Origin: a virus
DNA: 64,000 nucleotides
Virus record (IMG/VR): IMGVR_UViG_3300021963_000084
Coordinates: 1 to 64,000 of that record
Strand: one strand, 5' to 3'
The position numbers and the translations under genes were made by a program. The notes under the pieces are model-generated. The model had not been told where the DNA came from, searched no databases, and saw nothing but the letters and a program-made list of their open reading frames with translations. Of the stretch, positions 1-64,000 are shown piece after piece. How positions within the stretch are numbered: position 1 is the stretch's first letter; every line of letters starts with the position of its first letter.

Positions 1-2
1 AA

Positions 3-575
3 ATGACTGAAAGACTAAATCATAAACTTAATGTAGATGCAATCAAAACAGTTAAAGATGTGAAGAATGTCTTTTATACTATGGAGTTGGTTGCTTCTAT
101 GGATGAAGATAATCCAATATATGAAGTCGCAAAGGAATACTTTACCATTCCTTATGTTGCACCTGAACTTAAATTCTCAACACCACGCAAGAGTATTGAA
201 GAAATCCAACAAGAGTTTGATGAGAAGATTGATGCTCTCATAAAGACAACAAAAGAAAAGTTTGAGTGTTCTAACTATTTTGCTGGAAAAAGATACAATC
301 AAAAGTTTGATAAGATTAATGAGAACTTTAATTATGCGAAGGAGCACGGACAGTTTCCACTAAAACTTACTCTTGATTACTCCCAGTTTGTTGCGACTGG
401 TTGTTCTGCGGAAAGTTCTCTTGTAATCAAACAGGGGAAAAACCACGAAGGTTATTATACAAATGGAAACCGTAGGTATTTGAGGTATTATATGCCTGAT
501 AAACCGAATGCGATTGTGAGGTTCTTTATGAAAACTTGTCTTGGTTTTTATTGGATTGATGAGAAGGACGGATGA
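3..575 (+). CDS. hypothetical phage protein (early region)
   Basis: 190-aa ORF; its stop overlaps the next start (ATGA); no recognised domain. Confidence 0.8.
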   Translation: MTERLNHKLNVDAIKTVKDVKNVFYTMELVASMDEDNPIYEVAKEYFTIPYVAPELKFSTPRKSIEEIQQEFDEKIDALIKTTKEKFECSNYFAGKRYNQKFDKINENFNYAKEHGQFPLKLTLDYSQFVATGCSAESSLVIKQGKNHEGYYTNGNRRYLRYYMPDKPNAIVRFFMKTCLGFYWIDEKDG

Positions 576-757
576 GATACTACGAAACCAGAACTTACGA
601 GCACCAGTGCGACTTTGATGCTAAAAATAGAGCAGAAAAAGCATCACAAGATTACTACAAAAAGTGGATAAATCTTCGTAAAGAAGTAAGAGAACTGGTG
701 AGAACTCAAAACATTTCTATTACACCTGAATTTGCTAAACTGATTGGAATGAAATGA
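572..757 (+). CDS. hypothetical protein
   Basis: 61-aa ORF with ATGA overlaps at both ends. Confidence 0.75.
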   Translation: MRYYETRTYEHQCDFDAKNRAEKASQDYYKKWINLRKEVRELVRTQNISITPEFAKLIGMK

Positions 758-1035
758 CTAATCCACTCCTACAAAAATACGAAGAACTCTACGGAAAGAA
801 GGAAGAACCAAAACCACAAAAGACACACACAGAAAAACTGAAAGAACTTCGGGATACTTCTACTATTCCAATCACAAAACTCACAACTCACGATATTGAT
901 AGTATTAACGATAGTTTCTTACAGATTGCTGAAAAGGTAAAAAACAAAGAGGCACAAGTAACTTCTATGAATATGGATTATGAACATCAAACTCGCACAC
1001 AAAGAATTACTTTTGAGGTTTTGACCAATTTTTGA
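754..1035 (+). CDS. hypothetical protein
   Basis: 93-aa ORF; stop codon lies inside dyad copy 1. Confidence 0.75.
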   Translation: MTNPLLQKYEELYGKKEEPKPQKTHTEKLKELRDTSTIPITKLTTHDIDSINDSFLQIAEKVKNKEAQVTSMNMDYEHQTRTQRITFEVLTNF

Positions 1036-1101
1036 ACTGGCACAGGGAGACCCCACAAGGTCTCCTATTGGTCTATAATACTCTTATAAGCAACCAAACC
1101 G
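1022..1101 (+). promoter_or_regulatory. cassette element 1: dyad + hairpin + -10 + leader
   Basis: TGACCAATT-tttg-AACTGGCAC (1022-1043), hairpin GGAGACC/GGTCTCC, TATAAT 1074-1079, leader ...CAACCAAACCG before ATG. Confidence 0.8.
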
Positions 1102-1428
1102 ATGATTGACCTCTCTCAACTGACCGAAGACCAAATCAACGAACTTCAACTCCAAATCCAAAAACATAAGGAAGAACAAAAACACAAAGATAATCTAAAA
1201 AATCTAAAAGGTTATAAAGTGACCTTTTATGTGAGGTTTGACCCTGAAAAGCATAAGAATGATATGCTTACGAATGATGGAAACCTTGATGAAGGACTTT
1301 TTACTGACTATTTGTGTGATAATCTTGTTACAGACCTGATTGAGGATTTGGGATTGTGTGGTTATGAGGATGTTAGTTATCCTAATGTGGAAGTAGCAAC
1401 CCAAAAAGATATTGAAGAGAAGTTTTGA
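1102..1428 (+). CDS. hypothetical protein
   Basis: 108-aa ORF directly after element 1. Confidence 0.8.
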   Translation: MIDLSQLTEDQINELQLQIQKHKEEQKHKDNLKNLKGYKVTFYVRFDPEKHKNDMLTNDGNLDEGLFTDYLCDNLVTDLIEDLGLCGYEDVSYPNVEVATQKDIEEKF

Positions 1429-1507
1429 GGACACCTGAAGAACTGGCACAGAGGCACTCCAAATGCCCCTGTGATGCCTTATAATACTCTCATAAGCAAC
1501 CAAACCG
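1428..1507 (+). promoter_or_regulatory. cassette element 2
   Basis: AGGACACCT-gaag-AACTGGCAC (1428-1449), TATAAT 1480-1485, leader nearly identical to element 1. Confidence 0.8.
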
Positions 1508-1699
1508 ATGACTGAAGAACAAATCCTACAACTTGCTGAAAATCACCTAACTCTTGAAAAGTGGGAGGACATTTGTTGGAAGGCAGATACTTTACAACTC
1601 TTAAAGTTTGCCCGAGAACTTTGTGATAAGTGCAAATGGGAAGGATATTATGAAGGTTATGAGATGTGTTCTATTGATATGGGAGATGAGAATGTATGA
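1508..1699 (+). CDS. hypothetical protein
   Basis: 63-aa ORF after element 2; first gene of a translationally coupled run. Confidence 0.75.
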   Translation: MTEEQILQLAENHLTLEKWEDICWKADTLQLLKFARELCDKCKWEGYYEGYEMCSIDMGDENV

Positions 1700-1935
1700 C
1701 TAAACTTTCTACACAAACACAAGCAATCATAGATGCTGCTGATGAAGTATTTTCTCACGGAGGAACAATTAGAGAGGGTTTTGCTGCTGCTCTTCGTGTT
1801 CTTGCTGATAATGTTGCCCCTGAAAATTATGCCTGTTTTTCGGGGCATAGAGAGTGGGATGAAGCACTTGAAACAAGAAATGAAAGTATTCGTGAGGCAA
1901 TTTTAGATATTGCTACTGAATTGGAGGCAATCTGA
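1696..1935 (+). CDS. hypothetical protein (probable paralogue of 2146-2358)
   Basis: 79 aa; shares an AxALRxL...xAILDxxxELE pattern with 2146-2358. Confidence 0.75.
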   Translation: MTKLSTQTQAIIDAADEVFSHGGTIREGFAAALRVLADNVAPENYACFSGHREWDEALETRNESIREAILDIATELEAI

Positions 1936-2153
1936 TGACTGACGAACAAAAACTCACACATCTCCTCAAAGTTCTCAAAAATTACGCAGAACAACCAACT
2001 TGTTATAATCTAAATCCTGATTATGAATACCCACACCACAGTTGGGATATTTTTGAAGATGGTTCTGATTATGGTGAGATTACCTTTGCCCGCACACTTT
2101 TAGAACAGATTGGTGTAGAGTTTAAGTATCCTTGTATGGAGGAAAATGACTAA
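1935..2153 (+). CDS. hypothetical protein
   Basis: 72-aa ORF; TGATG overlap with the previous gene. Confidence 0.75.
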   Translation: MTDEQKLTHLLKVLKNYAEQPTCYNLNPDYEYPHHSWDIFEDGSDYGEITFARTLLEQIGVEFKYPCMEEND

Positions 2154-2358
2154 CAAAAAAGAAGTAGCACAAAAAGTTTTTGAAGCCTTCTGGAAGAATG
2201 AACCACATCCGTGTAATGTTGATGGGTATGAGATTGCTAATGCTCTCCGTGAGTTAGTAGCAGAACTCCAATACTATCAATTTAAAGAGGATGTAGAGGA
2301 TATGGTGCTTGATGCCCGTGCTATACTTGATGTATGTGATGAGTTGGAGAACCTATGA
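2146..2358 (+). CDS. hypothetical protein (probable paralogue of 1696-1935)
   Basis: 70 aa; IANALREL...RAILDVCDELE. Confidence 0.75.
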   Translation: MTNKKEVAQKVFEAFWKNEPHPCNVDGYEIANALRELVAELQYYQFKEDVEDMVLDARAILDVCDELENL

Positions 2359-2531
2359 CTGAAACCAAATACCTAGTCAGTTGGAAATCAGACACTCAAC
2401 GCACTCGTAAAGAAGCATATTTTGATACTCTTTGGGGTGCTGAAACGTGGTATAATGAGAAACTCACAGAGGGTAGGAAACCAAAACTCTGGCAGGAAGA
2501 AACCACCACGATTTTGAGGAAACTGAAATGA
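2355..2531 (+). CDS. hypothetical protein (58 aa, below ORF-track cutoff)
   Basis: Translated by hand: MTETKYLVSWKS...ILRKLK; ATGA overlaps at both ends. Confidence 0.7.
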   Translation: MTETKYLVSWKSDTQRTRKEAYFDTLWGAETWYNEKLTEGRKPKLWQEETTTILRKLK

Positions 2532-2938
2532 CTGCTTGTAAATACTATGATTGTGGTTGGTGTTATGCTCCTGATGATGTAGAAACATCTGCCAGTTCTC
2601 AAAGTGCCTGTTTTGACTATGATTTTTGTCCTTATTTGAAATCACAAATGACTAAAGAAATTGACATCTCAAAAGTTCTCATAGAAGGAGACACCGCAAC
2701 CATTATGGGTGTGAAGTATAAGAGAGTAGAATCAGAAACAAAAACTCTTCGTGATGTGATTTATGATTGGTGGGATGATGTTTTTACGGAACAAACCTCT
2801 ATCAATGATTTGATTGATCGTATTGAAGCGTGGTTACCTAAAGAACAATCCGCACAAGGATCACAGAATGTCTATGTTGAATGTTCTGTAGAAGGTTTCA
2901 ACGATTGCCTCAACAAAATTAAACAAAATTTACGATGA
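2528..2938 (+). CDS. hypothetical protein with Cys-rich N-terminus
   Basis: 136 aa; CKYYDCGWC...C...C cluster followed by an internal Met at residue 41. Confidence 0.75.
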   Translation: MTACKYYDCGWCYAPDDVETSASSQSACFDYDFCPYLKSQMTKEIDISKVLIEGDTATIMGVKYKRVESETKTLRDVIYDWWDDVFTEQTSINDLIDRIEAWLPKEQSAQGSQNVYVECSVEGFNDCLNKIKQNLR

Positions 2939-3120
2939 CCCGATTTATTAAGAATCCTGATGAGATTGTCCTAGAGGACGTTCGTATGCTACACTATGAG
3001 ACGATGGAAGAGGGACGTGCCGTGTGGTTGGGAATCTATCTCAACAACGGTAAAATCTATCACCTTAACATCGGTGGTGACAATCTTTATGTGAACTATT
3101 CTGATGAATCAAATGACTAA
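2935..3120 (+). CDS. hypothetical protein
   Basis: 61-aa ORF; ATGA overlap. Confidence 0.7.
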   Translation: MTRFIKNPDEIVLEDVRMLHYETMEEGRAVWLGIYLNNGKIYHLNIGGDNLYVNYSDESND

Positions 3121-3430
3121 TCCACTGAAACTAAATGAAGATGCTCCCGCATTTTCTTATACACCTGCGGAACTATTCAACGTGATTATGTGCATCATCG
3201 CACATCCAAATCCAACACTCACGGAGCACGATAAAGCTCGTGCTATGGCAGTATTTCTGACCTTCGCAGATTACCTTGATAATTATACTGAGAGTGACAA
3301 CAACTTCGGTCATATCATCTACGAATCGGATTCTACCGATTTTGAGGGATATGTGCTACAATTACTAGGTAAGAAACCGCTGGATTTCTTCAAACCTGAC
3401 GTTGAAAAGATTCTCGATAGAATGAAATGA
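3113..3430 (+). CDS. hypothetical protein
   Basis: ORF track gives 3104-3430; second Met (MTNPLK) preferred as start. Confidence 0.7.
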   Translation: MTNPLKLNEDAPAFSYTPAELFNVIMCIIAHPNPTLTEHDKARAMAVFLTFADYLDNYTESDNNFGHIIYESDSTDFEGYVLQLLGKKPLDFFKPDVEKILDRMK

Positions 3431-3657
3431 ACAAGTTTGAATACACTCGTGCTGTTATTCTGGGTGCTGTCCTAGGTATGTCATCACTCTCTCTGGTGTA
3501 TATGATCAACGTAGCACTGGACACACAACCGAAAGAACCACCAAAACCACAATCTAATTTTGAAGTGGTGGATCATTATAAGGACTGTGATCTTCTACGC
3601 TGGTCTTATCGTCAACTCTCTGAATACAAATACGTTCTTCATTGCCCAAACAAATGA
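3427..3657 (+). CDS. small membrane-anchored protein
   Basis: Hydrophobic AVILGAVLGMSSLSLVYMI segment followed by a CDLL...HC domain. Confidence 0.7.
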   Translation: MNKFEYTRAVILGAVLGMSSLSLVYMINVALDTQPKEPPKPQSNFEVVDHYKDCDLLRWSYRQLSEYKYVLHCPNK

Positions 3658-3935
3658 AACTCCTAGATTACGAAACCTATGAGGATTATGGTAAGGAATG
3701 GTTTATTCAAGTCCTCAGATTTAAAAAGTTTGCCCTACTTGACCTGACAGTTCAATGGGATGAATATCCTGCAACCGAACTCTTTCCTTATATCATTCTC
3801 AGTGTCGGTGCTCATCATTTGTTAGGATTTACATTCAGATGGAAAGCATTTGAGATGAGTTGTGATATAATTGATGTAGCACCACGCAATCTAGAATGGT
3901 ATCGTAATCACGGAAAGTATGATGACATCGACTGA
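3654..3935 (+). CDS. hypothetical protein
   Basis: MKLLDYETYEDYG...; start overlaps the previous stop. Confidence 0.7.
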   Translation: MKLLDYETYEDYGKEWFIQVLRFKKFALLDLTVQWDEYPATELFPYIILSVGAHHLLGFTFRWKAFEMSCDIIDVAPRNLEWYRNHGKYDDID

Positions 3936-4113
3936 AACATTTACACAAACATCTCACGAACCTTATATCAGACATCATTATCGTCTGACAACAACTGAAG
4001 GGCAAGTCTATCAATTTGATAATTATGCTGATCTGATGCACCAATGGTTAGCACTTCCGAATACAATGGAGAGCATTATAGAGGTGATTGATGTGAAGAA
4101 AGGGTTTAAGTAA
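3919..4113 (+). CDS. hypothetical protein
   Basis: 64-aa ORF. Confidence 0.7.
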   Translation: MMTSTETFTQTSHEPYIRHHYRLTTTEGQVYQFDNYADLMHQWLALPNTMESIIEVIDVKKGFK

Positions 4114-4479
4114 ATGATTAACAACGGAAATGGTGAAACACTAGAACATCGTATGACCTATGATGATCTTATAAAAGGATTGAACTATGATCGTGATTCT
4201 GTTATTAGTGAATTGACACAGAGTAGAATTGACACAGAGATTCAATACAATGGATTAATTGAAGCACTTCATAGAATGTGTAAGTACAATGACATTGAAG
4301 TTGAACCTGAATTCTTTCTACAGGATGAACAAGTATTATATAATGAGTATTATGATGCTGTTAAAGGTTGGTATGAATCAAAGACCAATGAAGAAATTGT
4401 AGAGTTTTATCGTGTACACGAACCTTATGTGTTTGGTATGATCGATTCTCTGCAGGCATTATTTGATAAATCACCCTAA
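4114..4479 (+). CDS. hypothetical acidic protein
   Basis: 121-aa ORF; last gene before the non-coding block. Confidence 0.75.
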   Translation: MINNGNGETLEHRMTYDDLIKGLNYDRDSVISELTQSRIDTEIQYNGLIEALHRMCKYNDIEVEPEFFLQDEQVLYNEYYDAVKGWYESKTNEEIVEFYRVHEPYVFGMIDSLQALFDKSP

Positions 4480-4518
4480 TTAACGTATCAATTAAATGTT
4501 ATTTTAAATATAGTTGAG

Positions 4519-4552
4519 TTTTCCACACCCCTGTGGAAAAACCTGTGGAAAA
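4519..4552. promoter_or_regulatory. three TTTTCCACA (cyanobacterial DnaA-box-like) motifs
   Basis: TTTTCCACA at 4519-4527 (+); TGTGGAAAA at 4532-4540 and 4544-4552 (- strand copies). Confidence 0.55.
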
Positions 4553-4644
4553 CTATGATAATGGAGGATCTTATAGTCATCTAAGCCCGCAGTGTACCGA
4601 TTTGTCAAGCGATTGTATAAAATCTTCACAAAACCTCCACCCCC

Positions 4645-4673
4645 TTGACAAAACTCTCAAATGCCCCTATAAT
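4645..4673 (+). promoter_or_regulatory. sigma70-type early promoter
   Basis: TTGACA-N17-TATAAT, perfect consensus. Confidence 0.9.
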
Positions 4674-4736
4674 GAACTCTGTGAGGGTTCAAAGGAACAA
4701 TAAGGTCCTCTGATACCCTCCGATACCAGAAACCCC

Positions 4737-4765
4737 TTGACAACCCTCATAATGCCCTCTATAAT
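4737..4765 (+). promoter_or_regulatory. sigma70-type early promoter (tandem duplicate)
   Basis: TTGACA-N17-TATAAT; flanks CCCCTTGACA...ATGCC..TATAATGA match the 4645 copy. Confidence 0.9.
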
Positions 4766-4789
4766 GATTCTGTTCGGTTCTGAGAAACT

Positions 4790-4947
4790 CTTATGATTTG
4801 AGAAAATCTTAAAAATCTCAGAAATCTTAAATCTGTGGTTTTTATAAAAATCTCAAAAACTTTAAAATTAAGATTTTAATGAATTCTATAATTCTATGAA
4901 TATCTTATAAGTTATAATTATAAGATACTTATAGAGTTATTATATAA
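4790..4947. repeat. AT-rich block with AAATCT(T/C)A iterations and palindromes
   Basis: Several AAATCTTAAA/AAATCTCA units; palindrome TATCTTATAA...TTATAAGATA; homologous to 6719-6870. Confidence 0.7.
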
Positions 4948-5030
4948 GGGACTATGGTGAAATTGGTAAACACAACAGACTTAAAATCTGTCGGATCTTA
5001 TCCTTGTCGGTTCAAGTCCGACTAGTCCTA
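4948..5030 (+). tRNA. trnL-UAA: tRNA-Leu (anticodon UAA), intron-less, CCA not encoded
   Basis: Acceptor stem GGGACTA/TAGTCCT, D loop with TGGTA, anticodon arm ACAGA-CTTAAAA-TCTGT, long variable arm, T arm GTCGG-TTCAAGT-CCGAC, discriminator A. Confidence 0.95.
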
Positions 5031-5032
5031 TT

Positions 5033-5112
5033 GTGACAGTCTTTGAACTGTCACAGAGTACTTGACTTCTAAATACAAGTGCTTTATAGTTAACAAGTAA
5101 ACAAACGATTCA
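5033..5112 (+). promoter_or_regulatory. cassette element 3 (most symmetric dyad; abuts the tRNA 3' end)
   Basis: TGTGACAGT-ctttga-ACTGTCACA (5032-5055); TTGACT 5062-5067, N17, TATAGT 5085-5090. Confidence 0.85.
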
Positions 5113-5271
5113 ATGTCTTCAACCAAATTTGAATACTATCTAGAGACTGCTGAAGGACTTACTCAAGAAGGGTATGTTACAGCAAATAACCATCAGAATG
5201 CTATCAAAAAAGTAAAAAAAGAGAATAAGAAATTCAAAATTACTTATTTGGACGTTCAACCTCTGTACTGA
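5113..5271 (+). CDS. hypothetical protein (52 aa)
   Basis: Hand translation MSSTKFEYYLETAEG...VQPLY; starts 22 nt after the -10 box. Confidence 0.7.
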   Translation: MSSTKFEYYLETAEGLTQEGYVTANNHQNAIKKVKKENKKFKITYLDVQPLY

Positions 5272-5272
5272 T

Positions 5273-5404
5273 ATGGACAAGGAATTCTACAATCTCACCG
5301 AAGAAGCATATAAAATCCTCTGTGAAGAAGGGGATGTGCTTGATGTTTTGGATGAAATCGAGTATGATGATTATGAATTCACTGGAGACTTTGACTATGA
5401 TTGA
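5273..5404 (+). CDS. very acidic 43-aa peptide
   Basis: MDKEFYNLTEEAYKILCEEGDVLDVLDEIEYDDYEFTGDFDYD. Confidence 0.6.
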   Translation: MDKEFYNLTEEAYKILCEEGDVLDVLDEIEYDDYEFTGDFDYD

Positions 5405-5633
5405 CACTTACGTTGTTGTTGAAGGTGTTGCTTACTGGGAAAAGGATAGCAACTATTATACCACATCAGTAAATGCTGACAACACTATTGACTGGAAGAA
5501 TGCTACAAAGATTGATATTAAATCCTCTGACGGACCTGATATCGGCACTGTACATTCAATCTATGATACACTACAGTTCATCAAATCATCACAACGACGA
5601 CTACTTAATGAAACCCGAAAACTTTCTGTCTGA
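5397..5633 (+). CDS. hypothetical protein
   Basis: MIDTYVVVEGVAYWEKD...; internal start of track ORF 5322-5633. Confidence 0.7.
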   Translation: MIDTYVVVEGVAYWEKDSNYYTTSVNADNTIDWKNATKIDIKSSDGPDIGTVHSIYDTLQFIKSSQRRLLNETRKLSV

Positions 5634-5751
5634 CAGTACTTTAGACCTGCTCAGTGATAAAGCAGATGCTGAAGCATTTGCTATGGATATCGAGCAGAAA
5701 GCAGCAGCATTAGAAATCACAGTTGATTACTATATGCAAGAGTTTATGTGA
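5608..5751 (+). CDS. cyanophage-type small hypothetical protein
   Basis: ...IEQKAAALEITVDYYMQEFM; TGA stop lies inside dyad 4. Confidence 0.7.
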   Translation: MKPENFLSDSTLDLLSDKADAEAFAMDIEQKAAALEITVDYYMQEFM

Positions 5752-5830
5752 CAGTTTCTGAACTGTCCACTGATTGCCCCACTGGTCACCCTGGTGGGGT
5801 ATCTTATAAGGGTCGTCAGGAATTCAATCG
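5748..5830 (+). promoter_or_regulatory. cassette element 4
   Basis: GTGACAGTT-tctg-AACTGTCCA (5748-5769), CCCCAC/GTGGGG hairpin, TATCTT 5800-5805. Confidence 0.75.
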
Positions 5831-6004
5831 ATGAATTACTTCAACACCAACATCATTAAGAATCACGATGACCACCTGTACCTGAACAACAGTATGGCAG
5901 AGTGTTATGATTTCTGCCTGAGTGTTGCTGAACAGTTTGATAATATTGCCGATCAGGCATGGTGGTATGATCAGAAACAAGGTCATATCTGCTACGACGT
6001 ATGA
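5831..6004 (+). CDS. hypothetical protein (57 aa)
   Basis: Hand translation MNYFNTNIIK...GHICYDV. Confidence 0.65.
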   Translation: MNYFNTNIIKNHDDHLYLNNSMAECYDFCLSVAEQFDNIADQAWWYDQKQGHICYDV

Positions 6005-6063
6005 TGAATGGGAATGTGTTTGCCCTAAAGTTACACACAATGCCCTCTGATTTTTATTTTAAA

Positions 6064-6318
6064 ATGACCGTGACTTCTCCTATTGCTCGTATGATCACTG
6101 CTGAAGAATCGAGTGCAATTGCATTCGTTAAGGTGGAAGATCTGAACGTGACTGTTGCTTATCAGTCGAATCCTGATACTCAGTATACCTACACTGCTGA
6201 TGCTGAATTTGCACAGCAACTTGTGCAAGTGCTGGAGGCAGAGGATCTGGCAGGCATTTCTCTGGGTGGTATGATTACCGATGCCCGCCGTGTGGGGGAC
6301 CTGCAGCAGACGGTCTGA
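6064..6318 (+). CDS. KTSC-like domain protein
   Basis: SSAIAFV...VTVAYQSNP..QYTY...SLGGMI resembles the KTSC pattern SSxI...LxVxF...YxY...SxG. Confidence 0.55.
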   Translation: MTVTSPIARMITAEESSAIAFVKVEDLNVTVAYQSNPDTQYTYTADAEFAQQLVQVLEAEDLAGISLGGMITDARRVGDLQQTV

Positions 6319-6393
6319 GAAGTGTCACAAGGGGGGTTGCAATGCCCCCCACCCCCCTGGTATATTACATTTGTTCCTGAGGGATTCACCCCC
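6307..6393 (+). promoter_or_regulatory. cassette element 5
   Basis: CAGACGGTC-tgag-AAGTGTCAC (6307-6328), TTGCAA-N18-TATATT (6337-6366), GGGGG/CCCCC hairpin. Confidence 0.75.
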
Positions 6394-6720
6394 ATGAGAA
6401 AGATCGAACGTCTGATGAATGCTGCCATCACCCGTGAGGTTGATTGGAAGTGCTCTAACACTGAGGTTCGTAATGAGGATGGTGTGAGCAAAGTGTTCCT
6501 GCACGGCAATCTGATTGCTGAGATTGGTGATACTTTCCTCCGTCTCTTTGATGGTGGTTGGCAATCCAACACCACCAAATCCCGTTTGAATGCTATTCTT
6601 CGTGAGCACGGTGCTGGTAGTGAGTGTGTGTTTCAAAAGCAGTGGCAATGGTTCATTACCATGAATACTGACAGGGGTATGGAAACTGTTCCTTTTCGTA
6701 GTTCTATGAAACTGGGGTAA
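6394..6720 (+). CDS. conserved phage hypothetical protein
   Basis: MRKIERLMNAAI...VFLHGNLIAEI...DGGWQSNTTKSRLNAIL; start placed after the cassette leader. Confidence 0.8.
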   Translation: MRKIERLMNAAITREVDWKCSNTEVRNEDGVSKVFLHGNLIAEIGDTFLRLFDGGWQSNTTKSRLNAILREHGAGSECVFQKQWQWFITMNTDRGMETVPFRSSMKLG

Positions 6721-6870
6721 ATCTTAAAATTTGAGATTCTGTAGAAATCTTAAAAACTACAGAATCTCATTTTTTATGAAAATCTTAAAAGTTTAAAAAT
6801 TAAGAATTTCATAAAAACTTTAATATTAATAATACTATAAGAGTATTATAATAATAACTCTTATAGTATA
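6719..6870. repeat. second AT-rich block with AAATCTTAAAA iterations and hairpins
   Basis: Three AAATCTTAAAA units; hairpins TGAGATTCTGTAG/CTACAGAATCTCA and TACTATAAGAGT/ACTCTTATAGTA. Confidence 0.7.
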
Positions 6871-7058
6871 AACAATGTCCTTTGATTTACTAATTGATTA
6901 TGTCTAAGCAAGTAATGATTTCTATGCTGAATCAAGCAAACAATGGTCAAGAATTGCTTACTATTCTTGACAGTCTCACTGTTGAAGATAACAGCAGTGA
7001 GTATAAAGAACCTACTAGTGAGTTTATCGACTTCTGATATCAATTGTCAAGTGTACTA

Positions 7059-7142
7059 GTGACACTTTGACAAGTGGCACAGGGTCAGTTGCAGAGCATT
7101 TGATTCTGTGCCATACTACATTTGTTGAATTGAAAAACACCA
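7059..7142 (+). promoter_or_regulatory. cassette element 6
   Basis: GTGACACTT-tgac-AAGTGGCAC (7059-7080), TTGCAG-N17-CATACT (7089-7117). Confidence 0.8.
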
Positions 7143-7364
7143 ATGATCAAACCTTTCATCAACACTTTGCTGTTCAACATTGCCACCATTGTTGCTATTG
7201 TGGTGGGCATTGTATCTTATACTTATCGTGCTGCCCGAGTTTGGTATAATGAGGGTGGACGTGAGTTTCTAATCAACACCGCTGCTAAGTTTGCTGCTGG
7301 TGTTAACAAACTGTCTGAGCGGGTATACTACACTCTGGAGGATGCAGAGACTGTTACTGTGTGA
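7143..7364 (+). CDS. small membrane protein
   Basis: Transmembrane-like LLFNIATIVAIVVGIVSY; TGA stop inside dyad 7. Confidence 0.75.
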   Translation: MIKPFINTLLFNIATIVAIVVGIVSYTYRAARVWYNEGGREFLINTAAKFAAGVNKLSERVYYTLEDAETVTV

Positions 7365-7441
7365 CAGTTGTAGAGGTGGCATAGTATTCTCCCAAATGAC
7401 AGGATGCTGTGCCTATAATGACTTCAGTTCAATTCACCACG
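7361..7441 (+). promoter_or_regulatory. cassette element 7
   Basis: GTGACAGTT-gtag-AGGTGGCAT (7361-7382), TATAAT 7414-7419. Confidence 0.8.
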
Positions 7442-7585
7442 ATGCAACTAACATTTGAGCAGGTAGATGCCCTGCTGTCACTCATTGAGTTTCACGATGA
7501 TTGGGATGAAGTGAGTGAGCACGTTGGCACAAATGTTGCCGAACTTTATGACATTCTGACTGAACTTCGTGATGAACTTGCTTGA
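7442..7585 (+). CDS. acidic 47-aa peptide
   Basis: Hand translation MQLTFEQVDALLSLIEFHDDWDEV...LRDELA. Confidence 0.7.
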   Translation: MQLTFEQVDALLSLIEFHDDWDEVSEHVGTNVAELYDILTELRDELA

Positions 7586-7586
7586 C

Positions 7587-7760
7587 ATGAATCGCTCTGA
7601 ACTTCAGGATCGAATGGTTCAACAAATGTTGGACGACATGGATCTTAAAACTGTGATGTGCCTATGTTATGATTATCTGATGGAGGGTTACGATAAGTAT
7701 TCAGATGCAGAATTGACTGAAGAGGTTAATCACTACTATCCCGAACTTCTGGAGAATTGA
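7587..7760 (+). CDS. acidic hypothetical protein
   Basis: MNRSELQDRMVQQMLDDMDL...YYPELLEN. Confidence 0.7.
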   Translation: MNRSELQDRMVQQMLDDMDLKTVMCLCYDYLMEGYDKYSDAELTEEVNHYYPELLEN

Positions 7761-7762
7761 TT

Positions 7763-7981
7763 ATGCAATTCCTGCTCACACATGTCACGTTTGATTGTTA
7801 TCTTGATGATGAGGATTGGACTGAAAAAGATCAAGATGAAACCGAACAACATTTGCCCAAAGCATACATCGGCACTGTTTGGCAAGCAGATGATGAAGAG
7901 GATTTGTTAGAGCAAATTAGTTCTAAATCTGGTTGGTGTGTTGATAGTTACGATTACACTATTATGCCCGCTAAAATGTAA
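7763..7981 (+). CDS. acidic hypothetical protein
   Basis: MQFLLTHVTFD...WQADDEEDLLEQISSKSGWCV. Confidence 0.7.
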   Translation: MQFLLTHVTFDCYLDDEDWTEKDQDETEQHLPKAYIGTVWQADDEEDLLEQISSKSGWCVDSYDYTIMPAKM

Positions 7982-8066
7982 CAAACTGGGCGGCCGCTTC
8001 GCTGCCCCTTCCCTCCCCTCCCGCCCTCTAGGTTAAGGGCAGAGTTGGGCAGAGTCAAGGGGCAGA

Positions 8067-8150
8067 GTGCCAGTTTGAGAGGTGGCACAGCAGGGGTCGC
8101 AGTGGGGTTTGACCCGTGCCTATAATGACTGCAGTTCAAACGACAGACCT
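8067..8150 (+). promoter_or_regulatory. cassette element 8
   Basis: GTGCCAGTT-tgag-AGGTGGCAC (8067-8088), TATAAT 8121-8126. Confidence 0.8.
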
Positions 8151-8282
8151 ATGTGGGATGAGATTCAAGACATGCCTGGGGAGATTTTTGATCTGGAGGA
8201 GTGGGGTCACCCTATGGCAGAGTGCTGGCACGACATGGAGTTGAATGGGACAGATGAAGAGGTGGCACAGCAACCCGCCTGA
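8151..8282 (+). CDS. acidic 43-aa cyanophage-type peptide
   Basis: MWDEIQDMPGEIFD...; its 3' end reads through dyad 9. Confidence 0.7.
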   Translation: MWDEIQDMPGEIFDLEEWGHPMAECWHDMELNGTDEEVAQQPA

Positions 8283-8329
8283 CCCCCACCCTGACCCCTT
8301 ATACTGATCTCATACCAAACGAAACGACC
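8247..8329 (+). promoter_or_regulatory. cassette element 9
   Basis: GGGACAGAT-gaag-AGGTGGCAC (8247-8268), TATACT 8300-8305. Confidence 0.8.
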
Positions 8330-8497
8330 ATGACCCGTTACACCGTCTACGTTCCCTCTGCCCCCCACGAGAGCGAGAGCACCCATGATCTCGATCGTGC
8401 CTGGGATCTGTGCCTCTCCCTCTCTGAAGATTTCGGGTATGCACAGGTGAAGCAAGATGGTATGATCATCGGAGACTACACGAACGGGGGGATGTGA
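8330..8497 (+). CDS. hypothetical protein (55 aa)
   Basis: Hand translation MTRYTVYVPSAPHE...AWDLCLSLSEDFGYAQV...; TGA stop inside dyad 10. Confidence 0.7.
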   Translation: MTRYTVYVPSAPHESESTHDLDRAWDLCLSLSEDFGYAQVKQDGMIIGDYTNGGM

Positions 8498-8575
8498 CAC
8501 TCTAGGAACTGACACACGGGGTCACCACAGACCCCACCCTGACCCCTTATACTGATCTCAGTTCACACAACACCA
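8494..8575 (+). promoter_or_regulatory. cassette element 10
   Basis: GTGACACTC-tagg-AACTGACAC (8494-8515), TATACT 8548-8553. Confidence 0.8.
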
Positions 8576-9001
8576 ATGACCGTGACCCTGACCGCTTCCT
8601 ACCGTGAGATGCTCGCTGCTGACACTGTTAGCAAGATCGATGAGTTGCTCGATGAGAACTATTGCCTCGATGACATTCTGAAGTTCATCGATGAGTATAA
8701 CGAGCGTATGTTCGTTGATAACTATGAGGAGTATGTTCGTTGTGGTGAAGCAATCGGTTATGATGCCGTTGATGCTTATGCTAACGAGAACGGCATCGAT
8801 AACATCGACGGTTGCGATGAACGCTATCGTGGTGTGTATGAGAGCACTGCAGATTTCGCTGAAGAATACTACAGCGAACTGTACGATGTGCCCTGTGCTC
8901 TGGTAGTAGATTGGGAGGCAACGTGGGACACTTCGCTGCGGTACGATTTCACCGCTTGTGAGGCAGGATACCGCACCTGCCACATTTTCAGCGATTACTA
9001 G
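8576..9001 (+). CDS. ardA: ArdA-like anti-restriction (DNA-mimic) protein
   Basis: ERYRGVYESTADFAEEYYSELYDVPCALVVDWEATW matches the ArdA C-terminal YxGxYxSxxDFAEE...P..L...DxE pattern; about 34 D/E versus 9 K/R. Confidence 0.65.
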   Translation: MTVTLTASYREMLAADTVSKIDELLDENYCLDDILKFIDEYNERMFVDNYEEYVRCGEAIGYDAVDAYANENGIDNIDGCDERYRGVYESTADFAEEYYSELYDVPCALVVDWEATWDTSLRYDFTACEAGYRTCHIFSDY

Positions 9002-9080
9002 GACGGTTCAGGGGGTGGCACACGCTGCCCCCACCGACCCCCACCTGACCCCTTATACTGTTCTCAGTTCAGACAACCCT
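9000..9080 (+). promoter_or_regulatory. cassette element 11
   Basis: AGGACGGTT-cagg-GGGTGGCAC (9000-9021), TATACT 9054-9059. Confidence 0.8.
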
Positions 9081-9290
9081 ATGGGATACCCCATCAACAC
9101 CAGCAACAGCACCGCCATCGACACGCTGACGGTCAACCCCATCACGGGCACGGTTCGGGTCCGCTTCCAGTCCTACCCTACCGTCCGCCCCTACAGGATG
9201 AAGGCATCCCGCCGTGAGATTCTCGCCCTGCTGTGGGACAGCAACCGCTCCCTAGGACGGTGGGTGAACTGGCACTGTGTCGCTGCCTGA
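9081..9290 (+). CDS. KTSC-like domain protein
   Basis: NSTAIDTLTVNPITGTVRVRFQS...Y...LALL...SLGRWVN, a KTSC-like pattern. Confidence 0.6.
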   Translation: MGYPINTSNSTAIDTLTVNPITGTVRVRFQSYPTVRPYRMKASRREILALLWDSNRSLGRWVNWHCVAA

Positions 9291-9335
9291 CCCCCACCTG
9301 ACCCCTTATACTGATCTCATCAGCAACGGACCCCG
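9254..9335 (+). promoter_or_regulatory. cassette element 12
   Basis: AGGACGGTG-ggtg-AACTGGCAC (9254-9275), TATACT 9307-9312. Confidence 0.8.
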
Positions 9336-9512
9336 ATGCAAACTCTCAAAGCAACCGCCATCGCCCTGCTAGTCATCATACTGGCAACCGCTGGTTACGT
9401 TGCTTTGCTTCGCAATGGCAATGCCCGCATCGAAGCGAAGTGCCAGGCATCAGGTGGGCAGGTGCTTATGACACCTGGTCAAGTGTCCCGCTGCCTGCTC
9501 CCTGTTCGCTGA
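9336..9512 (+). CDS. small membrane-anchored protein (58 aa)
   Basis: MQTLKATAIALLVIILATAGYVALL...C...C. Confidence 0.7.
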   Translation: MQTLKATAIALLVIILATAGYVALLRNGNARIEAKCQASGGQVLMTPGQVSRCLLPVR

Positions 9513-9545
9513 TCTGCTACAATACTCTCACACGCAACCGATCCG
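9468..9545 (+). promoter_or_regulatory. cassette element 13
   Basis: ATGACACCT-ggtc-AAGTGTCCC (9468-9489), TACAAT 9518-9523. Confidence 0.65.
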
Positions 9546-9707
9546 ATGCGAATCGAAGTCCGTTACCAGACCCCCTACAACGCTTGTGAGTGGCGGTCAC
9601 AGTGGTTCCCCACCCTGGCAGAGGCAGAGCGTATGGTAGAATTCTACCGCTCCTGTGGGTCACCCTCCCACATCGCCCCTTCCTCCCTCGCTCAGTTCGA
9701 TCGCTGA
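9546..9707 (+). CDS. cyanophage-type hypothetical protein (53 aa)
   Basis: MRIEVRYQTPYNACEWRSQWFPTLAEAERMVEFYRSCGSP... Confidence 0.7.
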   Translation: MRIEVRYQTPYNACEWRSQWFPTLAEAERMVEFYRSCGSPSHIAPSSLAQFDR

Positions 9708-9711
9708 TCTT

Positions 9712-9852
9712 ATGGCAAACCTCATCCGCCTCGCTCTGGTCGCTGCCATCTGCCTGATTTTCTCTCAGACCCTAGGATCGGTGCTCGCCCTCGCCCAGAC
9801 CCTTGACCGTGTGACAGCAGACAAGGTGGCACAGATCGCTGCCCTAGAGTGA
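9712..9852 (+). CDS. small membrane/secreted peptide
   Basis: MANLIRLALVAAICLIFSQ... Confidence 0.6.
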   Translation: MANLIRLALVAAICLIFSQTLGSVLALAQTLDRVTADKVAQIAALE

Positions 9853-9894
9853 CCGCCGACCCTGTAGACTGATCACATCGAAACGAAACGACCG
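9811..9894 (+). promoter_or_regulatory. cassette element 14
   Basis: GTGACAGCA-gaca-AGGTGGCAC (9811-9832), TAGACT 9865-9870. Confidence 0.75.
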
Positions 9895-10065
9895 ATGACC
9901 ATCACCGAAGCAAACCAGATCTGGTTCGATTGCTACCAGAGCACCGACTACACCCTCTGGAGCAAGTACACCAGCGACCAGCGCCTGCAGGCAATCCAGA
10001 CCCGTGACCGCCACGCCAACGGCGAGGGACAGTGGGGCATCTGGAACATCAGCGACCGCCACTGA
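9895..10065 (+). CDS. hypothetical protein (56 aa)
   Basis: Hand translation MTITEANQIWFDCYQS...QWGIWNISDRH. Confidence 0.7.
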   Translation: MTITEANQIWFDCYQSTDYTLWSKYTSDQRLQAIQTRDRHANGEGQWGIWNISDRH

Positions 10066-10108
10066 GGCGGATCGCCTGTAGACTTCTCTCAGTTCAAACG
10101 ACACACCG
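10026..10108 (+). promoter_or_regulatory. cassette element 15
   Basis: GGGACAGTG-gggc-ATCTGGAAC (10026-10047), TAGACT 10079-10084. Confidence 0.65.
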
Positions 10109-10306
10109 ATGGCACTGTACAACATCGCAACCGATCTCAAGACCCGCGAGACTGTGTGGGTCATGACCAATGTGGTGAAGGGTCGCCCCCAGTTGAACTC
10201 CCACCGCGAGGGCACCGCAGGTCGCTCGCTCGCTGCCTCTGGTGTTGACGGACTGCCCGCCTGGGAGTGGGCAACCATGCACACCAACTATCGGGGGCGG
10301 GGTTGA
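10109..10306 (+). CDS. hypothetical protein
   Basis: 65-aa ORF after element 15. Confidence 0.7.
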   Translation: MALYNIATDLKTRETVWVMTNVVKGRPQLNSHREGTAGRSLAASGVDGLPAWEWATMHTNYRGRG

Positions 10307-10331
10307 CCCCTGACCCCTGACCCTGTAGAAT
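10303..10331 (+). promoter_or_regulatory. sigma70-type promoter without dyad (last cassette)
   Basis: TTGACC-N17-TAGAAT followed by the same type of A/C-rich leader ...ACCGATG. Confidence 0.75.
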
Positions 10332-10357
10332 TCTCTCAAGTCAACCGACACCGACCG

Positions 10358-10552
10358 ATGGCACTGAACACCCTCCCCGCTCCGATGACCGCCGCCGAAC
10401 TCACCGCTAAGATCGAGGCAGGCGAATTCAAGATCAAGCGTCTGCCGACCCGCCGCCCTCGCAAGGCAGATCTGGTGATGACCCGTGTGATGGGCAGCAG
10501 CGGGTCAGCACGCTTTATGGCAGACAACGACCACCAGACCCGCTGGCAGTGA
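10358..10552 (+). CDS. basic hypothetical protein
   Basis: 64 aa; KIKRLPTRRPRK. Confidence 0.7.
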   Translation: MALNTLPAPMTAAELTAKIEAGEFKIKRLPTRRPRKADLVMTRVMGSSGSARFMADNDHQTRWQ

Positions 10553-10553
10553 C

Positions 10554-10697
10554 CAGCACGGCAGTTGCCCCGCCCCGTGCGGGGTCGCCGCCCCGCCGCC
10601 GTGTTGAAAAGTTAGGGTCCTTCCTAACCTACAAAGGTTCCCAAACGCCCATAAGGTACTCTGTTTATAAAAAAAATTTTTCCAGAAAATTTTTACC
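10554..10697. other. structured GC-rich to A/T-tract junction
   Basis: Nested stems CAGCACGGC/GCCGTGTTG and GCCCCGC/GCGGGGT; hairpin GTTAGG/CCTAAC; palindromic A/T tracts. Confidence 0.6.
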
Positions 10698-10732
10698 GTA
10701 TTTTCATATATAATGACAGTTGCCTAACTTAG

Positions 10733-10900
10733 ATGACCGATGTAACATTAACACTCACAGAACAAGAAGTAGACATTATACTTAGCGCCCTTGAATTTGC
10801 CGTTGAGAATTCTGATGAATATGACAGAGACGAATATGAAGAGGTTCTGTATGATATTCAGAAGAAGCTTGACGAAGACTACGAGGATGAAGTAGAATAA
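10733..10900 (+). CDS. acidic hypothetical protein (55 aa)
   Basis: Hand translation MTDVTLTLTEQEVDIILSALEF...DEDYEDEVE. Confidence 0.7.
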   Translation: MTDVTLTLTEQEVDIILSALEFAVENSDEYDRDEYEEVLYDIQKKLDEDYEDEVE

Positions 10901-10918
10901 GATTTTTAGAGGGACTTT

Positions 10919-11155
10919 ATGACTTTCACAATTTACACAAGAAATGGGTGTGGGTACTGTGAACAAATTAAAGCAGTTCTACTGAACTTAAACTTAAGTT
11001 TCACAGAACAGCGTTTGGATGCAGACTTTTCCCGTGAGCAATTTACCGAACAATTTGGATATGGGGCAACATTTCCGAGAGTCTTTATGGATGGAAGACT
11101 GTTAGGTGGATGCAATGAAACAATTACATATTTAAGGAATCAAGGACTTGTATGA
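10919..11155 (+). CDS. nrdC: glutaredoxin
   Basis: IYTRNGCGYC active site, TFPRVF cis-Pro motif, LGG motif; GAGGG RBS. Confidence 0.92.
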   Translation: MTFTIYTRNGCGYCEQIKAVLLNLNLSFTEQRLDADFSREQFTEQFGYGATFPRVFMDGRLLGGCNETITYLRNQGLV

Positions 11156-11298
11156 GGGTTACTGTAAGAGTAGGCAAAGGAAATGAGAAAGTTTTCGATG
11201 AGTACGACGATGCTCTCGACTACATTGATACTTTCTTACCAGAAATTGAACTTGGGACGTTAAATACTGATGATATTCAGATAGACTATCATGACTAA
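11152..11298 (+). CDS. hypothetical protein (48 aa)
   Basis: MRVTVRVGKGNEKVFDEYDDALDY...; overlaps both neighbours. Confidence 0.6.
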   Translation: MRVTVRVGKGNEKVFDEYDDALDYIDTFLPEIELGTLNTDDIQIDYHD

Positions 11299-11473
11299 GA
11301 AATGGTATATTCGCAGAGAGAATACTTCAAAGTACATCAAAGAACCTTATATTTACTATGTGGGTGGTGATGACTGTTGGAGTGCCTCATTGGATAAAGC
11401 AAAGGGTTATAAAACTAAAAAAGAAGCAACAGCGTTAAGCCTTGAGATTGAAGGTGAAGTCTATGGAGAATAA
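11291..11473 (+). CDS. hypothetical protein
   Basis: 60-aa ORF. Confidence 0.7.
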   Translation: MTKKWYIRRENTSKYIKEPYIYYVGGDDCWSASLDKAKGYKTKKEATALSLEIEGEVYGE

Positions 11474-11732
11474 GGATTTTTATGATTCGATAGGAGTTGA
11501 TAAACCTGTCAGAACAAATGAAGGTATTCTGGGTCCTACTGAAGAGCAAAATCAAGAATACTTTGTAGACTTTGAAGATCTCTTAAGGCGAATAAATAAT
11601 TTGGAGAATGTAGTACTTCAATTATTGAATCCAGAGTTTATGTACAGAAGACCTGGAAGTGAAGATTATGAAAAGATTACAGACACTTTAGATTATCTAC
11701 ACAATAAAGTTAAAGAATTAGAAGGTAAATGA
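11463..11732 (+). CDS. hypothetical protein
   Basis: MENKDFYDS...MYRRPGSEDYEKITDTLDYLH. Confidence 0.7.
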   Translation: MENKDFYDSIGVDKPVRTNEGILGPTEEQNQEYFVDFEDLLRRINNLENVVLQLLNPEFMYRRPGSEDYEKITDTLDYLHNKVKELEGK

Positions 11733-12766
11733 CTACTACTGTTGTCTTTAATGATTATAATCCTTATCCTGGACTACCACCTGGATCACAAATTGTAACC
11801 AGTGCTGGTCGAGTAAGCACAACCACAACTGGTTACAACTCTTTAACAGGAAGAGAACCAGCATTGCTTCCTGCTGTAAATCTTCTGAACAGTTTTAATT
11901 TTACGTTGGATGCGAAACCAGGGGATACACCTCCATCTACGTTGACTAGCGGTGTGGATGCTGATGAAAGTTTTGCGACTACAGGTGTTCGTCAAGCGGC
12001 AGGATCAAGTTTAGTACCTTCTTTTGGTGCAACGAGTTCTGCAGATCCTTTTGGATTATATCGACTCTATAAAAGACCTACCAGTATGGAGTGGGTTAAG
12101 AATGGTGGGTCTTTAGGTAATGGTGTATGTCGCAACGAACGTGGTGATTGGTTTACTGAGGAAGCAATTACAACTGCCGATGAAACAGGAAATGGTATAC
12201 GCATAGAAACTGTTCCTGCAACAACTGCAACTAGAAGCATTTCTATTGGATGGACGACTACTACAACTGCAGGTTCTTCGACTAGCACTCCAATTTCTGC
12301 AACTGTTCCTAGTTGGAATACCTTAAGAATTCGTGGATCTTATAATGCTGCAGTGTTTTGTTATAATGATTTTCGTTATACCAATAACAATGATGGTGTA
12401 TTATATGAAGCAAATAGTTTATTTGAATTACCTGATCGAATTGATAATATTATTCGTTTCATTCCAGATGAAAGAAAAAGTACTACGTTAACATTTTATG
12501 TCAAAGTTAACTGGGTGTTGGAACATTATGACCCCTTTGGATTAGTTCCAAGTTCACAAAGAAATAGTAATGCTGCTGGTGCTGGTGGTAACAGTGGATT
12601 TGATATACATATGATTACTCACGTTGTAAATAATACCAATCCTAATTGGTCGAGAATTTTAAACGATATTATTAATGATCGTCAAAGAAGTGTTGAGGAA
12701 CAAGATGATCGTTATGGAAATACTTTCCCTGATCAAACAATATCTTTTGCAACCACGGCAGAATAA
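11729..12766 (+). CDS. putative virion structural protein
   Basis: 345 aa, Thr/Ser-rich, directly upstream of the PAAR gene. Confidence 0.65.
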   Translation: MTTTVVFNDYNPYPGLPPGSQIVTSAGRVSTTTTGYNSLTGREPALLPAVNLLNSFNFTLDAKPGDTPPSTLTSGVDADESFATTGVRQAAGSSLVPSFGATSSADPFGLYRLYKRPTSMEWVKNGGSLGNGVCRNERGDWFTEEAITTADETGNGIRIETVPATTATRSISIGWTTTTTAGSSTSTPISATVPSWNTLRIRGSYNAAVFCYNDFRYTNNNDGVLYEANSLFELPDRIDNIIRFIPDERKSTTLTFYVKVNWVLEHYDPFGLVPSSQRNSNAAGAGGNSGFDIHMITHVVNNTNPNWSRILNDIINDRQRSVEEQDDRYGNTFPDQTISFATTAE

Positions 12767-12767
12767 A

Positions 12768-13076
12768 ATGGCAAGAGCAGTAGGAACAATCGGACACAAA
12801 TATATTAATCGTTGTAGCACTCCAGTTCAGGGAGAAGGATCTCCTAATGTTTTTGTGAATGGTAAAGCAGTCGGCACGATTGGAACTAAAACATTACCTT
12901 ATCAAGAAATTGTTCCCTGTAAAGAATGTTGTCGCACACATACAGGAACTGTTTTAGAAGGATCTCCCACAGTTTTTGTAAATGGAAAAGCACTGCTGAG
13001 AATTGGTGATAAACATTTAGGTATCACTGGTCAACACGTTTTATTAGAAGGTTCTCCGAACGTATTTGCATCATAA
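12768..13076 (+). CDS. gp5.4: PAAR-domain baseplate spike tip protein (T4 gp5.4-like)
   Basis: Three EGSPNVF/EGSPTVF(VNGK) repeats, Cys/His candidate metal ligands, LRIGD. Confidence 0.85.
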   Translation: MARAVGTIGHKYINRCSTPVQGEGSPNVFVNGKAVGTIGTKTLPYQEIVPCKECCRTHTGTVLEGSPTVFVNGKALLRIGDKHLGITGQHVLLEGSPNVFAS

Positions 13077-16000
13077 TGAGTCCAATAGATCCCTTTGATC
13101 CCACTACTGTTCAATATATTCCAGAAGATCCTAGTAGTGGAACTGAGGGTCAAATTGTTCCTGTCTCATACATTCAAACGACTCAACAAAATATTGGAGA
13201 TTTTGTTAGTAACAATAATGTAGTTGTTGATCAAATTATTCCTATATCAGAGAGTTCCAGTTCCAGTAGTGTGAATATTATTGGAAATTCTGGTGTTGAT
13301 GTAAATGCAGTAAGAGATCTAGTTGTAAGTGTTCCTGGTACTATAACTGTAAATGAAGGATTTTCAACTACTCTACAAGTTTCAGTAAGTGTTGATGGTT
13401 CCACATTTCAATGGCAAAAACAAGAAGCAGGAACTTCTATATGGACTAACATATCTGGTGCTACCTCAATTAATTATACTACTCCAGTTCTTACATTTGC
13501 AAATGATAATGGAGATAAGTATCGTGTAATTGTTAGAAATGATGATACAACTAATAGTCCTGTAACTTCTTCTGAAATTACTCTCAATGTAAGAAGAGTA
13601 ATTACGATTACGGTTCAACCAACTGTTGCAAATTCTTATCCAGTTGGTACAACGGCATCTTTTTCAGTTACTGCCACTATCAGTAGTGGTTCTGCTGCAG
13701 CATTACAGTATCAATGGCAAAAACAAGAATTTGAAAATACTTTTTTTAGTAACGTTACAGTATCTGGCAATACAAGTTCATATACTACACCAATTTTAAA
13801 TACACTTCTAGACAATGGTGATTCATATCGTTGTGTGGTCAGTCATCCTGATGCAGATTCTGTAATTAGTAATGTAGTAACTCTTGTTGTCACAGGTGCT
13901 GATTATCAGATTACTCCTGCTATAAATGGAATTAGTTTTTGGAGACTATCTATTGATGGACCTTTAATTTTAGATCCAGCAAATGCATCTGAATATACAG
14001 TCAAGTCTTTGGAACCAGCAAGAACCCGAATCTACAGTAGAATGTGGGGTCAAGGAAGTTGTAACGCTCAAGGTGGTTATGCAGAAGGTTCTATTCCAAC
14101 AGTTCAACTTCAAACATTTACTGTCAAATTAAATGCAGGTGGCGGGACTGGTGGAAATGCAGGCGGAGGATATGCTGGAATTTTTAATGGTACTACAGTT
14201 AATCAAGCAAATGCATTATTAATTGCTGGTGGTGCTGGAGGTGGCGGAAGAACTGCTTCTATATTATGTACTTTTAGTGGTGGTACTGGTGGAGGTAGTA
14301 TTGGTGGTGATGGTGTCGATGCATCTGCAACTATTGGTGCTGGCGATGGTGGTACACAATCTGCTGGTGGAGCTGGGGGAGTTAGTACTAATGTTTCTTC
14401 ATTCACGACTACTTACAGCACTCCAGGAACATATGATTTAGCGATTCCTGCAGGTGCTATTAATATAACTTATGAAATTGTTGGTGGTACTGGTGGTACT
14501 GGTGGATCCTCAAGTGGAGGCACCTTAGGATTTGTTTCAGGTGGAGTTGGAGCTAGAGGACAAAAAATAGTTGGTACTCTAGGTTCCTCTGTTGTTAATC
14601 AAACATTGTCAATAAGAGTTGCTGGTGCTGGTGGAAATGGAACTGGTAATAATGGATATGACTCTGGTGGTTCTGCAGGTTCTGGATATTATAGTGGTGG
14701 TTCTGGTGGTAATCAACCAGGAGGAGAATTTAATGGGTCTGCAGGTTCTGGAGGAGGTGGCGGCGGCGCTTCTTCTATTACATTATCTTCCAATGTTTTA
14801 TTAGTTGCTGGCGGTGGCGGTGGCGGTGGCGGCGCTGCCGCATATGGTAATTCTGGATTTCCACCTGGACCTGCGAGAACTTCAACATCTTTAACAACTA
14901 CATTAAATGGTAGTAATGGAGGACTTGGAGGTGATGGAACTACTTCTGCGAATGCTTCTTCTGGCGGCGGCGGCGGCGGTAATCCAGGTGGATTTGGTGG
15001 TAGATATAATATATCAGGAAATAATATTAGTGGCGACGGCGGTGATGGCGGAGGTGGTTATTATAATACGAGTTATGTTAATACTGCATCTTTAGAAACT
15101 TCTAGCACAAATGCTTATGTAACAATTACATATTCACTACCAACACAAAACGGTTCATCTGGAACAGCATTGCAGGGGGGCGCTGGTGGAGTTGGAACTT
15201 ATACTGGCGGCGGTGGCGGCGGCGGTTATTGGGGCGGCGGTGGAGGTAGTGGATCTAGTACCGCTGCTGCTGGTGGTGGTGGATCTGGGTTCGTAGCAGT
15301 AACAGTTTCTGGAACAACATCAGGATTTGCAAATTCCGCTAATCCATATAGAAGTAACGCTGGAAGTGTGGATGGACCTTCTCGATTAGTTATAGAACAA
15401 ACAAATATTGTAATCACTCAGCAACCAGTTTCAGTAATTGCAGCATCTGGTACTTCTGCAACTATTTCTGTAACAGCATCTATTCCTAATATTCCCTCTC
15501 AAGTATTGCAATATCAATGGCAAAAGAAAGAATCAGGAACTGCAATATGGAACAATATTGCTGGTGCCAATAGTTCTTCATATATAATTTCCTCTTTATC
15601 GACAGCAGATAATGGAGATTTTTATAGATGTATTTTATCTAATCCACATTCTGTTGATGTGACTTCAAATGAAGCTGATATTACAGTAATTCAATCTGGA
15701 GCTGTATCAACCGTAGTTTATAGAACTGCAGGAAATGCTAATTTCACTCTTCCAAATGGTGTTGAAAGAATTAGGTTCTATATGTGGGGCGCTGGTGGTG
15801 ATGGAACTGGCGAATGTGTAAGTAGTAGCGGAGGAAGTGGTGGTTATATAAGTGGAGTTATTGATACCGTAGACGGTGATGTTTTTCTTGCAAAAGTAGG
15901 ATCTACAAACAATGGTTCTCCAGAAGGTCAATCTGGTTTTGGAGCTGGTCGGGGTGCTGGTTGGACTGGATTATTTAAATATGTTTCTGGAACTCCTCAG

Positions 16001-17359
16001 TTAGTCGCTATCGCTGGTGGCGGCGGTGGAGCTGGTCAAGCTGGTTCTGGTGGTGGTGGAGGAGGAAATGGAACTGGTGGTAATGGAGCAGGACCTAATG
16101 CAGGTGGCGGAGGACTACAAAATGCAGGAGGAACTGGGGCAGGTGGGGGTTTTTCTGGTTCTTTCTACACAAATGGAGGCGGTACTGGTTTTGAGAATGG
16201 TGGTGCCAGTGGTGGTACTGGTCAAGGAGTCAGTCGCCGTGGCGGTGGCGGCGGCGGCGGATATTATGGCGGCGGTGGCGGCGGCGGCGACCAAAACACT
16301 AACTGCACTGGTGGTGGTGGTGGTGGCGGTTCTGGATATGTTAATACTGCATATCTTGGTCCATCTGATACTAGTATTTCTTCTAGCACTGGTTTTTTGG
16401 GTTCATCAGGGGGAGTTAATCCATCTGTAACTGGAACTGTGTGGAATAATTTTGTGTCTAGTCCTGGTGGTTATCAAGCAGGTAGAAGTGGCAACGCTGG
16501 ATTAATTATATTTGAATTAACATACAGATTTGATTTCCAAGTTTCTCCAGCGGTAGCGGGAAGAACCAATTGGAGTTTAACTAATGATGGACCATTAATT
16601 TTAGATGGTGGTTCTGCAACAACTTATACATTGACTTCACTTAGAACTGCAAGTAGAACAGTTAAAATGTGGGGTCAGGGTTCTGCAACTAGCACTGGTG
16701 GATATTCCACAGGAACTGTTAATTTCACAAATGCAAGTACCTATACAGTAAGGTTAAATGCAGGTGGGGGGAGTCCTGGAGCAGGTAGTGGTTCTGGTTC
16801 TGGTGTAGGACAATCTGGAGGGGGATATGCAGGTTTATTCAGTACAGCTGTTATCAATCAATCGAATGCAATTATGATTGCTGGTGGAGCTGGTGGTGGA
16901 GCTCCCTCTGTAGGTGGTTCTGCGTCAGTTGTAGGTGGCACTGGTGGCGGAAGTTCTGGTGGAGCGGGTCAAAATTCTCCAGACACACAAAATGGTTCTA
17001 CTGGCGGTGGTGGAGGAACACAAAGCAGTGGAGGCGGTGCTGGTAGCAGTCCTGGGGGTGGTTCTACCTCTGGTTCAGCACTACAAGGTGGTCAAGGTGG
17101 TCAAGGATCTGGTAGTTCTAATAATTATTCTGGTGGCGGTGGCGGCGGCGGTGGATATTATGGAGGTGGTGGTGGAGGAGGAGGAAATGATAATGGTCAA
17201 GGTTCACGATCAGCATCTGGCGGTGGTGGTGGATCTGGATATATAAACACTTCAGTTGTAACTGGAGGATCTACCAGTGGGTTTGCAAATAGCGGTGATG
17301 TAAATAGAGGAAATGCTGGTAGTGCTGGGTATTCTTCTAGAGTCGTAATAAGCACTTGA
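13076..17359 (+). CDS. glycine-rich virion protein with three Ig-like domains and four ALK/LTK-like Gly-rich domains
   Basis: (F/Y)QWQK...DNGDxYR repeated three times; MWGxG...GGGGGGYYGGGGG...GGGGSG modules. Confidence 0.75.
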   Translation: MSPIDPFDPTTVQYIPEDPSSGTEGQIVPVSYIQTTQQNIGDFVSNNNVVVDQIIPISESSSSSSVNIIGNSGVDVNAVRDLVVSVPGTITVNEGFSTTLQVSVSVDGSTFQWQKQEAGTSIWTNISGATSINYTTPVLTFANDNGDKYRVIVRNDDTTNSPVTSSEITLNVRRVITITVQPTVANSYPVGTTASFSVTATISSGSAAALQYQWQKQEFENTFFSNVTVSGNTSSYTTPILNTLLDNGDSYRCVVSHPDADSVISNVVTLVVTGADYQITPAINGISFWRLSIDGPLILDPANASEYTVKSLEPARTRIYSRMWGQGSCNAQGGYAEGSIPTVQLQTFTVKLNAGGGTGGNAGGGYAGIFNGTTVNQANALLIAGGAGGGGRTASILCTFSGGTGGGSIGGDGVDASATIGAGDGGTQSAGGAGGVSTNVSSFTTTYSTPGTYDLAIPAGAINITYEIVGGTGGTGGSSSGGTLGFVSGGVGARGQKIVGTLGSSVVNQTLSIRVAGAGGNGTGNNGYDSGGSAGSGYYSGGSGGNQPGGEFNGSAGSGGGGGGASSITLSSNVLLVAGGGGGGGGAAAYGNSGFPPGPARTSTSLTTTLNGSNGGLGGDGTTSANASSGGGGGGNPGGFGGRYNISGNNISGDGGDGGGGYYNTSYVNTASLETSSTNAYVTITYSLPTQNGSSGTALQGGAGGVGTYTGGGGGGGYWGGGGGSGSSTAAAGGGGSGFVAVTVSGTTSGFANSANPYRSNAGSVDGPSRLVIEQTNIVITQQPVSVIAASGTSATISVTASIPNIPSQVLQYQWQKKESGTAIWNNIAGANSSSYIISSLSTADNGDFYRCILSNPHSVDVTSNEADITVIQSGAVSTVVYRTAGNANFTLPNGVERIRFYMWGAGGDGTGECVSSSGGSGGYISGVIDTVDGDVFLAKVGSTNNGSPEGQSGFGAGRGAGWTGLFKYVSGTPQLVAIAGGGGGAGQAGSGGGGGGNGTGGNGAGPNAGGGGLQNAGGTGAGGGFSGSFYTNGGGTGFENGGASGGTGQGVSRRGGGGGGGYYGGGGGGGDQNTNCTGGGGGGGSGYVNTAYLGPSDTSISSSTGFLGSSGGVNPSVTGTVWNNFVSSPGGYQAGRSGNAGLIIFELTYRFDFQVSPAVAGRTNWSLTNDGPLILDGGSATTYTLTSLRTASRTVKMWGQGSATSTGGYSTGTVNFTNASTYTVRLNAGGGSPGAGSGSGSGVGQSGGGYAGLFSTAVINQSNAIMIAGGAGGGAPSVGGSASVVGGTGGGSSGGAGQNSPDTQNGSTGGGGGTQSSGGGAGSSPGGGSTSGSALQGGQGGQGSGSSNNYSGGGGGGGGYYGGGGGGGGNDNGQGSRSASGGGGGSGYINTSVVTGGSTSGFANSGDVNRGNAGSAGYSSRVVIST

Positions 17360-17384
17360 CAAGTTTTTATTCATACCTTATAAT
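17356..17384 (+). promoter_or_regulatory. sigma70-type promoter
   Basis: TTGACA-N17-TATAAT, perfect consensus. Confidence 0.85.
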
Positions 17385-17408
17385 TAGATTGTACTCTATA
17401 AGTTGAAT

Positions 17409-17552
17409 ATGGCAAAACGTCCTTCACTCACAAATAAAGTTTTAATTGAGTCTAAACCCAAAAAGAGTCGTCAAGGAGCTGGTAAGCATACTAAATACAG
17501 TGCAAGCTCTCGTAATGGAGCAAAAAAACGTTATAGAGGTCAAGGAAACTAA
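17409..17552 (+). CDS. small basic protein ending YRGQG (47 aa)
   Basis: MAKRPSLTNK...PKKSRQGAGKHTKYSASSRNGAKKRYRGQGN. Confidence 0.75.
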   Translation: MAKRPSLTNKVLIESKPKKSRQGAGKHTKYSASSRNGAKKRYRGQGN

Positions 17553-17668
17553 TGGCAACAACTAAAGAAGAACAATCAACACAAGAAGAAAGTTCCAAAG
17601 TATTTGGGTATGTAGTAGGTAGAAGAGCAGAAGACCAAGAACATCCCGATAAAAAAGACCAAGAATGA
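17552..17668 (+). CDS. hypothetical peptide (38 aa)
   Basis: Overlaps both neighbours (TAATG and ATGA). Confidence 0.5.
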   Translation: MATTKEEQSTQEESSKVFGYVVGRRAEDQEHPDKKDQE

Positions 17669-18123
17669 CAGAAGTTGAAGCACACATAAAGGATTGGGTA
17701 CAAAGAGTCTCTAAAGTTCGACCAGAATTAGGAGGTTTTTCTGTTTGTCCTTTTGCTTCAAAGGCAAAATATACAATTGTTGAGTGTCAAGCAGAGGACA
17801 TCATACCTATTTCTGGGTATGATGTCGTTTTTTATGTTGTGGAAGATTACTTTGACCTTGAGAGTGTTCAATTTTGGGTCAATTTTTACAATAATTTATA
17901 CCCAGAAATGCTATTTTTTGAAGATTGTGGGTCTTATGACACTTATATTGGAGATGTTCAGACGAATAATGGTAAGTACAACTTGATTTTGATGCAAAAT
18001 AAGGAAGATTTGAGAAAAAATCGTCAAAAATTAGCAAATACAGGATATTATCATCACTGGAATGATGCATACTTGAAAGAAATTCTTGGTGATGACTACG
18101 AGATGGTCAAAAATTCGGGATAG
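17665..18123 (+). CDS. DUF1415-like hypothetical protein
   Basis: WVQRV...LGGFSVCPFA motif. Confidence 0.6.
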   Translation: MTEVEAHIKDWVQRVSKVRPELGGFSVCPFASKAKYTIVECQAEDIIPISGYDVVFYVVEDYFDLESVQFWVNFYNNLYPEMLFFEDCGSYDTYIGDVQTNNGKYNLILMQNKEDLRKNRQKLANTGYYHHWNDAYLKEILGDDYEMVKNSG

Positions 18124-18169
18124 CAACCCCGTAAAAAGTTCTGTTCAACCTTATTTTAGGAGAAAACAG

Positions 18170-18376
18170 ATGGCAAAGTACCAAGTAGACCGTGATGTTA
18201 ATTTTATGAAGCAAAATTGGGGCACAAATCGACTAATTACTGATTATGTGTTAACAAATGACGAAAAAATTAACACAAATAATGAAAAGGTTAACGAACC
18301 TCCAGTAGACAGATATTCAAGACCTTGTGGTGGTAAAGGTGGTTTTGATGATTATGTTGAGAGATGGCACGAATAA
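18170..18376 (+). CDS. conserved cyanophage hypothetical protein
   Basis: AGGAG RBS; MAKYQVDRDVNFMKQNWGTNRLITDY. Confidence 0.7.
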   Translation: MAKYQVDRDVNFMKQNWGTNRLITDYVLTNDEKINTNNEKVNEPPVDRYSRPCGGKGGFDDYVERWHE

Positions 18377-18377
18377 C

Positions 18378-18389
18378 CATAAATAAATA
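18378..18389 (+). promoter_or_regulatory. T4-type late promoter
   Basis: CATAAATAAATA upstream of gp25. Confidence 0.65.
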
Positions 18390-18404
18390 AAACCTTCATT
18401 GTAA

Positions 18405-18809
18405 ATGGCACTAAAACCGTCAAGGTCATACAAAGATTTGAGTTTGACTTTTTCTCGTAATCCATTAACAGGTGATTTTGTTATTCTAAAAGATGAAAAT
18501 GCTATTAAAAGATCTATATTAAATCTTTTCTCATACAGAAAAGGTGAAAAATTTTTTAATGCTAAATTTGGAAGTGGCATACCAGATTTGCTTTTTGAAC
18601 CTTTTGACTATGCTACTGCTGGTATGATAAAAACTGAAATTGAAAATTTAATCAAAAATTATGAAACAAGGGTAAATTTATTGAATATTTTTATTACCCT
18701 GAATCAAGATGAAAATTCTTATGAAATACAAATTGAATATACCTTGCAAGATTTTAGTGCAGCACTGAATACAGTCAACCTGAGTTTAAGTTCAAGAACC
18801 AGAACATAG
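18405..18809 (+). CDS. gp25: baseplate wedge subunit gp25
   Basis: YKDLSLTF..NPLTGD...AIKRSILNL...GEKFFN..FGS....LLFEP. Confidence 0.92.
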   Translation: MALKPSRSYKDLSLTFSRNPLTGDFVILKDENAIKRSILNLFSYRKGEKFFNAKFGSGIPDLLFEPFDYATAGMIKTEIENLIKNYETRVNLLNIFITLNQDENSYEIQIEYTLQDFSAALNTVNLSLSSRTRT

Positions 18810-18812
18810 TAA

Positions 18813-20657
18813 ATGGCATTCACACAAGTTAGTTCCTTAGATTTTAATGACATCAAAACCGCTCTCAGAGAATATCTGAGGACGAATACGGATTTTACTG
18901 ACTATGACTTTGAATCGTCTACTTTATCTGCTATTCTTGATCTTTTAGCATATAATACTTACTATACTGCCTTCAATACAACGATGGCAGTTAATGAAAC
19001 TTTTTTAAGTTCTGCTTCGCTAAGAGATAATGTAGTTAAAATCGCAAAACAGCTTGGATATACTCCAAAATCAAGAACTTCATCAAAAGCAACTTTATCA
19101 ATCACTGTCAATTTCTCTTCATTAGCTGCGGTAGATCCTAATTTAGTTCCTAAGTTTGTAACCTTAAAAAAAGGAAATTGCTTTATTTCATCAAATCCAA
19201 ATAATCGTTCAGAAACATTTCAATTTGCTATTTTAGATGATGTTATTACAGCTGTTACTAATAACAGAGCAGTTATTAGTAATGTACAAGGATTGACTCA
19301 TATTGATGTAATAGAAGGTTTATATTTAACTTATAAATTTACGGTAGATAATACTATTCCAAATCAAAGATTTATTATTCCAACAGAAAATATTGATACC
19401 TCTACAATTAGAGTATTTGTACGTTCAGGAGCAACAAGTTCTACCTTAGTAAAGTATGTTCAAGCAGAAAATATTTTAAACATCAAATCAACAGACAAAG
19501 TTTTCTTTGTCCAAGAAACAGATGATCAAAGATATGAATTAGTATTTGGTGATGGGGTAATTGGAAGAAAACTTCAAAACAACGAGATTATTGAAGTTTC
19601 TTACTTGGTATCATCAGGAGAAAAATCAAATAATATTCGTAATTTTGTATTTACTGGTGAAATATATGATGATAACTCTAATAGAATCTTAAATAATATT
19701 ACTACTGCACTAATTTCTAAATCTTCAGGCGGTAGCGACGTTGAGACAGTTGAACAAATTAAATTAAACGCACCAAAATTCTATTCTTCTCAGAATAGAG
19801 CGGTAACTTTGGATGACTATAAAATTATCCTTCAAAGAATTTTTCCAGCAATTGCGGATATTATTGTGTATGGTGGAGAAGATGAAAGTCCTCCTGAATA
19901 TGGCAGAGTTAAAATCGCAATTAAACCTACATATGCCGACAAACTAAGTAGTTCGACAAAAAGGAATATTTTACTTGAATTAAGAAAATATGCAGTTGCT
20001 TCAGTAATTCCAGTAATTGTAGATCCATCTATTATTGAAGTTTTATTATTCAGTCAAGTTTTTTACGATACTACTGCCACTAATTTAAGTCAGGAACAAA
20101 TTAAAAGTGTAGTAATTCAAAATTTAAAAAGTTACGAAGATACTAATAACATTAGTAAATTTAATGGAGTTATTAGAAAAAGTAAATTAGGAACAGTAAT
20201 TGATTCATCAGAAGATTCAATTACATCAAATGTTACTAATTTACGATTGAGAAAGAAAATGATTCCTGCAATTGGAGCAAGAGCTCAATATTTACTTTGT
20301 TATGTAAATCCTTTAGACCCATTATGTGGAGATTCTACTTTATCATCTTCGCCGTTCAGGATTAGTGATTATCCAAGTGTTGATGCATATTTTGATAATA
20401 TTAGTGATGGAACAATTAGAATATATACTATTGATCCAATCACATCCAATAAAGTAATTTTAAAAGATTCAATTGGTAGAGTTGATTTTGAAAAGGGTGA
20501 AGTTTCTATCGATTTGATTACCATTACATCTGGTTCTAATGAAAATAATGAAATTTTTATGACTGTTATACCAAGAAATCCAGATATTCGTGCTGTTAGG
20601 GAAGTTTACTTAGATCTTTCCTTAGACAATAGTGTATTTACTATAGTTCCAGAATAG
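18813..20657 (+). CDS. gp6: baseplate wedge subunit gp6
   Basis: LDFNDIK..L..YL...FTDYDFE...LLAYNTYY...SASLRDNVV..AK.LGY.P; QNRAVT..DY. Confidence 0.95.
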   Translation: MAFTQVSSLDFNDIKTALREYLRTNTDFTDYDFESSTLSAILDLLAYNTYYTAFNTTMAVNETFLSSASLRDNVVKIAKQLGYTPKSRTSSKATLSITVNFSSLAAVDPNLVPKFVTLKKGNCFISSNPNNRSETFQFAILDDVITAVTNNRAVISNVQGLTHIDVIEGLYLTYKFTVDNTIPNQRFIIPTENIDTSTIRVFVRSGATSSTLVKYVQAENILNIKSTDKVFFVQETDDQRYELVFGDGVIGRKLQNNEIIEVSYLVSSGEKSNNIRNFVFTGEIYDDNSNRILNNITTALISKSSGGSDVETVEQIKLNAPKFYSSQNRAVTLDDYKIILQRIFPAIADIIVYGGEDESPPEYGRVKIAIKPTYADKLSSSTKRNILLELRKYAVASVIPVIVDPSIIEVLLFSQVFYDTTATNLSQEQIKSVVIQNLKSYEDTNNISKFNGVIRKSKLGTVIDSSEDSITSNVTNLRLRKKMIPAIGARAQYLLCYVNPLDPLCGDSTLSSSPFRISDYPSVDAYFDNISDGTIRIYTIDPITSNKVILKDSIGRVDFEKGEVSIDLITITSGSNENNEIFMTVIPRNPDIRAVREVYLDLSLDNSVFTIVPE

Positions 20658-20668
20658 AGTCATTAAAG

Positions 20669-23600
20669 ATGAGTTCAGATAAGTTAAATATTTCAACTTT
20701 TATTGAAGAACAACTTCCTTCTTTCATTAAGGAAGAATTTCCTAGATTTTCAAATTTTTTCACTAGTTATTACAAATCTCTAGAAATTTCTGGAGGTGTA
20801 CTTGACATTGCCAATAATATTTTAGATTATGTTAATTTTGACTCATTAACAAAAGAAAATTTAATAAGTGAAACTAATTTAACTTCTGCGGTAACATCTT
20901 CTGGGACAACTATTTCTGTAAATTCAGTAAAAGGATTTCCCGAAAAAGAAGGTATTATTTTAGTTGATAGAGAAATAATTTTTTACAAAGAAGTAAATAA
21001 AACTACTAATCAATTTTTAAATTGTGCTAGAGGATATTCGGCAACTACAGCATTAAGTGACTTAGGAACAACAGTCACTAATTCGGTTGCCGCTTCGCAT
21101 ACAAATGGGAGTATCGTAAAAAATCTTTCTAATTTAATTCTATTTGCATTTATTAAAAATTATCAGAATCAGTATCTTGATGGATTTCCATATACTCAAC
21201 TAGATTCTGATATCGATCAAGTAACTTTACTTGAGAATATTAAAGATTTTTATAGTTATAAGGGAACTACAACTTCAATTCAATTTTTATTTCAATCAAT
21301 TTTTGCTGAAGAAGTTGAGGTATTTTTCCCTCGTGAAACTTTACTCAAAGCATCTACATCAAATTGGTCTGTAGATGATATTATTAAAGTAGAAGCAATT
21401 TTAGGAAATCCTGGTGATTTAGTAGGGTATCAAATTTTTCAAACTGATATTGCTGGTACGGCATCAGTTTCTACTGTATTAGAACCAATATTAGTTAATA
21501 GTATTTCTAATGCTGGAACTATTTTTGAACTAAATCTTAATATCTTAGAAAGACAAAATTTTATAGTTCCATCAACCACAATTTTAAGAAAACAATTATC
21601 ACCATCTGATGATACTATCTTAGTAGATTCTACTATTGGATTTCCAGAGCAACAAGGAATATTACAAATTAATGATGAATATATTACTTATAGATACAAA
21701 TCTTTTAATCAATTCTTTGATTGTGTAAGAGGTGCTTTTGATAGTGTTCCTGCAAATCATGCTTTAAATTCAAATATTAATACAACTGAATATCTTTATG
21801 GATATAAGGATGGAATAGTTAATGATTCTAATCTTATAAAAATGAGATTAATTGGTGTTTTATCTTCTGCAACTATTGAAGATGGATCATCTTTCTATGA
21901 ATCGAATGAAGATATTGATCTTACTCCTAATGGAGTTGTTGATTTAAGAAAGCAATTTACGGAATGGATTTTTAATGAAAATGGAAGAACAGCATCTAGT
22001 GCAAATATTGCAATTAATAATGCAGTTAAAAATATTTCATCAGACGTAGCAGCGGTATATAAAACTGATGACTATGCTTATGTATCTTCAACTGGATTAC
22101 CAACTCACGGTATTGGACCATTTAGAGGAGTATCTGGAAATCCAGGAAATCAACTTTTACTTAGAAATATTCCATTACAAACTGAAAGACTTACTCAAGC
22201 ACAACCTGTAGGGCAAAAAGCAACAGGTATATTCGTTAATGGTGTTGAATCATATAGTTGTATTGATTTAACATCAGAAATTTTTGGTTCTATTGAATCT
22301 GTATCAATTATTGATGGTGGTCGTGGATTTTTAACCGATGTAAATCCTGTTTTTAGATTAAGTGGTGGCGGGGGATCTGGTGCTACATTTAGCGGCGTTA
22401 CTGCGAATGGTCAAGTTACTTCTGTTGTCGTAGTAAGTGGCGGAACTGGTTATACTTCAGATCCAACTATTGAAATTGCATATGGTTTTGATGCAACAGC
22501 AACTATTTTGAATGAGTCGGATATTGTTGGTGGTTCAATTAGAACTATTACAATCACCAATCCAGGAAGTAATTATGTAGTTCCTCCTGATGTTATAATT
22601 AGAGACATTACAGGAAGAGGTAGAGGTGCTTTTGCTACAGCTACTATTTCTGGAGGAACTGTTACTGGAATCACCATCCTCAATGGTGGTGTAGACTATA
22701 ATGACAGGAATAATGTTGTAGTTTCTTTAATTTCAAAAGGAACTGGAGTTGTAGCAACTGCAAACGTCAAACGTTGGAGATATAATAGAGTATTTAAACT
22801 TTTAAATGATAGAATTTCATCAACTAGTCCTTGGCAATCAGTAACTTCATCAAAAGTAGATTTTTCTAATGGATATTTGTACGAAGGTCTTGATATTCAA
22901 CGTGGACTTGAATATGCATACGCATTAAATCCTAAACTTCTTAGATATGAATTGAATGATAATGTTGAAGGTGTTTCCCTGGGATACCAGGAAGTAACAA
23001 GTGGATTTGCACATTCTCCAATTATTGGATGGGCATATGATGGTTCTCCAATTTATGGTCCGTATGGATACACAAATCCATTAAACTCTTCTTCTGGTAT
23101 TTCCAGAATGACAAGTAGTTATTCACTAATTTCTTCAATACCAATAGGAAGACCAAATGTAACTAACTATCCTTTAGGTTCATTTACTAGTGATTATGAA
23201 TTCTTAAATGGATCTGGAAGTCTTGATCAGCATAATGGCAGATTCTGTGTCACTCCAGAATATCCAGAAGGTGTATATGCTTATTTTATCACAGTAGACC
23301 AGTTTGGTAATGGAGTATATCCTTATATTATAGGTCCAACTTACAAATATGTTCCTTCAATCTCTAATTTTGATGTATCAATTACTCAATTAGAAAGAAA
23401 CTTACCACTGCAGGCAAAAAGAATCAGAACTCCTCTGATGCCTACTACTGGTGCTGAAGCAAGACTTTTTGTGAATGCTGTTGACAGGGGTTCAATTGAA
23501 TCATATGAAGTTTACGATACAGATCCAAACTTTAAGGTAAATGATTATTTGTATGTTGATAGCACTGATACTGAAGGTTCTGGTATAATTGCAAAAGTAA

Positions 23601-26600
23601 ATAAAATTGCTGGTGTAACAGTAAGTTCCGTTACATATAGTGTTGCATCAGGATTTACTGCATCTGGCATCACTGTAATTAGTGGTTTGACGCAATTCTC
23701 ATATCCAACTGTTATTACTTGTCCTGGCGTTACAATTCCATATGAAGCATATGTAACCACCACAGAACCTCATAGATTATCGATTAATGAGCAAATTGTT
23801 GTCAATATGACAGCAAGAAATATTCCTTTGACTATGACTTATAAAGTCAGAGTTTCTGATTATCAAACAATTACCTATAATGATCCTTTAGTTGGATCTA
23901 CATTAGCAACTGATGTTACATTTACTACTACTGTAATTAGTGTAAATAATATCACCTCATTCCGTTTGAATGATTATATTAGAATTAATAATGAAATAAT
24001 GAGAATTACTGCAATTACTGGAACTTTATCTGGTAATCTTACAGTAACAAGAGCGCAGTTAGGTACTACTCTTGCTTTACATAATGCAACTCAAACAATC
24101 ACTCGTCACGTTCCAGTTGATGAATTTCCATATCAACTTACAGTTGGGCAAACAATAACGGATGGTTCGGCAACTGGAACAATTTATGCATTAAATAAAC
24201 AGAATAGGACTATAGAAATAAAAGTATCAAGCGGTACTTTTACAAATCTTAGTGTAATATCTGATACCAATTCACCAGTAAGAAGAATTGCAATAAACAC
24301 TGTAACACAAAAAAACAGTTATTGGGAAGTTGATGTCACCAACACTGGAAATCATTATGTGAGAAATCTTGATTTTGAAATGATTAAAGGAACAAGATAT
24401 GTTTTTGATGTAAGTCATCCAAGTAACTCTGGATATTCTTTAGTTTTCAGTGAAGATTTTGGAAATATTAATCAAATTAATTTTGCTACAATATCAGGAG
24501 TTCCTGGAACTACAGGAGCATCTATTATTTTCGATGAAAATATTTTTTCTGATTTAGATGTACCACGACTTTATTATTATGAATTGAGAAATAGAGTAGT
24601 CAATGGTAGAAACAAATTTAATATAAAAAATAATTATGTTTCTGGTACTAAAAATATAACTTTGATTGATAATTATACATTTAAATATTCTATTGATGGT
24701 CAACCAGAAGAAAGAACATTTAATAATATTAATTATGAAACCACTTCAGAATCTGCAATAGGTAAAATTATTTCTATTGAGAATATTGATGGTGGGTTTG
24801 GATATAAAAAATTACCTTCAGTGATAGGTATAACACATAAAGAAGTGGATGCTGCAAGATTATCGTTTACTTTATCATCTGGAGGTGGATTTAATACTGT
24901 ATCTGTTTTAAACGGAGGAGAAAGATATTCTAATGATGTTGAACTTCGCATCATCACTTCAACTGGTTCTGGAGCAACATTATCACCAGTATTAGTAAAT
25001 GGTAGAATCCAAAATGTGACTATAGTAAAATCTGGAAAAGGATATCGTGCTTCTGATAGAATTGTAGCAATTGATAAATCTGTTATTATCTTTCCAGAGA
25101 GTAATAGCATTGGAAAAATTAAAACTCTTAGATTTAATAATTATGGAAATAGATTTAGTCTTGATAGAACTCTTTCAAAAGAACTTAAATTTGCAGCAAA
25201 AATAACTGTAACAAATTTAACCATACCATACAGAATCGGTGAAATTTTAAATCATCCAAATAATGTTTCATTTGAAGTAAAGGAAATTAATAAAGTTGGA
25301 AATAAATCCTACTTACTTAAATTAAACTTACTAAGTGGTGATTTAAGTTCTGTAAAAATTAATACGTTATTGACAGGAACCGTTAATTTATCCACATCTA
25401 TCATAAAGAATATTAAGTATCCTGTAGTGTATGGAAACGTTTCTGGATATATTTCAAGATTTGGATATTTTGATGACGATCTTGGAAAAATTAGTGCTTC
25501 ATCTCAAAAAATTACAGATAGTTATTATTATCAAGATTATTCTTATGTTGTAAGAACTACAAAATCTCTTAGAAGTTATAGAAAACAATTAAATAAAAGT
25601 ACTCATCCATTAGGATTCAAACTTTTTGGCGAAGTATCTCTAAGAGATGAAATTGCGTTTACTGCATCAGGTCATACTGGTAGTGTATTTTTACCAAGTA
25701 ATCCTACTCAAAATCAAGTAATTATTACAGTAAGTGGAATTAATGTAGAGTCTTTTATTTCTCAAACCAGAAGAAGTGTCAATATTATAAATCAGTCTAT
25801 TTTACCTAAAATTCCTGGAACTGGTTCTGCTTTAGTTAATGTATCAAATAATGATGTTGATGTGAGAAGAATTAGTGATTTATCATCTCAATTCAATGGT
25901 TCAGAAAAAACTTTTAATTTAAGTACAATTGATGGAGCTCCTACATCTGGAATGGAAGAATATTCCAGCTTAGTTGTTTTAAATCAAATTATTCAAGAAC
26001 CAGTAGAAACTAAAAATATTAGTTCTATTTCATACTATGGTGGAAATGCAACCATTACAACAACGGAACCACACGGTTATTCTTATACTTTATCTGGACA
26101 AACTTATCCAACAAGTAGATATGTAAGTATTACTGGAGTGACTGTAACTGGTGTTCCATATATTTTCAACGATAGGTTTGAAATTTATGATGTACCATCA
26201 TCAAATACATTCACAGTTCTTTTTGAAAATGAAGTTGGAATTACTACTAATAATGATCCAAGGACTTGTGCAGATGTCAGATCTACAGTAGATAATTTAG
26301 TTGGAATCATAACTAATGCGTTATCTATAGCGAACATCGGGTCAGGAGTAACATTACCATCACAAAACAATGGCATTTGGGCAGTTACTTCAGGAAATTC
26401 TGATATTATTGCCGCAAATAGACATAGAGATGGTGCTAATTTAATTACCGCAAATCGTACAGAAATTCTGAATAGTGCGTATAATGTCATATCAGGTTTT
26501 ACTGGAAATCCAGACCCAGTAAAATGTATTCGTGATATTGGGTATATTGTTGATGCGGTAGTGCTCGATTTGTATACTGGCGGCAATAGCAATATATTGA

Positions 26601-28588
26601 ATGCAACAAGAGCTTACTTTACTCCATCTGGAACTACACTTATTTCTAATGGTGTCGAGGGAGAAGTTCCTCAAACAATAACTGCTTTTAATGCAGCAAG
26701 AGATTTGATGAAGCTTGCTTTGACAAATCAACTTTCAGTTAAAGACTTGACAATCATACCTGACTTTATTCCAGCGTCAGGAGTAGTTTCAAATTCAGAT
26801 CTTCTTAATGCAAAGTTAAGAAAAGGTTCTTTTGATTTTAATAATGGACAAATTATGTTTGAAGAACCACCTGGAGAAGGTTCTACTTTCTACTCTGCAT
26901 CTTATAAATTCGTAAGTCCTGCAGATCAAACAAGATATGTTTATAAAGTAAAAACCATTTTATTTGATGGTATCACAAATTCATTTGAACTTTATAAAGA
27001 AAATGGTACTGCACTGACTACTGAAGCAGATGAAAATCTTTTAGTATTCATCGACGGAGTTCTTCAGTTCTATGGAGAAACTTATACTATCGATAGAACA
27101 GTATCTCCAAATAGAATTAATTTTACATTTACTCCAGATAAAGAAAGAAGATTCTTTGCTTATTCTTTTGGTAAGTATAAGTATCTTGATAGCATCAATA
27201 ATTTGATTGATGGTTCGCAAACGGTCTTTAATTTACAATTTAACAGTGATAATTATAAAATTGGTGTTCCTGATAGATTATTAGTTCTTTTAGATGGAGT
27301 TCCTCAACTTTATGGTGATTCTTATACTATTAATGAAAGTGTTATATTCTTTAACGAACCTCCTCAGGCAAATAAAAATTGTAAGATGCTTTTCTTCTAT
27401 GGAAAGTCATTTGATAAAACTTTATCAATTTATGATGGGAAAGTTTTTGACCCAATTTACACAATTGGTGATGTAACTCCTGATGGTTGTCAAGTTTGGA
27501 CTAAGAATCAAACTTCATATTCTTATATTGAACCAGGAGACAGAATTGCTATCGAAGGTGAAACACCAAAAGAATTAATTGAAATTAGATCTCAATTTGT
27601 CAAGTATTCTGATATGCTTCAGTATATTTGTCTTATTTTTGATGATAATTCTTATGTAAGAGGTAAAAATGCTGTTGCTTCGGCAGTTGTTTCTGGAACT
27701 ACAAGCGGTGTTACATCAGTAACTCTTTTAAATGGTGGCTTTGACTACGATACTGCTCCAGTTATTGTCTTCAAAAATTCTTGTGATAACCCAGGAAAAG
27801 GAGCAAAAGCTGAACCTGTAATGAGAAATGGTTCAGTAGTAGGTATTAACGTTCTCAGTTCTGGATCTGGATATACTTCTGCACCTGAAGTAATCTTTGC
27901 TAAGAAGTATGAAATTATCAGACAAAAATATCCAGTTTACACTAGAGATAATATTGAAGTATCTTATACTCCTCCTGCATATCAAACAGGAAACTTCCTA
28001 TCTGCAAATAGCACTATTTCTAGTACCACTAGTGGGAATGTAGCAGAAAAAGATATTACAGTTCCTACAATTAGTGTATTAATGAATACTATTAGTACAC
28101 CAGTGGTAGTAATGCAAAATCCTGAAACTGATAATATTGGAAATTCACTTGGAATTTTTGAACATAATGCTTTTGGTTATGAACCACTTAATCTTGATGG
28201 TAATAATCCTCCTTTCTTGGGAAGCAATACGAATTTAGAAACATTCATTAGATTGTATCCTAATTTGACTATTGGTGATTTTGTTAATAGAAGTAATCAA
28301 ACTACTGGTGTAAATGAATTTAATGAATTTAATCTTGGTTTGGAGACATATATTACTGTAGGAGCATCGTTAGCAAGTGGAATTACTAATACTGATACTA
28401 CAATTGTTGTTTCTGGAAATACAAATTATTTCCCAACAGTATCTGGTTATGTACTATTTGGTAATGAAATTGCTCAATACACAACTATTTCTGGTCAAAC
28501 ATTGTTGAATGTCTCTCGTGGTCTTAATACTACAACAGCATCTGGTCACAGTGCTGGTGAATATTTCAACATTGCTTGGCGAGGGTAA
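20669..28588 (+). CDS. gp7: baseplate wedge initiator gp7 (expanded; YHYH-like and helical inserts)
   Basis: Lies between gp6 and gp8; QLPSFI.EEFP.F..F..YY start, IKDFY..KGT..SI.FLF, DSYYYQDYSYV...HPLGFKLFG. Confidence 0.85.
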   Translation: MSSDKLNISTFIEEQLPSFIKEEFPRFSNFFTSYYKSLEISGGVLDIANNILDYVNFDSLTKENLISETNLTSAVTSSGTTISVNSVKGFPEKEGIILVDREIIFYKEVNKTTNQFLNCARGYSATTALSDLGTTVTNSVAASHTNGSIVKNLSNLILFAFIKNYQNQYLDGFPYTQLDSDIDQVTLLENIKDFYSYKGTTTSIQFLFQSIFAEEVEVFFPRETLLKASTSNWSVDDIIKVEAILGNPGDLVGYQIFQTDIAGTASVSTVLEPILVNSISNAGTIFELNLNILERQNFIVPSTTILRKQLSPSDDTILVDSTIGFPEQQGILQINDEYITYRYKSFNQFFDCVRGAFDSVPANHALNSNINTTEYLYGYKDGIVNDSNLIKMRLIGVLSSATIEDGSSFYESNEDIDLTPNGVVDLRKQFTEWIFNENGRTASSANIAINNAVKNISSDVAAVYKTDDYAYVSSTGLPTHGIGPFRGVSGNPGNQLLLRNIPLQTERLTQAQPVGQKATGIFVNGVESYSCIDLTSEIFGSIESVSIIDGGRGFLTDVNPVFRLSGGGGSGATFSGVTANGQVTSVVVVSGGTGYTSDPTIEIAYGFDATATILNESDIVGGSIRTITITNPGSNYVVPPDVIIRDITGRGRGAFATATISGGTVTGITILNGGVDYNDRNNVVVSLISKGTGVVATANVKRWRYNRVFKLLNDRISSTSPWQSVTSSKVDFSNGYLYEGLDIQRGLEYAYALNPKLLRYELNDNVEGVSLGYQEVTSGFAHSPIIGWAYDGSPIYGPYGYTNPLNSSSGISRMTSSYSLISSIPIGRPNVTNYPLGSFTSDYEFLNGSGSLDQHNGRFCVTPEYPEGVYAYFITVDQFGNGVYPYIIGPTYKYVPSISNFDVSITQLERNLPLQAKRIRTPLMPTTGAEARLFVNAVDRGSIESYEVYDTDPNFKVNDYLYVDSTDTEGSGIIAKVNKIAGVTVSSVTYSVASGFTASGITVISGLTQFSYPTVITCPGVTIPYEAYVTTTEPHRLSINEQIVVNMTARNIPLTMTYKVRVSDYQTITYNDPLVGSTLATDVTFTTTVISVNNITSFRLNDYIRINNEIMRITAITGTLSGNLTVTRAQLGTTLALHNATQTITRHVPVDEFPYQLTVGQTITDGSATGTIYALNKQNRTIEIKVSSGTFTNLSVISDTNSPVRRIAINTVTQKNSYWEVDVTNTGNHYVRNLDFEMIKGTRYVFDVSHPSNSGYSLVFSEDFGNINQINFATISGVPGTTGASIIFDENIFSDLDVPRLYYYELRNRVVNGRNKFNIKNNYVSGTKNITLIDNYTFKYSIDGQPEERTFNNINYETTSESAIGKIISIENIDGGFGYKKLPSVIGITHKEVDAARLSFTLSSGGGFNTVSVLNGGERYSNDVELRIITSTGSGATLSPVLVNGRIQNVTIVKSGKGYRASDRIVAIDKSVIIFPESNSIGKIKTLRFNNYGNRFSLDRTLSKELKFAAKITVTNLTIPYRIGEILNHPNNVSFEVKEINKVGNKSYLLKLNLLSGDLSSVKINTLLTGTVNLSTSIIKNIKYPVVYGNVSGYISRFGYFDDDLGKISASSQKITDSYYYQDYSYVVRTTKSLRSYRKQLNKSTHPLGFKLFGEVSLRDEIAFTASGHTGSVFLPSNPTQNQVIITVSGINVESFISQTRRSVNIINQSILPKIPGTGSALVNVSNNDVDVRRISDLSSQFNGSEKTFNLSTIDGAPTSGMEEYSSLVVLNQIIQEPVETKNISSISYYGGNATITTTEPHGYSYTLSGQTYPTSRYVSITGVTVTGVPYIFNDRFEIYDVPSSNTFTVLFENEVGITTNNDPRTCADVRSTVDNLVGIITNALSIANIGSGVTLPSQNNGIWAVTSGNSDIIAANRHRDGANLITANRTEILNSAYNVISGFTGNPDPVKCIRDIGYIVDAVVLDLYTGGNSNILNATRAYFTPSGTTLISNGVEGEVPQTITAFNAARDLMKLALTNQLSVKDLTIIPDFIPASGVVSNSDLLNAKLRKGSFDFNNGQIMFEEPPGEGSTFYSASYKFVSPADQTRYVYKVKTILFDGITNSFELYKENGTALTTEADENLLVFIDGVLQFYGETYTIDRTVSPNRINFTFTPDKERRFFAYSFGKYKYLDSINNLIDGSQTVFNLQFNSDNYKIGVPDRLLVLLDGVPQLYGDSYTINESVIFFNEPPQANKNCKMLFFYGKSFDKTLSIYDGKVFDPIYTIGDVTPDGCQVWTKNQTSYSYIEPGDRIAIEGETPKELIEIRSQFVKYSDMLQYICLIFDDNSYVRGKNAVASAVVSGTTSGVTSVTLLNGGFDYDTAPVIVFKNSCDNPGKGAKAEPVMRNGSVVGINVLSSGSGYTSAPEVIFAKKYEIIRQKYPVYTRDNIEVSYTPPAYQTGNFLSANSTISSTTSGNVAEKDITVPTISVLMNTISTPVVVMQNPETDNIGNSLGIFEHNAFGYEPLNLDGNNPPFLGSNTNLETFIRLYPNLTIGDFVNRSNQTTGVNEFNEFNLGLETYITVGASLASGITNTDTTIVVSGNTNYFPTVSGYVLFGNEIAQYTTISGQTLLNVSRGLNTTTASGHSAGEYFNIAWRG

Positions 28589-28592
28589 TAAA

Positions 28593-28600
28593 TATAAATA
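28593..28600 (+). promoter_or_regulatory. T4-type late promoter
   Basis: TATAAATA upstream of gp8. Confidence 0.8.
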
Positions 28601-28629
28601 ACTCAAAGGAAAATTAAGTCTTTAATAAC

Positions 28630-30195
28630 ATGCCAGCTCTTATTTCTGAACAGTTCAGAATTCATAACGCAAAACAATTTGAAGAAGCATTTAGTGAAGC
28701 ATCTCCCACTAATATGTACTTTTTTATTGGTCGTCCACAGGCTTGGGATATTGCTACGGTTTCTGGTATTACCAGTTATGTTGGTCAATCTTCTGGTAGT
28801 CAGCATAGCACTTCTTATCTTGCGACTCCAGATGAAAATAATCCACCAACTCCAATTGATAATTTTAATTATGAGAAGGAAATTTTCGATGATATGATTT
28901 CATTGAAAAAAGTTGACTCTGCTAATGTCAGACTGGTAATTCCTCGTTATGACTGGACTTCTGGACAAACATATTCAATGTATCGTCCTAATTATAGTGC
29001 TGACTATAGAGCAAATAGTGCTGGTGAAAACGCAACTAATTTATATTCATCGAAGTTCTATGTAGTTCATAATTACAAAGTTTATAAGTGCATCTATAAT
29101 GGTTCAAGTCCATCTAATATTAATGGTGTAGCATCAACGGTAGCACCAACTGGAACTGGCACTGGGATTATCGGACCTCTTGCCGATGGTTATATGTGGA
29201 AATTTATGTATAGTATCGGTACAGATGACGTTCTGAAGTTCTATACCAGTACTTATATCCCAACACCAGCAGCGTGGGGAATTGGTTCCTCTGGAGACCC
29301 TACAAATGGCGTAGATGTAAAAGCAGCGGCGGTTGATGGTTCAATCAATGCTGTTGTAATTAAGAATGGTGGTAGTGGTTATACTGATAACACTTATACC
29401 AATGTTCCCATTAGAGGAGATCATAATGTTAACGGTGGTATTCAGGCAACTTGTACTTTAGTGGTTTCTGGCGGAACTATTACATCTGTTACTATTACAA
29501 ATGCTGGTTCTGGATATACTTTTGGTAAAATTAATGTTAATGTAACTGAAATTCCTGGTATTGGAGCTGGTGGTTCTGGAGCTAATTTGGAAGTTATCAT
29601 TTCTCCAAATGGTGGGCACGGATTTGATGTTTACAAAGAACTCGGCGCAAAACGAGTAATGGTTAATGTTCGTCTTGAGTATAGTGAAGCAAATGAATTT
29701 CCAATTGATACTGAATTTAGGAGAATTGGTATTCTCAAAGATCCTCGTGAATCTTCAGGAATTGTAGCTGCTGGATCCACTTATAATGCTCTTACTTCAA
29801 TCAAATTTCCTTCGGCAAGCACTTCATCTTTCTTAGTTGATGAAATTGTCACTCAAACGACAACAAATGCAACTGGAAAGGTTGTTTCTTGGGATAGTTC
29901 TACTAAAATTTTGAAAGTTTATCAAAATGAATATGAGCACTCTGCAACTGGTGCTCAAGGTGGTTTCTTAAATAAATTTGATGGTGCTAACACAATTGTA
30001 GGAGCAACTTCAGGAACTTCATTAGCTCCAGACACTGCATATAATCTTTCTACACAAAATCTTCAGTTCACCAATGGTTATGCAAGACCTGAGATTAAGA
30101 AATATACTGGAGATATCATCTATACAGAAAACAGAAGAACTGTATCTCGTGCAGTAGATCAAATTGAAGATGTAAAACTGGTCGTAGAATTCTAA
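28630..30195 (+). CDS. gp8: baseplate wedge subunit gp8
   Basis: ISEQFRIHNA..F, YFFIGRPQAW, IPRYDW, VYKCIYN, DGYMWKFMY; ends EDVKLVVEF. Confidence 0.93.
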   Translation: MPALISEQFRIHNAKQFEEAFSEASPTNMYFFIGRPQAWDIATVSGITSYVGQSSGSQHSTSYLATPDENNPPTPIDNFNYEKEIFDDMISLKKVDSANVRLVIPRYDWTSGQTYSMYRPNYSADYRANSAGENATNLYSSKFYVVHNYKVYKCIYNGSSPSNINGVASTVAPTGTGTGIIGPLADGYMWKFMYSIGTDDVLKFYTSTYIPTPAAWGIGSSGDPTNGVDVKAAAVDGSINAVVIKNGGSGYTDNTYTNVPIRGDHNVNGGIQATCTLVVSGGTITSVTITNAGSGYTFGKINVNVTEIPGIGAGGSGANLEVIISPNGGHGFDVYKELGAKRVMVNVRLEYSEANEFPIDTEFRRIGILKDPRESSGIVAAGSTYNALTSIKFPSASTSSFLVDEIVTQTTTNATGKVVSWDSSTKILKVYQNEYEHSATGAQGGFLNKFDGANTIVGATSGTSLAPDTAYNLSTQNLQFTNGYARPEIKKYTGDIIYTENRRTVSRAVDQIEDVKLVVEF

Positions 30196-30234
30196 TATAT
30201 ACCTTAGTATAACTAAACTTTTTAGTTAAAAAAT

Positions 30235-33200
30235 ATGCCCCAGAATACTAATCTAAATAGGTCGCCATATTTTGACGATTTTGACCCAATAAAGAATTTT
30301 TATAGAGTACTTTTTAGACCAGGGTATTCTATTCAATCACGAGAGCTTACTAGTCTTCAATCGATTTTACAAAATCAAATTGAGCAATTAAGTAAATCGA
30401 GATTTAAACAGGGTTCTATCGTAGTTCCTGGGGAAATTATTTACGATGATCGATATGATTATGTCAAATTAAGTTCATTTACAAATAACTTATTAATTAC
30501 TGATTATATTGGCACAAGAGTCACTGGTAGTGTCTCTGGACTAGTTGCTACCATTGTAAACGCAACAGCAGCAACTGCTACAGATTCAGCTACATTTTTT
30601 GTAAAATATGAAAATAGTGGTTCTTCTACCACTGCAACCAGATTTACTGAGGGAGAAACTCTTACTGCTAATTCTGCTGGCAATCCAACTGCCATCGTAG
30701 GAATCACTGGCACTGCAAGACCTACTAGCACTCCTGCAGTTGGTTCTGGATCTGCAGTAACTGTTAATGAAGGCGTATATTTTATTAACGGTACTTTAGT
30801 AAGAACTGATAGGCAAACTGTAATTCTCGATAAGTATGGTAACACTCCTTCATATAAGGTTGGATTTGTTGTATCCGAAACACTTGTAACACCAGAAGAA
30901 GACTTTTCACTTTTGGATAATGCACAAGGATATTCAAACTTTACTGCTCCAGGAGCACACAGACTTAAAATTACTGTAACTCTTGCTAAGAGAGCATTAG
31001 ATTTCCCAGAACAAAGAGATTTTGTTCAACTTCTTCTAATTCAAGGTGGTGTTGTTAGACAAACTGTTGAGACAGGGGACAATTCATCTTTATTTGAAGA
31101 TGTTTTAGCAAGAAGAACTTATGACGAATCTGGAGACTATGTTGTAAGAGACTTCAATTTGGGTCTCAGAGAACATTTGAATTCTGGTTCAAATAATGGT
31201 GTATATCTTGCATCTGCAGGTGGTGATGCTGGTAAGTTCATCGCTGAATTGAGTCCTGGTAAAGCATACGTTAGAGGATATGAAATTGAAACTACTTCCA
31301 CTAGATATGTGGAAATCAATAAAGCTAGGGATACAGCTACAAATTCAGACGTTGCTTTATCTATTTTAGAAGGTCCTAATTTTACAGTCAGAAATCTTTA
31401 TGGATTTCCTGATATTGAAAATATTTCGGGAGGTGGTGGACTAGTAATTACTAGCACAAAGTCTTTTTCTGAAGTTAAACTATTTCAAAATTATTCTGAT
31501 GGTATGTTTGGTGATACTTCTTATGGAAGTGATACTACTTCACCAGAGTCAGAAGTTTGCTGGATAATTACTGTAACTGGTGCTGGACTATCTGCGATCA
31601 CAGCAGCTGCTGCTGGCGGAACTTGGGTAATTTCATCTGCCCCAGGTGGTTCGATTAATGGAATTATCAAGAATTATTCTGTAAATGCTGCAGGAACTTT
31701 TGCTACGTTATTCGTAACTAAAACAGGAACTGGAATTTTCAGAGCTGGAAATTCTATTGCTATCTCTACAACAGGTGGCAATGTTACTGCAACTCTATCA
31801 ACTTATGAAAAGATAAGCAGTGGTTTGGTAGGTATTTCAAAAACCAAGTATATCAAATTACTCAGTCCTGGAAGTACAACTTCCAATGTACTCGATAAAT
31901 TAAGCACTACATTTAAATTAGGATTATTTAAAACTAATTACACTACTAAAATTGTTTGCAAAAATAGTGTAAATTTCTTTACTGGTGGCACTACGTTAGC
32001 AGTAGGTCGTTATGTTTATGGACAATCTAGTGGCGCTTCTGGTATTTTAGAAACTTATTCCGATGAAGGACGTGAAATATTTTTATCTAATGTTTCTGGT
32101 ACTTTCAGACCTGGAGAAACAATCATCACTGAACCAATTGGTACTTCAACACCAGTTAATTTTATTGAACCAGAAGGAACTATTGAATATTTTAAACAAG
32201 TTAATGGGGGAACTGGATATACTACTGCGAGTGGAATTACAGTTACTATCAATGGCGTAGATAAAACTTCTATAATTGGAACATCTAATATTAATGTTTC
32301 TGGGGGAAAAGTAAATTCTATTGATTTAACTCCTAGTGTAAGAGAAGCATTAGGTTCTTCTTATACCACTCCACCTACAGTTGTAATTTCTGGAGGTGGT
32401 GGAACAGCAGCAGAATTTATTGCAATCACAAATTCTAATACAGTTGTAAACTTTGATTCTTCTTATGTAAGAAGTTTCTATGGATTTACTAGCAATAATT
32501 ATTTTTCAGGAGATATCTCTTCAGTTCAAAATGATTATGTAGTATCAAATGGAGCATTATTTAGTGCTTCAGATGGAGATCATTTTATTAGAGCTGATAA
32601 CTTAGGAGCAAGACCAGATTTAGATTTAATTAATGGTGATATTATTAGAGTAGTAAATAATACTGGTGCTTCTACGAAATATATTGTAAGACAGGCTGTA
32701 AGAGATAGTGGTTCAAATACTGCTAGAATTTATGTTTATGGTAAGGTTCTTTCTACATTTGGTGCAAAGACTGTCACCAGAATTAGAACAAAACTTAATG
32801 GTCTAACTTCTGATACAAATATTATACCATTCGCAAATAAAAATGTTAGTACTGCTGTTTTAAATCCAGGTTCAAATACTGAAATTAATTACACTATTCA
32901 AAAAGAGTTTGTTGATATTTTAGATGGTTCTGGAAGTAAAACATTTACTTTATCAACAGGTGAGTCATTCATTAATGACACATATGTTTTTACTCTTCTC
33001 ACATCCCATCCAACAATTGCTGTTATCTCTGCTGGATCATTAATTGACATTTCAAGTAATGTTACAAATTCTGGTTCATCATTGACGGTTAATTTAGGTT
33101 CTACTTATTCAGGACTTCAATTTAAATTAGTTGCCACAGTAAGAAAATCTGACACCACTCCTAAAACAAAAACGCTTTTTGTTGATGCTACGCAAAATAT

Positions 33201-36200
33201 TGATTCAGATTTTACTAACGAAATTATTCCATTGATCTACGCTGATGGATATAAACTCAAGGGAGTTTATATGTCAACTTCTGGAGCATCAGCAACAGTT
33301 AATGATGTCAATATTACTGATAATTTTATTTTTGATGGCGGACAAAGAGAAACTTATTATGACCTCGCACGATTAATTAGAAAACCAGGAGCACCTGTTC
33401 CCACTAACAAATTATTAGTAGTGTTTGATTATTTTAGACACGTAGGTGCTGGTGATTATTTTGTTGTTGATTCATATACTAACATTGATTACGGCGATAT
33501 TCCTACCTTCAATTCTAGTGTTCATGGTCTGGTTTCTCTATCAGATGTTGTTGATTTTAGACCACGAGTTGCTGATTATAATGAAACCAATGGATCTTGG
33601 ATCGCTGGATTTGCTGACAAGAGTTTCATAGAGTCTGCAAATTTTGATGGAGGTGGAGCATCTGCTTCATATGTTGCATTATTTGGTCAACCCTTTGATA
33701 CAGGTTATCGTTATTATCTCAATAGAATTGATTCAATTTATCTTAATAAATCTGGACGTTTTGTTGTTGCATCAGGAACACCATCACTGAATCCCCAAGT
33801 TCCTTCTCAAATTGATGATGCTATCCTCTTATATACTTTAAATATTCCTGCATATACTGCTAATGTTTCTGATATCAAAATTAGAAGTTTTGATAACAGG
33901 CGTTACACTATGCGTGATATTGGAAAGTTAGTTAAGAGAATTGAAAAACTCGAATACTACACTACTCTCAGTTTACTTGAGCAGGACACATTTAATTCTC
34001 AAGTTCGTGATGAAAACGGAAATGAAAGATTTAAGAATGGTATTATTGTAGATAATTTTGAAGGACATAATGTAGGTAATACATTATCTACTGACTATGC
34101 TTGTTCTGTAGATACTCAAACAGGTATTTTGAGACCAAGTTTCTATGCATCACAAACTGAATTAATTGAAAATAACTTAACAGATGCTCAGAGAACTGCA
34201 AATGGATATAAGAGAACTGGTGATTTAATTACTCTTCCCTATACTGAACAATCAACTGTTCTAAATCAATTTGCCACTAGAAATTTAACTATTAATCCAG
34301 GAAGAGCATCTAGATATGCTGGGGTAATGACTCTTGAACCAAATATTGATGAATGGAGAGACACCATAACTCCACCTGAGTTAGTTGTAAATGAAAATTC
34401 TATTTTTGATACTATTAGGAATAATTCTACTGATCTTTGGGGAAGTATTTGGAATGACTGGCAATTTGCCTGGACAGGAACTCAGTCTTATAATCTTGCT
34501 AACTCGACAACTAGTATTTCAAACGGTATTGCTCAATTTGGAGATAACACAAATAATCTTGTCAGAGGTTCTACTAGAACAAGGTCGAGAAATGGTACTC
34601 AGAATAGATTAACTCCATATGGTTCAGCAGTGAACGCTGTTGGTGAAAGAGTAGTTGCTAATGTTTATAATCCTTATATTAGAAGTAGAGTTGTTTCTTT
34701 TGTAGCAAGAGGTCTTGAACCAAATACAAGACTGTACGCTTTCTTTGATGGTATTGATGTAAATGCTTGGGTAAGTCCAGACAATGTTAATGGACTATTA
34801 ACTCCTTTTACTGGAGTAGCAGGTTATGCTGAACTCGGTTTTGGTCAAGCAATTACTACTGATGCAAATGGAAATATTAGTGGTCAATTTTTAATTCCTA
34901 ACGGATATGCACCTGTTTCTGGCAGAAGAGTTCTTGATTTAACTTCATCTCCATCTACTTTCTATCAAACATCTGGAGAACAGAGAAGATTTACTGCAGG
35001 AACTAAAGTTCTCAGACTTACTTCAAGTTCAACCAATACTTCAGATCAGACAAGTGTAACTACTTTTGTTGAATCTGAATATGTAGTAAGTGGATCTCCA
35101 GAAACTAGTCTTGGAAGTATTCAATCAACTCGTGTTCCCTCTATCAGCAGAAGATCTATTTCAAACTCTGATACTGTTCAGTTTGTAGGAACAAATAGAG
35201 TTAACGTAAATCAATCTGGGTTATTAGATCCAATTGCACAAACATTTGAGGTTAGTGGTTTTGATGAGGGATTATTCTTAACCAGTTTAGATTTATATTT
35301 CCAAAATAAAACTACATCTTCTGGAACTGATACCGATAGACCTGTCACTGTTTATTTGACTGAAACTACTGCAGGTGTACCTACTAGAAGAACTTTACCA
35401 TTCAGTGAAGTTACACTAAACCCTGATACTATTCTTAGGATTAGAACCACAAATACTGTATCTCCTGGAGTATCTTTTACTGCTGGTGTTACAGTTACAG
35501 GAGTTTCTTCTGGAGCTACAGGAGAGATTAAAACTACTCAAGTTGTTAGTGATCCAAATACTAGATATAATTTAAGATTGAGAAATCATAATGGTATTTC
35601 TTTTATTCCAGGTGAACAACTAATACTGAACGTTTCTCCTGCAATCACAACAACACAATTCTTTATTGATCTTGATAGTGGTCAAGTAGAAAGTATTAAA
35701 GTGACAGATTTCGGAAGTGGATATTCATCAGTAGCAGGTGGAGTAACTATTAACATCACAGGTGATAATGGTGGTGCATTTGGAATTCCTGCAGCAGCGG
35801 TTGCTGATGTATATGAGGGAAGGATTTATAATATTAGAGTTACTAATCCTGGAAATGGATATTATGCTGCTCCAGCAGTATCAATCACTGGAACTGGTGG
35901 TACTGGTGCAACTGCACAAGCAATTTTTAGAATCACTAATCCAGCAGTTAAAATGGGGATTTCTGTTTCTACAGATGCAACTGTTAAAACAAGATTTACA
36001 TTCCCATCTCCTGTTTACTTAGCAAACAATACTACTTATGCTTTTGTAGTATCAAGTACTTCACCTGATTATACAGTTTATACCTCAAGAGTTGGTGAAG
36101 CACTTTTAGCAAGTACAGTATTAGCTACAAATCAACCTGGAGTTGGTTCTCTTTATAAGGCACAAAATTCTTCTTCCTGGGTAGAAGATCCTATAGAAGA

Positions 36201-37872
36201 TATCAAGTTTACTATAAACAGAGCTGTTTTCTCAAGAGGATCTACAGCAAACGTTGAATTAGTAAATAAAGATCTTGAAACCGTCATTCTTCCTAATAAT
36301 CCAATTAGCGTTGATAACACTGTAGGAACTTCTTCAGTATTTGGCGGAAATGAAAAAATTCTAAGAATAAATCATCCAAATCATGGTATGCAATCTGGTG
36401 ATGTGGTATTCTTAAGTGGTATTGCTGGTATCGGAAGTCCTGAAAATGTTTTCGGAATTCCTGTTTCTATTTTAAATGGATTCCATGATATTTTCAATGT
36501 TGGACTTGATGATTACTGTATTTTAATCAATAGTACTTTATGGAGTTCTATTCCAGTTACATTAACTGGAAGTGGTTCTGGTGGGGGTTCTCTAGTAAGA
36601 GCAACGACAAATAAATTATATCAGATCATTCAATCTCAAGTGGGAACACTCGCATTTTCTTCATCATCTGTATCTCATTCTATTACCACTACAAATGGCA
36701 AAGCAGTTGATAGTTCAACTACTAATGAATATACATTAAGCAGTGCTGTTAATATTATACCAGGAGAAAATTATTTCTTTGATACAAGTAGAGTAATTGC
36801 TTCTGCACTAAATGAAATTAATTATGATGGCGTAAATCGTCTTAATGGAAGAAAAACATTAACATATACATTATCAATGCAAACTGGAAGAGACAATGTT
36901 TCTCCAGTAATTGATCTTAGAAGAGCAAATGTAATTACAGTCGGAAGTAGATTAGATAATCCAACTGGAAATGAAGTAAGATATGGTGCAAAGAGTCAGG
37001 TATTGACAGTTCCTACTTCTTCTTCATATAGTTTAACTTCTACAACTCAACTTGTAAAAACTACTATCATCAATTTTACTGCTGCAGCTGGTGGATCTTT
37101 TGCCGTCACAACTGGATCTCCAACAGTATTGAATCAAATCCAAGGAGGAACAGTGGTGACTGGTGAAATTGTTTCTGTATCAGCAGGGCAACTTAAAGTA
37201 ATTAATACCACAGGAACTTTTGTAAGTGGCACACAAATTAGTCAAACAATTGGTGCTGCTACAATTACTACTACTCCTACGAGTGTGGTGAATAAGAGTG
37301 GTATTGTAAATGGATGGGATTCTGGAAATGGAACTCTGCGTATTAAATTAACAAGTGAAACACCATTTACTGCAAATGATATTATTAATGATTTTTCAGC
37401 AACCCCAACTGCAAGGTTAATTTCTGCTGCTTCTTCGACTAGAGGATTCTTGTTTATTCCTGATACTGAACCAATTGGTACTTCTACGAAATCAAAATAT
37501 CTCACAAAAGAAGTAACTCTTGAAGCACCAGCAGAATCTCTTGATGTAAGAATTACTGCAAATCTCTTCTCTAATAGTGATATGAAGGTTATGTATAAGA
37601 TTAAAGAAGATGGAAGCACTCAAGACTTCAATAGAATTTCTTGGAGTTACTTCAATGGCACTGGACTATCAGACAATAATGCAACTGCAACCCCAGATAC
37701 ATTGAACACCCAATCACCAACTGCAGAAGATTTAAACTCTTATATTGAGTATAGATTCACCGCAAATGATTTGGCACCTTTCAAGTCATTTGCAATTAAA
37801 ATTGTATTTACCAGCAGTAATCCTGCTTACCCGCCAAGAGTAGAAGACCTTCGTGCAATCGCTCATTCATAA
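30235..37872 (+). CDS. DUF4815/VrlC-like virion structural protein
   Basis: MPQNTNLNRSPYFDDFD...YRVLFRPG..IQSRELT.LQSILQ; APGAHR; RRYTMRDIG.L.KRI..LEYYT.LSLLE. Confidence 0.88.
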   Translation: MPQNTNLNRSPYFDDFDPIKNFYRVLFRPGYSIQSRELTSLQSILQNQIEQLSKSRFKQGSIVVPGEIIYDDRYDYVKLSSFTNNLLITDYIGTRVTGSVSGLVATIVNATAATATDSATFFVKYENSGSSTTATRFTEGETLTANSAGNPTAIVGITGTARPTSTPAVGSGSAVTVNEGVYFINGTLVRTDRQTVILDKYGNTPSYKVGFVVSETLVTPEEDFSLLDNAQGYSNFTAPGAHRLKITVTLAKRALDFPEQRDFVQLLLIQGGVVRQTVETGDNSSLFEDVLARRTYDESGDYVVRDFNLGLREHLNSGSNNGVYLASAGGDAGKFIAELSPGKAYVRGYEIETTSTRYVEINKARDTATNSDVALSILEGPNFTVRNLYGFPDIENISGGGGLVITSTKSFSEVKLFQNYSDGMFGDTSYGSDTTSPESEVCWIITVTGAGLSAITAAAAGGTWVISSAPGGSINGIIKNYSVNAAGTFATLFVTKTGTGIFRAGNSIAISTTGGNVTATLSTYEKISSGLVGISKTKYIKLLSPGSTTSNVLDKLSTTFKLGLFKTNYTTKIVCKNSVNFFTGGTTLAVGRYVYGQSSGASGILETYSDEGREIFLSNVSGTFRPGETIITEPIGTSTPVNFIEPEGTIEYFKQVNGGTGYTTASGITVTINGVDKTSIIGTSNINVSGGKVNSIDLTPSVREALGSSYTTPPTVVISGGGGTAAEFIAITNSNTVVNFDSSYVRSFYGFTSNNYFSGDISSVQNDYVVSNGALFSASDGDHFIRADNLGARPDLDLINGDIIRVVNNTGASTKYIVRQAVRDSGSNTARIYVYGKVLSTFGAKTVTRIRTKLNGLTSDTNIIPFANKNVSTAVLNPGSNTEINYTIQKEFVDILDGSGSKTFTLSTGESFINDTYVFTLLTSHPTIAVISAGSLIDISSNVTNSGSSLTVNLGSTYSGLQFKLVATVRKSDTTPKTKTLFVDATQNIDSDFTNEIIPLIYADGYKLKGVYMSTSGASATVNDVNITDNFIFDGGQRETYYDLARLIRKPGAPVPTNKLLVVFDYFRHVGAGDYFVVDSYTNIDYGDIPTFNSSVHGLVSLSDVVDFRPRVADYNETNGSWIAGFADKSFIESANFDGGGASASYVALFGQPFDTGYRYYLNRIDSIYLNKSGRFVVASGTPSLNPQVPSQIDDAILLYTLNIPAYTANVSDIKIRSFDNRRYTMRDIGKLVKRIEKLEYYTTLSLLEQDTFNSQVRDENGNERFKNGIIVDNFEGHNVGNTLSTDYACSVDTQTGILRPSFYASQTELIENNLTDAQRTANGYKRTGDLITLPYTEQSTVLNQFATRNLTINPGRASRYAGVMTLEPNIDEWRDTITPPELVVNENSIFDTIRNNSTDLWGSIWNDWQFAWTGTQSYNLANSTTSISNGIAQFGDNTNNLVRGSTRTRSRNGTQNRLTPYGSAVNAVGERVVANVYNPYIRSRVVSFVARGLEPNTRLYAFFDGIDVNAWVSPDNVNGLLTPFTGVAGYAELGFGQAITTDANGNISGQFLIPNGYAPVSGRRVLDLTSSPSTFYQTSGEQRRFTAGTKVLRLTSSSTNTSDQTSVTTFVESEYVVSGSPETSLGSIQSTRVPSISRRSISNSDTVQFVGTNRVNVNQSGLLDPIAQTFEVSGFDEGLFLTSLDLYFQNKTTSSGTDTDRPVTVYLTETTAGVPTRRTLPFSEVTLNPDTILRIRTTNTVSPGVSFTAGVTVTGVSSGATGEIKTTQVVSDPNTRYNLRLRNHNGISFIPGEQLILNVSPAITTTQFFIDLDSGQVESIKVTDFGSGYSSVAGGVTINITGDNGGAFGIPAAAVADVYEGRIYNIRVTNPGNGYYAAPAVSITGTGGTGATAQAIFRITNPAVKMGISVSTDATVKTRFTFPSPVYLANNTTYAFVVSSTSPDYTVYTSRVGEALLASTVLATNQPGVGSLYKAQNSSSWVEDPIEDIKFTINRAVFSRGSTANVELVNKDLETVILPNNPISVDNTVGTSSVFGGNEKILRINHPNHGMQSGDVVFLSGIAGIGSPENVFGIPVSILNGFHDIFNVGLDDYCILINSTLWSSIPVTLTGSGSGGGSLVRATTNKLYQIIQSQVGTLAFSSSSVSHSITTTNGKAVDSSTTNEYTLSSAVNIIPGENYFFDTSRVIASALNEINYDGVNRLNGRKTLTYTLSMQTGRDNVSPVIDLRRANVITVGSRLDNPTGNEVRYGAKSQVLTVPTSSSYSLTSTTQLVKTTIINFTAAAGGSFAVTTGSPTVLNQIQGGTVVTGEIVSVSAGQLKVINTTGTFVSGTQISQTIGAATITTTPTSVVNKSGIVNGWDSGNGTLRIKLTSETPFTANDIINDFSATPTARLISAASSTRGFLFIPDTEPIGTSTKSKYLTKEVTLEAPAESLDVRITANLFSNSDMKVMYKIKEDGSTQDFNRISWSYFNGTGLSDNNATATPDTLNTQSPTAEDLNSYIEYRFTANDLAPFKSFAIKIVFTSSNPAYPPRVEDLRAIAHS

Positions 37873-38075
37873 TGGACAAGTATAAAGTAGAAGGTCACGC
37901 TGATCTTTATCGTGATATGAATTCAGGTGCCATCATTAATTCAAATTATGATGAGTACCTGAAATATAAAAAGGCAAAGGCAAACCGTGACAATATGGTT
38001 AATGAGATAAATACTTTGAAGCAAGAACTTGATGAAATCAAGCAATTATTAAAGCAACTTACCAATGGCAATTAG
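37872..38075 (+). CDS. conserved coiled-coil hypothetical protein
   Basis: KVEGHADLYRD..SGAIIN followed by a coiled coil. Confidence 0.8.
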   Translation: MDKYKVEGHADLYRDMNSGAIINSNYDEYLKYKKAKANRDNMVNEINTLKQELDEIKQLLKQLTNGN

Positions 38076-40251
38076 AGAAGTTTTACTTAGCAATACTTTT
38101 GAGCAGCAACGTCAGTTAATCAATCTGATCGGAACTGATATTGGTGATTGTCAAAACTTAGTTACTCCGTCAAAAGTAGTTACTACTTCTGTTAATCAGG
38201 TAGTTGCTGGTTTTGTTACTCTTTCAGGGCAAACAATTCAACTTGAAGATGGTTCTTTAGGAACACCAAGTTTATCTTTTGATAGTGCTACTAATTTAGG
38301 TCTTTATAAGGTAGACGCAAATACTCTTGGTGTTACAAAAAGTCTTTATGTGGCTAGTGGTCTCACAGTAGAAGGAGATATTACATTTAGAGCTGGTAAT
38401 GGTAGTGCTGGTAGTATTATTTTTGGAGATTTAGATACTGATAATATTGTCTTTAATGCTGATTTAAATTCACACGCTATTCCCAATATCGATAATACCT
38501 ATGATTTAGGTTCTTTATCTAAGGAATGGAGAAATCTTTACATTGATGGAACTGCTTATATTGATACTCTTCAAGTTGATGAAGATTTAACTGTTACTGG
38601 AAACGTTGCAGTAAATGGCGGTAACGTTACAACTACTTCAAACACTGTTACAGTATTTAATTCAACAGCTGTAAATGCGCTTGTTTTAGGTGATGCTACT
38701 ACTATCACTTTAGGCGCAACAACAGGAACTTTAACCTTAAGAAATCCTACAGTTGTAGGAACAAATACGACTCAAAATCTTTATAATACTGTAGCAACCA
38801 CAGTAAATGCTTTTGGTGCGGCATACAATGTAACCATGGGTGTTACTGCTCCCAGTGGAGTTCCCAATACTAATTTTAGAATCAGAAGTGATGATACAGT
38901 ATTAGATGGTGATTTAAATGTAAATGGTGGTGAGATTTTATCTAGTCAGAATACTTTTTTATTATTAATTAATAATAGTGATATTAGAATTGGTTCTACT
39001 ATTGGAACTGGAACTACAGTAATTAATAATTCTTTAAAAATTAAAGGTTCTTCCCTTGATTTATCAAATCAAGCAGTCACAGTTTCTCTGATTGATAATG
39101 TTAATCCAGCCCTTAGAATTAGAGAGGGAACAAATGATTATTTGAGTTTCCAAACAACAGACAGTGCTGAAAAAGTTATCTTCCACAAAAATGCAAATTT
39201 CACCCAGAACGGGTACTTCGGAGATAATAATATTTTGCATCTCGGAGACAGTAATGATCTAGCAATCTACCACGATGGTTCTCATAGTTACATCAGAGAT
39301 CAAGGAACTGGAAATCTTTATATTCAAGGAACTAATAATGTTTCTATCAGAAAAGATGATGGTTCTGAAGTTATGGCAGTATTCAATGCCGATGGTGCAT
39401 CAGAACTTTACTTTGATAACTCTAAGAAACTTGAAACAACTGCAACAGGAATTACTGTAACAGGTGATATCTCTGTTTCTAATATTAACGGCGCTGGAGC
39501 TACATTTACAGGAAATGTAACTGCTTCTGGTGTTACAGTAAATGGTAATTTGACTGTAAATGGCACAACCACTACAATAAATTCAACTGTACTAAGTATT
39601 GATGATGTTAATATTGTACTTGCCGATGGTGCATCGACTTCAGCAGCAGTAGATGGTGCTGGCATTACACTCGGAACCACTGGAATTACTTTCACTTATT
39701 CAAACACTGGAACTCGCTGGTCATCAACAGAAAACTTAAATATTGCTACAGGAAAAACTTATCAAATTGCAGGAACTACAGTTCTTTCTGCAACTCAAGT
39801 ATTAGGAAGAGGATTTACTAATGCTGCTGGTGAAATTGTAACTACAGATGGCACTCAAACTTTAAGTGCTAAAACATTAACCAGTCCAGCAATTAATGGT
39901 GGTGCCTTTGGATCAGCAAGTTCAACGACTGATGCAGATGCTACTGTTGATGCTTCTGTAACTACTTTATATGCATATGTGCAAAGTGCCAGTACAACAG
40001 CAAGAACAATTAATATTAGCAACCTTGCTCCAGGAAGAATCATTGAATTGTATTTAAGAAATACTAACGCTGGAGCAAAAACAATTAACATTACAGCAAG
40101 CAATACCACAACTGGATTTACTGCTGTCAACCTTTCTAAAGGTGATGCTGGCGGCACAAGTCAAACTAGCGTAACGTTGGCTGCTACTTCAGGAACAGCA
40201 GTTGTACTTATCTTTAACGCAAATGGTGTGATCGGAGGCAGCATTTCATAA
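38065..40251 (+). CDS. fibre-like tail/baseplate protein
   Basis: SNTFEQQRQLIN start; beta-helix-like GNLTVNGTTTTINS and YDLGS..KEWRNLYIDG fibre motifs. Confidence 0.7.
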   Translation: MAIREVLLSNTFEQQRQLINLIGTDIGDCQNLVTPSKVVTTSVNQVVAGFVTLSGQTIQLEDGSLGTPSLSFDSATNLGLYKVDANTLGVTKSLYVASGLTVEGDITFRAGNGSAGSIIFGDLDTDNIVFNADLNSHAIPNIDNTYDLGSLSKEWRNLYIDGTAYIDTLQVDEDLTVTGNVAVNGGNVTTTSNTVTVFNSTAVNALVLGDATTITLGATTGTLTLRNPTVVGTNTTQNLYNTVATTVNAFGAAYNVTMGVTAPSGVPNTNFRIRSDDTVLDGDLNVNGGEILSSQNTFLLLINNSDIRIGSTIGTGTTVINNSLKIKGSSLDLSNQAVTVSLIDNVNPALRIREGTNDYLSFQTTDSAEKVIFHKNANFTQNGYFGDNNILHLGDSNDLAIYHDGSHSYIRDQGTGNLYIQGTNNVSIRKDDGSEVMAVFNADGASELYFDNSKKLETTATGITVTGDISVSNINGAGATFTGNVTASGVTVNGNLTVNGTTTTINSTVLSIDDVNIVLADGASTSAAVDGAGITLGTTGITFTYSNTGTRWSSTENLNIATGKTYQIAGTTVLSATQVLGRGFTNAAGEIVTTDGTQTLSAKTLTSPAINGGAFGSASSTTDADATVDASVTTLYAYVQSASTTARTINISNLAPGRIIELYLRNTNAGAKTINITASNTTTGFTAVNLSKGDAGGTSQTSVTLAATSGTAVVLIFNANGVIGGSIS

Positions 40252-40258
40252 TCCTTCC

Positions 40259-40287
40259 TTGACAACCCTTATAAATTATAGTATGAT
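40259..40287 (+). promoter_or_regulatory. sigma70-type promoter for the glycosyltransferase unit
   Basis: TTGACA-N17-TATGAT. Confidence 0.8.
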
Positions 40288-40310
40288 GTCTATGAAAAAT
40301 TGTCATTTCT

Positions 40311-41492
40311 ATGAGTAAGAAAAAATTATTGTGGATTGGTGACTGTGTTATTCCGAGTGGATTTGGCAGAGTATCAGAATCCATTCTGACTAGAATTCAT
40401 TCAAAATATGATACCACAGTAATGGGTATCAATTATTTTGGTCAAAAACACGAGTTTCCATTTAAAATTTTCGCCGCTAGTACTAAAGGTGGTGCATCAG
40501 ATCCTTATGGATTCAATTATGTTGAAGAACTTTATAATGCTATTAAACCAGATATCATTGTAGCATTCAATGATGTTTGGATTATTAATATGTATTGGCA
40601 AAAACTTAAGGCATATAAAGAATCTGATGAATTTAAGTGGATTAATTATTTCCCTGTAGATGGGGGCGGTTGGTTTGAACCAGTCGTAAAATGGATGGAG
40701 GAAACAGATCTTTCTGTTACATACACTAATTATGCAAAAAACGTAATTCTTGAAGCTGGTTATGAAGGTAAAATTGAAACCTTAGAGCACGGTGTTGACA
40801 CGCAAACTTTTTTTCCTATGGACAAAAAGCAATGCCGAGGTATTATTGGCAAAATGCAAGATGATGATTTCATTGTATTCAATGGCAATCGTAATCAACC
40901 ACGCAAAAGAATTGATTTAACTATTATGGCATTTGCCAGGTTTGCGGTTGACAAACCAGATGCTAAATTATACCTACATATGGGTGTTAAGGATTGTGGA
41001 TGGGACATTGTACCTCTTTTCAATACTGAAATGAAGAAGAATGGTCTAGACCCACAAGGAAGACTATATCTTTCTGGTTTGGAAATGACTCCTGAAAAAA
41101 ATGCAATCACTCCAGAAGTTCTCAACATCATCTATAATTCAGTTGATGTTGGAGTAAATACTTCTGAAGGAGAAGGTTGGGGTCTTGTTCCTTTTGAGCA
41201 CGCTGCAACTGGTTGTCCTCAAGTAGTTCCTAACTATGCTGCAAGTGCTGAATTGTTTAAGAATGCTGGTAGTTTAGTTGATATTGCTTTTATGGGTAAA
41301 GATGTTAACTACGGAATTGATAGAGCATATGTATCAGTAGAAGGAATAGTGGAAGAACTTAATAAACTTTATAATGACAAAAAACATTATGAATCTTGTT
41401 CCAAAAAATGTATGGCTCTAACTCAGAGACCAGAATATAAGTGGGACAATATCGCTAAAAAAATGAACAAGTACATCTCATCGGTAATTTAA
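40311..41492 (+). CDS. glycosyltransferase (GT-B fold, GT4-like)
   Basis: PSGFGRV, HGVDTQTFFP, NRNQPRKRID, EGEGWGLVPFEHAATG.P (EX7E motif). Confidence 0.9.
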   Translation: MSKKKLLWIGDCVIPSGFGRVSESILTRIHSKYDTTVMGINYFGQKHEFPFKIFAASTKGGASDPYGFNYVEELYNAIKPDIIVAFNDVWIINMYWQKLKAYKESDEFKWINYFPVDGGGWFEPVVKWMEETDLSVTYTNYAKNVILEAGYEGKIETLEHGVDTQTFFPMDKKQCRGIIGKMQDDDFIVFNGNRNQPRKRIDLTIMAFARFAVDKPDAKLYLHMGVKDCGWDIVPLFNTEMKKNGLDPQGRLYLSGLEMTPEKNAITPEVLNIIYNSVDVGVNTSEGEGWGLVPFEHAATGCPQVVPNYAASAELFKNAGSLVDIAFMGKDVNYGIDRAYVSVEGIVEELNKLYNDKKHYESCSKKCMALTQRPEYKWDNIAKKMNKYISSVI

Positions 41493-41496
41493 AACT

Positions 41497-41679
41497 ATGG
41501 AACGCACAGAACTTAAAGAAAATTTCACCAATCAGTTTAATACTGTAATCGATGAAATCAAAAATCTTGAAGCACAATTAACTGCTAAACGAGAAATGGC
41601 ACTTAAACTTAAAGGCGCTATCGAAGCACTATCACTTTTAGAAACTGAAAATACTGAAGAAGAACCTTCAGAAGAATGA
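41497..41679 (+). CDS. small coiled-coil protein
   Basis: 60 aa; LKLKGAIEAL. Confidence 0.7.
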   Translation: MERTELKENFTNQFNTVIDEIKNLEAQLTAKREMALKLKGAIEALSLLETENTEEEPSEE

Positions 41680-41688
41680 TAAATACAG

Positions 41689-41720
41689 ACCTTCCTTATA
41701 AATAACAAGGAAGGTTTTTT
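41689..41720 (+). terminator. intrinsic terminator with a late promoter (TATAAATA 41697-41704) in its loop
   Basis: ACCTTCCTT-ataaataac-AAGGAAGGT followed by a T run. Confidence 0.8.
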
Positions 41721-41726
41721 CATTAT

Positions 41727-42059
41727 ATGTCCGCAATTACAATTAATGTAGTAATAGAGCAGGGGTCTGATTTTGCAGCGACCTTTACCATTAAGAATGC
41801 GGATGGTTCTTACTTGAATCTGACTGGATTCACAGCAGAAAGTAAGATGAAAAAAAGTTACTACACTAGTAGTTCTGTGGCATTAAATGTTACTTTTACT
41901 GATAGAAGTAGAGGAATGATTACATTATCATTACCCGCTGCAACTACAACTACATTGACACCAAAAAGATACGTTTATGATATTATCTTAACTTCACCAA
42001 TTGGAGTTAAAACTAGAGTTGTTGAAGGAATTGCTACAGTAACTCCAGGAGTAACATAG
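41727..42059 (+). CDS. conserved virion structural protein
   Basis: NVVIEQGSDF...NLTGFTA..KMKK...RYVYDI...KTRVVEG...VTPGVT. Confidence 0.75.
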   Translation: MSAITINVVIEQGSDFAATFTIKNADGSYLNLTGFTAESKMKKSYYTSSSVALNVTFTDRSRGMITLSLPAATTTTLTPKRYVYDIILTSPIGVKTRVVEGIATVTPGVT

Positions 42060-42760
42060 TGTCCGACTTTCAGGTAACGTTAAACACTAATAATTATACT
42101 GTAGTTCCACAGGAACCAGATGAATATCGTGTTGGTGTAGATTATGCACCAGATAATAAATCTATTCAATATCAAAATTTAATTATTGATAATTTGTCAG
42201 GGCAATTTGATTGTGTCCGCAGAACTTTTGATATTAGAGTAGGTGGGGTTTTGTATAATGCACTTAACGATCAACAACTTATCATATCACTAAATAATGT
42301 TATATTGCAGCCTGGTGTAGGTTATACTGTATCAGGTAATCAGATTACTTTTGCGACTGCTCCTTGTAATGTTCCCTTTTTTGGTATCGCTTTAGCAAAC
42401 ACCGCTGATTTGACAAGAACCATAAATTATGTTGTTGATTATGGGTCTAGTCCCATTAATGTTGGCGATAAAGGGTCTCTTGCAATTGATGTCACTGGTG
42501 TGATAGAATCTTGGGTATTGGTTGCTGATCAAATTGGTAGTTTGGTTTTGGACATTAGAAAAGCATCATATGCTGATTATCCAAATGTCACTACAATATG
42601 TGGAGGGACTAGACCCTCATTAGTAAACCAAAACAAAAACACCAGCAGCAATTTAGGTACTTGGAATAAAGTTCTTAATGCTGGTGATATCTTAAATTAT
42701 AATGTTATCTCAGTGACTGGAATCAACAGGTTCTCAATCGCACTGAAAGTAAAATTATAA
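42059..42760 (+). CDS. putative virion structural protein
   Basis: GTG start overlapping the previous stop; QLIISLNNVILQPG module. Confidence 0.7.
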   Translation: MSDFQVTLNTNNYTVVPQEPDEYRVGVDYAPDNKSIQYQNLIIDNLSGQFDCVRRTFDIRVGGVLYNALNDQQLIISLNNVILQPGVGYTVSGNQITFATAPCNVPFFGIALANTADLTRTINYVVDYGSSPINVGDKGSLAIDVTGVIESWVLVADQIGSLVLDIRKASYADYPNVTTICGGTRPSLVNQNKNTSSNLGTWNKVLNAGDILNYNVISVTGINRFSIALKVKL

Positions 42761-42763
42761 ATA
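42756..42763 (+). promoter_or_regulatory. T4-type late promoter
   Basis: TATAAATA; GGAGG RBS downstream. Confidence 0.75.
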
Positions 42764-42812
42764 TATTTGAATTCAATACGAAAGTCAATTTTTTCCTCGG
42801 AGGAACTTTTAA

Positions 42813-43994
42813 ATGGCTCTTTTAGTCCCAAATATTGGTGAAGTAGATTCGCTTCGCACTTTGCTGAATGCGACTCATCAGATTCCAAGAAACTTGGTTC
42901 TGAAACTCTTCACTTCTAATACGACTCCAGCTGAAGGTGATGTTCCTTCGGCAACCGCTTACTTTGAACCATATAATGATTCAAATACTAACGGATATGG
43001 TTCGGCACCTACCACAGGATATCCTGCTCTTGTAGATAACCGTGGAGACCAATCATATACTGCTAATTACGGTATTCTTCTAAATGGTAATCGTTGGCAG
43101 ATTTCAACCGCTGGTGATCCAGTAGCATCTTCAACTAACTCAACAGGAACTGCTGGCGAATATACCATCACTGTAACTGGTCTTACTGGAACAATTAGTG
43201 TAGGTAACCTTGTATCTGGTACTGGTATTGCTTCTGGTGCTAAAGTTTCCAGAGTTTCTGGTAGCACAGTCATTCTGACAATTGCAAATACAGGTACTGT
43301 TTCTGGTGCAATCTCATTCACTGGTGGCGTTACTACTGCTACTTATCCTGAGCAGGTATTCACATTTACTTCTGCTGCTGGTAACGTTTATGGTTACTAT
43401 CTGTCCAGAGCACAGAATATGCCTGTAACTCTGCAGGGTGTTGCAAACGCTGCAACTGCTGCTGCTGGCACAACTCTGAACAAAGGTGATAACAGCAATC
43501 CTTGTATTGGTGTCGTTGGAAACAACTTCATTACACTGCCTAACACTGCAGGTATTATGGATGATATCACCACTGGTATGGTTGTTGGTGGAAACAATGC
43601 TGTTGCTTCTGGAACCACAATCAATGGTATCGACCTTGCTCTCAGAAGAATCTATCTGTCTTCTAACCTGACCGATAACATTCAGGTTGCTACTGACTCA
43701 AGCATTACTCTTGATTTCACTCAGATTTCTACTGGTGGTATCAACCACGGTCTGCAAGTCGGTGATGTTATCTATGTTGCTCGTGGTACAGGTAATACGA
43801 CAACCACAGCTGGTCATTACACAATCTTCAGTAAGACAAATACAACATTCCAGACAACTCCTGCTCTGAATGGAACTGGTTCAGCAACGCTGTATCCAAG
43901 CATCCTGTTCGCTGAAAGATTCACAAATGGTCCATACCCAATTCAAAACAACGGCGACCAAATCAAGATTACCCTGAATGTAAGCCTTGACTGA
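42813..43994 (+). CDS. putative virion structural protein
   Basis: MALLVPNIGE...LVLKLF...YPEQ.FTF...VYGYY...LFAERF..GPY.I.NNGDQIKIT; flanked by its own late promoter and terminator. Confidence 0.75.
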   Translation: MALLVPNIGEVDSLRTLLNATHQIPRNLVLKLFTSNTTPAEGDVPSATAYFEPYNDSNTNGYGSAPTTGYPALVDNRGDQSYTANYGILLNGNRWQISTAGDPVASSTNSTGTAGEYTITVTGLTGTISVGNLVSGTGIASGAKVSRVSGSTVILTIANTGTVSGAISFTGGVTTATYPEQVFTFTSAAGNVYGYYLSRAQNMPVTLQGVANAATAAAGTTLNKGDNSNPCIGVVGNNFITLPNTAGIMDDITTGMVVGGNNAVASGTTINGIDLALRRIYLSSNLTDNIQVATDSSITLDFTQISTGGINHGLQVGDVIYVARGTGNTTTTAGHYTIFSKTNTTFQTTPALNGTGSATLYPSILFAERFTNGPYPIQNNGDQIKITLNVSLD

Positions 43995-44027
43995 TTTTTA
44001 AAAATCACTCTTATATTATTAAGTTTG

Positions 44028-44053
44028 GGGGATTACTACGGTAATCCCCTTTT
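44028..44053 (+). terminator. intrinsic terminator
   Basis: GGGGATTAC-TACG-GTAATCCCC + TTTT (cUACGg tetraloop). Confidence 0.9.
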
Positions 44054-44068
44054 AATTAGAGAACGTAG

Positions 44069-47000
44069 ATGACAGCATATACCTACAATGCCACATCAAA
44101 TGAAGGTATGGGCGTTTCGTCCAGTGGGTCGGCTGCGCCTACAATTGTTTACAGTTATACAACAGCAACAGAAGATTTAGTTGTTTACAATGATTATTTA
44201 AGTGTTTCTCAAGTACATAATGTATCCATAGACTTTGGTAGCATAGTAAGTCCTGGAGATGTTGCGTTCGATTATAAGTATATTACACCAGATTTCAATG
44301 ATCAAAATAAAGTTAAGACATATGGAGGAAGTTCAAATGTCTTAGCAACAAAGGTATTTAATGGAGAAGGATTAATTAAAGTCGGTGAATATGTACCTCC
44401 AGTATTTATTTGGATTGGTTCAGGTACACTCTTTGAAATGGGTGGAGACATTACAAGAATGGTGGCACCAGGAATTACTGGTCCACCTATTGTATCGAGC
44501 ACAACCAGAATTTATACTGGATCTGGTAGTGTAGAATATAATATTAACAGTAGTAAGTCAAGAAATTATACTTACGACTTTGGTGTATCATTCGATGATA
44601 CATCATTCATTACAAGAAATTACGGACTGCTGGAGTCACCACACTCTACGGCATTTGATTATGGTTCCATTGATAGCTTCAGTAGTTTAGCATACGAAGA
44701 TTACAGATATATTGATTATATTCCAGTATTTGGAAAACTTTCTATTCAAGGTTTTGCAAATCCTCTAAGTAAAGTCTTTACTGAAACTTCATCAGGAACT
44801 CTGTTTGAAGTTGGTTCTGTAACAGAATCTATTCTTTATCAAGAACAATCAGATACTAATACATCTCTCTTCAGAGTATTTGGTTCTGCAACAATTGATA
44901 AAAACCTTCTACCAACTATTAGGTCATATACTGGATTTGCTAATCTATTCAACATTGGCACTAAAACTGAATCAGCAACTTACAATTATAATTCTTCTTC
45001 AATTGTTGGTTATGCAGAAATTGATTATCAATCAATTACTACTTCTGGAACAACCTCAAATTATGGTTCAATAATTGATGAGGTTTCTAATCAATATGAT
45101 TATGGTTCAATTGTTAATGTTGGTATTGCGAAACCTTACGGTTCTGCTTTTGTAACTGGTTTCATTGTTAATAAAAACACCAAAACGTTTGTCGGTTCTG
45201 GTGATATTTCAAATATCAATGGTTCTGCACAGGCAGTCTCTTATAATACACCAGAAGAAACTCTTCTCTTCAATATTTCTGGTGGTTACTCCTCAGCATA
45301 TCTTGTAAAAACTTATATTGCATCTGGGGATGTTAAAACTGTCATCTCTTCAGAAAATCGCAATACTTACAATTACGATATTAATGCAGTATCACTTTAT
45401 AATTCTCAAGACTTTGGTGCAATTACTGCTTCAGGTACAACTGCAAATTATGGCAGTGTAGCAGTTGGTAGTTCTGCAGAGAAAAATTATGGTTATGTAA
45501 TTGACAATGACTTTGTATACCCATTTGGTACTCTTACACTATCAGGAAACTTCTCACCGAAACTCAGAAATTCTTTCTTCGGTTCTGGTGGAGCATCTGT
45601 TTATGGAGATGCAACTGTTGTATTCGCAGAACCAACACCTCAAGTTTACAAAGATACCGAAACAGCTCTCTTCAATGTTTTTGGTGCAGCAACAACAGTA
45701 TTCCAGAGAGGAGCAATATATTCTGGTTCTGGTTCACTATTCAACATTGGTGGTTCTACTTCATCAAGAACCTGGAGTTACACGTTTGGTTCTATTGTAG
45801 AATTTGAAAGTGAAAATTATGGATTTATTACTGCGTCTGGAACTACTGTAAATTATGGTCTGGTTTCTGTTGATAGTGATGCTGAATCTGATTATGGTTA
45901 TGTATTCAATCGCCAGACTGAATACCCATACAGAGGTCTTACAACCCTCCAAGGTCAATCCACCACGATATTCAATCTTGGACCTTCAGTTATTGGTTCA
46001 GGTAGTCTGTTTGCAATCAATGGTGCTGCAGATACATCAGCATTTGTAGGTAACGTATTCGATAGCACAGACCTCTTTAGAGTCACTGGAGATGCTATTG
46101 CACTTCGTAGTCCTAAGTATGATGCTTCTGGAGCATACAAAGCACTCTCTGGTTCTACAAACACTACAACTTATAGCTATAACTTCTCTGCAACTCAAAG
46201 TTATACTGAAGGCGATTATGGTTCAATCACTGCCTCAGGAACAACTATTAATTATGGACTTGTTTCCGAAGGAAGTTCTGTAGGGTTTGATTATGGTTAT
46301 GTTATTGATAATAAGATTCTTAAATCACCATTTGGTTCCATCTTCATCAGTGGTGCATTTAGTAATCTTAAACTTACAGATGCTTATGCTGGTTCTGGAA
46401 CAATTAATGTTTCTGGTAATGCAGCACTTGTATTTGTTGAACCATCACCACAGATTTATGTTGACAAAGACCCAGTTCTCTTCTTCGTAACTGGTAATGC
46501 AAATGTAGAATTCTATCGCAGACCTTCCTTTATTGGAACTGGCAGAATTTCCACTCTTAATGGTTCTGCATCATCCAGAGTATTTACATATAGTGAGCAG
46601 TCAATTAATCCATACAGCACTACAAATTATGGATTTATTACTGCATCTGGAACTACTGTTAATTATGGTCTGATTATCAATAGCAGTGATTCCGAATTCA
46701 CTTATGGATTTGTTGTTGAAAGAGGCATTCAGTATCCATACGGAACTCTTCAATTATCTTCAGAATCAACATCTGCAAAAACAAAAACAGCAGTTGGTGA
46801 AGGTTCATTCTTTACCATCAAAGGTTCTGCTGAATCTACTACATTTGTCGATAAGTCTGTCGAATCTACAGAACTCTTTACTTTATCTGGTGCATCTACT
46901 AATAATGTTGCATTCAAAGAATTTGGTTCTGGTTCCATCAAAACTATTCTCGGAACATCAGATTCTGCAACATATCACTATAACACATCTTCAGTTAATC

Positions 47001-50000
47001 TGTTTAATACAACAGACTTTGGTTCTATTACTGCATCTGGAACTACTGTTAATTATGGATTAATTTCTGTTGGTAGTGATGCTGAATCTGATTATGGATA
47101 TGTATTTGATACTATTTCAATTTATCCATTCGGTCCTCTGAATGTTCGTGGTAATGCAACTACCGACCTCGATACAGCTCCATCATATGTTGGTTCTGGT
47201 TCTCTGTTTATTCTTAGAGGTTCTGCTGATACTTTAGTTCCAGCAATTAAAACTGATACCGAGACTTCACTCTTTACAATTTATGGTGATGCTGCAGTTG
47301 TATCAAGAACTGCTTATGTTGGTTCTGGTTCAGTGCTTAATATTGGAATTGGTGGAGAAAGTGCATCATACAACTATAATCAGTCTTCAACATACGCTGA
47401 TGGATTTGCACAAACTTACACAACCGAAGATTTTGGTCTTATTACTGCATCTGGAATTACAGAAAATTATGGAAGCATTACTGTAGGAAGTTCTGCGGAA
47501 CTTGATTATGGAACTCTTGTAATTGGTAGTGTTGTTGTTCCTTATGGAAACTTAACCATCAGTGGTGGAATCAGCAACTTCAAGAGAGCATTTGGATTCT
47601 CTGGTTCTGGTTCTATCAATTCTTCTGGTGCTGCAGGAGTTGTATTTGCAGAACCAACTCCACAAGTTTATGTTGATAAAGAAATTGCTCTATTTAGAGT
47701 ATATGGTGATGCGACAACTGCACTTAATAGAAGACCAATTTATGTTGGTTCTGGTTCACTCTTTAGTATCAGTGAATCTATATCTTCAGTTACTTATAAT
47801 TATTCCTTCACTTCAATTGAAGAATTTAATACTCTTAATCTCGGAACAATTACAACTTCTGGAACCACTACAAATTACGGTTCCATAACGACTGGTTCTA
47901 CTGGTGATATTGATTATGGTTATGTAATTATTAGAGAAACTGAATTCCCATACAGAGGAAGAGTTGACATTTCTGGTTCTGCTACTGTTCAGTTCAATAG
48001 AATTCCATCTTATGAGGGAAGTGGAACTCTATTTGAAACAGGTGGTAGTGCTCTTATCTTCAGTTTGTTTGGCAAGAAAGTTCTTGAAAGTACAGACCTT
48101 TATAATGTTTATGGTAATGCTAAAACTCATTTCGTTCCATCATACAATACTTCAGGTTCATTTGCAACTATCAACGCTCCGCAAGATAGTGCATCTTACT
48201 CATATAATACCTCATCAATTCTTGGTTATGGAACTCTTAATCTCGGAACAATTACAACTTCTGGAACAACTGCGAATTATGGTTCTGTAACACAAGGAAG
48301 TTCTGCTGAATTTGATTATGGTTACCTAATTGATACTGATGTTGTATATCCATTTGGAACTCTCAATGTTTATGGTTCTTCACCAAGTATCAGAATTCTT
48401 GGTGTTTCCATTCCTGCAACAGGTTCACTGTTTGCAATTGGAGGCGAAGCAGATTCTAGAGCAATTACTGTCGAAACAGATACTGAAACAACGAATCTGT
48501 TCAATGTATATGGCGAAGCAAATGTTCAGGTTGCCAGTGCATACGATCAATTCTCATCTATTTCTTTTGGTTCTTTCTTTGGAACTGGATATATCGAAGA
48601 AAGAGCAACCTATCATTACAATACCAGTTCTAAGAATCTTTTCAGTCAATTTGATTATCAGTCAGTATCTACTTCACCTTCAATTACTGCTGATTATGGT
48701 CTCATCATCAATGAAACTAATAGTGAATTAAATTATGGATACATTAATCAAAACCAATCACTTTATGCTTTCGGTCCATTTACTATTGGCGGAAGTGTAA
48801 CAAGTTCGTTCTTACCGACTCTGAACTTTAAAGGTTCTGGAAGAATTGATATTTATGGTGCTTGCGATCTTGTTGTTATTCTCACTGCTAAGAAAGAACC
48901 AGAAAGCACTGACCTCTATGAAGTCAGTGGTTCCGCAAACGTTGCTGTCATCAAACCAGTACCACAAGAAAAAGGATATATTACTTTACTTTCTGGTGCT
49001 GCAGAATCTGTTACTTATATTTACAACGAAACTGTTGTTAATGAATTCAGTGGTATTGACTATGGAACAATTACAGCATCTGGAACGACAATTGATTATG
49101 GTTCAGTAACAATTCCAAGTAGTAGTGGTATAGATTATGGTTCAGTCGTATTTACCACAACAACATATCCCTACGGTTCATTCTCGTATAGTGGTTCTGC
49201 AGCAGCAGTATTTAATCTTGGACCAATTTACATTGGATCTGGTTCACTGCTTGCAACTGGTGGTGCTGCAGAAACTGTATTGTTTGCCGCAGAAACAACA
49301 GATCTATTTAAGGTATCTGGTTCTGCAAATGCTCCGTTCATTAAGTCTTATGTTGGCGATGGTTCTCTCTTCAACATCGGTGAAAAGATTGAAGCAGCGA
49401 CCTTCGCATATAATACTTATTCAGTATCAGAATTTGTTTCCCAAGATTATCAGTCAGTATCTTCTGTTGCAGGAATCGCAAATAATTATGATTCTATTGA
49501 TGACGAACCTGCACTTGCACTCAGTTATGGATTAATTACTGATGTTACCACACTGTATCCATTCGGAACATTTAATGTTTCTGGATCTGCTGCTGTTGTT
49601 GCATATCAAGTATACACACAAATTGGTACTGGTTCACTGTTTGCAACTGGTGGATCTGCAGAAACCAGACTCTTTGCAGAAGTTTCTACAGACCTCTTCA
49701 AGGTATCTGGTTCTGCAAATGCTCCATTCAGCAGACCTTATACTGGAACTGGTTCACTGTTCAAGATTGGAGATAAGATTGAGGCAGTAACTTATAGTTA
49801 CAATGGTTCTTCTGAAATTCCATTCAATAATTTTGATTATGGTTTAGTTACTGCGTTTGGAATTACTGAAAATTATGGTTCTATTACAAATAACAGTGCC
49901 GTTGCAGAAGATTATGGTTCAATCACTCTGATTGACCCAATCAAACCTTATGGTGCAATCAGATTCAATGGTTCATCTGGGGTTGTATTTGCACCAACAC

Positions 50001-53000
50001 CTTATCAAGGTTCAGGTACACTTTTTGCTGCTGGTGGAGAAGCAGATGCAAAAGTTATTATTGCATCTACAGAAACTCAACTCTTTACAATCAGTGGTGC
50101 TGCATCCAATGTTCAGAGAGGATTTGGTTACTTTGCTACTGGTTCACTCTTCAATATTGGTTCACTGGAAGAAAAAGTTGCTTATAGTTACAACACTTCT
50201 TCAAGTACTAAATTTGAAAATCTTGATTATCAATTTATTGATAATTCACCTACAATTACAGATGATTATGGCTATATCAATAATGCTGCGGGAGATATTG
50301 ACGATTACGGCAATATAGGTATTACTTCACAGCAAACACCATTTGGTATTCTTAATCTTAGTGGTGGTTCTGCCGAAGTATTCAAACCAATTCTTGCTTG
50401 GAATGGTTCAGGTAATATTAATATTAGGGGTGAAGTTCTCGTTGGATTTACTCTTAGTGGTAAGTTTAGTCCTGAAAGCACTGACCTCTTTACAATCTTT
50501 GGTACTGCTGAATCTTCTAGACCATTCGTTGCAGTAACTGGTGGTTCACTCTTTACTGTTGGAGATAGAGTAGAAAGAGCATCTTACAGCTATAATACTT
50601 CTTCAATCGTTGCATATGACACCAGAGATTATCAGTTTATCACTGCCTCTGGAATTACAATTGATTATGGAAATATTCTTGGTACTCAAACGAATATTGA
50701 AAATTATGGTTATATTGTAAATCTTGAGTACGCTTATCCATTTGGTAAGTTCAGAATTCTTGGCGGTGAAGATGAAAGCATTATTCGCAGAAGAGCATTT
50801 GCTGGTTCTGGTTCTCTGTTTGCTATTGGAGGAGAAGGTGATGCTTACAGTAGAATTGCTGTTACTGAAACTCAACTTTTCAATATTTCTGGTTCTGCTA
50901 TCGAGAAGAATACCGAAAGATATATTGGAACTGGTTCACTCTTCTCATACAATGGTCTTGTAGAATCTGTTGCTGTAAGTCCAGACGAAGAAACCACTGG
51001 TCTCTTCAGAATTTCTGGTGCTGCAATCGAGAAGAACACAGAAAGATATATTGGTTCTGGCGATGCTATTACAATCCAAACTGCGATATTCCCAGAATAT
51101 CTGTACTATCGTCCAGTTCCTCGTTATGTCAATTCTGTTTATGGACCTATTGGCGGAGAGTTTTCAATCTCTGGTGCTATTTCACAGAGAGCAACAAATT
51201 CTTATGTTGGAACTGGAAGCATTTTTGCTGGTGGAACAGCAGTAGAAGTATTCCAGAAAGCATATGTTGGTTCTGGTGTAGAATTTGTTTCTGGAACTTC
51301 CAAAGAAAGATTTATGCCAGTACATATTGGTACTGGTTCACTGTTCAGTATTGGAGGAATTTCGGAGGCAACGACAAAAGTTGTTCCATCAGAGACTCAA
51401 CTCTTCAAAGTTTCTGGTGCTGCTGTCGAAACTCACACCGAAGTATACATTGGAACAGGAACAGAATTTGTATCTGGCGATTCTACTACTTCCAAGTCCA
51501 ACATTCATATTGGTTCTGGTTCACTGTTTACGTTCAACAGCGGCACGGAGTCTGTTGCGGTTGTTGCAACTACAACAATTCTTTACAATATCTCTGGTCA
51601 GGCAACAGAAGCATTTGGCAGAGCAACATACGAAGGTTCAGGAAGTCTGTTTACTCAAAACGGAATTGCTGAATCCAGAACTTATATTGCTCCTACCGAA
51701 ACTTGCCTCTTCAGAGTATCCAGTGCAACAACTGAAAGTGTTACTTCTGCAAATGTTGGTTCTGGAACAGAATTTGTTTCTGGAATTTCAATCAACAGCT
51801 TTATTCCTCGTTACTTTGGTTCTGGTTCGCTGTTTGCTGTTGGCGGAGAGGGCAATGCATATGCAAGAATTGCTTCAACCGAAACCCAACTCTTCAATGT
51901 AACTGGTTCTGCAGAAGCAAGCAGAACAAATCTTTACGTTGGTTCTGGTTCGCTCTTTGCAATCAACAGCGGCACCGAATCTGCTGCAGTTGTACCATTA
52001 ACAACTGGTCTCTACAATATCAATGGTCAAGCAACAGAATCAAGAACGCAAACGCAAATTGGTTCTGGTTCTCTGTTCGCTGTTGGTGGTGCATCAGTTG
52101 TATTCAGCGATGTTGCAACAACCGAAACTCAACTCTTCAGAATTTCTGGTGCTGCAACAGAAGCACATACAGAATTCTACTCAGGTTCTGGTTCCGAGTT
52201 TATTTCTGGAACGGCAGCGGAAAGATATCTGCCTACTATTATTGGCACTGGTTCTCTGTTTGCATTCAACAGTGCAACAGAATCTTCAACTGTTTCTATT
52301 CCAACCGAAACTCAACTTTTCAGAGTTTCTGGTTCTGCAGATATCAGAGAATCCAATACTTATGTTGCATTTGGAACGGAATTTATTTCTGGTTCACTTA
52401 CAGAGAACAGCAGAAAATCTTATGTTGGTTCTGGTTCTCTGTTCACAATCAATAGTGCAACCGAATCTACTTCTATTGCAGTTCAAGCAGAGACTCAACT
52501 CTTCAGAGTTTCTGGTTCCGCTCTGGAAAAAGATTCAGCATCCTATGTTGGTTCTGGTTCCGTTACTCTTGCAGCGGGCGCAGCAGAAATCAAAACTTCT
52601 GTTCCTACAATCGAAACTCAACTGTTCAGAGTTTCTGGTTTTGCAACCGAGAGACATACAGAATCTTATGTTGGAACTGGAACAGAATTTGTTTATGGTG
52701 GAGTTCAGGATTCTTCTACTGCAATTTATGTTGGTACTGGAACACTCAGAACAGTTTCTGGTGCAGCAGAATCCACAACAATTTCGATTCCAAACGAAAC
52801 TCAACTCTTCAGAGTTTCTGGATTTGCTACTACTGCATACAACGCAGTATTTACAAATATTGGTTCTGGTCAAGAAACAATTTCTGGTTCTGCAACAGAA
52901 AAGAATGCAGAAAACTATGTTGGCAAAGGTTCACTCTTTACCTTCAATTCAGCATCAATTGCCAGCACTATTATTATTCCAATTCAGACAAATCTCTTCA

Positions 53001-53134
53001 GAATTTCTGGTAGAGGTGCTGATAGTTACACCAGAATTTCTGTATTTGAAGGCGGTCAAATTAATATTTCTGGTCAGTCTACAGATCAAAGAGTTGAGTT
53101 TGTTCCTGCAAGAATCTTCGGAACAATAATTTAA
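44069..53134 (+). CDS. giant repetitive structural protein (3021 aa)
   Basis: Many GSGSLF, TETQLFxVSG and DYGxITASGTTxNYG repeats; lies in the structural module. Confidence 0.75.
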   Translation: MTAYTYNATSNEGMGVSSSGSAAPTIVYSYTTATEDLVVYNDYLSVSQVHNVSIDFGSIVSPGDVAFDYKYITPDFNDQNKVKTYGGSSNVLATKVFNGEGLIKVGEYVPPVFIWIGSGTLFEMGGDITRMVAPGITGPPIVSSTTRIYTGSGSVEYNINSSKSRNYTYDFGVSFDDTSFITRNYGLLESPHSTAFDYGSIDSFSSLAYEDYRYIDYIPVFGKLSIQGFANPLSKVFTETSSGTLFEVGSVTESILYQEQSDTNTSLFRVFGSATIDKNLLPTIRSYTGFANLFNIGTKTESATYNYNSSSIVGYAEIDYQSITTSGTTSNYGSIIDEVSNQYDYGSIVNVGIAKPYGSAFVTGFIVNKNTKTFVGSGDISNINGSAQAVSYNTPEETLLFNISGGYSSAYLVKTYIASGDVKTVISSENRNTYNYDINAVSLYNSQDFGAITASGTTANYGSVAVGSSAEKNYGYVIDNDFVYPFGTLTLSGNFSPKLRNSFFGSGGASVYGDATVVFAEPTPQVYKDTETALFNVFGAATTVFQRGAIYSGSGSLFNIGGSTSSRTWSYTFGSIVEFESENYGFITASGTTVNYGLVSVDSDAESDYGYVFNRQTEYPYRGLTTLQGQSTTIFNLGPSVIGSGSLFAINGAADTSAFVGNVFDSTDLFRVTGDAIALRSPKYDASGAYKALSGSTNTTTYSYNFSATQSYTEGDYGSITASGTTINYGLVSEGSSVGFDYGYVIDNKILKSPFGSIFISGAFSNLKLTDAYAGSGTINVSGNAALVFVEPSPQIYVDKDPVLFFVTGNANVEFYRRPSFIGTGRISTLNGSASSRVFTYSEQSINPYSTTNYGFITASGTTVNYGLIINSSDSEFTYGFVVERGIQYPYGTLQLSSESTSAKTKTAVGEGSFFTIKGSAESTTFVDKSVESTELFTLSGASTNNVAFKEFGSGSIKTILGTSDSATYHYNTSSVNLFNTTDFGSITASGTTVNYGLISVGSDAESDYGYVFDTISIYPFGPLNVRGNATTDLDTAPSYVGSGSLFILRGSADTLVPAIKTDTETSLFTIYGDAAVVSRTAYVGSGSVLNIGIGGESASYNYNQSSTYADGFAQTYTTEDFGLITASGITENYGSITVGSSAELDYGTLVIGSVVVPYGNLTISGGISNFKRAFGFSGSGSINSSGAAGVVFAEPTPQVYVDKEIALFRVYGDATTALNRRPIYVGSGSLFSISESISSVTYNYSFTSIEEFNTLNLGTITTSGTTTNYGSITTGSTGDIDYGYVIIRETEFPYRGRVDISGSATVQFNRIPSYEGSGTLFETGGSALIFSLFGKKVLESTDLYNVYGNAKTHFVPSYNTSGSFATINAPQDSASYSYNTSSILGYGTLNLGTITTSGTTANYGSVTQGSSAEFDYGYLIDTDVVYPFGTLNVYGSSPSIRILGVSIPATGSLFAIGGEADSRAITVETDTETTNLFNVYGEANVQVASAYDQFSSISFGSFFGTGYIEERATYHYNTSSKNLFSQFDYQSVSTSPSITADYGLIINETNSELNYGYINQNQSLYAFGPFTIGGSVTSSFLPTLNFKGSGRIDIYGACDLVVILTAKKEPESTDLYEVSGSANVAVIKPVPQEKGYITLLSGAAESVTYIYNETVVNEFSGIDYGTITASGTTIDYGSVTIPSSSGIDYGSVVFTTTTYPYGSFSYSGSAAAVFNLGPIYIGSGSLLATGGAAETVLFAAETTDLFKVSGSANAPFIKSYVGDGSLFNIGEKIEAATFAYNTYSVSEFVSQDYQSVSSVAGIANNYDSIDDEPALALSYGLITDVTTLYPFGTFNVSGSAAVVAYQVYTQIGTGSLFATGGSAETRLFAEVSTDLFKVSGSANAPFSRPYTGTGSLFKIGDKIEAVTYSYNGSSEIPFNNFDYGLVTAFGITENYGSITNNSAVAEDYGSITLIDPIKPYGAIRFNGSSGVVFAPTPYQGSGTLFAAGGEADAKVIIASTETQLFTISGAASNVQRGFGYFATGSLFNIGSLEEKVAYSYNTSSSTKFENLDYQFIDNSPTITDDYGYINNAAGDIDDYGNIGITSQQTPFGILNLSGGSAEVFKPILAWNGSGNINIRGEVLVGFTLSGKFSPESTDLFTIFGTAESSRPFVAVTGGSLFTVGDRVERASYSYNTSSIVAYDTRDYQFITASGITIDYGNILGTQTNIENYGYIVNLEYAYPFGKFRILGGEDESIIRRRAFAGSGSLFAIGGEGDAYSRIAVTETQLFNISGSAIEKNTERYIGTGSLFSYNGLVESVAVSPDEETTGLFRISGAAIEKNTERYIGSGDAITIQTAIFPEYLYYRPVPRYVNSVYGPIGGEFSISGAISQRATNSYVGTGSIFAGGTAVEVFQKAYVGSGVEFVSGTSKERFMPVHIGTGSLFSIGGISEATTKVVPSETQLFKVSGAAVETHTEVYIGTGTEFVSGDSTTSKSNIHIGSGSLFTFNSGTESVAVVATTTILYNISGQATEAFGRATYEGSGSLFTQNGIAESRTYIAPTETCLFRVSSATTESVTSANVGSGTEFVSGISINSFIPRYFGSGSLFAVGGEGNAYARIASTETQLFNVTGSAEASRTNLYVGSGSLFAINSGTESAAVVPLTTGLYNINGQATESRTQTQIGSGSLFAVGGASVVFSDVATTETQLFRISGAATEAHTEFYSGSGSEFISGTAAERYLPTIIGTGSLFAFNSATESSTVSIPTETQLFRVSGSADIRESNTYVAFGTEFISGSLTENSRKSYVGSGSLFTINSATESTSIAVQAETQLFRVSGSALEKDSASYVGSGSVTLAAGAAEIKTSVPTIETQLFRVSGFATERHTESYVGTGTEFVYGGVQDSSTAIYVGTGTLRTVSGAAESTTISIPNETQLFRVSGFATTAYNAVFTNIGSGQETISGSATEKNAENYVGKGSLFTFNSASIASTIIIPIQTNLFRISGRGADSYTRISVFEGGQINISGQSTDQRVEFVPARIFGTII

Positions 53135-53141
53135 AATATTT

Positions 53142-53149
53142 TATAAATA
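53142..53149 (+). promoter_or_regulatory. T4-type late promoter
   Basis: TATAAATA. Confidence 0.8.
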
Positions 53150-53173
53150 AAGTAGCAACTATTCAACCGCCAG

Positions 53174-53362
53174 ATGACAACACAAGTACAATTCCGTAGA
53201 GGAACAACGGCACAACACGCCACGTTTACTGGTGCTCAAGGAGAGATTACAGTAGATACCGACAAAAAAACAGCAATTGTACATGATGGTTCAACAGCTG
53301 GCGGAATTGAATTAGCCAGAGCGGATGGAGCGATTGCTTATTCCATCATTTTTGGATTGTGA
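53174..53362 (+). CDS. stand-alone Mtd N-terminal-like (fibre anchor) protein
   Basis: QVQFRRGTTAQHATFTGAQGEITVDTDKKTAIVHDGSTAGG. Confidence 0.75.
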   Translation: MTTQVQFRRGTTAQHATFTGAQGEITVDTDKKTAIVHDGSTAGGIELARADGAIAYSIIFGL

Positions 53363-53414
53363 TTTTAGATATATAGTTATAAAGTAAAAACAGCCCTCGC
53401 AGGAAATTTAAGAA

Positions 53415-56400
53415 ATGGCAAAGCAGTTATCTTATTACTACACTTTTACACCAGGCACAAACACTGTTGTAGTGAGTGGTAATGTTAACAGGAAAAGACT
53501 GTTACTGATTACCAACACCACAAGAAATGTAATCATTTATAATATGACCCAGCCATCGCTGGGTGCATCATCAATTACATATAATGATGCAACAAATGAA
53601 ACTACAGTTGTACTTACATACAATTGTGGTGCTGCTGGAATGCTTTCCACAGACGTTCTTCAGATTTTCTCTGAACAAGACGCTGTAACATTCCAACCTG
53701 CAGATTGGTTAGTTGACCCTGTTAGCAAATTGCGTGTATCGCAACCTAACACTTTGATTGATACAGACTTTGAATATGGTCTTCAGTCAACCAAGTGGGA
53801 ATCTCTGGAAAGAGTAAACAACATTCCAAGTTTCTATTCTTCCACAAACGACACTCCACTTAGCAACATTACGAGTGTAACTACAAATGGCGGCAAGGAA
53901 GTTACGGTAACTACTTCTTCTGCTCACGGTCTGACCACTGGTACTCCAATTGATATTCGTGGTCTGAACTCAATCACTGCCGAGGGCACATATCTTATCC
54001 GTAAGACAACTGATTATCAATTCACCTTTGAGGTATCTGCTGTTCAGGGTGGTACTCCTTCTATACCTATTTCAATTTTAACACCTTATACTAATGTAAT
54101 TGTTGGTCGTTTCTATGTCAACTCTTCACTGAATCTTGACAATAGCACAACAAACGAAGATGGTCCTATTGCAACTGATTCTGTATCACCATCTAGTACA
54201 TTAACCGCAACAACTTCGTATGACCACGGTTTTGTTGCTAATGCACCTTTTTATATCACAAACAGCCTTGGTAATACTTCGGTAAACTTTGACCCCGCAG
54301 CGTTCTCGATCGGTGGTAATATTGAAGATAGAACTGCTTTCGACTTTGATACAGGTTTCTTTAACCCATATGAACCAGTACACGATGGTTGCACACTCAG
54401 AAGAATTCCTGCAACTCAACTTGATAACCGTTCAACAACCGCTGTAGTAACTGGTTCAATTTCTGGTACTACTCTTAACGTTTCTGGTGTAACTTCAGGT
54501 ACTCTTGTAATTGGACAAACAATTACTGGTGCTGGTGTATCACCAAACACTGTAATTACTGCTCTTGGTACTGGGTCAGGTGGAACTGGTAGTTATACTG
54601 TTAATATTACTCAAACTGTATCTGCTGGTACTACTTTAACTGCAGCATTCCCAACTTCTGGTTTTATTACAATTCCTAATCATGGACTTGTAACTGGTGA
54701 TGCAATTTGCTACATCGGTACAACTGGATCACAAAGTCCTCAAATTGCTGCTGTTACCGCTGGATACTTCCAGGTTTCTTCAGGTAATATTCCAACATAT
54801 AATAATGGTCCTACAACGCCTGGTCAGAGCACAGACCTCTCCAGTTGGATGTATGCCGTTGTAATCGATAAGGATACCATTAGAGTAGCAACCAACCCTA
54901 AGGATGCTTATGATAGAACTAACCTGATTGTATTCACATCTTTTGGTGATTCTCCTAACAATGATCTGTTCTTTGGTCTGATGGCTAAGAGAGGATTTGA
55001 AATTCAATCTTCAATCCTAAACGTTCAAACTATTGCTGGTTCTTCTGAAGTAAAAGTAAATCTTGTTTCTGGTGCAACTTGCAGAAGTGTTGGCATTTAC
55101 CCAGAAATGCAGGTAACACTTTCCGACACTGGCGTAAGTGCTATGGATGGTGTTTATGTAGTCAAGGAAAACCCAGTTACTGTAAACTTTGCAAATGAGA
55201 TTTTCCAAGAGAATGACACTCATTTCATTATGGAAGGTCCTACAAATGCATCCGCAGCACTTGTAACTCAGGCAGCTACTGCTACCTACACCTTATCAGC
55301 AACTGCTGCTGCAACTAATGTATTCCTGACACAAAATCTTCTTGAGAGAACTGTAACACCAGCAAGCATCGTAACTGTTTCTGGTTCTACTGTAACAATT
55401 AGCGGTGTATCTAATCTTGGTGATGGTGCATCTCCTTATAGAGTTGGATCCACTGTAAGATTTACAGCTCTCGGTGGTGTAATCACTGGTGCTACTGCGT
55501 ATACTGATTATTATATCACTGCAGCAACTGCTATTGTTAATGGTGTATCGACACTGACACTTTCTTCAACTCATCCAACAGTTGCTAACACAGCACTGAC
55601 TCTTGCAACTACTGCAACAACTATTGCTACTTGCACGGGTTCGATTTCAGGTACTACTCTGACTGTAAGCGTAGCTCCAACTGGTGGTACTTTACAAATT
55701 GGTCAAGTAATTACTGGAACTGGTATTGCTCCTGGTACTACAATTGTAGGTTTTGGTACTGGTAATGGTAGCAACACTGGTACTTACTATGTAAGTATTT
55801 CGCAAACAGTATCTTCTACTTCAATTACTGCATCAGTATTCTTGAAAGTTTACACTAGTGGTATTCGTACTCAGATTCACGCTGGTGCGCTTTCTTGGAT
55901 GAACCACACCAGAATGTCGATACATGATTGGGGTTCAATCACTGCTAAGATGTTTACTCGTGAGTGCATCTCAAACAGTGGTTCGCAAATTTTCCTCAAG
56001 AATCACGGTCTGTTAAATGGTCAACCTCTGATGTATGTCGGTGGTGGTAACGGTTGGGCAATTAATAGTGGTACTCCATTCTTCTTCCAAGAATCTGCAA
56101 ACCAGTCACCAATATACTTCGTTGAAACAGTTGACCGTGATAATATCAGAATTTGGACTTCTGAACCTGATGGTGTTGTAGGTGCTTATGGTGGTTATAC
56201 AAATAACGCATCTTCAATTTCTGGTAACCAGCAAGTTACTCTGAGTCCAACAGGTTCACCAAGCGTTCTGCCTGTAACTCACGCTGGTGGTGTATATCAA
56301 CTGCACCCTGGATTTGTAGTTGCAAACTTCACTTCAGTTGCCAATACTCAAGGTCAAGGTAGAGATAAGGCTGTCGGTCTGTTCCAGAGAGTCCCTGCTT

Positions 56401-59400
56401 GGATGACTGAGAATGCTCCTGTCATTATCAAGACTAACGTAGGTGCTTCACTGCCCGTATCTGATACAAGACAAGTTCCTGGTGGTTGGCCTTCAACTGG
56501 TCCAGCAATTTTCCAATCAACACCAAGTACTTGGGGTACTTCTGCTGCAAACAATACTGTTCAGTTTGCTAAGTACTTCGCAAGAGGTATTCAGGAAAAC
56601 TATTCAGGTGAAACAACCTTCACTGGTACTATTGCAGGAACCACTCTTACAGTAACTGCAGTTCCCGTAAACTCAGTAATTCCAATTCAAGTTGGAATGG
56701 AACTGACTGGAACTGGAGTATCTGCTGGCACCGTAATCATTGCTGGTCCTACTGCAGGTGGAACTGGTACTTATACAGTTAATATTACTCAATCAGTAAG
56801 CAGCACCACAATTAGAGGTGTAACTAGAGCAGAATATACTCAGTCAGGTAGAGCAGAATTTGCATTCTCGATTGCTCCTAATGGACAACCAATCAACTTT
56901 ATTACTACAAGTGCTGTTCCTGGAACTTCAACTGCAACTGCTCCAGCAAGATTCTTCTGCACAAGAGTTGTAGATAATCCTTATGCTAACACATTCTTCC
57001 TGCCATTCCACGGTGGTACTGTAGGTAGAAGAACAACATATGTAACTGGTGCGTTCAATACTTCAACACCAGTAGGATCACAAGAAACAGAATCAATTCT
57101 TCCTATTGCAACTGGATTCCCAAGACCTGCATTTGATTACATCACCGACCGTAACAACATTAGATGGCCAAGAACAAACCTTGTTCTGAACCACGGTGCT
57201 GCTCAAGGTACTACAACATTTACTGGTTTCGATTTCAATGGTACTGATTACGCTAACGTTGTTTCTAACAACACTCGTTATCAAATGGTTCCTCTGACAA
57301 ATGATATCTTCAGAATTGCACAGGTAGGTACAAGACTACCAACAGGTTCACCTACAATTCAATTCACACTGAACCAGTCACAAACTCAGAGACAGAACCT
57401 TCAAACCGTTGCTAACGTAGGTACAAGAGCTACTAACGCTGCTGGTGGTCCTTTCGGTGTAACACAAGTCAAGTTCTTGACTTCAGCGACAACAAGAATT
57501 CCTAATGCTAATGCAAACAGAATTATTGTTCCTATTCAAAGACTGACATTCCTTGAGAATGACCTTGTAAGATATGATACAAATGGTGGTTCCGAAGTTA
57601 ATAGCTTGTTTGGTGGTCTGAACGGTCTTCAGAATGGTAGCGTTTATTCGATTAAAAACGTTTCTCTCAAAACACCTATCGGAACTGGTCTTTCCACAAG
57701 CAGAAACTTCAGTTCAACTGCAACTGTATTAGAGTTTGATACTGCAAATACTGCAATTTACACTGCTTCGATTGCAGGAAATGTAATGACAGTAACTGCT
57801 GTTTCTACTGGTGTACTCCAAGTTGGTGAATTAGTTACGGGAACTGGTGTTGCTGCTAATACAATTATTACAGCATTTGGTACTGGAACTGGTGGTATCG
57901 GAACATACTCTGTATCTGGTCCAGCACAAACAGTATCATCAACCACAATGCAAGGTGTATCCTCAGTAAGAGTTGAAGAAGGAGATATTCTTCAAATTGG
58001 TTCTCCTGATGGTGCTGCTGAGCAAGTTCTTGTAGGAGCTGCTGCAAGATTTACTGGTAGTATTTCAGGCACAACTCTCACAGTTTCTGGAGTAACAAGT
58101 GGCACTCTTGCTCTGAATCAAACACTGACTGGAACTGGCGTAACTCCTGGAACAGCAATTGTTGCATTTGGTTCAGGTAGTGGTGGTGCTGGTACTTATA
58201 CTGTTAATATTTCACAAACAGTTACTGCTGGAACTGTAATGGCTGCTTCAAGTGGAAGCAATTCAATTACAGTAACAAGAGGATTTGCTGGCACAACACC
58301 TCAGGCAATTCCAGAGGCTGCTCCAATCTTTAAAATTTTTGGTTCATTCCAACTATATTCACAGAACTTGCTGACACCAAGAAACTTCACTATTCTTGCT
58401 GCTTCGGTCAATGCAACAACCTTTATCTTTACCCAAACTGACCATAGACTGAATACTGGTGACCCAATCGTATACATCAGTGGTGGTGCTACTGATCCAT
58501 TCACAGGTGCTGGACTTGCTGCAAACACTATTGTATTTGCAATCGTAATTGATGCAAACACATTCAGAATTGCACCTACTAAGGAAGCTGCATATTCAGA
58601 CTTCTTCATAACAACCACTTCAACGAATACCAACTTCCTCACAGTTGTTGATACAATTCCTCTGAAGTCGTTCGTTAACCAGTCTGACTTTGACCACAAA
58701 CTTCTCAACGTTTCTTCAACTGGTTCGATTGATGGTCCTTATACTGCTCAATCTGTAACTTCAAGAACTCTGAGACTGAAGCCAACTAATAATTCTGCAC
58801 TGACCATTAACCCAAGAGAACTGGTATTCAACCCAGCAAAAACAGTTAACCTGAAGACTGGTCAGTTCTACTATGGTGGTCACGGTTTCTCGCAAGGAAC
58901 GAGAGTTATTTACTCCAGAAACGGAAACCGTTTTGAGATTGGTAGACAGAAGCAACTGGTATTTGAGATTTCTCAAATTAACAGAACAAACAATGTTGCT
59001 ACAATTACATTTACTGCACCTCATGGTTTAACTGTTGGTCAAACTTATCAGGCACAATACCTCAATGTAACGACTGCTGGACAAGATAGTTTTGATATTA
59101 CAAATGCTCCTGTATTTGCAGTATCAGCAACTCAAGTTTCTTATGCGACTGGTCAAAATGGGCAATCAGCAGTTTCTACACAATCTGGTACTGGAACAAT
59201 GGCGCTGTGGGGCACACAACACCCAATGCAAGGATTTAATTGCCTATATGATATCGACCTTTCAACTGTTACTGCTCCTGTAGGAAATGGCACTACTGTA
59301 ACCTACACCATTGCACATAACACAGTTCAAGAACCATTTGCTGTTGGCGATACTGTAAACGTAACTGGTGTTCTGGTTGGAGGTAGCACCAATAATGGTT

Positions 59401-62400
59401 ACAATGGTACATTCAAGGTTGTGTCTTCAACTTCAACCACTATCACAGTAACCAATAATACTACTGGCGGTTCTCCATCTGTTCCTGCAACTGGTTGTTC
59501 AATCAGAGGTGTTTATTTCGTAGTTCGTGAAAGTTTCGATATCTTCCGTCTCGCTAGAACAAAAGCTCTGGCACACGCTGGCGTAGGTATTCAAAACTTC
59601 TCTTGCCAAGGTTCCAACTTTGTTGCTCCAGTTCAGTTTGCAATTAGCAATATTTCACGTTCAGCAAACGTTGCTACTGTAACAACAGCTGCTGCTCACA
59701 ATCTTGTAGTTAATCAAACATATAATGCTTCTATCATTGAGATTACAACTGCTGGTTTCTTATCATTCGCAGCAAGCAACGTATACATTACTGTCACTGG
59801 TGCTAATACATTTACATATGCTAACGCTGGTACGAACGTAGGTTCAACTGCTGTTACTGGAACTCTGACAATTTCAGGTATTAATGAAGTTGGTCATAAA
59901 CTGATTTCGTTCCAGGTAAGTGGTGAAACTCTGGGTAATGGTACTGCTACCGTTATCGCAAGAGACGCTATCCTGACTGACCCAACAACACTTGCAAACA
60001 GTGTAAGACCAGCGACCGATAGAATCTCTTTCGGTATAGTGAGTCACGGTTTCGTAACGGGTGACCGTATTACCTACCGTATTTGGGGTAATGGTTCTGT
60101 AATCCTTGGTCTGACTGATGGTGCTAATTATTTTATTAACAACACTGTCAACCCTAACACGACTGGTCCTCTCTCAAGAGGTGGTGTTGAATCTGGACAA
60201 ACTGCAACACAATTCTCACTTCACAATACTTGGGTAGGTGCTTATACCAACACTGATATTGTTGATATTCTTGGTGGTGGTACTGGTGCTCTGCATCAGT
60301 TTAAGGTTTCCAACCCAACTCTGAGAGGCACTACATTCAAGGGTGAATGGTCATCTGGAGATAACTATGCTTACGGTGATGTTGTCACATATCGTGGCGA
60401 ATACTTTATGTCAGTCAGCGGTGCTACTGCTCCTGGGCAAACAACATTTGTTGCTAACACTGGTAGAACTCCTGTAGAAACTAGTGGTGCATATAACAAC
60501 GCTTGGCAGCAGGTTCCTAACCTTCCTGCATACTCATCAAGATTCCTTGCACAGTATAAGGGTGGCGATACAGTTCTTCTGTCGAATACTGTTCCAACGA
60601 GAACTGTTCCTTTTGCTGCTAGTGTTACTACACCTTCACAAACAACTGGTGTATTCTCTGTTGCTAACCACAGACTTGCTACGGGTGATGGCGTAATTTA
60701 CCGTACTAATAACCTCGGCGGTCAAAACTCCAACGGTTCATCACTGCAGAGCATTTATGCATCAGGTATTCCACAAAGACCACAAGCTGGTAACAGCGTA
60801 GTCTGGAATAACGATAAAATTCTTGCTGACAACATCTATTATGTAAACGTTCTCGATGAGAGCAACTTCACGCTGCACTTATCACTTGCTGGAGCACTTT
60901 CAGGTAACTCTTTCGTCGGCAACATTAACCAACCAACTGGTTTTGCGATTACCAACTTCACAAGAGCTCAAATCAATAACATCTGGACTAACACTATTAC
61001 TGCTACCTCTCACGGTCTCGTAGTTGGTGCAAGATATCTGGGTTCTGTTGATTGTGCAACTGGTCCTGCTGACCCATCAACTTTTGACGCATACAACGTA
61101 GTTCTGACTGTAACTGATGCTAACACACTGACATATCCAAGTACAACCTCGGGTGCTGTCGGTTCAATTGCTGGTACTGGTACTCTGAGACTTATCGACG
61201 CAACTGATTTGGTAATTCCTGGTTCAGCATTCACTGGAACTGGTGTTCATAGACTTGAGAAACTTGAAGGTGTTGTTTATCAACCAACTGTTATCTCGGT
61301 TAACAGCGATAACGAAATGGTTATCACTGACCCACTGCCTTCCAGACAGATTGTATTCAACCCACAAGGTTCATTCGTAAATCAGGCTGGTACAACTCAA
61401 CCAATTGTTAACCTTGTAACTGGTGACATTTATCTGCCCAATCACGGTATTACTACTGGTACTAAACTGTACTATTCATCTGGTTTCCAGATTGGTACAA
61501 GACTTGGTAATACTCCTGTCGCTGCTGGTATTTACTTTGCAATTAAGATTAACGATGATATTATTAGACTTGGTGCAAGCACGACTGCTGATGCTGCAAA
61601 CGCATTAGCAAACCTGTCTGCTGCTCTTCGTGGTCAAGCATTTGTTCCATCATCAACAGGTTCTGGTTTCAACCACTACCTCATCGTTGCTGCTCCTGCT
61701 GGTTCTACCAACATTCGTTATAACACAAGTGGTGATTTAATCAATGATACAACTGGCGCTGCAGCTGCTAACATTGGACCCGCAAACTCCAACTACTACA
61801 GCAACCAAGTTTCTGCTAACCTTCGTGACGGTGTACTTCAGGGTGTTAACTTCCTGTATCCAACTCAAGTTTATACCAGAGCAAACTGTGTTAACGTTCA
61901 TAGACCATTTGACGGTGGTGTAGAACTTCAGGCTGCTAAGGCACCTCAAGTTATGATTACCAGACAGACACGTAAGTACTTCCGTTATCAGTCTGGTAAG
62001 GGTCTCCAGTATTCAACTGGTATCAACTTCAGTCCATCACTGGATGTTTCATACATCACGCACGATGGTTCTACCTATGCAACTATTGTAACCAGAAAGG
62101 CACATAACCTTGTTGCTGGTAACAGAATTATGGTAGAGAACGTTGAAGTAACTTCAGGTGTAGCAACTCCATACACAAATCCATCAAACAATCTGTACTT
62201 CACAGTATTTGATGTAATTGACGAGTTTACCTTCCGTTATGCAACAAACGGAGTACCTGCAGACCTCGCTCCTTCAGGATTCCCAGATCTGTTTGTATAC
62301 GAATGGTCTGGTGCTTCTGTTCGTGCTGGTATGTTTGATGACCAAAATGGTATGTACTTTGAATATGATGGTCAAAATCTGAATTGTGTAAGAAGATCTG

Positions 62401-63506
62401 CAACTGGTCAGTTAGGTGGTTTTGTAAGTGTAGCATTCAACAGCAATATTGTAACTGGTACTAACACTAGATTTACTAAGCAACTTTCACCTGGACACTC
62501 AATCGTCATTCGTGGACAAACCTACAAGGTTGGTTCGGTTGTAAGTGATACTCAAATCAACATCACTCCTGCATACAGAGGTGTTGCTGGTAGCAGAATC
62601 GTTATGACGAAAGTTGAAGAAGTCAGAGTTCCTCAATCACAGTGGAATATTGATAAGTGTGATGGAACAGGAATTAATGGATTCCACCTGAATATTCACA
62701 GAATGCAGATGGCATACATTGATTACTCCTGGTATGGTGCTGGTAAGGTACGTTTCGGATTTAAGGATACTGATGGTCGTGTATTCTACTGCCACGAGTT
62801 TGTACATAACAACAAGAAAGTTGAAGCATACCTCCGTTCTGGTAACCTTCCCGCTCGTTATGAAATTGAAAATGGTATTAACCCAACCTACTCACCATCG
62901 CTCTATCACTGGGGTGCTTCGGTAATTATGGATGGCGTATTTGAGGATGACAAGGCATACCTGTTCACCGCTGCTTCAGGTTCCGCTGGTTCTGACATTA
63001 TTACAGTTCCTCAGTCTCTCGCAGGAACAGTTGTTCCAATTCTTTCACTGAGATTAGCACCTGCTGTTGATAGTTCTCTCTCTGGTTCACTTGGAAGCAG
63101 AGACTTAATCAACCGAATGACTGTTAAACCTAACTCTTGCGGTCTGGTTATTACTAACGCAGCAAGCAGAGCTGCTTCGGTTCGTCTGATTCTCAATGGC
63201 AACCTTTCACAATCTGCTTATTTTAGCGGTTATGGTTCACCATCACTGTGTCAAGTAATTAAGCACACTGGTCAGGCACAAGATACTATCACTGGCGGTA
63301 CGATTGTATTTGAATTCCGTGCTGCTGCTGGCGCTCCTATCACTCAGGACCTAGGACAGCTGATTGAACTTGGTAACTCGATTATGGGCGGTGACTTTGT
63401 ATATCCAAACGGTCCAGATATTCTGACTCTGGCAATCGTTCCTACTGATACTGGTGCAGTAACAACCGTCACTGCACGTCTCACCTGGACTGAATCGCAG
63501 GCATAA
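53415..63506 (+). CDS. giant tail-fibre-like structural protein (3363 aa)
   Basis: [14 protein letters not shown]; repeated HG(L/F)xTGD beta modules; five TGSISGTTL-type repeats; C-terminal [14 protein letters not shown]...YSWYGAG domain. Confidence 0.8.
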
Positions 63507-63528
63507 TTCTCTCAAACATAAGATACAG

Positions 63529-63554
63529 AGAGGGGGGCAACCCCCTCTTTTTTT
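63529..63554 (+). terminator. intrinsic terminator
   Basis: AGAGGGGG-GCAA-CCCCCTCT + T run (GNRA tetraloop). Confidence 0.9.
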
Positions 63555-63561
63555 ATAAATA
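63554..63561 (+). promoter_or_regulatory. T4-type late promoter
   Basis: TATAAATA directly after the terminator. Confidence 0.8.
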
Positions 63562-63584
63562 ACTTTATAGGAATATTATAACTA

Positions 63585-64000
63585 ATGGCAAGACCCGCTT
63601 CTAGGCAGCAATTAATAGACTATTGTTTGCGTAAACTAGGATTTCCTGTACTTGAAATTAACGTAGATGACGACCAAATTGAAGATGCAATTGATGATGC
63701 AATTCAATTTTTTCAAGAACGTCATTTTGACGGTAGCATTCGCACCATTTTAAAATTAAGAATTACACCAGAAATAGTATCATCTGCGAAAACCAATACT
63801 ACAGTATCAGGAACTACATACTTAGAACAAAATAATTACATCACAATTCCAGACCATATCCTTGGAATCACTCAAGTTTATGCTCAGGACAACAGTGTAT
63901 CTTCAGTATCAGGAAATATTTTTAGTATCAAATATCAGTTATTTTTAAATGATTTCTATAACTTCGGTTCAATGGAAATCCTTAATTACTATATGATTAA
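63585..64000 (+). CDS. gp13: neck protein gp13 (5' part, runs off the window)
   Basis: Hand translation MARPASRQQLIDYCLRKLGFPVLEINVDDDQIEDAIDDAIQFFQERHFDG. Confidence 0.92.
   Translation, partial: MARPASRQQLIDYCLRKLGFPVLEINVDDDQIEDAIDDAIQFFQERHFDGSIRTILKLRITPEIVSSAKTNTTVSGTTYLEQNNYITIPDHILGITQVYAQDNSVSSVSGNIFSIKYQLFLNDFYNFGSMEILNYYMI

Follow-up and report, generated by a model that had tools for sequence, protein, structure and literature searches.

The window analyzed here, a 64,000-nt stretch of a phage contig (positions 1 to 64,000 of IMG/VR record IMGVR_UViG_3300021963_000084), carries 15 copies of a 22-nt imperfect inverted repeat, referred to below as the box. Each box is followed by a -10 hexamer and an ATG, and the 15 repeats are real promoter units ahead of small-gene groups. 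The units are listed below with their weight-matrix scores in bits.

1022..1104, plus strand: unit 1, box 1022-1043, -10 TATAAT 1074-1079, ATG 1102; 17.4 bits; strong spacer hairpin (-13.9 kcal, z -4.1), upstream stop codon within the box
1428..1510, plus strand: unit 2, box 1428-1449, -10 TATAAT 1480-1485, ATG 1508; 32.7 bits, the highest of all copies; shares 95% identity with an S-SRM01 unit and 88% with an S-PM2 unit
5033..5115, plus strand: unit 3, box 5033-5054, -10 TATAGT 5085-5090, ATG 5113; 24.8 bits; 8 of 9 arm positions paired, -35-like TTGACT at 5064-5069, start 3 nt downstream of a tRNA-Leu
5748..5833, plus strand: unit 4, box 5748-5769, -10 TATCTT 5800-5805, ATG 5831; 20.1 bits; spacer hairpin of -15.6 kcal, stop codon TGA at box position 2
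6307..6396, plus strand: unit 5, box 6307-6328, -10 TATATT 6361-6366, ATG 6394; 13.4 bits, the weakest copy; spacer hairpin of -16.0 kcal, gene at ATG 6394 of the Kyano_Gp96 family
7059..7145, plus strand: unit 6, box 7059-7080, -10 CATACT 7112-7117, ATG 7143; 28.3 bits
7361..7444, plus strand: unit 7, box 7361-7382, -10 TATAAT 7414-7419, ATG 7442; 20.1 bits; stop codon TGA at box position 2
8067..8153, plus strand: unit 8, box 8067-8088, -10 TATAAT 8121-8126, ATG 8151; 23.2 bits; opens an island of 56% G+C
8247..8332, plus strand: unit 9, box 8247-8268, -10 TATACT 8300-8305, ATG 8330; 22.8 bits; box within the upstream gene, whose stop codon is 8280-8282
8494..8578, plus strand: unit 10, box 8494-8515, -10 TATACT 8548-8553, ATG 8576; 24.6 bits; its gene has a weak ArdA-like anti-restriction match (E 3e-4, family score 21.9 bits, below the 27-bit cut-off)
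9000..9083, plus strand: unit 11, box 9000-9021, -10 TATACT 9054-9059, ATG 9081; 17.2 bits; only 2 of 9 arm positions complementary
9254..9338, plus strand: unit 12, box 9254-9275 within the upstream gene, -10 TATACT 9307-9312, ATG 9336; 22.8 bits
9468..9548, plus strand: unit 13, box 9468-9489 within the upstream gene, -10 TACAAT 9518-9523, ATG 9546; 21.6 bits; the copy with a 28-nt gap
9811..9897, plus strand: unit 14, box 9811-9832 within the upstream gene, -10 TAGACT 9865-9870, ATG 9895; 19.6 bits
10026..10111, plus strand: unit 15, box 10026-10047 within the upstream gene, -10 TAGACT 10079-10084, ATG 10109; 14.2 bits

All 15 box positions had been proposed in an earlier sequence-only reading of this DNA, and all were verified. 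The consensus offered there held in part: allowing up to three mismatches, it gave 13 matches over both strands and found 8 of the 15 places (0.19 matches expected; 13 was matched or exceeded in 0 of 100 shuffles), but the other seven sites (1022, 1428, 6307, 9000, 9254, 9468 and 10026) were too degenerate for this search. The weight matrix was built from 186 sites on other contigs, leaving out the window sequence and the sites bearing the 20-mer used to fetch the contigs. The 15 window sites scored 13.4-32.7 bits against it, and a scan of the whole 82,459-nt contig returned exactly these 15 sites as plus-strand matches of at least 10 bits; the mean over 50 block shuffles was 0.46 matches at 12 bits or more. 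The box is real, but its description as a 9-4-9 dyad overstates the pairing, as only 2-8 of the 9 arm positions are complementary in any copy and the right arm is far better conserved than the left.

The nearly fixed spacing described earlier was confirmed, with a box to -10 gap of 30 nt in four copies, 31 in five, 32 in five and 28 in one, and with 21-27 nt separating the -10 from the ATG in all 15 units. The upstream stop codon starts at box positions -1 to 12 in seven copies, as had also been described, and these overlaps arise because the GTGACA arm contains TGA. The stop codon lies 34-43 nt past the box start in five further copies (8247, 9254, 9468, 9811 and 10026), so that these five boxes are located within the coding sequence of the upstream gene, and the motif is kept there despite the coding sequence around it. 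Each unit in the 5-10 kb array is followed by one to four genes, in line with the earlier count, and the copy at 1428 by 12 genes before another box. The -35 hexamer is weak or absent, the sequence logo showing only a partial TTGA at the right place. Fold computation placed a hairpin, distinct from the box and varying in sequence, within the spacer of 8 of the 15 copies, about half; these hairpins are G+C-rich, are often followed by a T run, and probably terminate or stabilise the upstream transcript. Between the -10 and the ATG lies a leader of about 24 nt that is conserved and has no Shine-Dalgarno sequence. The RNA contigs placed on the window did not show the transcription start.

The promoter unit is common to other phages and not private to the present one. 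We found 13 sites within the first 24.8 kb of S-PM2, nine within 31 kb of S-SRM01, at least seven in Syn9 (gap 29-30 nt, ahead of gp55-gp90) and eight units in P-HM2, a phage of Prochlorococcus MED4 (gap 28-31 nt). The exact 20-mer used to fetch the contigs occurs in at least 120 IMG/VR stretches. The matrix survey of phages covered 1.08 Mb, including S-PM2, S-SRM01 and 120 loci from IMG/VR contigs among the matches listed; the 120 loci gave 554 unique matrix matches, 317 of which have a -10 at 20-44 nt, with a gap of 30 nt in 164 and 31 nt in 116.

The same 186 sites were used to ask how the arms vary together. The Watson-Crick fraction equals the expectation from independent columns at eight of the nine arm pairs, and is lower at pair 7/16 (0.17 observed, 0.37 expected) because positions 7 and 16 tend to be identical. 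The commonest bases are A with G at pair 4/19 and C with C at pair 7/16, and no compensatory changes between the arms were seen across these sites. Folded by itself, the box reaches -5 kcal or better in only 5 of 15 copies. Given the poor pairing, the lack of arm covariation and the five boxes inside coding sequence, the box is most likely read as DNA and not as a hairpin, its sequence being conserved rather than its pairing.

We compared the phage units with the promoters of 29 genes of Cyano-1 (RF01701, the Yfr2 family) from 15 picocyanobacterial genomes. Nine of the 29 host promoters have an arm in the GTGmCAGTT orientation that begins 51-53 nt ahead of the -10, and the phage left arm begins 52-53 nt ahead of its own. 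With a background of 0.00058 arms per position, the binomial P is 1e-18 when the promoters are treated as independent, though the genes are related. A 13-mer, AGGACAGTTGAAG, is common at the arm position to several host promoters and the freshwater phage consensus. The left arm of that consensus, AGGACACTT, differs from the host arm. The everted palindrome AACTGGCAC-N-GTGCCAGTT occurs in seven host promoters. No arm was found at -51 to -53 in 20 of the 29 promoters, and none of at least 8 bits anywhere in 8 of the 29. The arms point inward with a 4-nt spacer in the phage and outward with 1 nt between them in the host element, so a rigid dimer would need a different binding mode for each. The inward dyad is not enriched in five host genomes (0-1 place per genome; the control gave 1-7 per strand), and thus no host promoter demonstrates the exact phage arrangement at work.

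The host element can be linked to a protein. According to Lambrecht 2018 (PMC6191309), CGRE1 is a 21-22 nt element located at -55 to -57 and, in a single promoter, at -20. In that study CGRE1 pulled down PMM1637, the protein shifted the element in EMSA and increased reporter expression, and PlmA-driven induction is tied to nitrogen starvation and high light. We infer that CGRE1 is the everted palindrome of the host promoters from four descriptors in that text (its length, the spacing of 13-14 nt between GTTG flanks, and the two positions), although the centre given there as close to GTGATCAC fits the palindrome poorly. In the part of the literature naming CGRE1 or PMM1637 that was covered, no mention of phage promoters was found. 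Neither the contig nor any of Syn9, S-PM2 and S-SRM01 (0 of 3) yielded a GntR-family gene, so a reader of the GntR type would be encoded by the host.

We propose, with a probability of roughly 70%, that the units are promoter units of T4-like cyanophages in which the box serves as the landing site of a regulator. The proposed order is the 22-nt box, a spacer of 30-31 nt, the -10, the leader and the ATG of small accessory genes in the early region, which would be expressed early. Transcription would start at a conserved A seven nt past the -10, placing the box at about -65 to -44. There it would act as double-stranded DNA, bound by a winged-helix regulator working as a dimer, which would bring in host RNA polymerase and stand in for the -35 contact. 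The candidate reader is the host GntR-family protein PlmA (PMM1637), and the phage box shares the 9-nt half-site of CGRE1, the PlmA-responsive palindrome of yfr2 promoters. PlmA itself is the best candidate because the half-site and its register to the -10 are shared with CGRE1, although we put its identity forward only tentatively. The differing arm arrangement and the host promoters that lack the arm speak against the regulator-site explanation. In addition, dependence on nitrogen starvation and high light would be odd for genes expected to fire at every infection, and the tendency of positions 7 and 16 to hold identical bases is not what a symmetric dimer would lead one to expect. The sequence-only reading had offered two interpretations, and they fared differently. 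The first, in which a dimeric activator would bind upstream of the -35 position, is favoured because of the fixed distance to the -10, the weak -35, the conservation of sequence and not pairing, and the Yfr2 half-site in register; the second, the capture of genes by recombination, found no support.

Rather than host PlmA, the reader of the box may be a phage protein, either an activator carried in the virion and acting at entry or an early protein responsible for later shut-off. This would agree with the inward dyad and 4-nt spacer, which are typical of phages, not enriched in the five host genomes and unlike the arm arrangement of CGRE1. Furthermore, most genes in the region belong to no known family, 7 of the 10 largest having no Pfam match at E 0.01, and such family-less genes could include an unrecognised DNA-binding protein. 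We nevertheless regard a phage reader as unlikely: no candidate protein was found, a GntR-type gene was not found in any of the three complete relatives, the position from -65 to -44 is a poor location for a repressor, and the host-shared half-site in register is hard to explain if a host protein plays no role.

Another explanation is that the units matter mainly as patches of homology where ordinary recombination would swap, delete or insert small genes, as has been proposed for the promoter-early stem-loops (PeSLs) of T4-type phages (Arbiol 2010), described as stem-loop and promoter repeats among small variable genes (Comeau 2014, PMC4122927). The present units, repeats of roughly 85 nt that combine a stem-loop with a promoter, are situated among family-less small genes in a variable region, and synteny with S-SRM01 and another contig breaks at unit 1428. 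Joints ending in units were also seen in metagenome contigs of three runs, for example from 8574 to 9546 and from 9834 back to 8116, each in two runs, and from 7753 back to 6320, the last with an intervening box arm. These joints have short sides (20-45 letters at 90% likeness), however, a kind that frequently reflects other organisms or repeats, and repeated units by themselves attract such matches. Ends of homology blocks are no commoner where a unit is present (46 at 15 junctions with a box, 36.8 expected) than where it is absent (108 at 23 junctions, 19.8 expected), and the 12-gene stretch at 1508-4479 is equally mosaic without a unit. Recombination also leaves unexplained both the 30-31 nt phasing to the -10 and the conservation from marine Prochlorococcus phages to freshwater Synechococcus phages. 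We thus consider it improbable that exchange is the main role, but the units may possibly act as substrates for homologous recombination as a side effect, as proposed for PeSLs.

It is very improbable that the box works at the RNA level, with the 9-4-9 repeat forming a hairpin in the upstream transcript that serves its termination, processing or stabilisation. Its position at the 3' end of the upstream gene and the three copies that fold at -7.7 to -10.1 kcal (5033, 5748 and 8067) would suit this role, but 10 of the 15 boxes fold more weakly than -5 kcal, two of them not at all, no T run follows the box, the arms lack compensatory changes, and the role of terminator is already filled by the separate spacer hairpin. 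The integron-like reading, in which the dyad is an attC-like site of cassette capture, is close to refuted already. The resemblance consists of short genes bounded by imperfect inverted repeats, 7 of the 15 repeats having a stop codon within or next to them. No tyrosine recombinase (Phage_integrase family match) was found in the contig (consistent with the earlier remark that the window encodes no recombinase) or in the three complete relatives, a promoter at constant spacing comes with every unit, five boxes lie inside coding sequence, the TGA of the arm accounts for the stop overlaps, sequence and not fold is conserved, and block ends fall at gene junctions with and without a box.

Among known systems, integron cassettes with attC share with the present units the short genes, the imperfect repeats between them and the nearby stop codons, and differ in that no integrase was found here, the present units carry promoters of their own and it is their sequence, not their fold, that is conserved. 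PeSLs resemble our units as compact terminator-plus-promoter elements that lie between small variable genes of a hyperplastic region and end at the next start codon. They have sigma-70 -35 and -10 hexamers with the stem-loop upstream of the -35, whereas the present stem-loop lies between box and -10 in the place of the -35, the conserved box has no PeSL counterpart, and breakpoints are not concentrated at our units. In addition, PeSLs were judged sparse in the S-PM2 region matching the window (Puxty 2015, PMC4503421).

In layout, the units can be compared to the late promoters of P2-like phages, since a partial dyad would again lie about 55 nt upstream of the start with poor -35 hexamers. The sites of the Ogr/Delta family activators are centred near -55 in those promoters, and their reader is an activator that contacts RNA polymerase. 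Sequence and phages are unrelated and the genes are late, not early, making this an analogy of layout only.

The sequence-only reading did not recognise the dyad as a known operator, which is fair, although the element is widespread among T4-like cyanophages and has reportedly been described before. Doron and co-workers are reported to have described in 2016 a "novel early-gene regulatory element" in Syn9, and such elements to be abundant and conserved in these phages. The number of IMG/VR stretches with the 20-mer agrees with this reported abundance. Syn9 itself has the present box, the gap of about 30 nt and a -10 before the small genes gp55-gp90, and S-PM2, S-SRM01 and P-HM2 likewise carry all three, so the published element is presumably identical to ours. 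The present contig comes from an uncultured estuarine or marine phage.

The closest host counterpart is CGRE1 of Prochlorococcus and marine Synechococcus. Both elements use the 9-nt half-site AACTGGCAC / GTGCCAGTT, are about 21-22 nt long and lack a good -35, and the promoter-proximal arm of CGRE1 stands in the register of the phage left arm. According to Lambrecht et al. 2018 (PMC6191309), the CGRE1 protein PlmA is an activator. The two differ in the orientation and spacing of their arms and in what they serve, the host element lying ahead of small-RNA genes and the phage element ahead of protein genes.

The scan of the contig with a weight matrix, a check proposed in the sequence-only reading and run here with an independent matrix, returned exactly the 15 boxes listed there (1022 to 10026) as the matches at or above 10 bits on the plus strand, with scores of 13.4-32.7 bits, and all 15 positions were confirmed on the sequence. 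Because a matrix made from that same list of sites would be circular, we built this matrix from 186 sites of other contigs, leaving out the sites that carry the 20-mer used to fetch the loci; 106 of the 292 promoter-linked sites contain this 20-mer and were excluded from both the covariation and the matrix tests. Block shuffles of the contig gave a mean of 0.46 matches at or above 12 bits with the independent matrix, the shuffles in this test and in the hairpin and covariation tests preserving mononucleotide composition only. The earlier consensus, allowing up to three mismatches, matched 8 of the 15 sites (13 matches on both strands compared to 0.19 expected, with 13 or more in 0 of 100 shuffles), and the other seven boxes are more degenerate relative to it.

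The geometry proposed for the units, each consisting of a box, a spacer, a -10 hexamer and a leader to an ATG (~85 nt), also held. A -10-like hexamer is present in all 15 copies, 28-32 nt downstream of the box, and the distance is nearly fixed (30 nt in four copies, 31 in five, 32 in five and 28 in one). From the -10 to the ATG there are 21-27 nt in the 15 copies, and the stop codon of the upstream gene lies in or against the box in seven; in the G+C-rich part, five copies have their box within the upstream gene, with the stop 34-43 nt past the box start. The dyad stood only in part: an inverted repeat is present, but its symmetry is not strong, with pairing at only 2-8 of the 9 positions per copy, and the right arm and the next A are conserved far better than the left arm. 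Three further features of the region, one of them a unit without a recognizable box, are as follows (units are named by the start of their box).

4948-5030, tRNA-Leu(taa)
8576-9001, ArdA-like gene of 141 aa behind unit 8494, a weak match (E 3e-4, 21.9 bits, under the 27-bit cut-off)
10329-10360, sixteenth unit, with no recognizable box, whose ATG at 10358 is preceded by the same -10 (TAGAAT) and leader

The matrix scan of the contig found no recognizable box at the expected place in the sixteenth unit. The gene at 8576-9001 matches genes of S-SZBM1 and S-PM2 that are annotated as anti-restriction protein. Eight of the 15 units lie in an island (8000-10600) with a G+C content of 56%, compared to 28-45% in the remaining window; the spacers of the island units have a common C-rich segment of ~30 nt ending in TATACT, and the island genes have their matches, at 69-78%, in the G+C-rich section of the ‘ORFanage’ of S-PM2 (20-23 kb in that genome). 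Upstream of the tRNA-Leu, a gene-free stretch holds two promoters that match the sigma-70 consensus perfectly (TTGACA, 17 nt, TATAAT), at 4645-4675 and 4736-4767, neither with an upstream box, which are a second promoter class in the region. In two further gene-free and A+T-rich stretches (4780-4945 and 6720-6880), the word ‘atcttaaaa’ recurs and there are long palindromes built around TATAAG/TTATA; these stretches may be promoters of the late type or sequence resembling an origin.

The contig, of which the window is the first 64 kb, is linear and comes from an uncultured virus; it is 82,459 nt in length and estimated to be about 45% complete. The first 12 kb of the window show patchy matches to T4-like cyanophages, the best being to S-SRM01, a phage of freshwater Synechococcus (88.8% over 8% of the query), and to the marine S-PM2 (87.1% over 6%); beyond these 12 kb, the contig codes for structural-type proteins of very large size and carries late genes of the T4-like kind. 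Six very long ORFs (1427 to 3363 aa) between 13076 and 63506 occupy most of the window beyond the accessory region and presumably encode fibre or baseplate-type structural proteins, and the ORF at 13076-17359 has a strong G-over-C skew. Three DNA runs labelled marine or estuary contain 88-97% of the sampled window words, compared to small shares in freshwater runs, and one of the three may be the source of the contig. One RNA run (X24, share 0.06) contains eight short contigs of relatives (90-99% likeness), each lying partly on the window, from which start, end and strand are not readable and which speak neither for nor against transcription.

The box is conserved across T4-like cyanophages. 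S-PM2 has the same combination of box, gap, -10 and leader 13 times within its initial 24.8 kb, S-SRM01 has it nine times in a stretch of 31 kb, and P-HM2, a phage of Prochlorococcus MED4, carries eight units. Between 40 and 62 kb of Syn9, at least seven boxes, lying 29-30 nt from a -10-like hexamer, precede genes from gp55 to gp90, and the box pattern gave 28+22 matches in the entire Syn9 genome compared to 4+10 for a control pattern. A loose core pattern gave 15 matches in P-SSM2 and 14 for its control. One exact 20-mer of the box occurs in at least 120 IMG/VR stretches. Among 120 loci from these IMG/VR contigs, which together with S-PM2 and S-SRM01 amount to 1.08 Mb, there were 554 unique matrix matches, and 317 of these have a good -10 at 20-44 nt, the gap being 30 in 164 and 31 in 116; the remaining 237 are mostly the same partly symmetric sites read on the opposite strand. 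The logo of the related units displays conserved box positions 3-9 and 14-23, then a weak TTGA as the only trace of a -35 (clear in one window copy, at 5064-5069), the -10, and a conserved A seven nt on, which is likely the transcription start. Assuming that transcription starts at this A, the box spans about -65 to -44.

A novel regulatory element of early genes, abundant in T4-like cyanophages, was reportedly described in Syn9 and P-TIM40 by Doron and colleagues in 2016. Syn9 carries the box described here, which is presumably this element. Searches of the literature for the motif string or for descriptive text gave nothing useful, and the accessible portions of PMC5931967, PMC6414667, PMC6359870, PMC5780444, PMC11726456 and PMC5312081 do not describe the motif. 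The units of the window are a new instance of a widespread and reportedly published cyanophage promoter type, and nothing new in kind.

We evaluated whether the box acts as double-stranded DNA or through pairing of its arms. Alone, the box folds at -5 kcal or better in only five of 15 copies. Across the 186 sites, the Watson-Crick fraction at the nine arm pairs equals the independent-column expectation except at pair 7/16, where it is 0.17 compared to 0.37 expected, because both positions tend to carry the same base: C occurs with C 118 times and G with G 30 times, and the bases are complementary 32 times (186 sites of related viral loci). Such identical-base covariation is unexpected for a symmetric site. 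At pair 4/19, the most frequent combination is A with G, and the box motif is kept also where it is coding sequence. Because the letters rather than the pairing are conserved, even in coding sequence, a double-stranded DNA site fits the data and a role as RNA or cruciform is disfavoured. The spacer between the box and the -10, on the other hand, forms a stable hairpin of variable sequence in eight of the 15 window copies (z at or below -2 against shuffles) and in 47% of the 292 related units, often followed by a T run; this hairpin probably ends or stabilizes the upstream transcript. It takes the position of the -35 hexamer, which makes sense if a protein bound upstream replaces the -35 contact.

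We tested whether the box resembles host Yfr2 promoters, using named picocyanobacterial genomes reached via the psbD gene of Syn9. In 15 genomes (marine Synechococcus, Cyanobium, freshwater Synechococcus and Prochlorococcus), there were 29 genes of Cyano-1 (RF01701), presumably the Yfr2 family. With a half-site matrix made from the 30 arms of the window boxes, arms at or above 8 bits were found in 21 of the 29 host promoters. In nine of the 29, an arm in the GTGmCAGTT orientation begins 51-53 nt upstream of the -10, and the phage left arm begins 52-53 nt upstream of its own -10. Across these host loci, such arms have a background rate of 0.00058 per position, giving a nominal binomial P of 1e-18, which is overstated because the host promoters are related to each other. 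At the 51-53-nt place, several of these host promoters carry AGGACAGTTGAAG, a 13-mer that they share with the consensus of the freshwater phages. Seven of the 29 contain a palindrome of 21 nt that is made of the same arms turned outward, with the promoter-proximal arm at the 51-53-nt place or adjoining the -10.

In its length, in the 13-nt distance between its GTTG flanks and in the two positions that it takes, the 21-nt host palindrome fits the accessible text description of CGRE1, the element of host yfr2 promoters. In the available text of Lambrecht 2018 (PMC6191309), PMM1637 (PlmA), of the GntR family, binds CGRE1 and activates yfr2 through it, and the accessible part of a follow-up paper places CGRE1 nowhere else in the MED4 genome. 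The half-site sequence is the same in CGRE1 and the phage box, and the promoter-proximal arm of CGRE1 and the phage left arm share their register to the -10; the arms of CGRE1, however, face outward with 1-2 nt between them, whereas those of the phage box face inward across a 4-nt spacer. Judged from these sequence comparisons, the phage box looks like a rebuilt host site, with the half-site kept and the second arm relocated and turned round, and PlmA is the obvious candidate for its reader. Three points count against simple identity of box and CGRE1: the arm layouts differ, 20 of 29 host promoters have no arm at the 51-53-nt place, and host genomes are without the phage layout, the five that were scanned showing no enrichment of its inward-facing dyad core. 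Three palindromic host matches, in three marine Synechococcus genomes, were set aside as unrelated; they represent a single orthologous palindrome between genes (GACACTTG-N4-AGTGTC type), which directly adjoins a ribosome-binding site, lacks a -10 at 30 nt and has no Rfam match. No GntR-family gene was found in the contig (about 45% complete), Syn9, S-PM2 or S-SRM01. Within the accessible literature on CGRE1 and PMM1637 that we searched, the link between the phage box and a PlmA site is not in print. Of the two readings offered from the sequence, that of an activator site is the better, given the conservation of letters rather than pairing and the half-site in common with promoters that carry a PlmA site, with PlmA as a candidate reader.

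We tentatively propose, at a probability of roughly 0.3, that T4-like cyanophages borrow the host PlmA to start infection and that their early promoter is a rebuilt CGRE1. PlmA is a GntR-family regulator tied to the PII-PipX network of nitrogen and energy sensing. In the proposed mechanism, PlmA would normally serve the Yfr2 small-RNA promoters only and would be recruited by the phage at the start of infection; the promoter-proximal arm of CGRE1 would have stayed in place and a second, inward-facing arm would have been added. Early phage expression would thereby be wired to the carbon/nitrogen and light status of the host, and the hairpin between box and -10 would allow a single 85-nt unit to end one group of genes and begin another. 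Much of the picocyanobacterial population of oceans and lakes is killed by T4-like cyanophages, which, to our knowledge, are without the T4 proteins that reprogramme transcription. The half-site and register shared with PlmA-dependent host promoters make it testable at the bench, with a protein that is known and can be purified, what switches on the first phage genes. With PlmA as the reader, early infection would hinge on nutrient and light signalling in the host, and hosts might then become phage-resistant by losing or altering plmA.

A less likely role of the units is homologous exchange between them, in the manner of the promoter-early stem-loops (PeSLs) of T4-type phages, which could operate as a side effect. 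Contigs from three metagenome runs contain alternative joins with ends in units; one of them, in two runs, links the unit 8494 leader with the ATG at 9546, and another, also in two runs, returns from just past box 9811 to the unit 8067 -10. The joins come from assembled contigs only, the sequence that matches on their sides measures a mere 20-45 letters at 90% likeness, and repeats such as these units draw short matches of their own accord; we rate the joins as compatible with PeSL-like exchange and no more. The alignment to relatives, another check proposed earlier, placed breakpoints at every gene junction, with or without a box. Comparing the first 11 kb of the window with 122 loci of relatives gave 116 homology blocks of at least 150 nt with 214 ends, distributed as 46 at the 15 junctions with a unit (36.8 expected by length), 108 at the 23 junctions without one (19.8 expected) and 60 elsewhere (157.3 expected). 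The pile-up of ends at every junction indicates that genes are shuffled singly and that the box is not needed for shuffling.

The second reading offered from the sequence, an integron-like recombination site, did not survive: an integrase was not found, the breakpoints are not box-specific and the sequence rather than the fold is conserved. Tyrosine recombinase (PF00589) gave no match in the contig (about 45% complete) or in any of three complete relatives, and the control genomes all matched. For an element so common in cyanophages, the integron idea can thus be set aside. A sigma-54 site was rejected, since TGGCAC in the right arm resembles a -24 element but no -12 element follows (and we know of no sigma-54 in cyanobacteria). 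A CRP/NtcA-type site also fits poorly, as spacing and bases disagree with the consensus sites and a center near -54.5 matches neither class.

In integrons, the fold of attC is conserved over its sequence, whereas in the phage box the sequence is conserved and the pairing is not, with no covariation; integron cassettes are without promoters and depend on one common promoter, whereas each phage unit carries a -10 of its own, set at a fixed distance. PeSLs, as far as the accessible text of Comeau 2014 (PMC4122927) describes them, resemble the units in being terminator-plus-promoter modules between small variable genes. A PeSL has sigma-70-like -35 and -10 elements at 17-nt spacing, whereas the units have a -10 in 15 of 15 copies and a weak -35. 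The stem-loop of a PeSL lies just upstream of its promoter, whereas the hairpin of the units (eight of 15) lies inside the promoter, between box and -10, and the upstream box is a further feature of the units that sets them apart from PeSLs.
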